Shown in pieces: positions 1 to 64,000 of a stretch of DNA of 64,000 bases (within the stretch, counting starts at the first letter, position 1; every line of letters starts with the position of its first letter). The DNA comes from Oikopleura dioica (taxonomy: Eukaryota > Animalia > Chordata): the NCBI GenBank assembly GCA_907165135.1, contig OU015570.1, forward strand, positions 1,943,929 to 2,007,928, read 5' to 3'. Made by a program: the position numbers and the translations under genes. The notes under the pieces were generated by a model, which saw only the letters and a list, made by a program, of their open reading frames with translations, searched no databases and had not been told where the DNA came from.

Positions 1-215
1 GTTCTGTCATTTTGCCCAGTGCCCCTAACACTAGCCTCAAATTATAAAGAATACTTCAAGCTTAAAGTTGATTTTTAATAAATTGTCACTTACCTACGAG
101 AATCGACTGATATTGAGAAGGAAGTTTTCGAATGAGTTTTTCGTTGTAGAAATAAATCACTCCTGTTTCTGCATCTGGATGCATGATTTTTCTTCCATTT
201 TCACAAAGATCTGTG

Positions 216-1027
216 TCAAAGCTCACAGAAAGCTTCGCAAAACGAAAGAAGATACGATTCTCTTCCTTTATTTTTTTCATGAATTTTTTCGAGCTCATTT
301 CCTGACTCAGAAAAATCATAGTTCGATACATCATCAATCTCCTGACGCTCAAGCTCGTATTTTCGTCGGAGAAATCGGATCATTTCAAAGAACTCTCTGT
401 CAGCAGGGAAATTTTCAATAAACTCATCTTCGGAAAAGAGCTCCAACAATTTACGATGACAGAGCATTTTGATTTCCGTATCAGTACTGTGTCGCAAGCT
501 TGAAAAATTTTAAAAATTTAAAATGATCACTCCAAAAACCTTTCAAAATTCTCGTTAAGAATTTGTTTAAGAGAATTTTTAACACGAATTCTCAATGTGA
601 TGTGATTGCCACATGTGTGAGCACCACCAGCGACAGGAATGATATGGTATTTTGAAGGATCAAATGTGTTCGAATTTCGGACGATCAATGTCTTGAACTC
701 ATTCGTTTGATAGGGCGTTCCATCATCTTTTTTTCTAAATCGGATATAGTGTTTTCTTTCCGAGATAGATTGATCGATTTTTAAAATGTTCAAAAATTGT
801 CCAATAAAATGAAAAAGTCTTATTTCATACATATAAAATTGAACCATAACTTGAACTTTGTACGTGACTTGGCAGTTTTCGCCGGAACATCCATAAGTAA
901 TGAAGGAGGACAAGGCATATTTCTGGTGAATTAAGATCTCTCGATCACCTTCGACAATTATGATGGAAGGATAGTCCTTGTTATTCCTCACAATCTCTTT
1001 TATTTCGATAAAAATAATATCATCCAT
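216..1027 (-). CDS. Probable spliced gene of unknown function (fragments)
   Basis: Collinear minus-strand ORFs 527-1027, 216-497 and 86-352 separated by short AT-rich gaps; CxxxxC...HxC residues; no recognised family. Confidence 0.3.
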
Positions 1028-1364
1028 ATTGCATTTATAAAGATTATCTGCAAGAAAAAGAATGAGCGATGAGAGAAGATTTCTGACTTTTAATAGAGGA
1101 AAATTTCTAGATTGCTTTAGTCACAAGATTTGCAGATGATAGAAATAACGAATCTCGAGATTTTTAACATTGCGTCATAATTTTGCCGAAGAATCAGTGT
1201 ATTATTTTCCAGTCATTATTCGGTCTCAGACCGAGATACCGAAGAATCAGTGTTAATAAAAGCATCAATACTTCGGCATTTTAGCCGAAGAATCAGAGCA
1301 ATTGCAGACATTGATTCTTCGGCCTTGCCGAAGAATCAGCCCATACCACGCTTATTTGGATCTG

Positions 1365-1518
1365 CTCAGCTAAGCTCAGCTCAATAACCTCTAAAAATGG
1401 CCAGCTCAGCTCAGCTCAGTGAGCTCCAAAATAGGCGTGCTCAGCTCAGCTCAGAGAATTTCTCACTCATGGCAGCTCAGCTCAGCTCTTTAAAAATAAA
1501 GCCAAATTTGTAACTCTG
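1365..1518. repeat. GCTCA-repeat block ending in one hAT-like TIR (partial MITE)
   Basis: (GCTCA)n arrays ending TTTGTAACTCTG, matching the right end of the complete element at 10096-10942; no left TIR found. Confidence 0.55.
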
Positions 1519-2148
1519 GTGGGAGATTGGAGCTGAGATTTTTGAAAATTTCGAGCTGTTATCTTAATCCTGGGTTAATCGATTTCTATCTGGGCTTTTC
1601 CAGCGGCTATCCAATCTTGGGAAGTCATGATCGACATTCGAGAAGCATGATTTGCAACTGAGAAGCCGAGACTGAGGTCTGAGAAGCTAGGATTCAAGTA
1701 AATGACGCTTGGATCGGCATAAAGAAGCCGGGATCGACGCTGGAGATGCAATAATTGACGTTTGAGTCACAAGGATTGACGTCTGAAAGCTATGATCGAA
1801 GTTGTTGAAGCCGGGATTGAAGTTGATGAAGCCGGGACTGACTGTGGAGAAGCCAATAAAAACAGTTTTATCGTCAATCATTGATTGACAATCAATCTAA
1901 ATTAATTCGCATCGCCGTTAGCCAAAGGCGACTATTTTGTTTATAATAGGATGATAAAAGGTATATCAATAGAGCCAGCATAAATATGCAGAAAAAACTG
2001 CACAAAAAAATGTCTTTTTTACTAAAATAAATTTATCAAAGAAGAGTTCCTAATTAGCAAAGGAAGATTTTTTGCATTCCTAGAGCGCGCTGCTCCTTAG
2101 CGCCCCCACAAGGCCGACCCTCAAGTCAATTTTTCCCCTGCTTCGAGA

Positions 2149-2418
2149 TGTTACGTCATTCCGAGTAATAACCACACCGCAGGCTCAAGTGAAAGTGCGC
2201 CTGAATTTTTAGCGCACCGCCCCGCGAGTGAAATCGCAACGGTATTTGAGAAGTGATGAGTTGCCGCTAGTCTGTGGTGAGCTGAGCGTCTGCGGAGCGC
2301 GGCTGAGCGTTCGCGCGTGGTGAAATGCACTGCGCGTGCCGTGAAAAGCGTTTCGCTGCTGATGAACTGCGCGTGGCGCGGCGGAATCAAGTGCGAGAGA
2401 CATGTAAGAAACACTACA
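2149..2418 (-). repeat. Putative 3' LTR (TGTAG...TAACA, 270 bp)
   Basis: Starts right after the purine tract GAGGGAGGAA-TA once the TA-MITE is removed; GC-rich and similar to 28530-28631. Confidence 0.55.
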
Positions 2419-2420
2419 TA

Positions 2421-2767
2421 CCGTGGTTTTCCATCTTAAGAGCGCCAAACTTAAGAGCGTTTTTGCCAATATTTTCCAAATTTTGTTATCTGAAAAAATC
2501 CCAACTCTAGAGCGTTTTTAGGAATTTTTAATTAATAATTAGAATAACGGTTATTACAACCTGAAAAATCATTGAAAAAATTGTTTTCTACGCTTTTAAA
2601 AATGACCTCAGATGCATTTTAAGAGTTTTTGAAAAAGTTCATTTTATGCATTTTCATTCATCATTTTTTTCCCACTGTCATCCTAGTTTGATCGTAAATT
2701 TTCTAACTTAAGAGCGTTTTGGTCTCCCTCGTCATCTGAAAAACGCTCTTAAGATGGAAAACGACGG
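2421..2767. mobile_element. Tc1/mariner-type MITE with TA TSD
   Basis: 24-bp TIR CCGT(G/C)GTTTTCCATCTTAAGAGCG, flanked by TA at 2419-2420 and 2768-2769. Confidence 0.85.
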
Positions 2768-2779
2768 TATATTCCTCCC

Positions 2780-4130
2780 TCATTTATTTATAGATTGTCG
2801 ACTATGCGGGAGAGGAATGTCTTGTGTTTGAAAGCCAATAATTTCATCGAGTGCATTTTGTCCATAAGCAGTTATTGTTGTCAATGGATCGTTTTCCATT
2901 TGATTGTCAGCATCAATGGGCGGCTGTCGAGCAAGATCAACCGGAACATGTCTGATTGCCAATCAGTGATTGGTGAGCCTTCGATAAACTGTATATGAGA
3001 AGAAGATGTCTCGTTCTTAGCAGGCCGTTTCAAATTCAACTGTTCTAAGAGGCGAGCCATGATAAATTCATCTTCAGAAATCAGAAGTTGTAGATCAGTA
3101 ATTTGAATATTATGAAGATGTCTCCAGAGTGCTCTTTTTCTAGACCATTTGTTTTCGTATTCATCAATGATCTTCTTTCTTGATTCACTTGACGAGCATA
3201 TGGCTGTAACAAGGAGATTTTGCAGGAATAAACGAGGAGGCCGTTGAGATTTGAATCACTTGCGTTCAGGTCGAGTTCTTTTGCGCTAGGATTTCGTACG
3301 AGTCGAATTCTTGAATAGAATCTTCAAATTTCTCAATCATACTGCGACTCGTTGTTGTTTTTTCGCAGGTAATTTCAAAGAGCGGGATTCGTATTCCTTT
3401 TGTATAGTTCACGACAAACTGTGTGTAGCGCCTCTTGACATTATTCTCTTGCAAGTGAAATATTTCATTTTGTAGGAGACTTGGCATTCCCTTCTTTCAA
3501 TTGTTTCCGGATTTCTCTTATTGCAATTTGAAACACGAAAAAGTGTGATAGTAGAGATGTGACTCGCGTGATTAATCTGAAAGCTTCTCATCCCTTTCAG
3601 ATCATTCTCGGCTTCGGCTTGTTTCAGTTCGTGCGTTTCCATTTCCACGGTGGGGGACAGGGATGTGACGACGGGTCCCTTTTGTCCTGGCGCGGGAGAT
3701 TTACGAGCGTTGCAGCGCGCCGAGCTGTTTTTCCTGTTTGAACAGCAATTTTTATTGATTTGGGTTCTAGATTGCGGAGTAGCGTGAGCTTTTGAAAAAC
3801 CAAGTGAGCAATTGAGCATTTGTGAGCAAACGAGCAGTTTTCACTTTTTTCTTCTTTCCCCCTTTTAGAAGAAGGTGATTCGCATCGTTCTATTTGAGCT
3901 GGGAGAACGCGTTTAGATCATTTTCCAATACGATGATTTGCCAACTGCACACATTGCCGACATCTGCGAAATAACGGCGCAAGGTTAAGAATAGCGGTCC
4001 AAGTAGAGGGCGCCAATATCTTGAACATAATCAATGTTATGCGAAAATCAATCCATAGTGGCCTGTTTTAACTTTAATTGAGCGGCGATTGAACGGAACT
4101 TGACTCATTCTTGCGTGCATCATATCGCTA
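2780..4130 (-). pseudogene. env: Degenerate env-like ORF
   Basis: Lies between IN and PPT; N-terminal fragment (hydrophobic stretch, then YVQDIGALYLDRY) resembles the env start at 24025 (EILDVGLLLESTGKVYITDR); broken frames. Confidence 0.45.
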
Positions 4131-4524
4131 AAGTCGTGATTATTGTATTTGAGCTTTGATCGATCGTTGTAGCAGGTCTTTTATACTTTGGTATTCGAAT
4201 TTCTATTAAGCACTTTATGAGTTGAACATCTCATCTTATTGTTTTTGTCTAGAGCGCAGACGATCTTTCCATATTAAATCCTTCTTTTCGCTTTGATTGA
4301 GCAATAGTCGATCATTGACTTTATCAAGAGAGGCTTCTGAGCAAGGATTGTGAGCTTGAGCTTCTTCATCTTTCAGAGCAGATTTTCTTCTTTTTTCAAA
4401 CTTCAGTGTGTTTTGAACACGGAGTTGATTTTTGAGCTTGAACTTTTTCTGGATTGAAGTCGTCTTGAGGCTTGTCGCTGCAGATCAATTGCGTTTAATC
4501 GTCCTCAGTTTTGACTTTGAGCGG

Positions 4525-7330
4525 TCAGATAAGGCATATATGTCTACGGTACTCTTTTCTGGTGAGCGGACACTTCAGAATGTAGCTGTCTTTTGAAAGC
4601 CTTCTATGAACTTTGAAGGGTCCAGACCACGACAATCCAAGTTTTTCAGAGTAGGGATCAGGTTTCCAACAGAGAACGGGCGTTTCAATCCGTAGAACTG
4701 GACAGTTGTTTTTGTCACGTTTTAACTGTGACTGGTATCGTTGGACTTGGAATTCGAGCAGAGCAGGATGCAACTTCTTGAAATATAAGTTTAACCCTTT
4801 AATGAATGGCTAGATATTTTCTGTGATCGGCTCTTTGAGCTATATGGAACATGAAATTGTCTTCCATACACAACTTCATTACTTGATAAACCATCAAAGG
4901 AGCCCTTTGGAGTTTTGTTAAGAAAGTACTGTGCTAGTGGCCAGTACTAGTGGACCAAGTGCGATTTGTGGCGAGCTGATTTTTGAGCTTCTGGTGAATC
5001 TCCCGGTGGATTATTTCGCACTTTCCATTTGACTGACTGTAATAGGCACTTGTAGTACTGCGGTCGAGGATGGCTGTTGTTTTCGGACCAAACTCTTTGC
5101 CATTATCAGAAATTCAATTTTTGAATATTCCATGTCTCAGTATTATTCGCAGAAGAGCCTTAGCAACAAGAATGTCGGACTTGTTTGAGAGCGGTTCTCC
5201 ATCGAGGTAGCCACTTTAACTATCAACGACGTTGAGCAGGTGTATCGTTATCCAGCTTGATCTGGGCGTCCATAGTCCACATGATCGATATCAACTTTTT
5301 CGAAAGGAAGTTGAGCAAATTGACGATCCTTAATGAGCGAAGGTCTCATTTGTTTGAATGGCTTGAGTCGAATGAATGTTTCACAGGAGCTTAAAATCGC
5401 GCGAATTTTTGAACTTTTAACCTTGGAATCGAACTTCTTGGTACTTATTTACTATTGTCCTAAAGTTTCATCCAAAAAGGGAAACGTAATCGACCACAAA
5501 TTTTTTTCAGCGGGTACCTAATGTTGTTTATAAAAAATTTTCGGAGCATCTGCAGGAGCTGTTGACTTCCGGCATGAGCTGTCAGGGAGTGTAGATCAGA
5601 GATAAATTATCAGCAACAGTGCATGGAAGAATCAATCTGTTATTTGAATAGAGAACATCATTTTTGAGCATAAGTCTTTTCGGTGACTTATTCAGCTTCG
5701 CTTTAACTCGAAAATTTCTTGTTACTGAGCATGTGTCTTGAGCAGTTGCCATTTCCTCTGCTGTGAATGATCGGTTTTCGAACAAGAAGATCACATCACT
5801 TGTTGTTAACGTTGACAATGCAAAGATCGTTTCATCAACGTCGAAGAAGTTTTCGGAGTCTCTTTCAAGGTCAGAGCTTTTTGACTTTGGTAAACGGCTG
5901 AAGAAATATGCAGAGGCCATTTCAGGACTTGATCCGCTTTCGTGAATGATCGTAAAGTTAAAAGCGAGAAGATAATTATGTACATTACATAATTTTATGT
6001 CCAATTTCTGTTTTCGTGATTCGCGGAATAGATAGAGCGATGATTTATGGTCAACAGCTTATGGTCAATTCGCAATCGATCAGGTAGAACTCAAAGAATT
6101 GAATTCCCAAGCAGTTAGCGAAGGGTTCCTTGATTCTCATTGGTCGCTTAAGGTCAGGACCGGAAAGAGCTTTACTGAAGTATCCAAGGGGTGCGAATCG
6201 ATCGTTTTGAACTTGATAAAATGTACCTCCGACTGCGTATCCAGATGAGTCGGTAACAAGAACGAGTTTACATCCGGGTTTGAAGTGCGCGAGAGTCGGC
6301 TCTTTCAGTAGTTCACTTTTAACTGTATCAAAAGCCTTCTGGTGGATGTCGGACCACTCGTATTTCGCTTTTGCTGATGTCAGACGATAAAGCGGGGCCA
6401 AAATCTCACTTCCACGCTTGATGAATTTAACATTGAAGTTAACCATGCCCAAGTATCTCTTTAGTTCAGTATTGTCTGTCGGTGGTTCCATCTTTTCGAT
6501 CGCTTTAAGATGTTTTCGGAGCGGTTTGATACCATCAGCAGTGATTCTGAGACCAAAAAAAACAATTCGGTACTGGCGATCTTACACTTTGCGGCATTCA
6601 GGACTAGCCTATGTTTTTAGCAAGTTTTAAAGACAAATTCTAGTGCTTGCAGATGGTTTTCCGAATTATTGTCAATCACGATCAAATCGTCCAAATAAAG
6701 CAGAATAGAATCATGTTTCATCAGCTTGTTCATAATTCAAGAGAAACAGACTGGAGCATTGCATGATCCATAGAGCATCCGGTTAGCTTGGTAATGTCGG
6801 TTGTCGTAACTGAAGGCCATCTTGTGGGCATCAGCTTCATGAATGAGCACTTGCCAATATCCACGAAAGAAATCGACTGAGCTAATGTAGCATTCTTTAC
6901 CAGTGAGTTTTTCCCCAATTGACGTAAAAACACTTTGCATACTTGGCAATGGGAAGCGATCTTTCTGCAACAGCTCATTGATCATTCGCGCATCGAAAGA
7001 AACTCTGATTGGAGAATTGTTTTACGAAGTATAATGAGCGGAATGTTAAATGCAGATTGTGTCTCTTGAATGACAGTGAGCTGCTTCCAGTTTTCCATCT
7101 GGTAACTGACTTTTGGTACTAGGTGAATGCAAATTTTACGTGGCGGTTGGTGTGCCGAGTTTGTTTCGTCATTAAGTGGAAGCGAATATCTGAAACCAAA
7201 GAGTCGACCAAGATCGTTTGTGTCTATGTTGAAGGAGAGTCGCCATTTGTGAGTTAAAATTTCGAGTTGTTTCTTTTGTGTTGGATCAGTCGAGCCATAA
7301 GATCCAATTATGGGAACAAAGTTTATTTGA
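4525..7330 (-). pseudogene. pol: pol remnant (RT, RNase H, integrase)
   Basis: DRFPLP...SSVDFFRGYWQV...RMLYGSCNAP, YLDD at about 6690, LVTDSSGYAVGG, TDNGKEF and the GPY/F-like WSGPFKV; many frameshifts. Confidence 0.9.
5390..5520 (-). mobile_element. Short MITE-derived fragment (TA-GGTACCCGCTGAAA family)
   Basis: About 130 bp homologous to 27877-28010 and to both ends of 53152-53366. Confidence 0.6.
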
Positions 7331-7527
7331 TAAGCTTATTTCACATAACCACTCTCAAGAAAACACTACAGAACAAGAGTTAGAGTTTGGCCCATGACCT
7401 GATGAGCCCTTTGTCGTGAAATTTAAAAAGATGATCGAAAATTTAACAAGAACAGATAGTAATTTATTCAAATAATTGACAGAAAAAGGTTCGATTCTTC
7501 ATTTTCTTCTTTCTTCTTTTTCGCACA

Positions 7528-8019
7528 TTACAAACGAGGCCGTCTAACAGAAAACGTACCCTTATTGGGTTTATAATGTTCTGTTGTGCCTCCATTCGCA
7601 GCCACCACGTCGTCTGCCTTCTCGAGAATCTTTCTACACATTCGATCTATGGCTTCCTGGCTGATTTGTTCATCCCAGACTTTCTCAATGATCGATCTTG
7701 CTTCCTCAAGATTTTGAAAATAGAGCTGTCGTCGTCTTCCAAGCTCAAGCCGAACATGGTACTTGAGATCATCTGAAGAGGGACGTTTCAATGATTTGCG
7801 TAGTGATTGAAGCTCTTGAGAAGGCTGGAGAAGAGTGAGATCGTTTTTTCGTAATGTAACCGAATAAAGCCGATCACATTTTCGATATGCGTTAGGCGAG
7901 GAAATGTTCAAACTTACAGAAAAATCTTTGTCATTAGAAAGCTCAATGAGCTTTTTCATTTCTTTTTCGATTTTCATTAGAGAAGTGGCTCGTACCCGGC
8001 TTCGCTGTTTTCGGTCCAT
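7528..8019 (-). CDS. Tc1/mariner-like transposase C-terminal fragment
   Basis: The C-terminus EEARSIIEKVWDEQISQEAIDRMCRKILEKADDVVAANGGTTEHY fits the W-x-x-I...V(I)-x-A-x-GG-x-T ending of this superfamily; catalytic core not evident. Confidence 0.45.
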   Translation of the reverse strand: MDRKQRSRVRATSLMKIEKEMKKLIELSNDKDFSVSLNISSPNAYRKCDRLYSVTLRKNDLTLLQPSQELQSLRKSLKRPSSDDLKYHVRLELGRRRQLYFQNLEEARSIIEKVWDEQISQEAIDRMCRKILEKADDVVAANGGTTEHYKPNKGTFSVRRPRL

Positions 8020-9154
8020 TTTCCAAGTCGACTTTTTTCCAAAATAATTTGACTTTTGACTTTTATGGGATTGAGAAAAAATTTTAAAAAAAGTCTGTAT
8101 TTTTCTTCGAATCTGGGTAATTTAAAATAATAACTTAAGAAAATAACTTATTTTTCAGACCTGCATCTGTTGTTTTCTTCGGGACAGTATTTTTTGACAG
8201 ATCTGATTCTGTATACAGTCATACAGACCTGCCCTGATCTGTTTCCTGTGTGAAAATCGAGCAAAAATTTTTTTGACCTGTTTCTGTCCTGTTCTGTTTG
8301 ACAGGATGTCGCAATTGAAACGCAAAAAAAACTAGTTCTACCCCCTTAGTGTTGCCCCTTACTCCTAAAAATTCAGTCTTCATTACCTGGCGAAACCAAC
8401 ATTCAACTCTCATTTCTTTTCTCTCAACCCTTTTCCTGAAAAGTGAGAGCTGAATGCTTGGTTTCGCCCCCATTTGTCAAAATCTAGAGAGAAAAAACGA
8501 TTTTTATCGGGAGAGGTGAATAGTGAAAAATGTTTCTAGACGGGGGGTTGTTGTTGTTCTTCGCGGAGGACCCACTGAATTCGCGCGCCAAAAAGAGAAA
8601 AACATCGGGGCAAAAAAAACACGCGCATATGCCCCAATGTATCTAGCGCTCCGTCGTGAAATTTGTCGCCCACGGTATAAGGACGACACCCTCCATCAAA
8701 TCAGTAACGTTCTTAGGGGTCACTTTGAGCAAGACCTACGGCTTTATGCCTAGAGATTACTGTACTGAGACTGTACTAGCGCTGGTCGCAGAATAAATCG
8801 GAAACGCTTATTAGCTTTTTATTACAATTGTAGTGTGTATTTATTTCACGCAAGCCATACTACAACATTTTTTCTCGGTCAATGTCTTGGGATTTTCTTC
8901 TTGCGACATAATTTCAGCAAATCTGTTTTTAAGAGAATAAAAAAATAACCGAAGGTTCCATTCGTATGGCGCATTCAGTTTTTACAATTCATTCTTGGTT
9001 CGTGCGAAAAACTTCAAATTAGACCCTCCGCCTTTCATTTTTGATTCCCATGATTCAGTCACTTGCTCCAGAAATAGAAAAATTTAAGCGTCATCCAACT
9101 TAGTTGGAGAATCACTCAACTTAAGGCCTCTTTTCGAATCAACTGTCATCCAAA

Positions 9155-9182
9155 AAAGGCCCTAAGTCAGGGTTTCACTGTA
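9155..9182. repeat. Lone TIR of the CAGTGAAACCCCAACTTAAGGCC (TA-flanked) family
   Basis: GGCCCTAAGTCAGGGTTTCACTG-TA; same family as the ends at 29647, 47232 and 52557. Confidence 0.5.
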
Positions 9183-9310
9183 TTGAAAGGGAGCAAGGCG
9201 AATTCAATCTGCTTAGGGAAGGAATCTGCATCACAATGAGAGAGTTCCAGGAGTTCAGGCTTAATCAAGTGTTTATAAATGTGGTTACTAGCTATTTGGA
9301 TCAACCTTAA

Positions 9311-9994
9311 GGGATCCCCCGATTTCGTCAACTTTGACTCCGAACTACTTTTTTAGGGCTGAGCTTTTTACTAGGATAAGAGTTCATTTTGAAGCCCGTT
9401 ATTTAATGAACAAACTTTTGTATAGAAATAAATTTTCATAAGGGGGAACACCCCGAAAAGACGGGCTGAAAACATTGATACTCGCGAAAAACCCCATTTT
9501 GGGCCATTTTCAAAATCGAACTTGTTTTTTCTGCTCTTAGATAGAGCCCTAAATCAATAACAACTTTCTTTCTTGATCCCTTATCTACAATCTCTAGTAC
9601 AGGCATGTGATTCCGTCAAGGATTGTAGAATTTTTCTTAATAAGATGTTTATCAAATGATTTTTGCCAATATTTTGACTTTCCATGCTCTCTAGCGCCTT
9701 TGAGAGGTTAGATATTTTATTAAATCTATTTTTTTCTAATTAAGTTCTTTCTTAGCTTTCTAAAGAGCCATTATTCATCTGATTATGTCGACTTTGAAAA
9801 GTCGAAAAAATTGCGAATTTTTTCTAAGTAAAATTTTTCATCAAAATAAGCCATTTTCAAAGCTGTGTCACGGCTAACCACGTGACGTACTCCCCTTGAC
9901 ATAATATATGAAAATGATCGCCAGACAACGGAGAATCCAAAAATATATCATACGAAAGCTCTCGATGATATTTTTCAAATCGGGAAGGTATCCC
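9311..9994. mobile_element. Kolobok-like MITE with TTAA TSD
   Basis: TTAA at 9307-9310 and 9995-9998; termini GGGAT...ATCCC (RR...YY) with imperfect TIR including CCCGATTT. Confidence 0.65.
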
Positions 9995-10095
9995 TTAAAG
10001 TCTCGAAACGAAACTCATTCTTAAAGCTCAAGATTCAGGAGTTACGGACATGATTATAAAAATTTGCACTGAGAATAACGGAGGTGAGTTCAAAG

Positions 10096-10942
10096 CAGAG
10101 TTGCAAATCTTTGAAATTTTTTTCTGAGCTGAGCTAGCTGAGCTGAGGTCAAAATTGAGCTGAGCTGAGCTGAGCTGAGCTGGTTTTTTTCAAATAAATT
10201 GAGCTGAGCTGAGCTGACCAATTATTTATGCTGAGCTAGCTGAGCTGAGCTGAGAAAGCTGATTTTTATTTACTACAATAAATGCCAAAAAATGTGTTGA
10301 AGCGAGTTTCAACCTTCTTGAGTAGATGGACAAGGAGCCCCTGCCCTCACACACCCCTAGACCAGCATCTCACTCGCAACATCGCACTTTTTTGACATAA
10401 AAAATTCATTCTGTCATTTAACAATAAAGAATCCTCCAAAATACTATACAGTGGTATCTTTTATGTGGATGAGCCAATGTTTCAACCTTCTAGCGTAGAT
10501 GGACAGGGAGCCCCTGCCCTCGCACACCCCTACACCAGTCTCTCACATTCGCGATCACATATTTACCATCTGTACTTAATTATTTTTTTATTGGAAGCCG
10601 TTTTTTATTTAATTTCTCTCTTGTTTCAAAGAATACTCGAATTATTTCTATCTAAAACTAACTAACAGGAAAGCATGAATAGAAATTACGTCTAAGTTTT
10701 TGAAAAAAAGACCAATCAAAAGTGGTTCGATCTTTGTCAGCTCAGTAGACTTAGCTGAGCTGAGGTTAAAATTGAGCTAGCTGAGCTGAGCTGGCTCTCT
10801 TCGAAGAATCATTGAGCTGAGTTAGCTGAGCTGAGGTCAAATTGAGCTGAGCTGAGCTGAGCTGACCCTCGCCTCAAAATTGCTGAGCTGAGCTGTAGCT
10901 CAGCTAGCTCAGCTCAGCTAGCTCACAAAATTTGCAACTCTG
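10096..10942. mobile_element. hAT-type MITE with GCTGA/TCAGC subterminal arrays
   Basis: TIR CAGAGTTGCAAA; 8-bp TSD GTTCAAAG at 10088-10095 and 10943-10950; internal direct repeat of about 70 bp at about 10306 and 10480. Confidence 0.9.
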
Positions 10943-11241
10943 GTTCAAAGAGGGCTCAAGTAAATATTTTTCTTATTCGGGATTTTCCTGTCAATTTGAA
11001 AGTTTCAAAGTAAAAATAAATCGTAAAGAATTCAGAGGGCCTTTTCGGAACAAGATATTTGTAAGCGTCTAAGTACTGCTGTATGCTCTCTATACTAGAC
11101 GGTTCTCTTTATCAGCTAGTCGTAGCCTCTGCTATATCTTCAATAAAACACGAAACGGGAGTTTCCGATAAAAGCGTGTATTGCGCACTTTTACTGTGCG
11201 AGGACTGAAGCAGTGTTCGTAAAAGTGGCAGGGAAGAGCGC

Positions 11242-12188
11242 GTACCCAGACTAATTGCAACCCTCCCTTGATACGAATTGAAGGGTTTAAAAGTGGTTAA
11301 CATCCGCTGAACATGAACTCACTTGAGCACGACGTAATGAAACATTTTTTGCCTCGATAAATTTCCCCTTCGCTTTTTGCGTCGGATATTTCTTGAATGA
11401 TTTAAAGACAGGTTCGGTTTTGAAAAATACCCTCAAGATTCTTCCGAAAAAAATGCCAATGGACAATGATTCATAAGATAATCATAAATGACTTAATAAC
11501 AGTCGAACTCCAAAATAAATTCGAAAATCAGCTGCAGAAAGAAATCCAATTTAAGGAACATTCTGAGATTAGTAAGCTTTTTCGGTTAGCTGAGAGCCAA
11601 TTAATGGTATCAATAACCTTGATTACAATCAGCCGCAAACTGAAGTGATTTCCCTTTCAGCATATGGTTTTCTCTTTCAAAAATGTCATAAAAGCCATAA
11701 AAACAATGACTTCAGCTCATTTTGCCGCAAAAAATATACTTTGAAAAAATTTGGCAGCGAGATATTTTTTTTGCTTTGATGACCCAATTTAAGGGACTTT
11801 TTTCGAAAATTTTGGAGCAAAAAAGTCCCTTATTTTGGACTCCGACTGTATTGCTAAATCGAGTTCCATCTTCCCTCTTTGCACAATCTTCGAGATCCAG
11901 AACTTGCTTAGAATGAGACAGAATCCCTTTTTCCCTTTGAATTTCAAAATGATCAAAACGATAAGATCCGTCAACATAATCCCTCGCAATCGGAACGGAA
12001 GTAGCTTCAAATGCGAACCTGTCTTTAAATCATTCAAGAAATATCCGACGCAAAAAGCGAAGGGGAAATTTATCGAGGCAAAAAATGTTTCATTACGTCG
12101 TGCTCAAGTGAGTTCATGTTCAGCGGATGTTAACCACTTTTAAACCCTTCAATTCGTATCAAGGGAGGGTTGCAATTAGTCTGGGTAC
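11242..12188. repeat. Perfect 175-bp inverted duplication with 597-bp spacer
   Basis: 11242-11416 is the reverse complement of 12014-12188. Confidence 0.9.
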
Positions 12189-12479
12189 CCTGCCCAGACT
12201 TCACCAAAGTTTTCTATTCTGGTCTCCCTGGTCAGACTTCGCCCGAATTCCCTTGTCTTGCGAGGTAAGGGTTAGGAGGCACAGGGTTAATGACAGAACA
12301 AACTCACACGAGGGGGATAGCCTATCTAGAGTTCTAGGCTAGAGGGCCGGCCCCAAGGTAAGGGGCATAGTCTGGTCCACTTGGTCAGACTAGGAGTTTC
12401 AGACAAAGTCTGGTCAGGGTGACCTGACTGGAAATTTTGGTGAAGTCTGGCCAAGGTTGCCAAACTAATTGCATACTTC
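12163..12479. mobile_element. MITE with imperfect TIR and 8-bp flanking duplication
   Basis: GGAGGGTTGCAATTAGT versus ACTAATTGCATACTTC; CGTATCAA at 12155-12162 and 12480-12487. Confidence 0.7.
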
Positions 12480-12583
12480 CGTATCAATCGCTATAAAGGC
12501 ATTCAAATTCTAAAATTCATGGTATCTTTCTTAAAAAGGAATATTTTAGGGTCTATGAAAATTCTCTCGATAAATTTTCTGTT

Positions 12584-12925
12584 TTGAATTTTCGCAAAAA
12601 TTTACCGAATTTTGGGTGTACCGAATTTTGGGTGCTAACTGTAATCGTTATCGGGGGCGAAACAACTGCGATCGAATGTCCTTATACCATTTTTTCAGAC
12701 GCTACGATTGTGAATGGCGAAAACATAACTCTTTCAATTAGCGACAATATTGATTTTTCAAATAATTTTACAAGAATTCAGTGGATAAATGATGATTTTG
12801 TAGCAGTGGAAATGCCCGATATCGATAAGAATACGAAAGAACTAAGTAATTATTTTGATCAGAAAGAACATGAAAGTATAAAAGCGAAATGGTACAACAA
12901 GTTTGTGTCAGATGACTTTGCGTAA
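12584..12925 (+). CDS. Possible exon of unknown protein
   Basis: 113-codon open frame with protein-like composition; no motif recognised. Confidence 0.25.
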   Translation: MNFRKNLPNFGCTEFWVLTVIVIGGETTAIECPYTIFSDATIVNGENITLSISDNIDFSNNFTRIQWINDDFVAVEMPDIDKNTKELSNYFDQKEHESIKAKWYNKFVSDDFA

Positions 12926-13409
12926 ACTTTAAAGATTAGCGTGTTCGTAGATCATATGATTTGTATCAAACGTTTTCGTTTATTGGATAAACTTCATCAG
13001 GATCTATCAACGAAGTCAACAAAAAAGATATATATTAGCGTGTTCATTGTGCTCATACAAATAGCATAAGTATTATTCATTCGTATATTGTTTTTAACGA
13101 AAAAGGGGCGAGAGACCTTGAGGAAATGTTGTTTTTATGTTTTTGCCGCAAAAGTCAAAATTGTGTTAAGTTTAAGGGTAAAACATGAAATCGGCGCGGC
13201 GTGGCTGCCCGTTCAGCATCCCGCCGTGACCTATTTTTCAAAGGTCCGTCAAATCTTAACGGAGAAAGTATTTTTCATAAATCTTTTTGCATTATGATCA
13301 TCAAGGCCAGCACTTTTATAAGGACAATTTTGAAAAGAATCGTGAGCGTAGAAGTATGAAAAAATGGGATGACTTGCTCAAAGTCTATCCGCGGCCGCCT
13401 TTTTCACAC

Positions 13410-15009
13410 CAGGGGTGGATATTTTGATTTCAAAAAGTTTTTCCATTTTTCTAAAAGGCGGGATTCCAGTTTTTCCATTTTGCCGAAATCGGAATGAAGA
13501 CGAATCCCATTTTGGAATCCTATTTTTTCAAATGGAAAAAAGGAATAATTTTTCATTCCGAATTCCGAATTTGATAGGGCAACGAAAAAATCCAGATTTG
13601 AAAAATGGAATAAGGAATGATTCCATTTTCCGTTTTTCATTTTAAACTTATTGATTGCGAATACTTAGCGCTCGAGAACCCCTTACCTCGGCAGAACTCA
13701 AATAAATAAAAATAACAAGGATCTAAAAAATAAACCATAAGAATTGTTCAACAAGAACCAATTTGATTTTTATAAAGAATGGGTGAGGGCGGGGTTGGGG
13801 AAAGAAGCCATTTTTCCGAACATATAAGGTGAATGTTCGCTGCCTTTGTCAAGCCCATTTAAAATTTAAAGCCAGGGAAGGGGGGGAAACGGCCCTTCGG
13901 GCCGTCAAGCCCATTTAAAATTTAAAGCCAGGGAAGGGGGGGAAACGGCCCTTCGGGCCGTCAAGCCCATTTAAAATTTAAAGCCAGGGAAGGGGGGGAA
14001 ACGGCCCTTCGGGCCGTCAAGCCCATTTAAAATTTAAAGCCAGGGAAGGGGGGGAAACGGCCCTTCGGGCCGTCAAGCCCATTTAAAATTTAAAGCCAGG
14101 GAAGGGGGGGAAACGGCCCTTCGGGCCGTCAAGCCCATTTAAAATTTAAAGCCAGGGAAGGGGGGGAAACGGCCCTTCGGGCCGTCAAGCCCATTTAAAA
14201 TTTAAAGCCAGGGAAGGGGGGGAAACGGCCCTTCGGGCCGTCAAGCCCATTTAAAATTTAAAGCCAGGGAAGGGGAAACGGCCCTTCGGGCCGTCAAGCC
14301 CATTTAAAATTTAAAGCCAGGGAAGGGGAAACGGCCCTTCGGGCCGTCAAGCCCATTTAAAATTTAAAGCCAGGGAAGGGGAAACGGCCCTTCGGGCCGT
14401 CAAGCCCATTTAAAATTTAAAGCCAGGGAAGGGGAAACGGCCATTCGGGCCGTCAAGCCCATTTAAAATTTAAAGCCAGGGAAGGGGAAACGAACCTTCG
14501 GGCCGTCAAGCCCATTTAAAATTTAAAGCCAGGGAAGGGGAAACGGCCCTTCGGGCCGTCAAGCCCATTTAAAATTTAAAGCCAGGGAAGGGGAAACGGC
14601 CCTTCGGGCCGTCAAGCCCATTTAAAATTTAAAGCCAGGGAAGGGGAAACGGCCCTTCGGGCCGTCAAGCCCATTTAAAATTTAAAGCCAGGGAAGGGGA
14701 AACGGCCCTTCAGTACTTGAAAATCCCATGTTTCGCCAATTTTGCAGATCAGAGTTTTAAAATGAAATAACTGAAATTAAAAAATGGAATAACTGGAATC
14801 CCATTTTCCAAAAATACATATTTCTCACTGTGGAATAACTGGAATCCCAAAAAAATGGAAATCCCATATTCCGAAAATGAGCAGACCGTTTTTTGGGAAA
14901 AGTGGAAAATGGAATAATTTCTCATTCCAAAATGGAAAAAATGGAAAAACTGGAATTCCATCCCTCCGAAAAATGGAAAAACATTTTGAAATCAAATTAT
15001 CCATCCCTG
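13410..15009. mobile_element. hAT-type non-autonomous element carrying a minisatellite
   Basis: TIR CAGGG(G/A)TGGATA(T/A)TTTGATTTCAAAA; 8-bp TSD TTTCACAC at 13402-13409 and 15010-15017; TGGAAT/ATTCCA subterminal repeats. Confidence 0.9.
13848..14711. repeat. Hairpin minisatellite, 16 units (7 x 56 bp, then 9 x 53 bp with the last partial)
   Basis: Unit GTCAAGCCCATTTAAAATTTAAAGCCAGGGAAG(4 or 7)AAACGGCCCTTCGGGCC. Confidence 0.95.
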
Positions 15010-15049
15010 TTTCACACGCTGCGCTCCTGCTTATGTCTTTTCTCGAGGG

Positions 15050-15757
15050 AGTTTAGTTCTCTGCACTGAAGATGGTCCTTGACCGAAATCGATATGCAAA
15101 ATAAAAATCTTCACTTCATTATTGAAAAACATCAGTACCGATCCAGGTTCGGTTTGTGTGCCCTGGTCATTCATTTCGATTTTCGTTTCAGGCATCTTCG
15201 TGGAGATTGTGTGAAGGCCCGTTTGGTCCATTTCAAGCTCCGATTCTAGCACTCTGTCGACGTTTTCATAGGTTGCTGTGTACAATAGAAGGAGAGAAAA
15301 CCCCATTTTTGAGAGAGTGTGAAAAAGAGATGAATATTTGAAAATGTAAAAATACCCTCAAAATTGTACCCGAATAATCATTGAAAATTTTTATGACAGC
15401 CCCATAAAACGATACAAAATCCCTGTGAATGATGACAATTATAGAGTTAACTTCTCAATACACGGGGTCGGTAAAACCGACCACGGCGGCTTTGGCCCTC
15501 ACTTGCTTCAAAAAGGGTAATCCACTTTATTTATTTAAAAATTCACTAAAAATTACACTAAAAATTCGAAATTATTGTTTATCTCTAGAACACTGGAGAG
15601 CATCAGTTATTTTTTCTCAAGGAATACTAGTTCGTCCTCAATTCCGAGACGGTAGGTAGTTATGTTTGGGTTACTTTTTCAGATAGTTTAGTTCTCTGCA
15701 CTGAAGATAGTCCTTGACCGTAATCGATCTGCAAAATAAAAATCTTCACTTCATTTA
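15050..15757. repeat. Direct repeat of about 73 bp (15050-15122 and 15685-15757)
   Basis: AGTTTAGTTCTCTGCACTGAAGAT...CTTCACTTCATT present twice with few mismatches. Confidence 0.8.
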
Positions 15758-15970
15758 TCAACTCGATGTCAATTTTTCAATAATATTCATGACGTGCGGG
15801 AGTCAAGTCCCGTTTCTCTTGCTCAACAGATGAATGATCTCATGGCCTTTATTCCAAAATGGCCATTCAGTTACAACGAAACCTTGCCGATTGGCACATG
15901 GACTGGGATTTATGGGGAAATGAGCCTCATTGGCTATCAAAAGCTCACCAGAAGAGCGACTACTATAAGG

Positions 15971-18163
15971 GAGGACCGACATTTTAATCACTTTGACATA
16001 TTAATCACTTCTGCACTTTAATCACTTTTGCATTTTAATCACTTACGTTGACAGTGATTAAAATGCAAAAGTGATTAAAATGCGGAAGTGATTAAAATGT
16101 TGTTTTCAGAACATAATTCTTAGAAAGTGATTAAAATGCTAGAGTGATTAAAATGTCGGTATTTTTTTCAAAGATGCAAACAACGACGCCTGAAAAATTT
16201 TCGACGACCCCCCTCCTATAGAATTTTTTTTTTGAAAAAATTTTTTAAGTCGAATCAGGAACATAAACCCAACGCAAATGCAAAAAATAAAACAAAACTC
16301 GGACCGAAATTTTGATCAAGCCATTTGATTTGAATACTTTATAGATAGTCTCGGTTTAAAGCGTCCAATAAACTTCTTCGGAATAGTCAGTAGTCGGTGC
16401 CAGCAATGTTTGAAATGCTCGAAAATGCTTGCGAGCGCGAAGAGCGAGAGCGAAAATTTATCAAATGAGAGCAATGCTCTCAGAGCAGGGGAGCGGGAGC
16501 ATGAAAATGAAGTTGGCTCGAGAGCCAAAAGAGCGTGAGCCCCAATTTGAAACCGCTCGCGAGCGAAGAGAGCACGAGGGGTTGTGTCGGCAATGCTAGG
16601 GAGCTAGACGAGCGGGACTGGCTGCTCTCATGCTCGCCATGGATTTGACCCGCGAGCAGCTCGCGAGCAAAATTAACAGAATATTTTTTTCGCATTATTT
16701 TTCATTTTCATAGATTAATTACCTTGCAGTTCACTTTTTCGATTTTTTTCGTTTTGTGGAAGCTTCATTAGGTCCGTTATCACGGCAGCAGAATGCAAAA
16801 GGCCAGGAGCAGGGTTTGAAAAGTCTGAACATGCTCAGCGTGCTCAAGCTCAATGAAATTCCAACGTGTCGTGCTCAGTCGTGCTCAAGCTCAGTTGAAT
16901 TGAGCACTCGCGAGCTCAGCTGTGCTCATGCTCACGAAAGTCTGAGATTCGCGCTCAAGTGCTCTTAGGACGTCTGAGCACTTATTTACTTTCAATAGCT
17001 TGATCTTGGATCAATTGGTCTACTTAGGGTTCCGCACGATCGGAGGACCCAAATTTCAAAAACCAAAATCAACTATAAGAAATTTTGAAGTTTAAATGAA
17101 ATTGAGGTTTTCGACAATGGCGAAGAAAATGACAATACTTATATTCTGATAACTCTACAAATTCGCCGATTTATCTCGGTTTTTCCGGTATATTTCTGTC
17201 GCACACGTTCAGTCGCCCTCCCATTAGAAAGAACACCAAAAAATAGTAGTTTTTGCTTTTAAATGAAATTATAACTCAGCGAACTTTGTGTGTGCTGATC
17301 AATTAAAGTTTTCAAAAGCATTATCATTTTCATTTCCCACGCGCTGATTGGTTGAATTTCTGACTGTGTTATTCAGATGGAAGAATCTTCAGTCTAGAAA
17401 AAAACGCTTGCGCAGCTGACCAATCAGAGCGCGTAAGCCTTTTAAACTTTATATTTTTAAATAACTTTAAAATGACTGAAGAAATGGCTTTGGGGAGAAA
17501 CGAGGATCGGAAATGGATTCTACTAGTCATTTTGAGTAGAAATTAAAAATTTTTGTAAAAATAATGTCTCTGTCCCAATCGTGCGGAACCCTAGGTCTAC
17601 TTTCCGACCTAGAAGTTAGGATGTGGGGTCCTTTCGGTCCTCAAAAAACAGATCCGTGGTCTGCAAGTTTGATCATGTTGTCTTCTTACGAAATTTGCAT
17701 AAAAAAGACCAAAAATTATTTTTTTTTTCAAAAGCGGACAACCTTAATTCTATAGTCTGTAGTTTAAAGGACCCTAATGATTTATTAGTACTAATCAATC
17801 TTAGCTAGAGTCTATTGGTTAAGTTCAAATTTCGGCTCGAGTTTTATTTTTGGTTTTGGTTTTCCGTTGGGTTTATGTTCCTGACCCGACTAAAAACAAT
17901 TTTCAAAAAAATGTTTCCAGGAGGGGGATCGTCGAAAATTTTTCAGGCGTCGTTGTTTGCATCTTTGAAAAAAATACCGACATTTTAATCATTCTAGCAT
18001 TTTAATCACTTTCGAAGAATTATGTTCTGAAAACAACATTTTAATCACTTCCGCATTTTAATCACTTGCATTTTAATCACTGTCAACGTAAGTGATTAAA
18101 ATGCAAAAGTGATTAAAGTGCAGAAGTGATTAAAATGTCAAAGTGATTAAAATGTCGGTCCTC
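15971..18163. mobile_element. Mutator/Foldback-like element with TIRs of about 340 bp
   Basis: Termini GAGGACCGAC...GTCGGTCCTC; 9-bp TSD ACTATAAGG at 15962-15970 and 18164-18172; TIRs built of TTTTAATCACT repeats. Confidence 0.92.
17025..17593. mobile_element. Nested hAT-type MITE
   Basis: TIR TAGGGTTCCGCACGAT; 8-bp TSD GGTCTACT at 17017-17024 and 17594-17601. Confidence 0.9.
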
Positions 18164-18743
18164 ACTATAAGGCGCCCTAGCAAAAACAATCCGCCGCTGG
18201 GATTGTTGACGATTGTGGGCAGATTTCTGCTTACGGGAGACAGCGAAAGAATAGGCCTTTTCATGAAGTTACAGTTTCGAGAATCTACCCCAGTACATTT
18301 TGTTATGATATCTAGCGATATGGAGGGCTATGAGCAGCAAAATTCATTCGAGGCAATTTGGTCGAGTGACCGGTGACAACGGGGTTTTGAAGAGCTCGCG
18401 ATCGGGACCAAAATTGACGCGCCAAGGAGGCAAGAAAGGACTATGCCTCCCCCAAGTGGTCAAAGAGAATACAATCATCGTCGATCCCGGGGAGGGAGAT
18501 ATCGTCATCAGGGCAATCGAGGCCAAAGTTTTTGTCAAAACCAAAACAGACGGAGAGGCCGTTGGACTCGAACTTATCCGGAAACATGGAGACCATGACG
18601 GGGAGATACTAATGGTCATGATTTTTGGCTTCATTTTCATTATTTCTTGCTGGATTGTTGGACTAGACTATATATGGAAAGGTCCCTGCTTTATATGGTT
18701 ACAACAGTCACATATGGACCATATCATCATATTCATCTAAGGA

Positions 18744-19306
18744 TCATTTTATTTCATTACGAGAAACCCAAAGAAGCACATGATCACCCCTAAAATCACG
18801 TGACAAGGGTTGATTCAACATACTTTTGCCTGTAGAAAAAAAGTGCCAAAAGGTTACCTCGTAATTTTCCAGCATATAATACAGAAAATCAAGCGCTTTC
18901 AAGTGATAGTCATATGATCTTGTGGTCTCGTGAGGAAAAAATTCTAGAGCCGATTTTCTGTCAAAATCCTTCACTTTTGGCCAAGAGGGGTTTTCGAATC
19001 CCGACGATGACATTTTTTTTTCAAACCATTTTTTCCAAATAAAATGATCAACACTGATCATGTGATCGAGCGTGAGTCTTTTTTTGTCCTCCGGAGGACT
19101 TTTCTGGTAGAAGAGTGCTCCTGGAAGAAGAAAATTTTCAAGAAATTTCTAATTTTAAGGGGCTTGAAATTATCATCATAAAAAGTTATCGAGAAAAAAC
19201 TGTAATCCTCAAGAGAAAATTGAGATTTAGTAGTGGAAAACAACGTTGTATAAATTTCCAATAATGGAATAAAATGTTCCTTGTGATGTGTTATATACAT
19301 AAACAT
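18744..19306 (-). CDS. Two abutting ORFs of unknown function
   Basis: ORFs 19058-19306 and 18744-19061; no motif recognised. Confidence 0.25.
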
Positions 19307-19688
19307 CGATTTTGAATGGTTTTTTAAACGTTAAATTTTGCTCATTATTTCACCATTCACCCCCTAACCATATGATATGGTTGGAATCATTTGTTCGATC
19401 TTTTGCTCGCTGCTTGTGGTTTATCCTTGGAATTGACAGTCGAAATGGTTATTTTCCGTGGATTTTACGTTATCGCATGGCTTGGCATTACTCTTTATTT
19501 TGCTGTAAAGTTGACGTTGGTAATGAATTGAATCGTATAATTTATTTACGACATGTTTCGGAGGGTAAGCTCCATCATCAGGATTAAACTTTGAGTAACA
19601 AAAGAACGAAGAAATTGAACTTACATTGACAGGGACGGGAGTCCAAGTGATGATATAGAGGAAATTAAGCAGAGGTACAGCGAAAATC

Positions 19689-19808
19689 TAGAAAGAGAGT
19701 GCGCGCGCTTTTCTCGAAAAGTATAATCGCATATCTGGGGGAAATGAGTCAGTAGGCTCCAAATCTGCGATTATACTTTTCGAGAAAAGTGCGCGCACTC
19801 TCTTTCTA
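19689..19808. repeat. 120-bp foldback insertion in gag
   Basis: Arms of about 43 bp: TAGAAAGAGAGTGCGCGC...TATAATCGCA and its reverse complement. Confidence 0.8.
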
Positions 19809-19929
19809 AGCTGGAATCAGAGCAAACAGTTTTCGAGCGATCTGTCGTAAACTTCGTGACCAATGTGAGCTGTATTGTGACAGTAGAGCGGATTTTCGGA
19901 ATTTTCGGCTCCGGCCAAATGAGTATCTA

Positions 19930-20580
19930 ATGGTTGGTTTTAGGCGACTTCTGAAGATTCTAGCTGGACTTAATTACAATGAAATCTCTGTGGAGAATAT
20001 GCGCTCTCTCTTGAATGAGGGTGTGCAGAAAATGCTCACAAATAGCGCGTATGCCATGTGGGAGACGCTCTGGCTTTCAAGAAATTCGACTAAAGACTTG
20101 AGCTCAAATTTGCAAATCATGCGCCAAGTTGCGAAATCAAGAAATCAGAATTGCTATGTGCTCGCCAGCGAGGTCCAAGAGAAGGAGTTCGATATGTGTG
20201 CGATGAAGGGTAGAGTGGTTTGTCATTTTTGTGAAATGGGTCATTACTTGAGCGACTGTCCTAGATTGCAGAGTTTAGCGGGTCTTGAGGGACGAGTTCA
20301 GCAACTTGAGACGAACGTTAGTGACATTCAGTCGGAAATGAAGACAGGATTAAGTTCCATTCTAGAGCAACTTAAGATAGGGCAAGCGAATATGTCGCAC
20401 GGATCTCAGAATCAGGGTTCCAGCAAATCCCAAGGTAGTCAGCAGGGACAAAACAAGCAGCGTAATAAGAACGCCAAAGTCAACTGGTGCGCCTCCGCGT
20501 TATTGGCCACAGCAATGCCCTCTCCAACTATGACTAGGAAAGCCCCCGTCTCCAGAAATCCATCTTTTAAGCACGCCTGA
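19930..20580 (+). CDS. gag: gag C-terminal part with CCHC zinc knuckle
   Basis: CHFCEMGHYLSDC matches CX2CX4HX4C; followed by coiled-coil and Q/N-rich segments. Confidence 0.85.
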   Translation: MVGFRRLLKILAGLNYNEISVENMRSLLNEGVQKMLTNSAYAMWETLWLSRNSTKDLSSNLQIMRQVAKSRNQNCYVLASEVQEKEFDMCAMKGRVVCHFCEMGHYLSDCPRLQSLAGLEGRVQQLETNVSDIQSEMKTGLSSILEQLKIGQANMSHGSQNQGSSKSQGSQQGQNKQRNKNAKVNWCASALLATAMPSPTMTRKAPVSRNPSFKHA

Positions 20581-20614
20581 ACTCTTACCCCAGATCAAGT
20601 GTCCTTTAAAGAAT

Positions 20615-23600
20615 GTGGAACTTACCAGCCTTCTTGACATCGGTTGTTATTTGGTGATGTTGTCACGGTCTGTAGCCAACAAACTTTCTTTCTATCTTAA
20701 TCCGTCCAAAGTGGCTGTTCGAGCGGCTTCGGGCGATTTTCTTAAAATTTCCGGCGAAACTACTGTATCTCTTCTGATCGGAACTCGGGTTTTCAGACTT
20801 GAGGTTGTAGTAGCCGATCTGAATTACGATATTGTACTTCCGGCAACAGCTTTTGGTCATTTTCAGATAGATAACGACCGAATGGTTGCTATTTTGGATG
20901 GTGAGGTAGTTCCGCTAGTACAGAAAGGTGGTCACGTTGAGGTCAATCTGATCGAAACAGTGGTTCTAGCGCCTTTTGAGTCTTTAGTCGTAGCTGGAAA
21001 GTGCTCACTTGATTCTAGAGCCCAAGGAATAGTAGCCATAGAGAGGTCTTCTTCTTGATTTTGCCCGAAAATGATATCGAAGTGGCCGAGAGCGTCGTCG
21101 ATGCTTCCAAAGAAGTCCAACGTGATGCTCGTTAACAATAACCCTTTCAAAGTCGAGGTTCAAGAGGCGGCAAAAATTGCTGACGGACATAGGCTCGAGC
21201 CTACTAAGAATGAATTTGAGTCAGATGAGTAAGTTGCCATCCAAGAGCACCCAGATCTAGAGTTAGAAGCACGTGCGGCTGCCGAGCTCCGTAAGAAGCG
21301 GTTTAACCCATCATCGTCTGAAGTCTATAAAGAGGTCGAGAAAGGGGCGTGGCTTGATAAGACGGAGTCTGAAGGATTTCGCGATCTTATGGGCATCCAC
21401 CGTGTTGTATTTTAAATATCTTATGAAGATGTTGGCACTATTAATCAGTACGCTCATGCTATCCGATGGAAGGATGAGGCAAAGGTCGTGTGCTCTTAAC
21501 CTAAAAATTTCTGGTATAATAAGCAAATCGGAGAAGAACATTTACATATCTGTCACAGATATCAGTTCGGCTTATTCGCAGCTTCTTCTCATCAAGGATT
21601 CGAGGAAGAAAGTGGCTTTCTCTTTCGGCCCAGATCAATACACGGCAAAGAGAGTACTGTTTGGGCTCGCCAATGCACCATCCTCGTTTTTGCTTCTGAT
21701 GCGAAACGTGCTCAATGGGATTGAGAACATGTTCTGTCTAATTGACGACATCATTGATCTTAGTCACAGCTATCAGGAGCACATGCTCGCTCTGAAGGAG
21801 ATTTTCACGCGGCTCATAACTGTTGGTATCACTCTGGCTCCCGCAAAGACGCGAATTTGCTGCGAGGAATTTGAGTACCTCGGGTACGTGATTTCACGTC
21901 GGGGTTTGCGGCCAATAAAAAGCAAGCTTGATGCGATCATACAGTTTCCGGCACCGAAATGGCGACGAGAGGTTCGACGCTTTTGCGGCCTTTGCGTTTT
22001 TTACTCGAAGCATTTGCCCAACATCATGATGACTCTTAATCCCTTGCATAAGATGTGCTCGAATACGGCGGAGAAATTCCAGTAGAGGGTCGTTCATCAA
22101 GAGGCGTTCGAAAAAGCGTAGGAGATCCTCAAAAACGCGGTTGAGCTTGTTTATGTCGATGATTCCCTCGATCTTGTTTTAAAAACGGACGCTTGTTACC
22201 AGGGCATTTCCGGAGCCTTGCACCAAAGACAGAAAGATGGAATTCTTGTTCCGTTTGGCTTTTACTCAAGGCGGCTTTTACCGGGTGAGCAGAGGTTGAG
22301 CAGTAGATATAAGGAGTTTTTGGCTAGAATTCTTCGAGAGCTATACTTTTGCGCGCATGGTGTACTGTATGACTGATCACGCCTTTCTGGTTGGTGTTTT
22401 AGAACAGAAGCGTTTACGTGAGAGTTTGCCTGTAAGGGTGCTCAATTTATTCGGTCGTATCACACGGTTTGACGTTCGCGCCATCAAGCACGAGAGGAAT
22501 GACCATCCGGGGATAGTGGCGGTAGACGCATTATCGCGAAGCTTCCCTGTAGCTAGTTTCTCTGACTTCGATGAGTCGGATGATCACGCGGTTTGTCACT
22601 CCTTGGAAGCCACACTCGGTCCTAAAACGCAAGTCTGCTCTATCTTACAGTGCAAGCGGTACAATTTGCGTTCAAATATTGGTGAAGAGTCAGAAGATAC
22701 GGTTTTTGTGGTTGATGGATTGCCTTACTCGTTCGAGATGCTCAAGAAAGCGCAAGACAACGATTCCTTTGTCGCCAATGAGATCGCCAGAGGCGCGGCT
22801 TTCAGACACGAAAATGGCCTGTATTACAGTCGAGATTACCTGATAAAGCCCTTGCTGCTTCTTCCAGAAGATATTGCACACTCGGTCGCATCTATCCTTC
22901 AACAGAAGATGCAACATCCTGAAAGTAAGGCCCTTGCCTCGATGTTTACGCGATACTTTCGAACGCGTAACATTACTGAAGTGGCAGTTGCTATTTGCTT
23001 TGAATGTACAGTCTGTATTCAGAGCAAACCTAGACCGCCCTTAAAATCCTGCGATCGTCCAGCGCCTAATATTGGGGTCTTCCCTTGGAGCTATGTTTAT
23101 CTTGATCTAGCGGACATGGGCAGCTGCGACAGTAACGGAAATAGATACATTATCGCTTTGTTTTGCGGTCTTACTCATTTCCTCATTGCTCGTCCCCTAA
23201 AATCAAAGTCAGCTGAAGATGTAGCACACGCGCTGAGCGTCTTACTTCTGAGTCAGAATATCGTCAACGCGAGGTTGATTACTGATAATGACCAATCGTT
23301 TAAGGCTGTTACACCACTGTTACAGAAGTATCATATTTCTGTCGGATTCATTTCCCCACTGCATCCCCCAGGAAATCGAATTGAACGTGCTTGGCGGGAT
23401 TTAAAAGTAAAGGCCCTAATATTGTCGCTGTCACGTGACAGTTGGAGTTATGAACTACAGTATTAACTGTTTCTTATAAATAACTCTCAAAGCTAATCTT
23501 TGGATGGCCTCACGCCTTTTGAGGCTCTCATAGGCCGGCTACTTCCACTTCCCCTATTTAAAGCCAGTAACAATAAGGACATTCAGGTTTATGACCCCTT

Positions 23601-23922
23601 AAGCTGGTACTCGTTCATAACCGGCTGGTTGAGAAATCTAGGGCAGGAGTTGAGTGCGCGTCAAGTCGACAAGTACATTCGTAGTGAGGCTCCTTTACAT
23701 AAGGGTATCAAGCTCGAGGTGGGTCACAACGTGTACTTTTGGAAGCCGCAACGTGAAGGCACATCCAAGAAGCTATTTGTCCATTGGGAGGGGCGAGGAA
23801 AAGTTGCAGAGAGGTTGCAGGCCGGGGCTTATCGCATAAAGACCACAAAGGGAAGAACAATAGTACGGAATATTCGGTACTTACGTCCCTATAATCCAGA
23901 GTCTGAGCCCGCGCTAGAGTAA
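20615..23922 (+). pseudogene. pol: pol (PR, RT, RNase H, IN) with stops and frameshifts
   Basis: LLDIG (protease), TDISSAYSQ...RVLFGLANAPSSF...LIDDII (RT), KTDAC (RNase H), HxxxxHP...CxxC, YLDLAD, LITDN, GNRIERAW (IN), HWEGRG (GPY/F-like). Confidence 0.9.
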
Positions 23923-24990
23923 TTTCCTCCCTAAAAGATCTTTTTTTTATGTAAATACAGTCATTTTTTTTCATTTTTTTTCCTTACTGTAACTAATCCT
24001 TTTACTTAAGGGGTGACGCGCGAAATGGCTCGACTTGGATTGCTGATCGGTTGGCTTGCCTTGGTTGTAACAGCTCAGGAGATCGAGATTCTTGATGTTG
24101 GCCTCCTGTTGGAATCAACGGGAAAAGTATATATAACGGACCGTTAGCGTGTACATAGGTTCAGGGTTATTCGGACGAGTCCAACAGAAGCCTATCAGAA
24201 CCTTACGTTCGAGGCTTGTTGATAAGAGCACTGTATTGAACTTGCAGGGGGAGATAGAAAGGCGCAAAAAAAATGTGCAGATTGGAGTTTCGAGACCGCC
24301 AAACTTTTACACAGGACCTTAGAATCTGCTTACAATGCTCGTTTAGAGGAAATTCTAGCTGAAGCAACGGCGCTTAAGAGTCCAACGAGGCGAGATCTAA
24401 GGACCGGAGCTTCACTAGTCTAAGGGTTAGTAAAGGTCGGACTTGAGACCGCCAATGCATATAAGATACGACAGGTGAAAGAAATATCACTGAGAAATAA
24501 GGATAATATTCAGAAGCTTCAGGAGAGTCTCCTTGAGACCAAAGAAAGTATCCATATCCGAATAAATCAGCTTTACCATTTCGCGAGATCCATAGACCGA
24601 CGGCTCTGCGAAACACGAAGGGAAATTCGGCATGAACTTGCCCAGAAAGAAGTATCTACCCTTGTTCGCAAGTATCACGATCAGTTAGAATCTGAGACAG
24701 CTGATTTATTAAAAGGGTCCTTGCCATCTACTGTGGAGTATCTTGCACCTTATCGCACAAGTTGCCTTGCAAGTTGCTCTGCCCTGTCTGAATCAGATTG
24801 TCAGGATTATTGCGTCAATATCCTGAGGATACTCAACCCAAACTAGCTGGTATCGATATTGTAGATGGGCATGTCCATATTTTATTTTCTATAAGTTTTA
24901 ACGACGTTCTTAGTACGAGTTCCCCTAGGTATTCGGTGCGTAGTTTCGGAATGATCCGCCCTGGCGATTTTTGGTTGAATCAGCTTAATC

Positions 24991-25512
24991 GGATACCCTC
25001 GGTTCGCCGGGATATCCTCGGTTCGCCGGGATTCGGGCCAAAAAGTCCCGGCGAACCGAGGATGGTGAAAATAGTTCTAGAAAATTTCAAAAAAATTGGT
25101 CTTGGACGAGCCTGTTATCGTTCACTATATATAAATTTATGCAAGGGTAAGGGGCACTGGAAAAAATGACAGAACAATGTCACCCGAGGGGGATAGGCTA
25201 GGGTTAGTTAGGGTGACTGAAGGTAACCCTAAGTAACCCTAGACTAGACCCCGGCATTTTAGGACCTAATGGGCGCAGCCCCCAGGTAAGGGACACTTGG
25301 ATTCGATAACTTCTTTTTTACCATTTTTTATGTCTACCTTGTACTTTGTGAAGGGCTGGGCATAAATGACAACATTCCCAAACGGCAAATTCAACAAAAA
25401 ATTAGCGTTCAAGAGACATGGAAATGCTCATCCTCGGTTCGCCGGGATTTGGGCCAAGAAGTCCAGGCGAACCGAGGATGAGGGGAAAATTCCGGCGAAC
25501 CGAGGGTCATCC
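24991..25512. mobile_element. Mutator-like MITE in env
   Basis: TIR GGAT(G)ACCCTCGGTTCGCCGG; 9-bp TSD AGCTTA(A/T)TC at 24982-24990 and 25513-25521. Confidence 0.85.
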
Positions 25513-26123
25513 AGCTTATTCGCCCTCAGGTGGCTCACTTTATTGCAATTACAGGTGGAATTGTCATGGATGTTGAGCGGGCGTTTTGCCAAGAAATCGG
25601 GGAAAGGATGAATTTATGTCCTGAAGACACTCTGATTTGGACTTGTCTAAATAAACCAGAATCTTGCCAAGTTTTCGTGTTCAACACGACGGACACTTGC
25701 GCATTTGCGGTGGCAACCAACGGAATTGCTCTTTATTCGAGCTCCACTGCAACTTTTCGAGAAAGGGTCGGACGCATCGGGAATCAGGGTAGAACAACTC
25801 AGTTCGAAGGATTTAAATTTATTGAGAGCTCAGTAAAAAGGGGCGAGGTACTGTGTCCGAGAGAGGAGCAAGAGGTTCAGATTATAAGTGTGAAAAAGGC
25901 TCAGCAAGTGGTTGAACACAACGTTGATAATCAAGCGCCACTTGAGAGGCACACTTTTAATTTTTCAGAAATTGACGAGCCCCGTTTTGACTTCAAGGAG
26001 TCGGTTGATATTCACTCCGTCATTGAGGATGACTTGGACAGCATTGAGTTTGAATCGCGTCTAATTGCTGTCGTTATTGGGGTCACTCTCCTTGCCCTTA
26101 TTTTCATCGTAGTCGTATATGCA

Positions 26124-27377
26124 TAGGGGGTGCACAGTGGGAAAAGCGATTCACAGCCCCCTTCCTTCATCTTTTATTTTAAGGGGCTTGACGGCCCTTC
26201 GGGCCGTTTCAGCCCCGTTCCTTCATTTTTAATTTTAAGGGGCTTGACGGCCCTTCGGGCCGTTTCAGCCCCGTTCCTTCATTCTTAATTTTAAGGGGCT
26301 TGACGGCCCTTCGGGCCGTTTCAGCCCCGTTCCTTCATTTTTAATTTTAAGGGGCTTGACGGCCCTTCGGGCCGTTTCAGCCCCGTTCCTTCATTTTAAT
26401 TTTAAGGGGCTTGACAGAGGCCTGGAACTCTGAGTTGATCAATCTCAGTTACGTCCCCAACCCCGCCCACTCCCATTGATATTTAAATTAAAATTATTCT
26501 TGTTTTTTGCTTTATTATGGTTTTTTTTTTCAATAAGCAAAATTTTCAAATTTTTCAATATTTCATTTTTTTTCCTCTGATGGCTGAGGATGGATCCGGA
26601 TGAGGTTTTTATGACGATAAAAATGATCAGTGATCTTCAGCGACCAATTTTATGCATAAAAACCCTAATATATATCGGGTTTGAGAAAAATCGCATTTTG
26701 ACCTCAGGTGATCTCACGTGACCTTTGATGACCCCAAGTCGCATGTTAACCGCATGGGACAGAAGGTGTATTCCACTGCACTTAAGGGCTTTTCAGCTCA
26801 ATAACTTCCGAACGAATCGTCCAAATTTGATGAAAATTAAAATGGTTATTCCTTCACTTTATTGGAACATGTCTGCCAAGTTTCAAGGAATTATCGGTTA
26901 CCGACCGCCCTCTGCACCGGATTATATGCGGCCTAATTGCCCTCCCGCTGAGTGTTTGCACATTGAAAACGAACCAATATCAAGGATTTTGTCTACTAAA
27001 AGGGCTTTTATATGTTTTTGGTACAGCTGATTTCAAATATTGACTTTACTTTTCCGAGAAATCTAAGTAAGAGATATTTTTTGAAATAACCAAGATATAA
27101 ATGACATTTTTTCTGCAATAAGGAAAAGAGTTATGCAAATTATGAAAGCAGATTTGAAATCTACACCCCGAAATTAGTATTGGGTATAATTTTCAAGTTT
27201 ATCCGATCAGTAGTTTTCTTAAGTGCAGTGGAATACACCTTCTGTCCGAGCACCTCTATCCCCCGATCTGTCCCATGCGGTTAAAATGATCAGTGGATCT
27301 TAGGCTTTCTATCGATGTATCATTCATCCCTATAAGAGGATGATAAAAAAATCGATTTTCCCACTGTGCACCCCCTA
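26124..27377. mobile_element. hAT-type non-autonomous element at the end of the env TM segment
   Basis: TIR TAGGGGGTGCACAGTGGG; 8-bp TSD TATATGCA at 26116-26123 and 27378-27385; internal inverted repeat of about 30 bp at about 26758 and 27248. Confidence 0.92.
26181..26415. repeat. Hairpin minisatellite, four 55-56 bp units plus a partial unit
   Basis: AAGGGGCTTGACGGCCCTTCGGGCCGTTTCAGCCCCGTTCCTTCATTTTTAATTTT repeated. Confidence 0.95.
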
Positions 27378-27766
27378 TATATGCACGACGCCGTTTCAAA
27401 TTATTGTTTTCGAAGAATTCGCAGATATCTAGGGATCTAAATCAGCTCAAACACATTGGTTTTCATGCAGTAGGCACGGGTAGAAGCACTAGCCGAATCT
27501 AGTGTTCAAATGCCAATAAAAAATATTGGACTTCCCATTAATAGTTTTACTCTGTTTAAGAGGTGCCCTGACTCTAGGTTCTGGTAGGCAGCCAGAAAGG
27601 GTATTTTTTTTTAATTAAGCCCAGAGGGTCCCTTAGGATTTGTCACTTAACATAATTTTTTTCTTTGCGATTTTTCTCCTTTGATATTTCAGTAATAACT
27701 TCAAATTGTTCAAAATGCTTTTATCCCGCTGCATAAACAAAGCAAAAAAAAGATGGAGGAAAATAT

Positions 27767-28631
27767 TGAGTACTCCCAAAAATCCTACTGTACAAAAATT
27801 TTTTGGTTTTGCCGTTACGAAAACTCGCGTCGCCGCTACCAAGTCACACTCATCATGGCGCGTCATACACGACCGAACTAGGTACCCGCTGAAAAAAATG
27901 AGTGGTCGATATTCAAGTCCTTTTTGAACGAAGCTTTGTGACTTTAGTAAATAAGTACCCAAAAGTTCAATTCCGAAGTCAAAAGTTCGAAAAAATTCGC
28001 TCCGATTCTAGCGCGCTCACTAAGCGTTTCCATTGCCACCAATCCGACGGACTTTGCGTGTTTATCCCTAAGAAAGGCGCGTCATGCTTCCTTTACTACG
28101 CCTCAGCTCCTGCGCGCTCATCAAGCGATGCAAAAGAGACTTTCATTTCACCATGTTTCTTCCCTCATCAGCTCAACACAACCGAATGATCACGATGTAC
28201 AACTCGCGCGCTCACAAAGCGCTGCTTACAAGTCTCAACGTTACTCCGTCTGTTCATCAGCAGGGCGCGCTATGCTCGAATGGCGTCGCCTCAAATTTTC
28301 GCGCGCTCACAAGCGCTGCCACCGAATCCAAAATTCGCAACTCCCGCTCAACGCGTCAAACCCCAGCGAACACGCCTTCTTCCTAGCGCGCTCACGAAGC
28401 GCAGCTATCACTTGTCCTATTTCGCTAACTATAAGAATGGGCGCGTCACGATTGACTTCACACGCTGCAGCTAAACGCGCGCTCACTAATCGCAGCGCTT
28501 TCTCAACAATAACCGGTTAACTCGTCAAGGGGCGCGTCACGCCTGTGAACACGCTTCACTTCTTACTCACACTACTCCAGCGCAACGCTCCTGCGCCGCG
28601 CTCCGCGTCTCTCAATGTCAAGCAGACAACA
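27767..28631 (+). repeat. Putative 3' LTR with an internal GCGCGCTCAC array
   Basis: Preceded by the purine tract AAAGATGGAGGAAAA-TA; TG start and ACAACA end; 3' part resembles LTR 2149-2418; no 5' LTR available for confirmation. Confidence 0.45.
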
Positions 28632-28729
28632 ATAGATGGAACACTATTCAATGAAAAATTTCTTGTTTTAATTTTCTCGTTCTCAAATGGTGTTAGTATT
28701 TTTCTGTATGTCACATTTTCTTTCTTTTT

Positions 28730-29149
28730 TCACATTTCCAGAATTTCGGAGTATTCTTTTATGATCGCTCGACACTTCTCCAAGGCCTCGATTTGCTCCT
28801 GTGTACTAAAAATTCAAATAAGGATTTCGATAATAAGTCAAAGCAAATGATTTTATGAAAATTGCTTTTACCTCATGGCTTTTTTCACCACCATAACGGT
28901 TGAGCGCGGACGTCGTTTAGTCTCGTTCTGGAATTCGATTTGAACCTCACCCGCTTCGGGTTGAAATTTAAAGTTGATGAACGCTTTGCGCGCGGTCTGA
29001 AGATTGCGCCGTTTTGTTTTCCATGTTCCAACTGAGGAACGTTCAGAATCGAGAAGAGCAGCTCTAAACTCTGCAGCCGTTAGGCACTTTTCAGGGCTCA
29101 ATCTCAGGCGAAGCAAGATCTTCCTTTGGGAATTGGTGTACTCAGCCAT
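28730..29149 (-). CDS. Two-exon ORF of about 117 aa, unknown function
   Basis: ATG at 29149; GT-AG intron 28871-28806 joins in frame to TQEQIEALEKCRAIIKEYSEILEM*. Confidence 0.45.
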
Positions 29150-29753
29150 TTTCTTCGACAAAAGAAGCAATTTTTGTGAAGATTTTAGACTCTAGATTTC
29201 TCAAAGAAAATATTTTTTGAATGAATTTAAGACCGCTGGAACATCTCAGATGTGCTCATCCGTGCATTAACCGTATTCCGTTAAGATATTTCTGGTGTTT
29301 TTCCTTTTTATGTTTACATCACTGTTTTCAATTGTTCAACCCGCCTACCACGTGCTGAAAAGCCAGGGAGGGGTATTGGGTTTTTGACTTTTGACTTATA
29401 TTTTACCATATAAATCACTTTCAAATCCTCAATTATCAACCAAAACCTCGCGCACATTCGTGGGTGAATGCGCGCTTATGTACATATTTCACAGGAAACC
29501 ATCCGCCCAACTATTTTTCACATGTACAACCGGTTCTTGATTACACTTCTCTCTGCTGCCACGTCGCCCATGTCTGGGCTGTTTTCCTCAATAAACTACG
29601 CATTTGCAAGCTCCTTTTTTCCCGAAAAGTTCTTCGCGTCCAAATACAGTTAAACCCAAGCAACTTAAGGCCACTTTTTTGAAAAAACCCCAAAATCTGT
29701 CATCCGAAAAAAATCCAACTTAAGGCCACTTTTTTTTCCATTTTTATTCACAG

Positions 29754-30146
29754 CGATAAAGTGCTCCTGCAGAAACTCAACACCCTCGTAAATTCACGTG
29801 TAAATTAGCGCTCCAATCGTTTATTCTAGTACAACAGTTGTCAAATCTAACAGCACGGGTCTACAGTAACTCCAGCAGTGATGATGGAATCCCGAGAGTC
29901 AGCACGTGTTGAAGAAATGAAGGAAGTTGCGTCTCCGATGAACTGAACAAACCTGAAAGTATGGTTACTCTGCTGTCTTCCTGTGTCTCTAAATAAAGTA
30001 ACGTGTATCACCTCGAGAATTTGAACGCTAAGCGTATGTGAAACGGGCGGCGTGAACTCGACCGACCGTTTCTTCGCGCGTAGGTTTTCTTCCCTTAGGG
30101 CAGGCGCGCCTGTCCTGGCCAAGCTATTTCCCACTAGAATCTAACG
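29754..30146 (-). repeat. 3' LTR
   Basis: Direct repeat of 46706-47098; preceded on the minus strand by the PPT AAATAGGGGGGA (about 30147-30158). Confidence 0.95.
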
Positions 30147-30191
30147 TCCCCCCTATTTGACCGAAGTAAACCTACTAAGCATAACCTACAT

Positions 30192-31498
30192 TTAATATCG
30201 TCCTCTTGAGTTGCCGCGGCCTCCGAATGATCCTCGTTTCGGCGCGAACCCGTGGTAGTTTCCGCGTGCTGGAGCCGGCCGTTTGTAAGCTCCTTCGCCC
30301 GAGAATCCGCCGGACGAGGTACCCCATGATCTTCCGCCCGTGTGAACCTTCCAGTGGCTTGCCCAACCCGGGAGTGCCACTTTTTCGACCAAATGACGGT
30401 TCTCCTCGATGTTGAAACGGGTCTCCAAGCATCGGAGTGTTCCGTTCGAGCAAACCGTTACCAAATTGCTTGGGCGAAGGTGATCCATGCCCAACACGTG
30501 ACAGAGCCTTGCTTTATCGCCCCACCTGGCACAGTACTGTACCGTTGTGTCGAGCGACCAGTCCTCCATTTCCTGGACCGACTGGATGTATTCTAACCCT
30601 GCGGCCTGGCTTTTCATCGCCATATCGCTCGTTTCGTCGATCCATCTTCTCAGCTCTTCTGGTGACGCGTTCTCCCCGGGTTTCTGATTGAGCTAAATCG
30701 AATTTAAATGGGAAATCAATTCGATACCCGCAGCGTTTTCTCCCACGATCTCTGCGGTTGTTTTTCCGTTGTAATTACTTACCCAGTTGGGGCTCAAGGC
30801 GCTAAAGAGGCCTCTGAGGCTCTCCACATTCGCGTTGATCAAATCCTTGATCACAACTTCACTCGCCAAGTTCCAGACGCGAGCTTTTAACTCCTCCACA
30901 TTGGCACACGAGTAGAGCTTCATCCTGAACCCCGACTGCCTTGGAAAGAGCAAATCGCCCACTGTCACGAGGTAAGAGTAGAAACCGCCGATCTTGCGGG
31001 GGCTGTCTATAAACTGATTCACCAGGTCCTGCGAACCCTTCAGCTGCAGCATCAGAAATGGAACACTCTGTGTACGAGTGGTCCACTACGCTTTATCGGT
31101 AAGTCCCGTGTTTTTCAAATGATTTCAAGGTCTACCTGTTCCTCCAGGAGGAAGATCTGGCGTTCAGCTTTCGCGATTCTGTCGCAGATCATTCGGAGAG
31201 CGGCCAAGAATTTTTTGACCTCTTCGTCATCCTCGTGTTTTTTCACGTCCTCGATCTTCTTGAACGTGTTTACGAACTGCGAGACCATGACCCCACACTT
31301 CAGCTCGTGTTTTGCCATTGCTGACTCCTCCGAGATCCTCATATCTCTAGCGAGATTATGTTGACCCGAGGTCATTCGGCGGTTGTCGTTTTGCTGGAAC
31401 ATGCTTCTCTCGACTTGAGCACCCGTGTTTTCGCCTAGATTCCGAAACGAAGGCCTGTCGGTCTCCATCGGAGCTGCTGAATCTTTTTTGGGCGGCAT
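30192..31498 (-). CDS. Accessory gene S3, about 400 aa in three exons, with RGG-rich C-terminus
   Basis: Exons 31498-31136, 31085-30747 and 30692-30192 join in frame via 50- and 54-nt GT-AG introns (second donor uncertain); TTTAG acceptor 5 nt before the ATG. Confidence 0.65.
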
Positions 31499-31642
31499 TC
31501 AGTCTAAATAAACCAAGAATCAACTAAATGAAACTAAATTTGGCTATTTCTGAAGGCCGCCGGCTTGGAATTTCCACGTGTTAATCTTCTTCCTCAGCTC
31601 CTAAATAGTGTTGTTAGGACTGAAATAACCGACGTATTTTAG

Positions 31643-33282
31643 CGAATTCCCGAAGCTTTATAAAAGGGACCTTCCGGCGGTGGAAGCTTTCTTCCAAGTT
31701 TTGGCTACTCGGCGTGAACTCCACCCGCATCGGGCTCGAGATCTTCTCTATGATTTCGAGTTCGATGCACGCTCTCAAAATCCCCAACGTGGAACTCGCC
31801 GTGCGTACCGGGACCCGAACACCGGCCGATCGACCCAAAACGTGACTTCCCTTCGCGCTTTATCCTCGATTTTCGAGGTGGAAGTCACTGATGCCCACAT
31901 CCGACGTGGCAAGATACCCGTGGTCGTTGCTATTCCCCACGATGGACGTGCTGTCAACCACCGATGTGAGGTCAAGCTCCCTAGCCCTGGGCAAGTCGCT
32001 CAACCCGTGCAATCACTCTACTGTGAGTATCAGCAGGCAATCAACAAGATTGACGATGACCGCGTCACTGAGGACGACCGTACTATCGCTTGCCGACGAT
32101 TTCTCGTGAAGATGCTCCGCCACGTGACTCTCCGCCTGGGCGACGCCCATTTTTTGTTTCACGTCATCGCGAAACACTTGCCGCACGAGATTGGAGGTGG
32201 TGACGTTCACCAGAAATTCCATTACAGCTTCTCGCACGCTCCGCCGTATCTCGTGTTCTTGCTGTGGGCCCTGGCTTTGCACTCGGTAATCTAGACTCAC
32301 GTGGACATTATAAATTTATTCTAATTTTTAGCGCGTGTTGCACGCTCGCCGATGGGGATGGACTCCTGAAAACGGGCGCCCGCACGGCCTAGTTTTCGAC
32401 AGGAGTTCCCTGCGGGACCCCGAATCTGAGCAGTCGAATGTACTTGCCTGTATCCGAAACATCTTGGGCGTCAACTTCAACAACCCCGAGCATGCGCAGC
32501 GTCGCATCCACCCCCATGACAACACTAAAGGTGAACCGCTTCTTCTTTTTTCCTCGGGCTAAAATAAATTTTTTAGTCCTTGTGACTCTCCACTTCAACG
32601 ACATGCCCCGGCTTTTCACCGATGCCAACGTTAGCATATTGCTTTTTGTGGCCCTCTACATGCACCAGTGCACGGAGCGCCACTCATTTGTAGCCCAAGT
32701 AAGAGTCCTTTACCTGCTTTTTTGATGACACGTGTTTTGCGCGGCTTCGTGGCTGCCGATGTAACGTCGGCCGGAAATTCATCTTTGTTTAGGATGAGTC
32801 CTGCGTAGTGTCCGTCTGTGGCCTCGTTTGGCTCGGTGGAGTTTTCTCGACGCCACGTGTACTCGTGAAATCCGGTGGGCTCCGGTTACTCTACGAGTTT
32901 TTTACGAAGGCCGGGATCTACTTTCCTAACTTTACCAAAAGGCGCGTCGACGGAGTCGAAAAGGACTACTTTCCCCGTGACGTCTTTTCTCATGCTCGTG
33001 AGTCTTTTTCCTTGGCTACAATTTCCTAACTTCTAACTAGGTTTGCACCGTGTATTCTGTAAGGGTAGCCTCGAATTATTTTTGGGGCTGGACCTCATAA
33101 AGGAGATCCTGAGGACCAACACGATGGAATTACCCGTGCTTCCTATCGTGCCCAATCCAATGGACGACATTCGCGCTCCTAACTGGCCCGCCATCGACTA
33201 CCTTACTGCTCAGCAAGAAGCCGCTGACCCGAATGCGCCAACTCCACTTGGGGGATACGGACGGATCTACTACCTGCTCTGA
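31643..33282 (+). CDS. Accessory antisense gene A1, at least 465 aa in five or more exons, unknown family
   Basis: GT-AG introns 32286-32331, 32531-32576, 32699-32792 and 32998-33040 all join adjacent ORFs in frame; possible first exon 31528-31577; AATAAA at about 33592. Confidence 0.8.
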
Positions 33283-33562
33283 TCCTTTCCTGGCTCCTCT
33301 TTGAACCTGACGATGTTTCCTCCACGTGTGGCTCCGCCCGAGTTTGTTTTCATTTTCTTAGTCGGCTGCGAGAAGTGGTATTCTTCCAGCCAACCTTAAC
33401 TTCCTTTTCCGCATTTACGTGTTTTGATTTCTCACCTTCTATTTTCTTCCGCTTTTCGGCTCTCGCCGCCATTTTCCCGAAATTATTCAGTATCGCCCGT
33501 CTAAGGCTGGCTTCGGTTTCAGCTTCATTTTTTCCGAACTTATCCACGACTCCTTTTCCCAT
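33270..33562 (-). CDS. Accessory gene S2, 83 aa, basic, two exons
   Basis: TTTCAG acceptor 3 nt before the ATG; 41-nt intron 33435-33395; stop overlaps the 3' end of A1. Confidence 0.55.
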
Positions 33563-33662
33563 TTTCTGAAACAAATTTCCATCATTTTCTTAATAAAACT
33601 TTTAAAACTTCAATATCTTTTCCGACATCGTTTATTGACTAGCTATTTGCAGAAACAGTCAG

Positions 33663-34390
33663 TCACGAGTAGCAAAATTTCCCGGGATCAGGATGAATTC
33701 TAGCCGCGGAGCATCGGGCCAGCATCTTCTCGGTCCATGTCTTTGTAAGTGAGTGAGACTTGAGAGTGATCATTAAAATTTCTAAATTACCCTCGTCAAA
33801 ACCAGCGAAACGTTGGAAACGTGCAGCGTCTTCTGCTCGACCAGCCAAGCTGTTGTTGACATCCCGTGCTCGAAGTGGACGTGCTTCCGAAGTTATGCCT
33901 CGAATATTCACCATTTCCCTCATCATAAGACCTGGGAAATTGCACGGGTCGACATCCAGTGTGCTCGCAACGCCGACCACGTCCTGGACCATCTTCTTGA
34001 ACTCGCCGATCATTCTGCGGTGCCCTCGACTCTGAGCTTCGACGACTGAAATTAAAACTAAGTCCTCGTTGATGTCACCACCACGAGATTACCTTCAATC
34101 AGATCGCTCAGCTCACTTCTCACACGTGCAATTCCAGCTTCAGCCGGGTTCACCAGCGCTGTGGTCACGGGACGAGACATTGCCCTGTCGATGGCAAGCC
34201 CGCACTCGGGGCAAGATGCGCATTCGTCAACGCATCCGATGCAGATTCGGTTGTCGCAGCTGTGAATCACACAACGGCGCTTGGTAAAGTCCATCTCACG
34301 GGTACATACTGAACATCGGCCCAAAACAGAGTCTGGGAAGTTATTCAGGAACATCCGAAGATTCACTCTTTCGACGCGGCCCTCGTCCAT
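33663..34390 (-). CDS. Accessory gene S1, 226 aa, degenerate RING-finger protein
   Basis: CSVC...CDNRICIGC...CPEC (Asn at the usual His position); 47-nt intron 34092-34046 joins in frame; acceptor 13 nt before the ATG; AATAAA at 33636-33631. Confidence 0.75.
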
Positions 34391-35560
34391 GACACCCGTG
34401 TTTCTAAAATCCCGAGTGACGTGAGTAAAATGGTAACATAAATCAAGACAGCTGGCAACAGTTTAACTCCATGGTAAAAATTATCTTCTCGATCATTTCT
34501 CTTTTTTCCATTTTTATTTATTTGTGAAATACGAAATATGAAACTCAACTCGTGCTCTCGTGTTTGCTAAAATACCGGTTGGCAGCTCGTCATTGGTCCT
34601 TGATTTCTGGCTCGACGCGGCCGCTTCTCGTCCTTACTCACTGCGCCATGTCGTTGGCTCGAAAAGAGAAAAGGCCTTGGGACGCGTCCGAAACCCTGCC
34701 TCATGCTGCTCCCCATCGGGAAGCAAAAATACCACGTGACTCTGACAATGCCCGAGCTTCAACCCGGGTCGATTCGCCGATGCCACCGCCACCGGTACCT
34801 CCGGGCGTTAACAGTATGTCGTCTACGCCGCTGAAGATAACTTCTGTCGTTCCGCAGCTCGACGAGAGCAGAATACCCTTGCCGTCACTTGGTGCCTCGG
34901 GTATGTCAGTTGACGATCCATCACTTGCACATGAGGCCACTGTTATTGCTCAAAGGTCTGAGCTTCACGTGGATGCCAGCAGTAACTCCGCGTCTGATGT
35001 TACTACCGCTATAATGACTAGTATGGGCAATATTCTTGACAAACATGTGCATAGGAAACCATTGAAGAGCGAGGCTGATTCAGCCGAATCGACACAGTTT
35101 CCACCATTGCCTGCTTTCTTGCCACGTGAGGACCCCCTTGCTCGAAGGTAAAAACCCCGAGCCACCTTAACTAACTTTCAGTTATTCTCTCGGGCATCTT
35201 CCTTCAAAACTCTTTCCTGAGTACGAGCTCGAACTTCTCAAGAACTTCTCAGAGGGGCCCCTTCTCATCCATCACGAGTTTGTAGATCTTCGCCGGCAAG
35301 CTGGGATGCCCCAAAAAATATTGCAGCATCCTTTCTCCCGAGTCAAGCAATTTCTACTTCCGAAACGAAGGCCTGTCGGTCTCCATCGGAGCTGCTGAAT
35401 CTTTTTTGGGCGGCATTCAGTCTAAATAAACCAAGAATCAACTAAATGAAACTAAATTTGGCTATTTCTGAAGGCCGCCGGCTTGGAATTTCCACGTGTT
35501 AATCTTCTTCCTCAGCTCCTAAATAGTGTTGTTAGGACTGAAATAACCGACGTATTTTAG

Positions 35561-37201
35561 CGAATTCCCGAAGCTTTATAAAAGGGACCTTCCGGCGGTG
35601 GAAGCTTTCTTCCAAGTTTTGGCTACTCGGCGTGAACTCCACCCGCATCGGGCTCGAGATCTTCTCTATGATTTCGAGTTCGATGCACGCTCTCAAAATC
35701 CCCAACGTGGAACTCGCCGTGCGTACCGGGACCCGAACACCGGCCGATCGACCCAAAACGTGACTTCCCTTCGCGCTTTATCCTCGATTTTCGAGGTGGA
35801 AGTCACTGATGCCCACATCCGACGTGGCAAGATACCCGTGGTCGTTGCTATTCCCCACGATGGACGTGCTGTCAACCACCGATGTGAGGTCAAGCTCCCT
35901 AGCCCTGGGCAAGTCGCTCAACCCGTGCAATCACTCTACTGTGAGTATCAGCAGGCAATCAACAAGATTGACGATGACCGCGTCACTGAGGACGACCGTA
36001 CTATCGCTTGCCGACGATTTCTCGTGAAGATGCTCCGCCACGTGACTCTCCGCCTGGGCGACGCCCATTTTTTTGTTTCACGTCATCGCGAAACACTTGC
36101 CGCACGAGATTGGAGGTGGTGACGTTCACCAGAAATTCCATTACAGCTTCTCGCACGCTCCGCCGTATCTCGTGTTCTTGCTGTGGGCCCTGGCTTTGCA
36201 CTCGGTAATCTAGACTCACGTGGACATTATAAATTTATTCTAATTTTTAGCGCGTGTTGCACGCTCGCCGATGGGGATGGACTCCTGAAAACGGGCGCCC
36301 GCACGGCCTAGTTTTCGACAGGAGTTCCCTGCGGGACCCCGAATCTGAGCAGTCGAATGTACTTGCCTGTATCCGAAACATCTTGGGCGTCAACTTCAAC
36401 AACCCCGAGCATGCGCAGCGTCGCATCCACCCCCATGACAACACTAAAGGTGAACCGCTTCTTCTTTTTTCCTCGGGCTAAAATAAATTTTTTAGTCCTT
36501 GTGACTCTCCACTTCAACGACATGCCCCGGCTTTTCACCGATGCCAACGTTAGCATATTGCTTTTTGTGGCCCTCTACATGCACCAGTGCACGGAGCGCC
36601 ACTCATTTGTAGCCCAAGTAAGAGTCCTTTACCTGCTTTTTTGATGACACGTGTTTTGCGCGGCTTCGTGGCTGCCGATGTAACGTCGGCCGGAAATTCA
36701 TCTTTGTTTAGGATGAGTCCTGCGTAGTGTCCGTCTGTGGCCTCGTTTGGCTCGGTGGAGTTTTCTCGACGCCACGTGTACTCGTGAAATCCGGTGGGCT
36801 CCGGTTACTCTACGAGTTTTTTACGAAGGCCGGGATCTACTTTCCTAACTTTACCAAAAGGCGCGTCGACGGAGTCGAAAAGGACTACTTTCCCCGTGAC
36901 GTCTTTTCTCATGCTCGTGAGTCTTTTTCCTTGGCTACAATTTCCTAACTTCTAACTAGGTTTGCACCGTGTATTCTGTAAGGGTAGCCTCGAATTATTT
37001 TTGGGGCTGGACCTCATAAAGGAGATCCTGAGGACCAACACGATGGAATTACCCGTGCTTCCTATCGTGCCCAATCCAATGGACGACATTCGCGCTCCTA
37101 ACTGGCCCGCCATCGACTACCTTACTGCTCAGCAAGAAGCCGCTGACCCGAATGCGCCAACTCCACTTGGGGGATACGGACGGATCTACTACCTGCTCTG
37201 A
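35561..37201 (+). pseudogene. Second copy of A1 with a 1-nt insertion in a T run
   Basis: Duplicate of 31643-33282; frameshift near 36070. Confidence 0.7.
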
Positions 37202-38309
37202 TCCTTTCCTGGCTCCTCTTTGAACCTGACGATGTTTCCTCCACGTGTGGCTCCGCCCGAGTTTGTTTTCATTTTCTTAGTCGGCTGCGAGAAGTGGTAT
37301 TCTTCCAGCCAACCTTAACTTCCTTTTCCGCATTTACGTGTTTTGATTTCTCACCTTCTATTTTCTTCCGCTTTTCGGCTCTCGCCGCCATTTTCCCGAA
37401 ATTATTCAGTATCGCCCGTCTAAGGCTGGCTTCGGTTTCAGCTTCATTTTTTCCGAACTTATCCACGACTCCTTTTCCCATTTTCTGAAACAAATTTCCA
37501 TCATTTTCTTAATAAAACTTTTAAAACTTCAATATCTTTTCCGACATCGTTTATTGACTAGCTATTTGCAGAAACAGTCAGTCACGAGTAGCAAAATTTC
37601 CCGGGATCAGGATGAATTCTAGCCGCGGAGCATCGGGCCAGCATCTTCTCGGTCCATGTCTTTGTAAGTGAGTGAGACTTGAGAGTGATCATTAAAATTT
37701 CTAAATTACCCTCGTCAAAACCAGCGAAACGTTGGAAACGTGCAGCGTCTTCTGCTCGACCAGCCAAGCTGTTGTTGACATCCCGTGCTCGAAGTGGACG
37801 TGCTTCCGAAGTTATGCCTCGAATATTCACCATTTCCCTCATCATAAGACCTGGGAAATTGCACGGGTCGACATCCAGTGTGCTCGCAACGCCGACCACG
37901 TCCTGGACCATCTTCTTGAACTCGCCGATCATTCTGCGGTGCCCTCGACTCTGAGCTTCGACGACTGAAATTAAAACTAAGTCCTCGTTGATGTCACCAC
38001 CACGAGATTACCTTCAATCAGATCGCTCAGCTCACTTCTCACACGTGCAATTCCAGCTTCAGCCGGGTTCACCAGCGCTGTGGTCACGGGACGAGACATT
38101 GCCCTGTCGATGGCAAGCCCGCACTCGGGGCAAGATGCGCATTCGTCAACGCATCCGATGCAGATTCGGTTGTCGCAGCTGTGAATCACACAACGGCGCT
38201 TGGTAAAGTCCATCTCACGGGTACATACTGAACATCGGCCCAAAACAGAGTCTGGGAAGTTATTCAGGAACATCCGAAGATTCACTCTTTCGACGCGGCC
38301 CTCGTCCAT
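37189..38309 (-). CDS. Second copies of S1 and S2
   Basis: No differences seen from 33270-34390 (offset 3919). Confidence 0.7.
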
Positions 38310-38566
38310 GACACCCGTGTTTCTAAAATCCCGAGTGACGTGAGTAAAATGGTAACATAAATCAAGACAGCTGGCAACAGTTTAACTCCATGGTAAAAAT
38401 TATCTTCTCGATCATTTCTCTTTTTTCCATTTTTATTTATTTGTGAAATACGAAATATGAAACTCAACTCGTGCTCTCGTGTTTGCTAAAATACCGGTTG
38501 GCAGCTCGTCATTGGTCCTTGATTTCTGGCTCGACGCGGCCGCTTCTCGTCCTTACTCACTGCGCC

Positions 38567-39647
38567 ATGTCGTTGGCTCGAAAAGAGAAAAGGCCTTGGG
38601 ACGCGTCCGAAACCCTGCCTCATGCTGCTCCCCATCGGGAAGCAAAAATACCACGTGACTCTGACAATGCCCGAGCTTCAACCCGGGTCGATTCGCCGAT
38701 GCCACCGCCACCGGTACCTCCGGGCGTTAACAGTATGTCGTCTACGCCGCTGAAGATAACTTCTGTCGTTCCGCAGCTCGACGAGAGCAGAATACCCTTG
38801 CCGTCACTTGGTGCCTCGGGTATGTCAGTTGACGATCCATCACTTGCACATGAGGCCACTGTTATTGCTCAAAGGTCTGAGCTTCACGTGGATGCCAGCA
38901 GTAACTCCGCGTCTGATGTTACTACCGCTATAATGACTAGTATGGGCAATATTCTTGACAAACATGTGCATAGGAAACCATTGAAGAGCGAGGCTGATTC
39001 AGCCGAATCGACACAGTTTCCACCATTGCCTGCTTTCTTGCCACGTGAGGACCCCCTTGCTCGAAGGTAAAAACCCCGAGCCACCTTAACTAACTTTCAG
39101 TTATTCTCTCGGGCATCTTCCTTCAAAACTCTTTCCTGAGTACGAGCTCGAACTTCTCAAGTACTTCTCAGAGGGGCCCCTTCTCATCCATCACGAGTTT
39201 GTAGATCTTCGCCGGCAAGCTGGGATGCCCCAAAAAATATTGCAGCATCCTTTCTCCCGAGTCAAGCAATTTCTACTTCATTTAGGTGACGATTTTCACT
39301 ACCTAATTTTATTAATTGAACTGAACGAAGGGAGGACTCTTTACTACACACGTGTTGCTCCTCCTTGCTCCTTCAATCTATCATTTCCACCAGCCGTGGA
39401 CGTCAAACCCGGGCCTTTCACTGACGACTTCGCTCGCGCGCTTCAAGCCCTGCTCACGTGTTATCTTATCTCACTTAGTGAGTATTATCGAGGAAGTTGT
39501 TTTGTTCAAATCAGAACGGAAGCTCACAAACAGCGCCTCAACGATTTCACCCACGAGCTCTGCGATCACTTCTTCGGCCAGACTTTCGGAAAAGAATACC
39601 GACCGCCCTTCCTTGTGCAATATGAAGATCGTCGATCTCGAGGATAA
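38567..39647 (+). CDS. Accessory antisense gene A2, about 333-348 aa, Pro/Ser-rich N-terminal half
   Basis: The 34-nt intron 39067-39100 joins ORF 38471-39070 in frame to ORF 39225-39647; possible in-frame 45-nt intron 39286-39330; copy 1 (from 34648) is truncated at the duplication junction. Confidence 0.7.
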
Positions 39648-40696
39648 CACTCCCTTGACCCCAATCGTCACGAGTTCCGCCCGTGAGAGATCCGCTCGTA
39701 TACGACGCACGATTACACCTTCTGCCGCACTTGTTCTACTATTCTTCACTTTCCTCCTTTTCGTCATATTTTTCATCACACGAGTTTCGGTATTTATTCA
39801 TGACCGCCTTGCAAAACTTTCCGCCTTCGTACACCGTTTCCATCTACCAAAACCCGTGAGTACTCGAATAACCTAGATCCGCCGCGTCAATTATTTACTC
39901 AGCGTTTCCATTTAGGGCTTAATCCGGCGACGTCGCTCGTTCATGGGTGGGAACGACTTCCTTTCGATAGGAGCCGCCACTCCTGCGCCTGACTCTCTTG
40001 TCTCTGCTGGACGTACCGTCAACACTGACCTCACTGTTGGTGGAGCAACTCCTTGGGAATGGTAAGCCGTTACTCCTCCGTCTAACTTTATAATTAACGC
40101 CCACCTAGGGTCACGTTTAGCGTCTTCTCTTTCTTCTGCTTTTTATGCCTCGTGTGCTTTTGCGGCCGCCACATCACTGACAAACTTCAGCGTTGTACCT
40201 ACGCTCTGCCCGCGCCTGGCGCCGACGAGGATTCCAGCGAGTTCGCTCAAGTGCACGCCCTTTGACGGCGAATTGCTGCAGACCGCCAGATGATCAAGGC
40301 TCGAAAAGTCCACACCAAAGTCACCCATGAGCTGAAAGCTCTTGGACCCCGGCCGAGCCTGATGCTGATGAACCCGCGCAATCGCTTCCTACAGTAGGTA
40401 ACTCCTCGTTGATTGCAGGCACCCGGGATCCCGAGCCACTTCTGCACGAGTCGCGAGCGCAAACTCCTCTCTGGTCCTGATTCGACCTTCTTCTTCTGCA
40501 AATTTCGATAAATACCCGTGGCTATTGTTAGAAACTTGCATAATTCACTTCGTAAAATTTCACACGTGTTTACAAATTTTTCTTTAAGCTACCTATTCCA
40601 CCAACATTCTCCTTTGAAATATTTGTCCTTATGACAAATATTATCTTTTGATTATTCAATTTAAATCTCCTAAACCACGAGTGCTCATAACCCGTG

Positions 40697-42559
40697 TTAA
40701 CTACTCTCTGCATACTTTCTTTCGTTGCCAAAGCCCAATAAACATTCATAATCTACCTCCGGACTCTCCCATTTGCTTCTGTCAGTCACAACTGATCTCG
40801 CATGCATGAACTCAGGTAGCATGAGATCCTCGTTTATTCCGAGCATCATGAGTCCGGCTTTACTCGGGTCTGTGACGCAATTGCCGTCGACGATGGCTCT
40901 TATGGCCTTCAGCGCCCACGAATAGACTCTCTTCCGCTTCAGCCCGACTTTCTCCGTGTATACAAGCCCCTCAAACCAGTCTACCCCATCGGGGTACTCT
41001 TCCGTGCCGACCACTACGAAGTAAGGGTTCAAGTCGTTTTTCTGCCATTCTCCCTCGAGCAGCAGGTAATCACCCACTTTAATCGGCTTTTCGAACTCGT
41101 CATCGTAACTGTCACCCTTCTCGTACGGGTGAAACACTATGGGTTTCCGCGTTCGGCCCTTCTTCTGATTCTGCAGAAACGCTTTTCTGCCTCGCTCTCT
41201 GCTCAAGGCAATGTGCTCAATAATTTTCTTCAAATTAACGTCAACTGGCTTATCGAACTTGTCACGTGAAAAGTATATTTCATTTGGCGTGTACCCGTGT
41301 CTGCTCGGAGTTTCGTTCAATCTCGCCGCTGCTTCTACTGCCACTCGCATTGGTGACCCTTTCTTTGAGATTTCAGCTTTCAGAAACATCGTGAGCTTCT
41401 GGACCCGTGTATCCATCGGCGAAAGATGGTTCTTTGACCTGGTTGATTTCTCTGGCAAGTTTACCGACACCTTCCAGTCATTCCAAACATCCCTACCAGC
41501 GATGTTCTTGTTCACGCTACATCCGTCGAGGAAGATCTGGATTCTTTTCTCGCGAATTGGGCCGCGTAAAAACTCGCCTACTGCTCTGCAGAGAACTTCT
41601 GTGCCTTTATCCGCAGTCATTTCCGAGTTTTTATTGGGTACAACTTTGTCAAACCCGAGATCGCTTCTGAGACTACCCAAAATTTGAGCGTGGACTCGTC
41701 CGCGCCTTGGTACGCATTTCTCGTGATTACATCTGCGAAAAGGACCTGGCCCACTTCTTTGGGAGATTCGTCATTGTACTTTTTGGTATAACCTCAATTC
41801 TAGCCTGTTTCCTAAAATAGGTACAGCCCGTGCAACTCCGGTGCACCTTCTCGATGACCTTGTTCATCCCTGGTGACCAGAAATTGCATCTCACGTGTTT
41901 TTAAACGCCGTCAACGACGTGCAGCCTGTAACCTTCATCATTTTCCTCGTGAGTAATTCTAAGTACTCTAAAGGAACAACCAACGGTTCAACCTTCTTAT
42001 CTTCCACGAAGAACGCTTGTTTGTACAGGACGCTTGCGCCGTTCTCTTCCTTGATCTCACAAGATTTGCGTAAACTCTCCGCAATCCTGTCCCCGTACGG
42101 CATTTTCCCATTCTTCCTCTTCGATTCTACAGCTCTCTGCACGTGCTTGTCAGTGAGCTGCATTTTACGAAGCAATGGGGCATTCTCCAGAAACTCCTTC
42201 ATCGAAAACTTCTCCAGATATTCTTCGATTTCCTCATGAACTTTTCTGGCATCCTTTATGAACGGAGTTTCCTCGTCCACTCCATCTTTTACTCACATTC
42301 TTTTCGCACGTGCTCGCGTGGCCATCATGGAGATTTCCTCCTCTACCTCAATCGGCTTTAGCTCCTCGAAACACGTGGCCTGTTTCAGCGCGTGGCGGAA
42401 ATCGTTGCCGTTCTCAATGAGGAAAATGCTGTCGAACGTCTCAATATTCACAACGGGCTCCTTGGATTTACACTCGACCCTTCCGGCGCAAGACGCGTCC
42501 TTTTTGATAAATACCCGTGACGGTCGACCTCCAAACACATTCTGCAATCCCCATTGCAA
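40697..42559 (-). CDS. pol: Integrase region of pol, split by single-base indels and one TGA
   Basis: FWSPGM...SCTGC zinc-finger half, VLFADVI, IFLDGCSVN, SPMDTRVQKL, LNETPSRHGYTPNEIYF and a C-terminal extension. Confidence 0.85.
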
Positions 42560-44724
42560 GGGACTAGATGATCATCAGATCTCGACAGCATGTCCGCAAG
42601 ATCTACCTCCGCCGACCTGCAACTTTTGTAGACAATCTTGATGTTATACGACATCAGCTTCACGAGTCGCTCATTTATCTTATAATCCTCTGCCAACTCC
42701 TGGCCATTCAAACCTCTCTTGTACAACTTTTCTACAGATATCGAGTCTGTAATCACTGTCACCGGCTTGTTTACCAAGTCGATTTCCCACGAGCAATGGA
42801 TTACTGCGTTTAAAATCCCGTGTAATTCTAACAAACAGCTGCACCACTGGGTATTATTGCCCGAGTCGGGTCTCTTCTTCGAGTAGAGCTTGTTCAGTCT
42901 TACCTTTCCCGACTCATCTTTCTGATACAAAAATGCACCCGTGCCTTTGTTGCTCGAGTCAACGACGAGGTATGTCTCAAGCTCAGACACCACCGGGTAA
43001 AGCGACACCAAACTCTCGTCTAATTCCTTCTGGACTTTCTTATACGAAGCGATCAGCTCCTCGTTCCAAACTATATGCTCGGCCAAGCTTTTCTTGTTTT
43101 TCGTGGCCTCATATAGAGGAGCCAAGATTTCAGTTCTAAATGGAAGCGAGTCCGCGATGTACGTGATCCATCCCAAAACTCGCTTCATACATTTTACCGT
43201 TTTTATACCCGTGTATTCCTGCTTTGCTATTTTATCTAACACGTGTGTGCTTGCTCGGATTGTGCCGTTCGACACCCGTCTGCCGAGGATCGAAATGTCT
43301 TTGCTAAGAAACGTACACTTCTTTCCTTTGAGTCTTAGGTTGAACGCGCTCAACGTCTGAAGCACTGCAGCCACGTTTTCCAAAAATTCCTCCGGTGAAT
43401 CCCCGACGATGCAGATGTCATCGACATAAATGAAGCAATACTTTCTGTGGCTGTATAAAATTATCTTCAGCTTTTCACGTGCTAACAACGGGCTCGAGAG
43501 CCAACCCTTTGGCAATCTGCGATATGCCATCGGCCCCCTTTCTGGATGATCCAAGCAAAAATGTGGCCACATAGCCGGATGAAACCTAAAGCAATAGAAC
43601 ATCGACGCAATGTCGATGCATGCGATCAGGCCACTTTCCGTATATTTCGCCACCTTTTGCAACACGTATTTGATTGAGTCGGTCTGCCGGGCCGAATGAA
43701 CCGTGTCATCGTTGATTTTCGCCCTTTTGCAATCCGCCACAACTTTTATTGAGCCTGCGCACAATTCCACCTTCGCAGTTTCCGCATTTTTCTTACCAAC
43801 AGGGAAAAAACTCAGGAAATGCTTCGGAGTCATGTGCTTAGGTAGGAAACCAATCACACCTTCGCTGGCTTCCTGGTCTAGCTTGTCAACTAGGGCTTTC
43901 ACTACAGACTCGTTCATTGACTTGTTATAACTTTGTCTGACGATCTTGCCCGACGTATTTCCCGTGATTTCCGAATATATCTCGAACTCATCTCCCGGGA
44001 CACACCCTTGAGTTCCTTCAAAAATGACCTTCTCTTTTTCCAGGATACTATTCAGTCGTTTCAAGTAATTCTTTCCATCCGGGATACTCTTGATAACCTC
44101 ACCGGTTACATCGATTTTGCATTCATTCCACGTGTTGATCTCACGTGCCTCCTGATGCATTCTCTCTAACTTTCTTGCATACTCAACTCTCGAATCTGGA
44201 TTGAGCCTGTCAGTGGGTCTCATCTCGATAACTGAGCTCGCGATACTCGGGACCAAGGTATCACACCTTACTGCCGGTACTAATCGCTCATTTCTTATAA
44301 CTTCATACAGGTTGAAATTATGGACTAAATTTTCTAGTTCAAACACGTGACTCATCTTCTTGAAACCTAGATTACTGATATCGACTCCGCGAATCGACAC
44401 CCTTGTCTCAAAGCACTTTTCACGTGGAACACATTCGATCTTCGCGCAATTCCTAGCTAGATCGCCCAGCGATACCAACACGCTCCTGTCGTCTCCTTCG
44501 CAGACCTTGGCGTCAACGAAAGATATCTTCACGTTCCTTTTCAGCCTCAGCGTGAATGATACTGCAACCGGCAGAAATTTCAACAGGCTGCCACCTGCTA
44601 CTTTTCCTGCGCCTGCATTCGCTCTCCTGATCTTTACGCCCCTGCTCGTCTTAAGCAAATTAAACAAACTCTCACTCAACAAGGAGACTGAAGCTCCAGT
44701 GTCAAGCAGTAACTTGAACCACAC
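42448..44724 (-). CDS. pol: pol: protease, RT and RNase H (758 aa open frame)
   Basis: LLDTGASVSLL; IDIASMFY...RLPKGWLSSP...YVDDICI; LVVDSSNKGTGAFL...TVITDS...LADMLSR. Confidence 0.95.
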   Translation of the reverse strand: MWFKLLLDTGASVSLLSESLFNLLKTSRGVKIRRANAGAGKVAGGSLLKFLPVAVSFTLRLKRNVKISFVDAKVCEGDDRSVLVSLGDLARNCAKIECVPREKCFETRVSIRGVDISNLGFKKMSHVFELENLVHNFNLYEVIRNERLVPAVRCDTLVPSIASSVIEMRPTDRLNPDSRVEYARKLERMHQEAREINTWNECKIDVTGEVIKSIPDGKNYLKRLNSILEKEKVIFEGTQGCVPGDEFEIYSEITGNTSGKIVRQSYNKSMNESVVKALVDKLDQEASEGVIGFLPKHMTPKHFLSFFPVGKKNAETAKVELCAGSIKVVADCKRAKINDDTVHSARQTDSIKYVLQKVAKYTESGLIACIDIASMFYCFRFHPAMWPHFCLDHPERGPMAYRRLPKGWLSSPLLAREKLKIILYSHRKYCFIYVDDICIVGDSPEEFLENVAAVLQTLSAFNLRLKGKKCTFLSKDISILGRRVSNGTIRASTHVLDKIAKQEYTGIKTVKCMKRVLGWITYIADSLPFRTEILAPLYEATKNKKSLAEHIVWNEELIASYKKVQKELDESLVSLYPVVSELETYLVVDSSNKGTGAFLYQKDESGKVRLNKLYSKKRPDSGNNTQWCSCLLELHGILNAVIHCSWEIDLVNKPVTVITDSISVEKLYKRGLNGQELAEDYKINERLVKLMSYNIKIVYKSCRSAEVDLADMLSRSDDHLVPCNGDCRMCLEVDRHGYLSKRTRLAPEGSSVNPRSPL

Positions 44725-46690
44725 GTGTTCTTTTTATTCAAAACCTTCTCACAATCAGGCAAGCAAAAATATATCTGCAACAGTCTTCTATCCGGAGCCC
44801 TCGAATCGTCGCGTGTCGTTGAGTCTACTGTTGCCCTTAATTTACAGTCGTTGAATTCACCTAGCTTCGCGAAAATCTCACCTTCCATGTTGAACTCGTC
44901 GTAGCCGTCTTTCGCCTCGATATCCAAATCCTCCAGCAAAGTGTTTATGTCCTCGCTGGACTCTGAACCCGAGTATTCACACTGTGACCGTAGCTGCATC
45001 AACTCGTGAACCGCCACGTCGTCCTGGAGTGCATATACCCGGGGATTATTCGATCGACGTACTCCCTTCTTCTTTATAAACCTGTTAAACTTTCCTTTTA
45101 TGTCAGGTCTTTTGAATTGTCCACGTGGTTTAAAGAACTTATCTGGCTGATCTTTCTTCATCAGTTCAAGGTCACGCTTGTTCAAGCTCTGCCCCGTGTA
45201 AGCCAGAATTTTTCCCGTTCCAAATTCCACTTTAAGGTCCGGACTATTCTTGATATGAGCCAGTCCCACGTCTTTTGATTGGCTCTTGGGAAATTTGCCC
45301 GGTTCTGAGATCGCCACTTTTCCACTCTCTGAGCGCCAAATTTGTTTGACACAAAGGCGTTTAATTCCGCCTCTATGTCTTCATCAATAGCGTCCACCTC
45401 GTCAATTTCTTCGGGAGTGAAACTCTTCACGTGATCATTCTTCCTTTTCTTCACCGCGCTACTCTGCTGTGAGCAGACAAACGCCAGTGTCGACCGGAAG
45501 TCACTTGTGAACATGTCTAAAGCCAACTCCACCTGAGTCAATTCCACGTGTCCCTGCGATTTAGACGCCTTGTCAATTTCGTCAAGAAACAAACGCTTCT
45601 CAACAATAATATCCCTGTTCAACAGGTCTTTGAACTCAAGCGCCTCTTCGCAGCTACCTTCTCCAAAATGTACTCCCATTTTCGAGCATCCAGACCAATT
45701 GCGCAAAGCGCTAAAGCTGTCGACTCTGCAAAAGGACCGAACTTGTCAGGAGTAGTGCAGAATTCTTCTCTGAATCTGCTTACACCCATAGGAGTACCAC
45801 GTGGAAATCTCTCTGGGATAACGGCATTATTTGTCATAATCTTTTTCATCAACTTTTTAATGATATCGTACATAGAACTTGTCTTCACGTGCGCTCATTC
45901 CCCCGGCCTACGACTTGGAGAAATTTCATAAATTTCAAAAGTCATTAGTCCTGGAGTTGTCTGCGTAGTCTCTTATCATTATCTGAGCATAACTCGAGAG
46001 ACTTGTTACATAGCCATTTCTGACATCTTCCCGAGATGTGTCCTCTACGTTCTCGCAGATCACGGGGCATATCTTTCTAACCACCGCCAACAACTCATCC
46101 GCCGGCGACCTTCTGTCACCGACACGTTCAAAATACCGCTGAAGCGGCAACTCTAAGCCCGGGAAGAAAGTGTCTTTAAACGCTCTCTCGCTAATATTTC
46201 GAGGCTGATTTGGGTTATCCATGAACCCGTCACGTGTTGCGTTCACAGTGCATCTTTCTAGGACGCCCGTGTACCTTCCTTCTAAACGCCATTCCTCGAA
46301 CATTCCCAGACTGTCCGGAACCGATAACCGGCCCGTAAGGTCTGGCAATCCGTCGTCATGCTCGCCCCAAAGTAATGGAACATTTGATACCTGGTCTGCA
46401 AACCGGTTATCCTTGTCATTCTTTCGGATCTCTGCCGAAAGAATACCCGAGATATGATTTAGCCATCCCAGAATCTTCTGGGATCGAACACTATCGTCCG
46501 CTGCCGTGAAGCAAAGAGGTACGATTTCCTTTCCACTGTAATATTTCAGCCCCGGAGGACACTGAAACATACCATTATTCTCATACGCATTCATATTGCT
46601 CATACAAAGACGAGGCCTCGAGGTTTGAAGATCTGAGTTGCAGTTCGTGCCCAAAGCGTTTGGTCTCGAAATCAGGTAATTTCTTCCCAA
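44676..46690 (-). CDS. gag: gag-like region in four consecutive frames
   Basis: Position between PBS and protease; basic C-terminal segment; no CCHC knuckle; two internal junctions repair by adding one base to a homopolymer. Confidence 0.65.
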
Positions 46691-46691
46691 A

Positions 46692-46705
46692 GCTTTCAGT
46701 CACCA
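46692..46705 (-). promoter_or_regulatory. Primer-binding site
   Basis: TGGTGACTGAAAGC directly after the 5' LTR; the first 7 nt equal the known tRNA-Trp PBS start TGGTGAC. Confidence 0.75.
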
Positions 46706-47098
46706 CGATAAAGTGCTCCTGCAGAAACTCAACACCCTCGTAAATTCACGTGTAAATTAGCGCTCCAATCGTTTATTCTAGTACAACAGTTGTCAAATCT
46801 AACAGCACGGGTCTACAGTAACTCCAGCAGTGATGATGGAATCCCGAGAGTCAGCACGTGTTGAAGAAATGAAGGAAGTTGCGTCTCCGATGAACTGAAC
46901 AAACCTGAAAGTATGGTTACTCTGCTGTCTTCCTGTGTCTCTAAATAAAGTAACGTGTATCACCTCGAGAATTTGAACGCTAAGCGTATGTGAAACGGGC
47001 GGCGTGAACTCGACCGACCGTTTCTTCGCGCGTAGGTTTTCTTCCCTTAGGGCAGGCGCGCCTGTCCTGGCCAAGCTATTTCCCACAAGAATCTAACG
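46706..47098 (-). repeat. 5' LTR
   Basis: Direct repeat of 29754-30146; termini CGTTAG...TTATCG. Confidence 0.95.
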
Positions 47099-48506
47099 CA
47101 GTAAGTAAATCGCAGGAAAACAGGCGAGATATGGGGAGATAAGATATTTTACGTAAAAATTTTCACCCAACTTAAGGCCACTTTTCAAATTAGCTGTCAT
47201 CCAAAAAGTGGCCTTAAGTTGGGGTTTCACTGTAAAACAGTCATAAATCCAGTCCCAAAACTCTTTTTGGGATTGTCTTATCAACCCTTTTTTTAATTTG
47301 TTATTTTATTTTCTTTTTATAATCCTTAAAGGCATTTAAATAATCCCTAAAACTTTTAAAGGATTGACTTTTGAAACAAAAAAATTAGAATTTTTGTGAA
47401 CTACCCTAATCATTTCCCTTATGATTTTTAACGTATGACGTAATAAAATATAATGATCCTCAGGTCACGAGGATCTTTTTCATGTATTGTCGACTCATTT
47501 TCATGACATTAGTTTTTCAGTTTTTTCGATTTTCTGGCTTTACACGTATCTTTTGGCCAAAAGCTAGGGACGTTTTGTGCTAAGAATTACACGAGCAATC
47601 TATTTCTGTTATCGGAAAGATCCAATTCGGACTTTCGGAAAATTTGATTTTCTAAATTTCATTAAAATTATTATCAGCGGTTTCAGTTCCTGTAAAGTAT
47701 CGTCGAATAAATATATTCATAGAGCAATAGCATAAAAGAATTTTAAGATCTCAATGTGAAAGAAAATCAACAAAAATCACCAAATTGAATGGCTATTTGC
47801 ATCTTTTTGAAGTTCGATCAAAAAAGGGGGATTTTATTTTTCTGACGCTATTGGAATGATCAAGAACTAAATCAATAAAAATCATAATCATCCATAAGAA
47901 GGGTCCATGCTAAAAAAACTTTTTAAATAATGGTTTTTAGGTCTTTTTTCTTCAATATAAAAGATGAAGATCTGGAAGAGCTTAGTTAAAAAAGCTAAAT
48001 TTTTACCGAAAATCGAAAAGGATTGAGGAGTTATGAAGAAAAATAAGAAAACCATCATAAATTTTCGATGATTCAAATAAACAAGAGAGAAAATCGAATT
48101 TTCGATTTCAAAAATAAATATACGAATAAGTTATCCGACCGTCAAATCCCAATTATAAAATAGAAACTATCTGTCTGATAAAAAATTATTTTTTCATTCA
48201 GAATCTCGAAATCATGATAGATAAAAAAAAAATTTTGCAAAAGTACCTTCATTTTGTGAAAAGTCTTTCCGGAAATCAGGTCTTCCACCCGGTAAATCTT
48301 CCAGCATAAGGATCCTCCAAGGTCCTCCGAAAAAGATGGATAAAATATTCATAGTATTGAACAAGAAGATTGTATCTTCTTTATTTATTCGTCTTCCAGC
48401 AAAGTGGATCTTCCGTTGGAGGAGTCCTCCGGAACGGAAGGGTCCTTCAACGTCACGTTGTCAAATAACGACCGAAGAATTCTAGATGTTAGACTTTTTC
48501 GGGGCG

Positions 48507-48889
48507 CACTGGTTATGTCGCTAAATGTCGCCGAATGTCGCTGAATGTCGCCGAATGTCGCCGAATGTCGCCGAGTGTCGCCACTTATTTTCGAAAAAAT
48601 AGGAATTATGAAAGAATAAATTTTTTGGCTCAAATATTCAAAACAAACTTGTTCTAGAACCGAAAATGGCGGAAAAAATAGGAGGCGCGGCAATAGAAGT
48701 GTGTCCAGCCCGACCAGTGAGTTACCTACCACAAATTGCGCGGAGCGTTTCCTTGTCTCGACATTATGCCAAAACAGTTCCAGAACAGGTTTGTTTTGAA
48801 ATTTCTTGGTTACAAACCAGTTTTCTTTCCAAAAATCCTGGTTTAAAAAAGGTGGCGACATTCGGCGACATTCGGCGACATAACCAGTG
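48507..48889. mobile_element. MITE with AATGTCGCCG subterminal repeats
   Basis: TIR CACTGGTTATGTCG; 10-mer arrays inverted at the two ends; no clear TSD. Confidence 0.7.
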
Positions 48890-50313
48890 TCGACCCTTTT
48901 TCCGTTGATTATTGGTCTTCCAGCAAAGAGGTCTTCCAGCAAAAAGGTCTTCTAGCAGAAAGGGTACTCCAAGGGTCCTCTAAGAGGTCACGTGGCCGAA
49001 AAACCTGATTGATAAGATTTATCATAGGTAGGGTGAATTTACAAAAAAATCAACTTTTTATTCATAGGGTAAACCTTTGGTCTAAGCATTGGGGTCGGAG
49101 GACCTTTCTGTGAGAACCCAGTCAAACTCACTCCGCCCCCGCAATTCGTTTGGACGAAATTTGCATTGTAAAATGTCCAAACGATTTGATTGCCTAGGGG
49201 CTTAGTCAGTCAGGAATGATAATCGCCGTTGATAAATTTACAGGGGTTAGAAATATAATCAGAAGAAAATAAGGATTAGATTCATGGAACGATTGGTATT
49301 AATTCTGATGACTGCTTCAAGCTCGCGAACAAAAGCTGATCGCATGGCTCGTATTCAAATACTTTGCACCGTCAGTTCTCCAAAGATTATATATTGATCG
49401 CGGAAGATCTTTTTCTCGGGAGTTTTCTGGAGCTTTCGGTAGTCCACATTGATTGTTTTGTACGGTTCCTTGTACTCGATACAGTTTTTATGGAATTTTT
49501 GGACATCAAATTTTTGGACATTTTTGCTATTTTATGGGGTTTTCTTGGGACACTTTTCAAAAGTGCCCGTATCAAATTTTTGGACATTTTCTGCGCCGTA
49601 TTTTTAAATTTTCTGTTATTTTTGCCAGATATGAAGTTTTTTCATATTAAAATCTTACTTTTTCTTTGAGAAAGATAAGATTGAAGGTTGATCTCGTACC
49701 CCTTAAACATTTTTTGTCTTTAGAAGAAGGATTAAACAAAGAATGATGGAGATTTTCTCAAAAAATTTTTTAAGCGATTTGGATGGGATATTTTTTGGCC
49801 GCGTGTATCAAATTTATGGACATTTTCGCGAAAATCTTGGGACAAAAAATGTCCAAAAATTCCATAATTAACTGTAATTCGCTTAATAAACTCTCTCTTC
49901 TTTGCAATAGAAATGTCGATACGAAAGCCACCAAGTTTCTTTTTTGAGATAAGCTTTCTCCGTTTCCTCATATTGGTAGTGAAACAAAAACATTTTTAAT
50001 CAACAAGAAAACAATCTTTATGTCCGTATCATAGGCCCTAATTATAACCCCTCTCTAATGGTTTTGCTCTTGAGACGTTTGGAAGAAAAATCATTAAAAA
50101 CTTCCTTTTCATTCAAAATTGGTAAAATTTTGAAAAAACCCAAAATTCTGTACATTGTTGCCAATTCCCGCTACAAAATTATGAATATAATTTTGGGTGG
50201 TGCCTGTAGTTGCATTTTTAAATTGTTTTCAGAGATCGAATTAAGATTAAACCAACTCAGGACAGATAGAACATTACGAATTATATAATAAAGAGTGGAA
50301 TACTCGGTTTGAA

Positions 50314-50378
50314 TAATCATAAAAGACGTAAAATCAATAGATGCAAATATAAGCGCAAGCGTTACGTCTTCTATGATA
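50314..50378 (+). promoter_or_regulatory. Candidate PSE-like element plus TATA-like box (copy 1)
   Basis: 46-bp block containing ATGCAAAT, 44/46 identical to 51453-51498; CTATGA 57 bp from the block start. Confidence 0.45.
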
Positions 50379-50400
50379 TCTACGGGTACCGTATGTCTTA

Positions 50401-50578
50401 GGAAGCAGACCTAACCACCGGTAACGAGAGATACTGGTTTGCAGGACCAGGGAGGTCGGACTGGAATCTGACTCGGGGTCACCCCACTGAACACTCCCGG
50501 GACAGAACGCCCTCGGGGATGCAGGGAGAGGTCGCTAGAATATAAATACAGTGTGAAGCACTTATAAGGCCGATTTTC
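50401..50578 (+). ncRNA. Candidate structured small RNA 1 (unidentified)
   Basis: Begins about 30 nt after the TATA-like box; successive hairpins GCAGACC/GGTTTGC, GACC/GGTC, GGGG/CCCC and CTCCC/GGGAG; first T4 at about 50575. Confidence 0.35.
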
Positions 50579-51452
50579 GGATGACAGCGAATTTCAAAAG
50601 TGGCCTTAAAATTGATATTTTTGTTCCGAGTCGTTTTGATGACGTCGCATTCTGTTGCCTTTAGAAAAAGATCCGCGTTTACATTAAAGATTTCGTCGTC
50701 GAATATGATCACTCGAACATCAAGGAAGAAGATCTCGTGAATCAGGCGAACAAAATCTTTATGAACATGAACCCTGCAATCTTCAAGCGATTATGGCTCA
50801 ACACAGGACTACTTCAAGAGGATGATTTTGAAGAAAAATCGAGCAGTTTGAAGATCTCGAGAAAGTGTTCTGGAGACACAAGAGGAAAAATTGGTCGAGC
50901 ATTTCCTAGCGTTTCAAATTGATGAAACATGTCTCGCAACATTGATAGAGAGTGTAAAAATACCTCAAGTTCAAGGGACAGACAATGCCGACGCTGAGAA
51001 GCCATTGACTTCAAAATGGCCGGAGACGCAGTCGAATATAAGTTATATTATATAACTAGCTTTTTTAGGTGAAACTTTCGGATCTTGAATAACAATAACA
51101 GTTTTTTCCTCTTTTGTGGACCCCAAGTTTGTGGACATTTTTTCCATTTTAAGGCCTTTAAGTGGGACACTTTATAAAAGATGCTGTTCCAAGTTTGTGG
51201 ACATTTTTCGCGGAAAGAAATAAAAAAGACAAAGCTAAGCTACGGTGGTCGTATCGGAAAAATCCGAGAAATCGGCCTCACCGAGCGTGCTTTTACGCGA
51301 ATAAGTTTTTCGACTCCCGCTGCGCCCTTTGGCAGAACAATAAAAGAGACAAAACTGCGAAACATGGGAGGCGCGCACTGAGCGTCACCCCAACAGGATC
51401 TCAACAACAACGAGGCTTGCAACATTTGGTCACCCAGATTTTTGGTCAGGTC

Positions 51453-51517
51453 TAATCATAAAAGACGAAAAATCAATGGATGCAAATATAAGCGCAAGAC
51501 TTCACTACCTCTATAAC
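51453..51517 (+). promoter_or_regulatory. Candidate PSE-like element plus TATA box (copy 2)
   Basis: Same 46-bp block; CTATAA at the same 57-bp offset. Confidence 0.45.
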
Positions 51518-51540
51518 TTATTGATACATCGTACTCAGTT

Positions 51541-51679
51541 GTCGGCCGGCCGGGAAACGGATGGAGGAGGCGGGAACTATCCTGAATCTTCCTTGTTACC
51601 ACGGGCGGACTTGGCACGGAGACTAGGCTCAACATGCTAGCAGCCCCATCTGAGGATATCAGCGTGGGGGTGATCTTTT
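51541..51679 (+). ncRNA. Candidate structured small RNA 2 (about 138 nt, unidentified)
   Basis: G at TATA+30; GC-rich; CCG-GGAAA-CGG and GGAGGA/TCTTCC stems; terminal CCCCA-CTGA/TCAG-TGGGG hairpin followed by TTTT. Confidence 0.4.
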
Positions 51680-51985
51680 AATGTGCTGGTTTACACCAAC
51701 TACGCTTTCGCTGGTTTACACTAGCGTACATGAACAAGATATTCAAGTAGAGCTGCGCATGGGTACGCGATCAGATCTAGATAAGCCACCTCACTCACAC
51801 AACCTGCTAGGTTCAAGAGAAAAAGGTCTGCTTCGTTATTTCGGCGATATATTGTACTCGAATTATAGACGTTTAAGCTTGCTACAGTTACTGATGCTAA
51901 ATCCTGCAAGGATCATGCAAAAACAAAAGCTGCTCCCGTGTTTGCACACTGGAGGACCTGGTCGACAAAATATAGATAAGAGAAT

Positions 51986-52348
51986 ATGAGTTCGTTTTTA
52001 TTGCAGGCTTAACGTTTTCGGAACAGAAATTCCATCATCAGAGCCGGTTGCTTGAAAACTTGACGATCTTTTTTACAAGGGAGAAACTGACCTTTTCTTG
52101 TTGAAGAGTGTTGAAGTTTGAAGGCAATTGGAGCCTCTGAGATTATAAAAACAGTTTGGGTTAAAGAATTTTCTCTAGAATATGGTTAGGGATCAAATTA
52201 TTATTCGCAATTTTGATCAGTTCACTCTTCAACATTAAAAAGGTCAGTTTCTCCCTTGTAAAAAAGATCGTCAAGTTTTCAAGCAACCGGCTCTGATGAT
52301 GGAATTTCTGTTCCGAAAACGTTAAGCCTGCAATAAAAACGAACTCAT
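51986..52348. mobile_element. Foldback MITE with arms of about 120-130 bp
   Basis: ATGAGTTCGTTTTTATTGCAGG... is the reverse complement of ...CCTGCAATAAAAACGAACTCAT; TSD unclear. Confidence 0.8.
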
Positions 52349-52556
52349 TTATCTTCTGATGTCAATTAACGATTCAAATAAGAGAATATATTGGGTTTTA
52401 CCGGATAGCAGTTACAAGGGGCAGTAAGGGCGCAGAGCAATCTCAAAGCAAGTACGCGGCCTTGGCCGTTGGTTCTACACCAGGAGTGGGGCTAACTGCT
52501 TGGCTCACTTAAAGTAAGAGAGTTAAGGGCACAGGGCTCACTTAGCTTCTCAAATA

Positions 52557-52640
52557 CAGTGAAACCCCAACTTAAGGCCGAGCAACATAAGGCCACTTTT
52601 TTGAAAAATCCCCGAAACCTCAGGAACGGATCTTCATTAA
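52557..52640. repeat. Left TIR of the CAGTGAAACCCCAACTTAAGGCC family
   Basis: TA-CAGTGAAACCCCAACTTAAGGCC; partner end not found. Confidence 0.6.
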
Positions 52641-53151
52641 GAAAAGCTATCCGTCGTTTGATAAAGTCCGGTAGGGGCTTCGAATAGAATTTCTTTGGTG
52701 CTTGAGAAACCATTGGCCGTGAAGCAACCTAGGTCTCCCTCAATGCACGGCATTAAGCGCAGCAGCTGCACTGGTGATTTTCTTGTGCTGAGCTTTTTAC
52801 TGCTTCTCTCGGCGACGGTTTCCCCTCCCGGTCCGACAATGTTAAGGACGCCTGGGCCACCTGCGGAACTGCAGGCACCGTTGTATGGTCCTTGATAGAG
52901 ACGGCTGCCTGTGGTTCAATTGGAGGAGCCGTATGAACCTGATTAGAGGAACTTCTAGGTGGGCCATCGTTTTTACAGAGAAATCGGGGCGGTCCGGGAG
53001 ACCCTTCCTTTGTTCCGGTGTATTGGCCAGTGGGATACCCTGCTGTGCCACATGGTTTGAGTGCAACTCCTTTACCGTTCTGGCATACCAATTTGACTGA
53101 AGCCACTGAAGCCAGCGCTGGAGGGGCTGTTCCTTGCAGGCCGTTGAAGTA

Positions 53152-53366
53152 GGTACCCGCTGAAACACGTGGGTGCGCGAAAGTTCCCAGAGTACAGATG
53201 TTCTAGAAATTTTTATCTCTGGGTTTCAAGGACCTGGAATGACCCCAAGATTAACTTTTTCGAACTTTTGTGATCAGAACTGTATTTTATCGGACTTATT
53301 TCGTAGAGTCACAAAGTTTGAGTAAAATATTTGTACTTTATCAACCACTTACATTTTTTACTTACC
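53152..53366. mobile_element. TA-flanked MITE
   Basis: TA-GGTACC...TTACC-TA; removal restores the YR frame. Confidence 0.7.
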
Positions 53367-53452
53367 TACCGTTGTAGAGTGAAATTACGAGAGCTTTGGC
53401 CACTAGAGCTGGCGCTCCAATCTCTGATTCTTCCGTGTGCAGCGCTCTGTAG

Positions 53453-53917
53453 GAAGGGTACTGAATAGCGCCGCTTTTCGCCGCCTAGCACCGCCTAGTG
53501 CCGCCTTGCGCCGCCCTGCGCTGCCCGATTCGGTTTAAACCGGGTCACGTCTGACCAAATCCTGACCAAACTAAATGATCGAAACAAGAGCGAGAGTTGG
53601 GCCCCGCAAACCCCATGAGTTCTCTACCAGAAAATGCGCGCGTAAGGACCTCTGGCCCATCGCGTGCGGAATAAATTGATGATTTTATGCCAAAATATGG
53701 AGAGAATTTAGACTCCCGCTAATAACACCCTTAATTGTTAGTTTTCTTCTTTCTGGTGGTCAGACTTTTCAAATAAACGTGTTCAAACGTTTTGATAAGA
53801 AAACAGAAAATAATCATTATTCAAACGCCGAAATTTTCGAGAAGAAAAATTTTAAGCAAGACTTGGCGGCGCTAGGCGGCGCTAGGCGGCGCAAGGCGGC
53901 GCTTTTAAGTGACTCAC
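53453..53917. mobile_element. MITE with 8-bp TSD just after the YR catalytic Tyr codon
   Basis: CTCTGTAG at 53445-53452 and 53918-53925; GCCGCCTAG/CTAGGCGGC subterminal arrays. Confidence 0.8.
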
Positions 53918-54100
53918 CTCTGTAGCGATGAAACATTCTTGAATCAGGCGCCCAGCTGTACATGATTTCGAAGTCCAGCTTTGGGATACCCGCTGCAATG
54001 CCCAAAGTAATGGCGGACGTTCTATCTGAATGGCCAGAGGGGACTCTGGCCAAGCCGAGTTCTTTTGAAGCCCGGCTGTAATGGTAGCAGAGGACACGAT

Positions 54101-56486
54101 GCAAAGCGGAGGAAACTCCAGCAACAACAAGTGGAATCAGAATGGTGGAAACCAAAATCAGAATAAGAACACAAACGAAAAAGCTAACCCTAACAACAAG
54201 AGCCAGGAAACGCCGATAATCAGAATCAGAACAACCAATTCAAAAAAACAGAAACAAAACAAGCCGAGAGGTCCTCAAAAAGAAGAACCCAAAAAGGAGC
54301 CTTGAATCGGCGTTTCTGCTCGCCCCTCGGGCACGTGAAGGGAAACCTTGGCTCTCGTCCAACTGAGAGGAGTCTTTCAAAACCGGATCAGTCATGATCG
54401 AATCTTGTAAATACCTCGTCCCAAAATATACCCAGGGCTCACCGGGCAACCGGTCGAGAAGGGATTCATTTATCTTTTTCTGTAACTTTCTACTGTTTAA
54501 AACTGTGCAATTCCGGACTTTCGGTTCGTTTTTACACGACTTGTATATTCTACAACTCCTCTGATAATCCTTCTCTTCAGAAACTGTTTCGTTCGAAGTT
54601 ATACTCGCGCAAGACGGGCAGCAAGGCAACGGCGCAAACCGACAGTTTTGGAGAACTCAGAGGTGACGATGTCGTGCCTCAGCAACGGCCCGCTTCACAT
54701 TTACCAGTAGCCATACCGCCTCCATTTCCTAAATAAAAAAGGGAGATCGCGCCGAATCGACGGCAAAGATCCTCCAATACAACCATTACTGGAAAGCCTT
54801 CTTTAAATACGGGGAAAACCCGAAGAAAACGAAATCATCATCGCTAGCAGCGGCGACAGCCGACGTTACGCAGAATCGTGCTTTTGCGGCCAAACATTCG
54901 CCGCCAGCGCCGGAGAAACCAAAGAAATGGAAAAAACCCGCTCCGAAGAAACCAAAGCGAGCACCTACATCAAATGAAGAAGAAAATGACTGGTTCGAAG
55001 AGGTCCTGGGTGAAGACCCAGATCTTGACGACGATGACGACAGTGTTTGTTCAGAGTCAGTATGGACGGACAAACCCTCTCAAGCTGAGAGATTCCGACT
55101 AAGCGACATGGTGGCACTCTGGGCCTATCTTCTGAACTCGGGGTACCCCGTACGAAGAGAAGCAGCGCTTTACAGCGCAATAACATTCTTTACAGGCGCT
55201 CGAGCAATCGAGGTAGGTAAACTATGGATTCAAGACCTGTACGAGTCTATCCAAGTTAATGCAATCGTTTTGCCTAGGGTTTTTCACGGAAACGGCGCGG
55301 CGCGCTGCGGCCCTTCCACCGCCAAAATCAAACTGTTATTTTTATCAAAAATGAAAATTAAATTATCAAACGTACTTATTGAAGGTCGCAGATTCCAAAT
55401 TTCGAATTTTTATTCTATATAAATGTCAAATCATGCCGTAAAATTATTTTTTGCACAAATTTCCTCACTTTTCTCCCGGAGTTCACCAAAATACACCTCT
55501 GATTTAGACCTTTATTATTTATCTCTCATAAATTCAGAATTCAGCAACATTCAGCAGATACTTAAACTGAGGGTTAACTAATCGAAATCGAAAACCAGTC
55601 ATTTTCTTCTTCATTTGGTGTAGGTGCTCGCTTCGGTTTCTTCGGAGCGGGTTTTTTCCATTTCTTTGGTTTCTCCGGCGCTGGCGGCGAATGTTTGGCC
55701 GCAAAAGCACGATTCTGCGTAACGTCGGCTGTCGCCGCTGCTAGCGATGATGATTTCGTTTTCTTCGGGTTTTCCCCGTATTTAAAGAAGGCTTTCCAGT
55801 AATGGTTGTATTGGAGGATCTTTGCCGTCGATTCGGCGCGATCTCCCTTTTTTATTTAGGAAATGGAGGCGGTATGGCTACTGGTAAATGTGAAGCGGGC
55901 CGTTGCTGAGGCACGACATCGTCACCTCTGAGTTCTCCCAAACTGTCGGTTTGCGCCGTTGCCTTGCTGCCCGTCTTGCGCGAGTATAACTTCGAACGAA
56001 ACAGTTTCTGAAGAGAAGGATTATCAGAGGAGTTGTAGAATATACAAGTCGTGTAAAAACGAACCGAAAGTCCGGAATTGCACAGTTTTAAACAGTAGAA
56101 AGTTACAGAAAAAGATAAATGAATCCCTTCTCGACCGGTTGCCCGGTGAGCCCTGGGTATATTTTGGGACGAGGTATTTACAAGATTCGATCATGACTGA
56201 TCCGGTTTTGAAAGACTCCTCTCAGTTGGACGAGAGCCAAGGTTTCCCTTCACGTGCCCGAGGGGCGAGCAGAAACGCCGATTCAAGGCTCCTTTTTGGG
56301 TTCTTCTTTTTGAGGACCTCTCGGCTTGTTTTGTTTCTGTTTTTTGAATTGGTTGTTCTGATTCTGATTATCGGCGTTTCCTGGCTCTTGTTGTTAGGGT
56401 TAGCTTTTTCGTTTGTGTTCTTATTCTGATTTTGGTTTCCACCATTCTGATTCCACTTGTTGTTGCTGGAGTTTCCTCCGCTTTGC
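54101..56486. repeat. Inverted duplication of about 895 bp with 597-bp spacer
   Basis: 54101-54995 versus 55593-56486, with only a few differences. Confidence 0.95.
54733..55274 (+). pseudogene. Tyrosine recombinase N-terminal half (inverted)
   Basis: RAESTAKILQYNHYWKAFFKY...FFTGARAIEVGKLWIQDL (box I, TGxRxxE); cut by a TAGGG hAT-like end at 55275. Confidence 0.8.
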
Positions 56487-59143
56487 TGGCCCTTTACTTG
56501 TTGTGATCTTCCACCTTTATTTCGCTGGTTTCTATTCTGCGTGGCCTTCTTCAAGTCAGCCTTATTTTAGCCTGGTTTTTCTTGTAGTTTATGAACCAGC
56601 GCTTATCTTCGGCCGACGCCTTATTGAACCTGAGGCGCTCAGTTATAAGCTTCACCCGTTTCTGATCCGCATGGGTGTTCGTACGGTATTCCTCGTTTTC
56701 ACGAAGCACCGAGTCCAAACGCATCTGAAACTTCCTGAGGAGGATTCGTTGTCGGCGAATTGTCTGAAATTTTTATCAAACTCGTCTTGGCATTCCTGTG
56801 TAAACAGGGAGTAGCAAAATCCAGCCTTGACAGCGTCTCGTTGTTCAGCTTCTCTTGGATTTTCATAATGATGATGCGGTCATCGGCTATTTCCAGCGGG
56901 GTAACCCGTAGGAGTTCGCTAATGATCGGCGCCACGTCTTTTTTGTCCAGGCTAACCAAGGCTTTCACCGAGGCAAATTTCTGGTGGAATTCTTGTCCCA
57001 CTTCTTCCAGGTTACGGTCGACCGTCATTTTCAAGCCTGTTGTCCTCCTTTGAATAAGGTCGTAAGAGTCGCCTTCGCGACATGCCGTTTTGATTCTCAG
57101 GCGTTAGGCCTTTTTCTTGACTTCTTTTTCCAGGTTTTTGACCCGATCTTCCAGTGACTGCCTGACTGCTTCCTAGTTGTCACTTTCAGCCTTGGTGTTT
57201 GCACCTCCTTGTTAATCTTCTCTTTCGAGTGAATGTTGAGGAATCTCTCCTCGTCGATGCCGGCCTGGCCTCTTTGGATTGCTCCCGTCTCTTTGTTCAT
57301 TTGAGCCGTGTTGTAGAGAAGTTTGAGGGTCCGAGCTTTCTGTGCTTTCGACTTAAGGTGCTACAGGATGGGCTCCATCTGTTTCAACTCATTTTGCGTC
57401 CTCTTTCTCTCCTTGACCAAGGGACCAAGTATGAGGTGACCCAAATTCTCCGCTTTAACACGTTAAGCCGTGCGCTTGTCCACCGGTTGTTTGCTCGATG
57501 ACAAGTCAAACTTCCCGCAGATGGCTGCGAAAGAGTTGTCTTTCCCTTTTTTTCCCAACGCGACTGGCGCCATGACGGTAAGGTTGGTATCCAAATCGTT
57601 GTCCTCGTCAAGGGAACTCATACTAAAAGGGGATCAGGCTAGAGATGCATCTTATTGTGTGATTGCAAATTGAAGGAAACTATTATACAGTCACTACCTA
57701 GGTCTCGAAATCCGGGTGCTTTGAACGACTAAGATCAGCTGTAAAATGTGCTGAGATTATCGACGACTCAAACTACCATGATAAACCAGCTGAGTTTGTG
57801 TATGACATGAACAAAAGAGACCGTTATAGAAATCCATATGCACGAGAAAATCTGACAGAAGCCTATGAGCGGGTGACATCCCTGAGACAATCGGCAAATC
57901 TTCACATACCCAGGGATAGAACCCTGATAAATGACGTCAATCAAGGAGAGAGACCGGATCAATAGAAAATCCTTCCTGTGAACTGACGTAAAACCTCGGA
58001 TCCGACGCCTCCGTAAAATGCGGATATACTTTTCAGGACGCGGAACGATCCTGACGATAGACAGCTGTAGATAAACTTATTTCGCAAAGAAATCTGGAGG
58101 CGCAAAAATACCAACTCAAAAGAAGACAACAAGCAAATTTTCTTCTTACATTTGATCCTGATCTATGGAATGGACCCCATTGGTGGATTTGATAATCAAT
58201 TCCAGTGAGTTGTAAGCGGACTTGATGATCACGTATTAAGGTCCAACGACCCCTGTTCCAGAATATTCCTGGCCAGTATAGGTCCAGGAGTCGAGTGGTC
58301 AGAGATACGCAGCATTTTCGTCGTTCTGACGAGAGAAGCTGAACCACTTATGGACATCAATAACATAATCAGACAAATGCACTTGAAAAAGTATATTTGC
58401 CCTCCTGAAGAGCTTTAGACCATGTATAGACCGAAAACTTTAACTTGAAAACTCAACTCCCTCAGAGGAGGGACGTGGAACACGTACAGTTATATCTCCC
58501 GTCGAAAATCCTAGACGCCACTTCTTAGTTCATCGTTATGTACAAACAAAGGAACAAGTCTCTCGAAGAAGTGGAAAATGGCAAAGAACGTAATTACGGT
58601 ATAATCAGTCGGTATAATAGAGTGGGATTAACTCTGTCTAGGAGGATGAAAAGCCGAAAAAAAAGGAGACAAGTCGAGAGATGGACAGCGCCCATATAAA
58701 AAAAAAAACGGAAAAGGAAATCATCGGCAGGATAAACGCATGGAAATGAATGCGCGCCAGATGTACAGACTGAGCAAGCGAGGCCGAGAAGAACAAAAGG
58801 GCGGTCGGCTGCCTTTTACAAACAATTTTTCTAGAAGTTCGAGGCAACAGGGACTCGAGAGCGTCCCGAACACTTCGAACTTAGCTTCAAAGCAGAATGA
58901 AGCACTAAAATGCGATGGGAAAGAGATTTTACTGCGAAATTCATCAGTGCTTTACTCAAATTCTTGGGAAAATCTGCAACCGGATCTTTTGGAAATTATG
59001 AAGAATAGTTAAAAGACTGATTAGTCAGCTGACAACCTGTTCATGTTACTCGTAATGTACGAAATGCGAAGAACAAAGTTACAAACCAATCTGGAAACAA
59101 AGAAGAATCAGATGAGAGAAATAAATCCTGGATCAAATCAGAA

Positions 59144-59398
59144 TTGGATCATCAAAAAGTTCAACTAGAAGAAATCTGCCCTTTTTGCTGGAAAAAACCG
59201 ACTTGCATAAAAATACTCGATTGCAATCATAAGTTTTGTCCACTTTGTATCGATTACGTTTTCTTAGTTATGACTGAATATTGCCCTGTTTGTAGAAGAA
59301 AAACCTCTTCAAGAAATTTTGCAGTGCAAGATCGAGACACGTGGGAAACAGAAGTGCAATCCGATGAAAGAAATCGAAGAAAAAATGTGACCCAATGA
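59144..59398 (+). CDS. C3HC4 RING-finger protein exon, probably host
   Basis: CPFC...CNHKFCPLC...CPVC; upstream ORF 58740-59012 may belong to the same gene. Confidence 0.75.
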   Translation: MDHQKVQLEEICPFCWKKPTCIKILDCNHKFCPLCIDYVFLVMTEYCPVCRRKTSSRNFAVQDRDTWETEVQSDERNRRKNVTQ

Positions 59399-60742
59399 TC
59401 AAATAAAGACTGTTATTTAGAATATGTTTACGACAGAAGAATTCATTGTTTAACTTTACGAAATTGGACCGATCTCAGTTGAATCGAAGATGACGAATTT
59501 CCCTACAAACAATCCAGCAAAACACAAGACATATCTGAGCAAAAATAAAAGATATGATAAACGCTGATCGAGAAACTACATAAACACGAGTAAAGACATC
59601 TCGGAACCAGTTAATGCAAAATCTTACGATCAGAATCATCATCTAAGGAAGAAGGGGAAAGGAGTTAATGGAATGCCATTAAAAATTTTGCCCTCTAATT
59701 AGCAAGCATCTTACTTACGGTGCAAGTTTCAGAATGAGGGCTATGGCGGAAATTCATAACCTCTAATGGCTTACTATATTACTGCTAAGAATGGTAGGAA
59801 TTTAAATCCGGAAGGGGTCCTTGGGCCAAATGAAAGGGAGAATAACACTTCTCTATCAATTTATTGGTTAAATAACAGAAGCTGCCAAGCTTCACCGACG
59901 AATCCCCGAACTAGATAAACCGAGGGTACTACGGACCTTTATTGGAACAATCTCGGGCGAAGAAACTTCAAGGTTTGCTCTTCTATGGATGGACAAACAG
60001 TTGTCGTCAGCCAACTCCTTTAATAAAGGACCTTTATAACAAAACCAATGACCGGCTGATAACATATATTACGGAAGCCTTCCAAGCAAAGTTTGGACGG
60101 ATGCAAGTTCCATTTCAAAAAAAATATTGAATTGCCGAGAAGAAGCTTTAGACTGAGTTACTCCGAATCAAAACGCGGACCCTCGTGTTACCATCAACGA
60201 TAATCCTAAAAAAGAGTCCGACAAAATACAACGCCACTCAAGAAAAGCCAGCCCAATCAATCCGGACCCAACTTTGCCCAAAAAGCAGACTATTCAACGT
60301 TTCCCAGTCCAGCTGCGAGGGGAGAAAAGTGTAATGATACATAACTATGAATTGACTGTAAATAGCCCCTTTAATCAAAGTCCATCCAGATCCGAGAGCT
60401 GGTACGCTACAACAATCGAATACATACAATTACTCTCTTATGGATCGGGATTGGCGCGGGAAAACCTTGCCATGAAAATGTGCCCTTTATAAACGATGCG
60501 ATTTCTTAGATTTTAGTAACTTGATGTTAGCCTGAAAAACAAAACACAAAAAATGGAATAAAATACAATTTCAAAACTTTACAGTGTGATCTACTCATTA
60601 TGGCACTATGAAGAGAGAGAGATCATCACAGAATAACGTACATGCACAAAAGATGGTGAAGATATGTGAAGGCTGAAAAACGGACTATTTTTTTCTTAAA
60701 TAAGCCTATTTATAGATGGCAATTTTTATCTTAATCTTCAAG

Positions 60743-60876
60743 CAGGGGTCTGGATTCGCTTTGCGAAATCGCCATATAGCGAAGCGAATTCGCTTCGCTT
60801 CGCTTTCGCTTTCGAAAATTTCAATTCGCTTCGCTTCGCTTTCGCTTTTCACTTTCGGGCAAAATCCAGACCCCTG
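60743..60876. mobile_element. 134-bp hAT-like MITE with TTCGC repeats
   Basis: TIR CAGGGGTCTGGATT; AATCTTCA on both sides, the left copy offset by 2 nt. Confidence 0.75.
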
Positions 60877-61214
60877 AATCTTCAATAAAAAAGTTTGAAA
60901 AGCGTCTAGAACATCCTAAAATTGAAGGAAGAAGGTCAAAATCAGGCCTTCTCGCGCTGCGCAGCGCGCGCAATGCGTCACCTTCCTTATTTGGAAGTCG
61001 TAGGGTGGCTGCAGCGCGAATACGCGAAAAGAAAAAAATTCAATTTTCTTAAAAAATATATTCTAATAAAAAAAAACTTTTTTTTTTTGGGAAAAAAGTA
61101 AAAAACAGATTAATTTTTGAAACAATTTTCAATAAATTTTTCGTTAAAATTTCAAATTAAGGCTTATTAATATTAAGAGAAAAATAATAATAATATTATA
61201 AACAAATATTCCTT

Positions 61215-61765
61215 CGGGCCGTCTCAGCCCCGTTTCTTGATTTTTTAAGGCTTGACATAGGCCTTGGACTTTGAGATGATCAAAAAATTGAAGATTATCT
61301 GTCTCCAAGATTCTGATAACACGAGACTCAGCCAATTTTGCTCCGAAGACGCGTAAAATAAGGCATCAAGGCAAAACTCTCAAGGGTGCGTCACGAGCGC
61401 GAACCTTCATTCACGCCAGTGAAATCCATCTCACTGCCGCGAGTCTTAGCTCACCGTAACGAACTTTAACTCACGAGAGTAAAATGTAACTCATCACCAT
61501 GGCTGCAGCAGACAACGTCTAACTCTCTTAAATAATTTCAAAACTGAGACCCCTTTCTTACGGCTGTTAGCCTCTTTCTACCACAACTAAAGCTAGATCA
61601 CTGTAGATAACATTAGACCAACACTCTTTTTAGACTTAAGTCTACTCACTATTGTACAACGCCCGCGCCCTCCGTACCCGCAGAAAATTTCGCTTCTCTG
61701 TTTGTGAATTTAAGGGGCTTGACGGCCCTTCGGGCCGTCTCAGCCCTTTCCCATGATTTTTGAAT
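61215..61765. repeat. Two monomers of the GGCCCTTCGGGCCGT hairpin family
   Basis: Partial unit at about 61215 and full unit at about 61710; flank similar to 26404-26445. Confidence 0.7.
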
Positions 61766-64000
61766 TAAAGGGGTTGTGTATACAAAGATCAGAATCTGCA
61801 TATACAGAATCTGCGTAAACAGAGTCTGCATATTCAGAATCTTCGGAAGATGAATACTACTTGATTTAATTTATCAAATCAATATATTTTTTTGACTTAC
61901 ATTCGGCCAAGAAAAATCAAATTCTGTTAACAGATTGTTTGTGATCATTATGGGAGGCAGTTTCTCGATTATTATCTATATGGACAAAAACTAAAATGCC
62001 TTTTACTTTAAGAAAAAATATATTGCAACAAAACTTTGATCTGAAATTGCTCACAAAAGGATAAGATATAATATACAAGGGAGATGATGAATTGTTGTCG
62101 TTTAACAATTTTTCTAATAACGATAAAGCTGCGCGTCTCAGTTGGTCCGCGAGATGACAAAGCCATCTTTTCAGTGTTATAATAAACAGTTATTTTCCTC
62201 TTTTGTGGACATTTTTGTACCAAATTATCAAAAAGATGTCCACGAAACTGGGCCCGAATCTTCGAAAAAATGTCTCTTCGTAATATGAAAGCTTTTTTGG
62301 TATTCCAATACCAAATTTTTGAGACAATTTGGATTTTTTGGAAATTATTTAAAACATTTCTTCAGTATCGTATAATACCGACTTTTAATTTCGAAAAATT
62401 GGCATTTTCTGCCGACTATGGTATTGGAATACCAAAATTGGTATGGGTACATTGTATACCTAGGCTTTGAATTAGAAAAATCGTCATTTTTTCTAGCTGT
62501 GCGGGGTTGTTTATTTCAGTGGAAGTGTAAGAACAGTGTCTAATTAGTCTTAAACCACTTTTAAAAGAAAAAAAAAATTGGGGAAAGACGATTTTCTGGG
62601 GGTCAAAATCGTGAAAATGGTGCATTTTCTAGTTTTTAGCTCCGCATTTCTTCGGCTCACCCCCTTTTCATATTTCTGGCACGATTACATGGAAGATGGA
62701 TCAATTTTTTTGCCACGCTGCGGCGCTCTTGTGCTAGCCTTAAAAATCCTCACCTCTTTCTTACTTTTGCTTAAGAGGAGACTCAATTAAAAAAATGATA
62801 AATTGGGGTGTTTTGTCCTGGTGGTGGTGTTATTACGTAATAATATTAAAGATTTCATAAAAATCAAACACGAATATAAAAATTTATTAAACAATAAATA
62901 AAATAAATAAGATTTTATTCTCCCGCAAGGCAATTCACTGAGCCGAAGGGACGAAAAATCGGTACTTTTGTACTTTAAAATTTTTTAAATTAAAATTTTG
63001 GACCAATTGAAAAAAGCTCGTTTCATATTTAAGATAAGCGTCTAAACTTTACTATAAAAAAGAATTTGGGGGGTTTTCTATGGTAACTTCAGAGGAGATC
63101 TCCTCTGAATATAGGCTTATTTCGCCGTTTTTGTCTGAGATGACAACTTTGAGCCACCTGCACGTGGCTTTTTTGTTTGAATTTCAATAAAAGCTCGTGT
63201 TAATCAGAAGATCTAGGATAGTTCTTTATTTTGAGCTATTGTACGCCTTCCCAGCATTTATAGGGCCGGAGGAGATCGCCTCTGCTTTGGACCTCTGCGC
63301 GTACCATACCCTTAATCGGCGCAAGTTAAATTGTAAGCGAGTCAAAGGTTAACTTCTTAAACCTTAGATGAAATTAAAAAACTTTTTACAGGAGAAATTT
63401 TGACATATATATTTTTTGGGCTCATTAGAAAGAGCGAAAAATTCTGAGCAGAATCTACTTCATCTGTAGGGGTTTTACTCTCTCTATCTCTTAGTATGCG
63501 AACAAATAATGACACGGTATTTCGAGGAAAAGAGTTAACTTTATTAGAGCTTTTGTTTGACCACAGGGTAAAATAGAGTGGTGAGGAAGGGTTAGCAGTG
63601 TCTCTTTATATAGTTTTTAGGCTTCCCATGGAATCTTCGAGTTGGCAGGGAAAGTAGAGTATTCAGCCGGCGGCGGAGCGTAGTAGGTGGTTGACAGAGC
63701 GTAGCTCGCTGGAACCAAGAGAAATTCCACGGGAACTGTAGCGCTTTTAGCGGGAAAAGTAAAATTGGGCACGCGGCGTCCAAGAATCGAGTCAGAACGT
63801 AAAATTGCCTCCGACGCGTAAAGCGAGCATTTTTGTAAAACACTTACATAATCCTTCCCCCTTTTATTAGAGCATTCGCTCCATGAACGCTTGATATTGA
63901 ATCGCGGAGAAACAGTGATCATGCATTGAAGACATCTTTTCAACCGATGAGAGAGCATCATATGGTGTGAGTGTCTTCTTATGAGAATTGTATGAGTATT

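Follow-up and report, generated by a model that had tools for sequence, protein, structure and literature searches.

We analysed a window of 64,000 nucleotides from Oikopleura dioica (contig OU015570.1), in which positions 29754-47098 hold an element of ~17 kb that, judged from its sequence, is an intact and very young Tor-like Ty3/gypsy LTR retroelement on the minus strand. Its features, in window coordinates, are:

46706-47098, minus strand: 5' LTR of 393 bp, direct repeat, with CACGTG at 46747 and 46855
46696-46705, minus strand: putative primer-binding site TGGTGACTGA, adjoining the 5' LTR, assigned from its position and TGG start
45935-46690, minus strand: gag-like ORF of 251 aa, weakly similar to the N-terminal part of the relative P0002 (E=8e-5)
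44676-45706, minus strand: two overlapping ORFs of 174 and 213 aa in different frames, between gag and protease
42448-44724, minus strand: protease, reverse transcriptase and RNase H ORF of 758 aa (Pfam RVT_1 7.5e-14, RT_RNaseH_2 1.7e-8)
40697-42280, minus strand: integrase-region ORFs of 129 aa (41891-42280) and 327 aa (40697-41680), in separate frames
30147-40696, minus strand: post-pol accessory region of ~10.5 kb (6.6 kb non-redundant) with short protein-like ORFs
31440-39280, minus strand: tandem duplication, two copies of a 3.92-kb unit (~31440-35357 and ~35358-39280; offsets 3918/3919)
30147-30158, minus strand: putative polypurine tract AAATAGGGGGGA, adjoining the 3' LTR, assigned from its position
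29754-30146, minus strand: 3' LTR, direct repeat, with CACGTG at 29795 and 29903
29795-46860, no strand assigned: 46 CACGTG sites by exact count, 34 of them independent

The LTRs are identical at 392 of 393 positions (offset 16952) and end in CG..CG rather than the usual TG..CA; a 3-bp direct repeat, CAG, lies on both sides of the element (29751-29753 and 47099-47101) as a target duplication. The pol domains follow the order protease, reverse transcriptase, RNase H and integrase region, and the 758-aa ORF contains DTGA and YVDD motifs and a weak Pfam protease match. The gag-like ORF has collinear tblastx matches with relatives; neither it nor the 174-aa and 213-aa ORFs, which carry four CACGTG sites, has a Pfam match. 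The two integrase-region ORFs, between which the reading frame is broken, match the C-terminal part of the relative P0001 (BLASTP, E=1e-9 and 2e-34), with no Pfam integrase match. The accessory region includes a RING-like Cys/His pattern (34061-34462) and an ORF with an RGG-rich tail (30195-30692); its ORFs gave no Pfam match above the cut-off and no significant PDB sequence match, and tblastx found no similarity between this region and the post-pol regions of three relatives (L001-L003). No env-like protein was recognised in the element. Between the two tandem copies, which have 10 CACGTG sites each, there is one mismatch (35243/39162) and one T-run indel (32150/36068). The differences between LTRs and between tandem copies, two mismatches and one indel in all, were too few to be informative about ongoing mutation.

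The best relatives of the 758-aa pol ORF share 33-38% identity with it over its full length. Among 1.84 billion representatives the top match (38% identity, E=9e-143) belongs to O. dioica GCA_000209535.1, and the next come from marine metagenomes. Tor elements are Ty3/gypsy-like LTR retroelements of O. dioica (PMC4402516); our “Tor-like” assignment, which is provisional, derives from these pol matches. The element has a GC content of 0.49, compared with 0.33-0.42 in the relatives that we fetched, and a GC3 of 0.59 versus 0.52 in the aligned segment. A full-pol word search and related-locus searches of metagenomes and viral contigs found no copy closer than 65% identity, a word search with a 260-aa piece of pol gave only a 55% match, and exact look-ups of six accessory ORFs returned no closer copy. 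A degenerate DNA pattern search yielded two loci, L009 and L010, and nothing above 65% identity (two alignments were too divergent for pattern design).

The main feature of the element is its load of the palindrome CACGTG. The initial annotation had estimated about 46 sites by hand, which is also the exact count, and had placed two in each LTR, at the positions listed above. Its figure of 36 sites in 13.4 kb of non-redundant sequence reflected a real redundancy, although exact counting gives 34 sites in 13,033 nt once one LTR and one copy of the 3.9-kb tandem duplication are removed; its background figure of about eight was too low, as the other 46.7 kb of the window contain 12 sites. CACGTG is thus found about once per 380 bp of the non-redundant element, about twelve times the expectation, and ranks first among all 4096 hexamers. 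Markov models predict 2.8 (order 0/1), 4.5 (order 2) or 12.2 (order 3) sites, and 1000 Altschul-Erickson dinucleotide shuffles of the non-redundant sequence gave a mean of 2.86 (sd 1.63, maximum 10; z=19). Every compartment is affected: the LTR has 2 sites (0.09 expected), gag-pol-IN 18 (1.2 expected) and the accessory region 14 (1.4 expected). The enriched stretch is bounded by the LTRs. Elsewhere in the window CACGTG is mildly in excess too (12 vs 4.0 expected; 0.2% of shuffles reach 12, P=0.002), and the neighbouring retroelements of the same genome have no CACGTG excess.

Base composition, codon usage, internal repeats or assembly error could in principle produce such a count: GC and CpG are more frequent in the element than around it, LTR or tandem duplicates account for 12 of the 46 sites, and the tandem duplication itself could be an assembly artefact. 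However, the shuffles and the order-2 Markov expectation given above already allow for composition and redundancy, the coding sites exceed synonymous-codon shuffles 5-fold (see below), self-BLAST found no internal repeats in the non-redundant element, and the flanks of the sites are unrelated to one another, so that the 34 sites can be taken as independent. We therefore reject this explanation, to which we give almost no credence. A general preference for palindromes was likewise rejected, the counts of other palindromes being near expectation, and so was a preference for Z-DNA-prone alternating pyrimidine-purine sequence (such hexamers except CACGTG number 119, with 134 expected).

In the coding sequence the word is accommodated largely at the level of codon choice. 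The six ORFs contain 14 CACGTG sites, compared with 2.6 in synonymous-codon shuffles (maximum 7 of 500) and 0.8 in codon permutations; the excess thus outlasts, by a wide margin, the dinucleotide- and codon-preserving shuffles proposed earlier as a check, and the sites do fall in different frames (5/6/3), as had been noted. Among the 24 peptide contexts able to encode CACGTG, 13 do so and 18 are spelled CNCGNG, whereas control hexamers occupy 0-9% of their contexts and the pol genes of relatives carry CACGTG in 0 of 6 and 1 of 11 encodable contexts. For example, all five His-Val pairs are written CAC GTG (P about 9e-6), while histidine elsewhere prefers CAT (17:8). A codon alignment with a 65%-identical relative contains 10 CHCGDG in the element and one in the relative over 930 nt; the peptides ARE, GTG, HGI and DSS are present in both, and only the element spells them with the word. 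Conservation of the sites among family members had been suggested as a further check, and here the result was negative: at 33-65% protein identity, none of eight loci from six related elements, including the O. dioica element, shows a CACGTG excess. Their counts are close to expected, so we reject the load as a family-wide trait, and evolutionary conservation offers no support, since no examined relative shares the excess. Because these related loci lack the enrichment, the CACGTG load is specific to this lineage, and it is fixed in the nucleotide sequence.

The two halves of the palindrome act jointly: given the frequencies of CpG-centred half-sites, 9.6 CACGTG would be expected under independence and 34 are observed (3.5 times more), as expected of a dimeric reader. 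The variants that had looked frequent in the initial annotation are indeed in excess, namely CACGGG, CTCGGG and CTCGTG/CACGAG, and to this we can add a strand bias. On the sense (minus) strand there are 24 CACGGG (2.8 expected; 5 antisense), 15 CTCGGG (6 antisense), 13 CTCGTG, 12 CACGAG and 9 CCCGGG; after correction for composition, CACGGG is enriched 8.5x in sense and 2.9x in antisense, and ACACG 3.4x and 1.3x. Longer and shorter forms behave similarly (sense versus antisense: CACGGGT 14 vs 3, ACACG 40 vs 15, TACACG 11 vs 0), and ACACGTG, with 15 sense and 9 antisense copies, has roughly symmetric flanks. The variants retain one perfect CAC half-site and a G at position 6, and position +5 is G in 75 of the 105 sense CACG sites, giving an enriched family CACG-N-G with N = T > G > A; CACGCG is not enriched (5 and 0), and CTCGGG is enriched despite having no perfect half-site. 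Together, CACGTG and the companion words C[AT]CG[GT]G account for 86 sites on the sense strand of the non-redundant sequence (13 kb), and the whole word family occurs about once per 100-150 bp. CACGGGT also lies inside the uninterrupted pol ORF, so we rejected its reading as a splice donor.

The sites are spread more evenly than chance would place them, with a per-kb variance/mean of 0.5 for CACGTG and 0.29 for CWCGKG, and a coefficient of variation of spacing below random (P=0.07, 0.02 and 0.004). A homotypic enhancer cluster was rejected, as the sites are under-dispersed rather than locally clustered and lie in coding sequence in all three frames; a search for helical or nucleosomal phasing found no phase signal, only this mild evenness. 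A longer hidden motif was rejected too, the flanks holding ≤0.11 bit per position. At flank position -1 of the 68 half-sites there are 24 A, 19 T, 16 C and 9 G (information ≤0.06 bit), so the element's sites do not show the flanks typical of particular factors (T-CACGTG-A for USF/TFE; C/G for Myc-Max). Background CACGTG half-sites tend to a T flank (18 of 40) and have an A flank in only 3 of 40, versus 24 of 68 in the element (P=0.001).

Several of these properties bear on whether the word is functionless, the trace of a context-specific mutation, repair or editing bias such as CpG-ward mismatch repair or a bias of the element's reverse transcriptase. Very-short-patch repair in bacteria is known to shape oligomer frequencies, and a bias would fit the equal involvement of all compartments, non-coding DNA included, the graded set of related words around a central CpG, and a composition shifted from that of relatives (GC 0.49 vs 0.33-0.41). 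Known eukaryotic mutation and repair contexts, however, span one or two neighbouring bases, whereas specificity here extends over all six positions with the 3.5-fold half-site synergy. One-step transition neighbours are not clearly depleted (~11 observed, ~15 expected), several word-creating differences from the relative need at least two substitutions (Ser AGC to TCG, for instance), uniform mutation predicts a Poisson spread and not under-dispersion, and neighbouring retroelements of the same genome are unaffected. We regard a mutational origin as highly improbable.

The strand bias would fit a different reading, in which the word acts on the single-stranded genomic RNA or cDNA as a dispersed signal for packaging, dimerisation, export or protection, read by Gag/nucleocapsid, by a host RNA-binding protein, or through pairing between self-complementary CACGUG copies. 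The companion words are strongly sense-biased after composition correction, the words cover the full transcribed unit and nothing beyond, they are spaced more regularly than at random, which a coating or multivalent signal would produce, and one accessory ORF has a C-terminal RGG-rich tail, a feature often seen in RNA-binding proteins. On the other hand, the predicted unpaired probability of the sites is no different from that of control CpG hexamers (0.347 vs 0.330, P=0.76), we looked for a shared stem-loop or flank context and found none, and Rfam has no match in the window; moreover, the strongest of the words is perfectly palindromic as DNA, with roughly symmetric flanks. An RNA-level signal seems to us unlikely.

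The restriction of the word to one lineage raises the question of whether the element encodes its own reader, which would lie in the accessory region found only in this lineage and would serve to mark the element's DNA or RNA or to tether it. If word and reader co-evolve, each lineage would own a word. The lack of enrichment in the eight related loci (six elements) fits this, as does the 6.6-kb accessory region, without similarity to the post-pol regions of L001-L003 and with RING-like and RGG ORFs. In addition, another word, weaker but likewise dispersed and with GTAC as its palindromic core, stands out in the O. dioica relative: GTACAA/TTGTAC occurs 25 times (5.5 expected; z=8.1, shuffle maximum 5.3) and only twice in 7.4 kb of flank. 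This signal is a hint only, because repeats push other real window sequences to z around 8, and the other relatives show no outstanding word. A comparison of 26 ORF pieces with Pfam, and of three with PDB sequences, recognised no bHLH or other DNA-binding domain; in these scans, where the pieces were searched separately, only a sub-threshold RING/Siva-like match appeared. An element-encoded reader is, in our judgement, a long shot.

Something probably reads CACGTG in this element, given the ~12x excess, the use of silent codon positions and the even spread. CACGTG is the class B E-box, the site of bHLH and bHLH-ZIP proteins, and the element holds 46 exact copies of this core. As a tentative explanation, possible though far from secure, we propose a dimeric binder of double-stranded DNA, for instance a host bHLH-ZIP factor; the protein, its substrate and its effect are all inferred. 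Nucleotide-level selection in one Tor-like lineage would have filled the element with CACGTG and the weaker CACGNG/CNCGNG variants, by way of silent codon choices and of some amino-acid replacements, and a dimeric sequence-specific protein would read the word on double-stranded proviral DNA. Candidate readers are the host bHLH and bHLH-ZIP proteins of class B E-boxes (Max partners, USF, TFE/Mitf and Hes/Hey-like proteins). Bound along the entire provirus, the factor would determine its transcription or its chromatin state, with germline-linked expression or resistance to silencing as example outcomes. A host factor that employs the word would fit the mild CACGTG excess of the surroundings and also the DNA flanking the O. 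dioica relative, outside the element, where CACGTG is the top hexamer (7 vs 0.6 expected); and since this copy is intact and young, the word load is compatible with activity. The distributed cis code suggested in the initial annotation is therefore partly borne out: nucleotide-level fixation and an even element-wide spread are as it predicted, while the eight unenriched related loci speak against it. We found nothing relevant in the literature on CACGTG in Oikopleura or Tor elements; a study of O. dioica promoters reported TCTAGA, TATA and a TFAP4-like E-box, and CACGTG is absent from its list.

Some observations sit uneasily with a host bHLH factor. The even, under-dispersed spread is unlike that of ordinary enhancer clusters, the flanks of the sites are nearly without information and differ from those of background sites, and the strand-specific companion words are not predicted by a symmetric DNA dimer.

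If a host bHLH factor does read the word, the element would have a new route to control its own chromatin or germline-linked expression; if the reader is element-encoded or acts at the RNA level, the word would be a self-recognition code, so far seen mainly in bacteria and RNA viruses. More broadly, the element could carry a retroelement “self word”, that is, a lineage-specific palindrome brought to near-saturating density via silent positions and recognised by a dimeric factor that is dedicated to it and possibly encoded by the element, an idea that we consider improbable. Through such a word, a eukaryotic counterpart of bacterial uptake or Chi-type words, the DNA or RNA of the element would be marked, tethered, packaged or shielded, and the identity of the word would turn over between lineages, of which the GTAC-core word of the O. 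dioica relative would be a hint. The question lends itself to direct testing, since the word is short and exact and occurs in 34 independent places, and the neighbouring elements serve as internal controls.

Compared with known systems, the element shares with Tor elements the gene order gag, protease, RT, RNase H and integrase region, with the O. dioica relative (L001, a putative Tor element) a collinear gag-pol similarity at 33-38% identity, and with its relatives a long post-pol region and LTRs with adjacent primer-binding- and polypurine-like tracts. It differs from the fetched relatives in its CACGTG excess, its higher GC and an accessory region without similarity to theirs. Class C or Hairy-type sites are CACGNG, and non-canonical Myc-Max sites include CACGAG; the enriched family CACG-N-G resembles these, but unlike in class C the classic CACGCG is not enriched and CTCGGG, with no perfect half-site, is. 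Low-affinity Myc/Max sites have also been described (PMC5515408).

The element further resembles the factor-site arrays of mobile elements, having many copies of a short word readable by a host DNA-binding protein. Mobile elements carry local clusters of host factor sites, such as the 12 Su(Hw) sites in Drosophila gypsy and the USF E-box in the HIV-1 LTR. To our knowledge these arrays are local, within a few hundred bp of LTR or UTR, whereas here the word is even over 13 kb, overlaid on coding sequence via silent positions, and has no preferred flanks; we know of no described case in which a retroelement body, coding sequence included, is overwritten with one palindrome (~12x, about half of the encodable positions). 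Single-stranded RNA viruses have packaging signals that are short degenerate motifs along the whole genome, in the loops of stem-loops. The element is similar in its many copies, partly in coding sequence, and in the sense-strand specificity of some companion words, and dissimilar in that its sites share no common structural context (predicted pairing as in controls). Bacterial over-represented words (Chi, the DNA uptake sequences DUS/USS, and KOPS) mark “self” DNA for a dedicated reader, and like them CACGTG is a short oligomer far above expectation in coding and non-coding sequence, accommodated by codon choice; those words are chromosome-wide, mostly orientation-dependent and served by known machinery, whereas here a palindromic word fills a single eukaryotic retroelement.

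We confirmed the enrichment of CACGTG across the retrotransposon at 29754-47098, and it is stronger than first stated. Pattern search and recount gave 58 CACGTG in the whole window: 46 within 29795-46860, exactly the number that the initial annotation had given for the element, and 12 elsewhere, where its figure of about 8 was too low. In 2-kb bins, the enrichment starts and stops at the LTRs. Judged from its sequence, the element is a Tor-like Ty3/gypsy element (for Tor element biology, see PMC4402516), laid out as follows.

Features of the window element
Minus strand, start, in order: 5′ LTR, TGG-initiated primer-binding-like tract, gag-like ORF, two short overlapping ORFs
Minus strand: protease/RT/RNase H ORF, 758 aa (Pfam RVT_1 and RT_RNaseH_2; DTGA and YVDD motifs)
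Minus strand: two integrase-region ORFs, aligning with the integrase region of relatives
Minus strand, end, in order: about 10.5 kb of accessory sequence (30147-40696), G-rich polypurine-like tract, 3′ LTR
29754-30146 and 46706-47098: LTR pair, 393 bp each, identical at 392 of 393 positions
About 31440-35357 and 35358-39280: a 3.92-kb unit twice in tandem within the accessory region
34061-34462, minus: accessory ORF piece with a RING-like C-x2-C...C-x-H...C-x2-C...C-x2-C pattern
31118-31498, minus: Met-initiated charged accessory ORF
30195-30692, minus: accessory ORF piece with an RGG-rich C-terminal tail

The gag-pol frame is broken into at least six ORF pieces, each of which was searched separately, as it stands in the sequence. 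A HMMER search with the 758-aa ORF over 1.84 billion representatives returned 56 relatives below 1e-30, the best sharing 33-38% identity across the whole ORF; the top relative lies within a 14-kb LTR element of Oikopleura dioica (GCA_000209535.1), and the remaining ones lie on marine metagenome contigs, Tara samples among them; none of the contigs looked human. The host is probably a marine animal and may be an appendicularian. The accessory ORF pieces, examined singly, are protein-like; none of them matched a Pfam domain above cut-off or a PDB sequence significantly, and no similarity was detected between the accessory region and the post-pol regions of three related elements (L001-L003). No second copy of the element was found inside the window. 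The near-identity of the LTRs indicates that the element inserted very recently. The LTR termini (29754, 30146, 46706, and 47098) read CG...CG, not the usual TG...CA, and CAG is present at both element ends, an apparent target-site duplication of just 3 bp.

The two 3.92-kb units are the same but for one mismatch (35243/39162) and one homopolymer indel in a T run (32150/36068), and the doubling either happened very recently or is an artefact of assembly. Removal of one LTR and one tandem copy left a non-redundant element of 13,033 nt with 34 CACGTG sites. Sensitive self-BLAST found no internal repeats in these 13,033 nt, so the 34 sites are independent; their flanks show no kinship among them.

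These 34 sites compare with 2.8 expected under a Markov model of order 0 or 1, 4.5 under order 2, and 12.2 under order 3, and with a mean of 2.86 in 1000 dinucleotide shuffles (sd 1.63, maximum 10; z=19), and CACGTG ranks first of the 4096 hexamers in over-representation. By compartment, the observed and expected counts are 2 and 0.09 in the LTR, 18 and 1.2 in gag-pol-integrase, and 14 and 1.4 in the accessory region. The sites in six ORFs occupy all three reading frames and number 14, against 2.6 expected from synonymous-codon shuffling (maximum 7 of 500) and 0.8 from codon permutation. The excess thus persists under dinucleotide- and codon-preserving shuffles, the check that had been proposed for it. 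Composition or artefact as its source is excluded by the null models, and we give an artefact next to no credence.

Silent positions take part in this spelling. Among the peptide contexts of the element in which silent codon choice alone could spell CACGTG, 13 of 24 do so and 18 of 24 read as some CNCGNG word; control hexamers fill 0-9% of their encodable contexts, and the pol of two relatives spells CACGTG in 0/6 and 1/11. For example, His-Val is CAC GTG in 5/5 pairs, whereas the other His codons of these ORFs are 17 CAT and 8 CAC (P about 9e-6). The excess therefore does not disappear, as the refutation named at the outset would have had it.

The half-sites around the central CpG cooperate (34 CACGTG against 9.6 expected from half-site frequencies), and this palindromic synergy speaks for a dimeric reader of duplex DNA. 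Other palindromic and alternating pyrimidine-purine hexamers are at no excess, and a general palindrome or Z-DNA preference was rejected. The variants that had also looked frequent, CACGGG and CTCGTG/CACGAG, are indeed high on the sense (minus) strand: CACGGG occurs 24 times in sense (2.8 expected) and 5 in antisense, CTCGTG 13 and 12, and CACGAG 12 and 13; CTCGGG occurs 15 and 6 times, and the palindrome CCCGGG 9 times. Sense bias extends to ACACG (40 vs. 15), TACACG (11 vs. 0), and CACGGGT (14 vs. 3). The sense strand is purine-rich (A 0.29, G 0.28). Close to no information lies outside the six bases of CACGTG. Spacing within the CACGTG family is more regular than chance, with a per-kb variance/mean of 0.50 for CACGTG and 0.29 for C[AT]CG[GT]G and a CV below random for three nested motif sets (P=0.07, 0.019, and 0.004); no helical phasing of sites was found in the element.

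The even spread, uninformative flanks, and strand-biased companion words argue against classical enhancer-type use, and because of them two other readings stay alive. One, which we regard as unlikely though not negligible, is an RNA- or cDNA-level code; by RNA folding prediction, the six bases at the sites pair no differently from those of control CpG hexamers (0.347 vs. 0.330, P=0.76). The other, somewhat less probable still, is a reader encoded by the element and co-evolving with the word.

CACGTG in related elements, observed and expected
L001, O. dioica relative, 14.3 kb: 0
L002, metagenome relative: 4, expected 2.5
L009, closest reachable relative, 65% identical over RT-RNase H, GC 0.39: 1, expected 0.4
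L010, the L009 element from another sample: 1, expected 0.2
L011, metagenome relative: 1, expected 2.1
L012, metagenome relative: 3, expected 1.5
L013, metagenome relative: 2, expected 1.2
L015, near-identical copy of the L013 element: 2, expected 0.7

None of these relatives has the CACGTG enrichment, and the conservation among family members that had been proposed as a check is absent at the distances available (65% identity or lower); no search route found copies closer than L009. In a 930-nt codon alignment with L009, CHCGDG occurs 10 times in the window element and once in L009, with silent differences such as Ala-Arg-Glu (GCA CGT GAA vs. GCT CGA GAG) and Gly-Thr-Gly (GGC ACG GGT vs. GGC ACA GGA). 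As far as these sequences reach, the comparison shows the load to be lineage-specific, and its absence in relatives is no proof of lacking function. The window element is GC-richer than its relatives (0.49 vs. 0.33-0.42); common to all relatives are long post-pol regions and a CpG observed/expected ratio above 1 (1.03-1.28; the element itself has 1.14 and the remaining window 1.04), so there is no sign of methylation-driven CpG decay. In favor of a co-evolving reader, the O. dioica relative (L001:8015-22300) has its own top word, GTACAA/TTGTAC, dispersed and seen 25 times against 5.5 expected (z=8.1, shuffle maximum 5.3); GTAC occurs 52 times against 26.7, and just 2 GTACAA/TTGTAC fall in 7.4 kb of flank. 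Since real sequences that contain repeats reach similar z, this hint may serve only as a lead.

The window outside the element contains its 12 CACGTG against 4.0 expected, a number that 0.2% of shuffles reach; the two other retroelements (RT/RNase H ORFs at about 6 kb, minus, and about 20.6-22.1 kb, plus) have 0-2 per 2-kb bin. In the flank of the O. dioica relative (L001:1-8014, FN653018.1), CACGTG leads all hexamers (7 vs. 0.6 expected) in 5.4 kb of real gene-free sequence, mostly as T/C/G-CACGTG-A, the same region holding a 2.6-kb N run. These counts suggest that these genomes put the word CACGTG to use. Background half-sites mostly have T at the flank (T 18/40, A 3/40), and those of the element have A in 24/68 and T in 19/68 (A flank, Fisher P=0.001); the copies in the element thus seem to be something other than plain imitations of host sites.

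Other repeats were seen in the window. An inverted repeat pair (54101-54995 and 55593-56486; 895 bp, 99.5% identical, 600-bp spacer) has one CACGTG per arm (54332 and 56251). A 53-bp tandem array of 16 copies (13848-14711) and an inverted, related 56-bp array (26154-26415; 72-76% similar) enclose about 12 kb with protease-like and RT ORFs (20615-22085, plus), which could be a DIRS-like-style retroelement ending in inverted arrays. (GAGCT)n arrays lie at 1370-1480 and 10125-10920, and TGAGCT is frequent too, with about 15 in 4.2 kb, along the minus-strand retroelement that spans 3.7-8 kb (RT_RNaseH_2 ORF, 6051-6491).

Composition or ordinary context-dependent mutation is very unlikely to produce a word that is hexamer-specific, lineage-specific, evenly spread, and fixed via silent positions. 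The pattern speaks for selection on the word as such, and that CACGTG has been selected as a word in the element is a well-supported reading. A hexamer-specific repair or polymerase bias would need an unusual mechanism, and we consider it improbable. The distributed cis code originally suggested is partly supported: selection on the word stands, and the reader and function are of candidate kind. CACGTG is known to be read by bHLH and bHLH-ZIP dimers, and recruitment of host factors by mobile elements is established biology; for these reasons we tentatively rank first a dimeric reader of double-stranded DNA, with a host bHLH or bHLH-ZIP protein as the possible candidate, and leave the remaining probability to something else. 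Saturation of a whole element with one word had no description in the literature searched.
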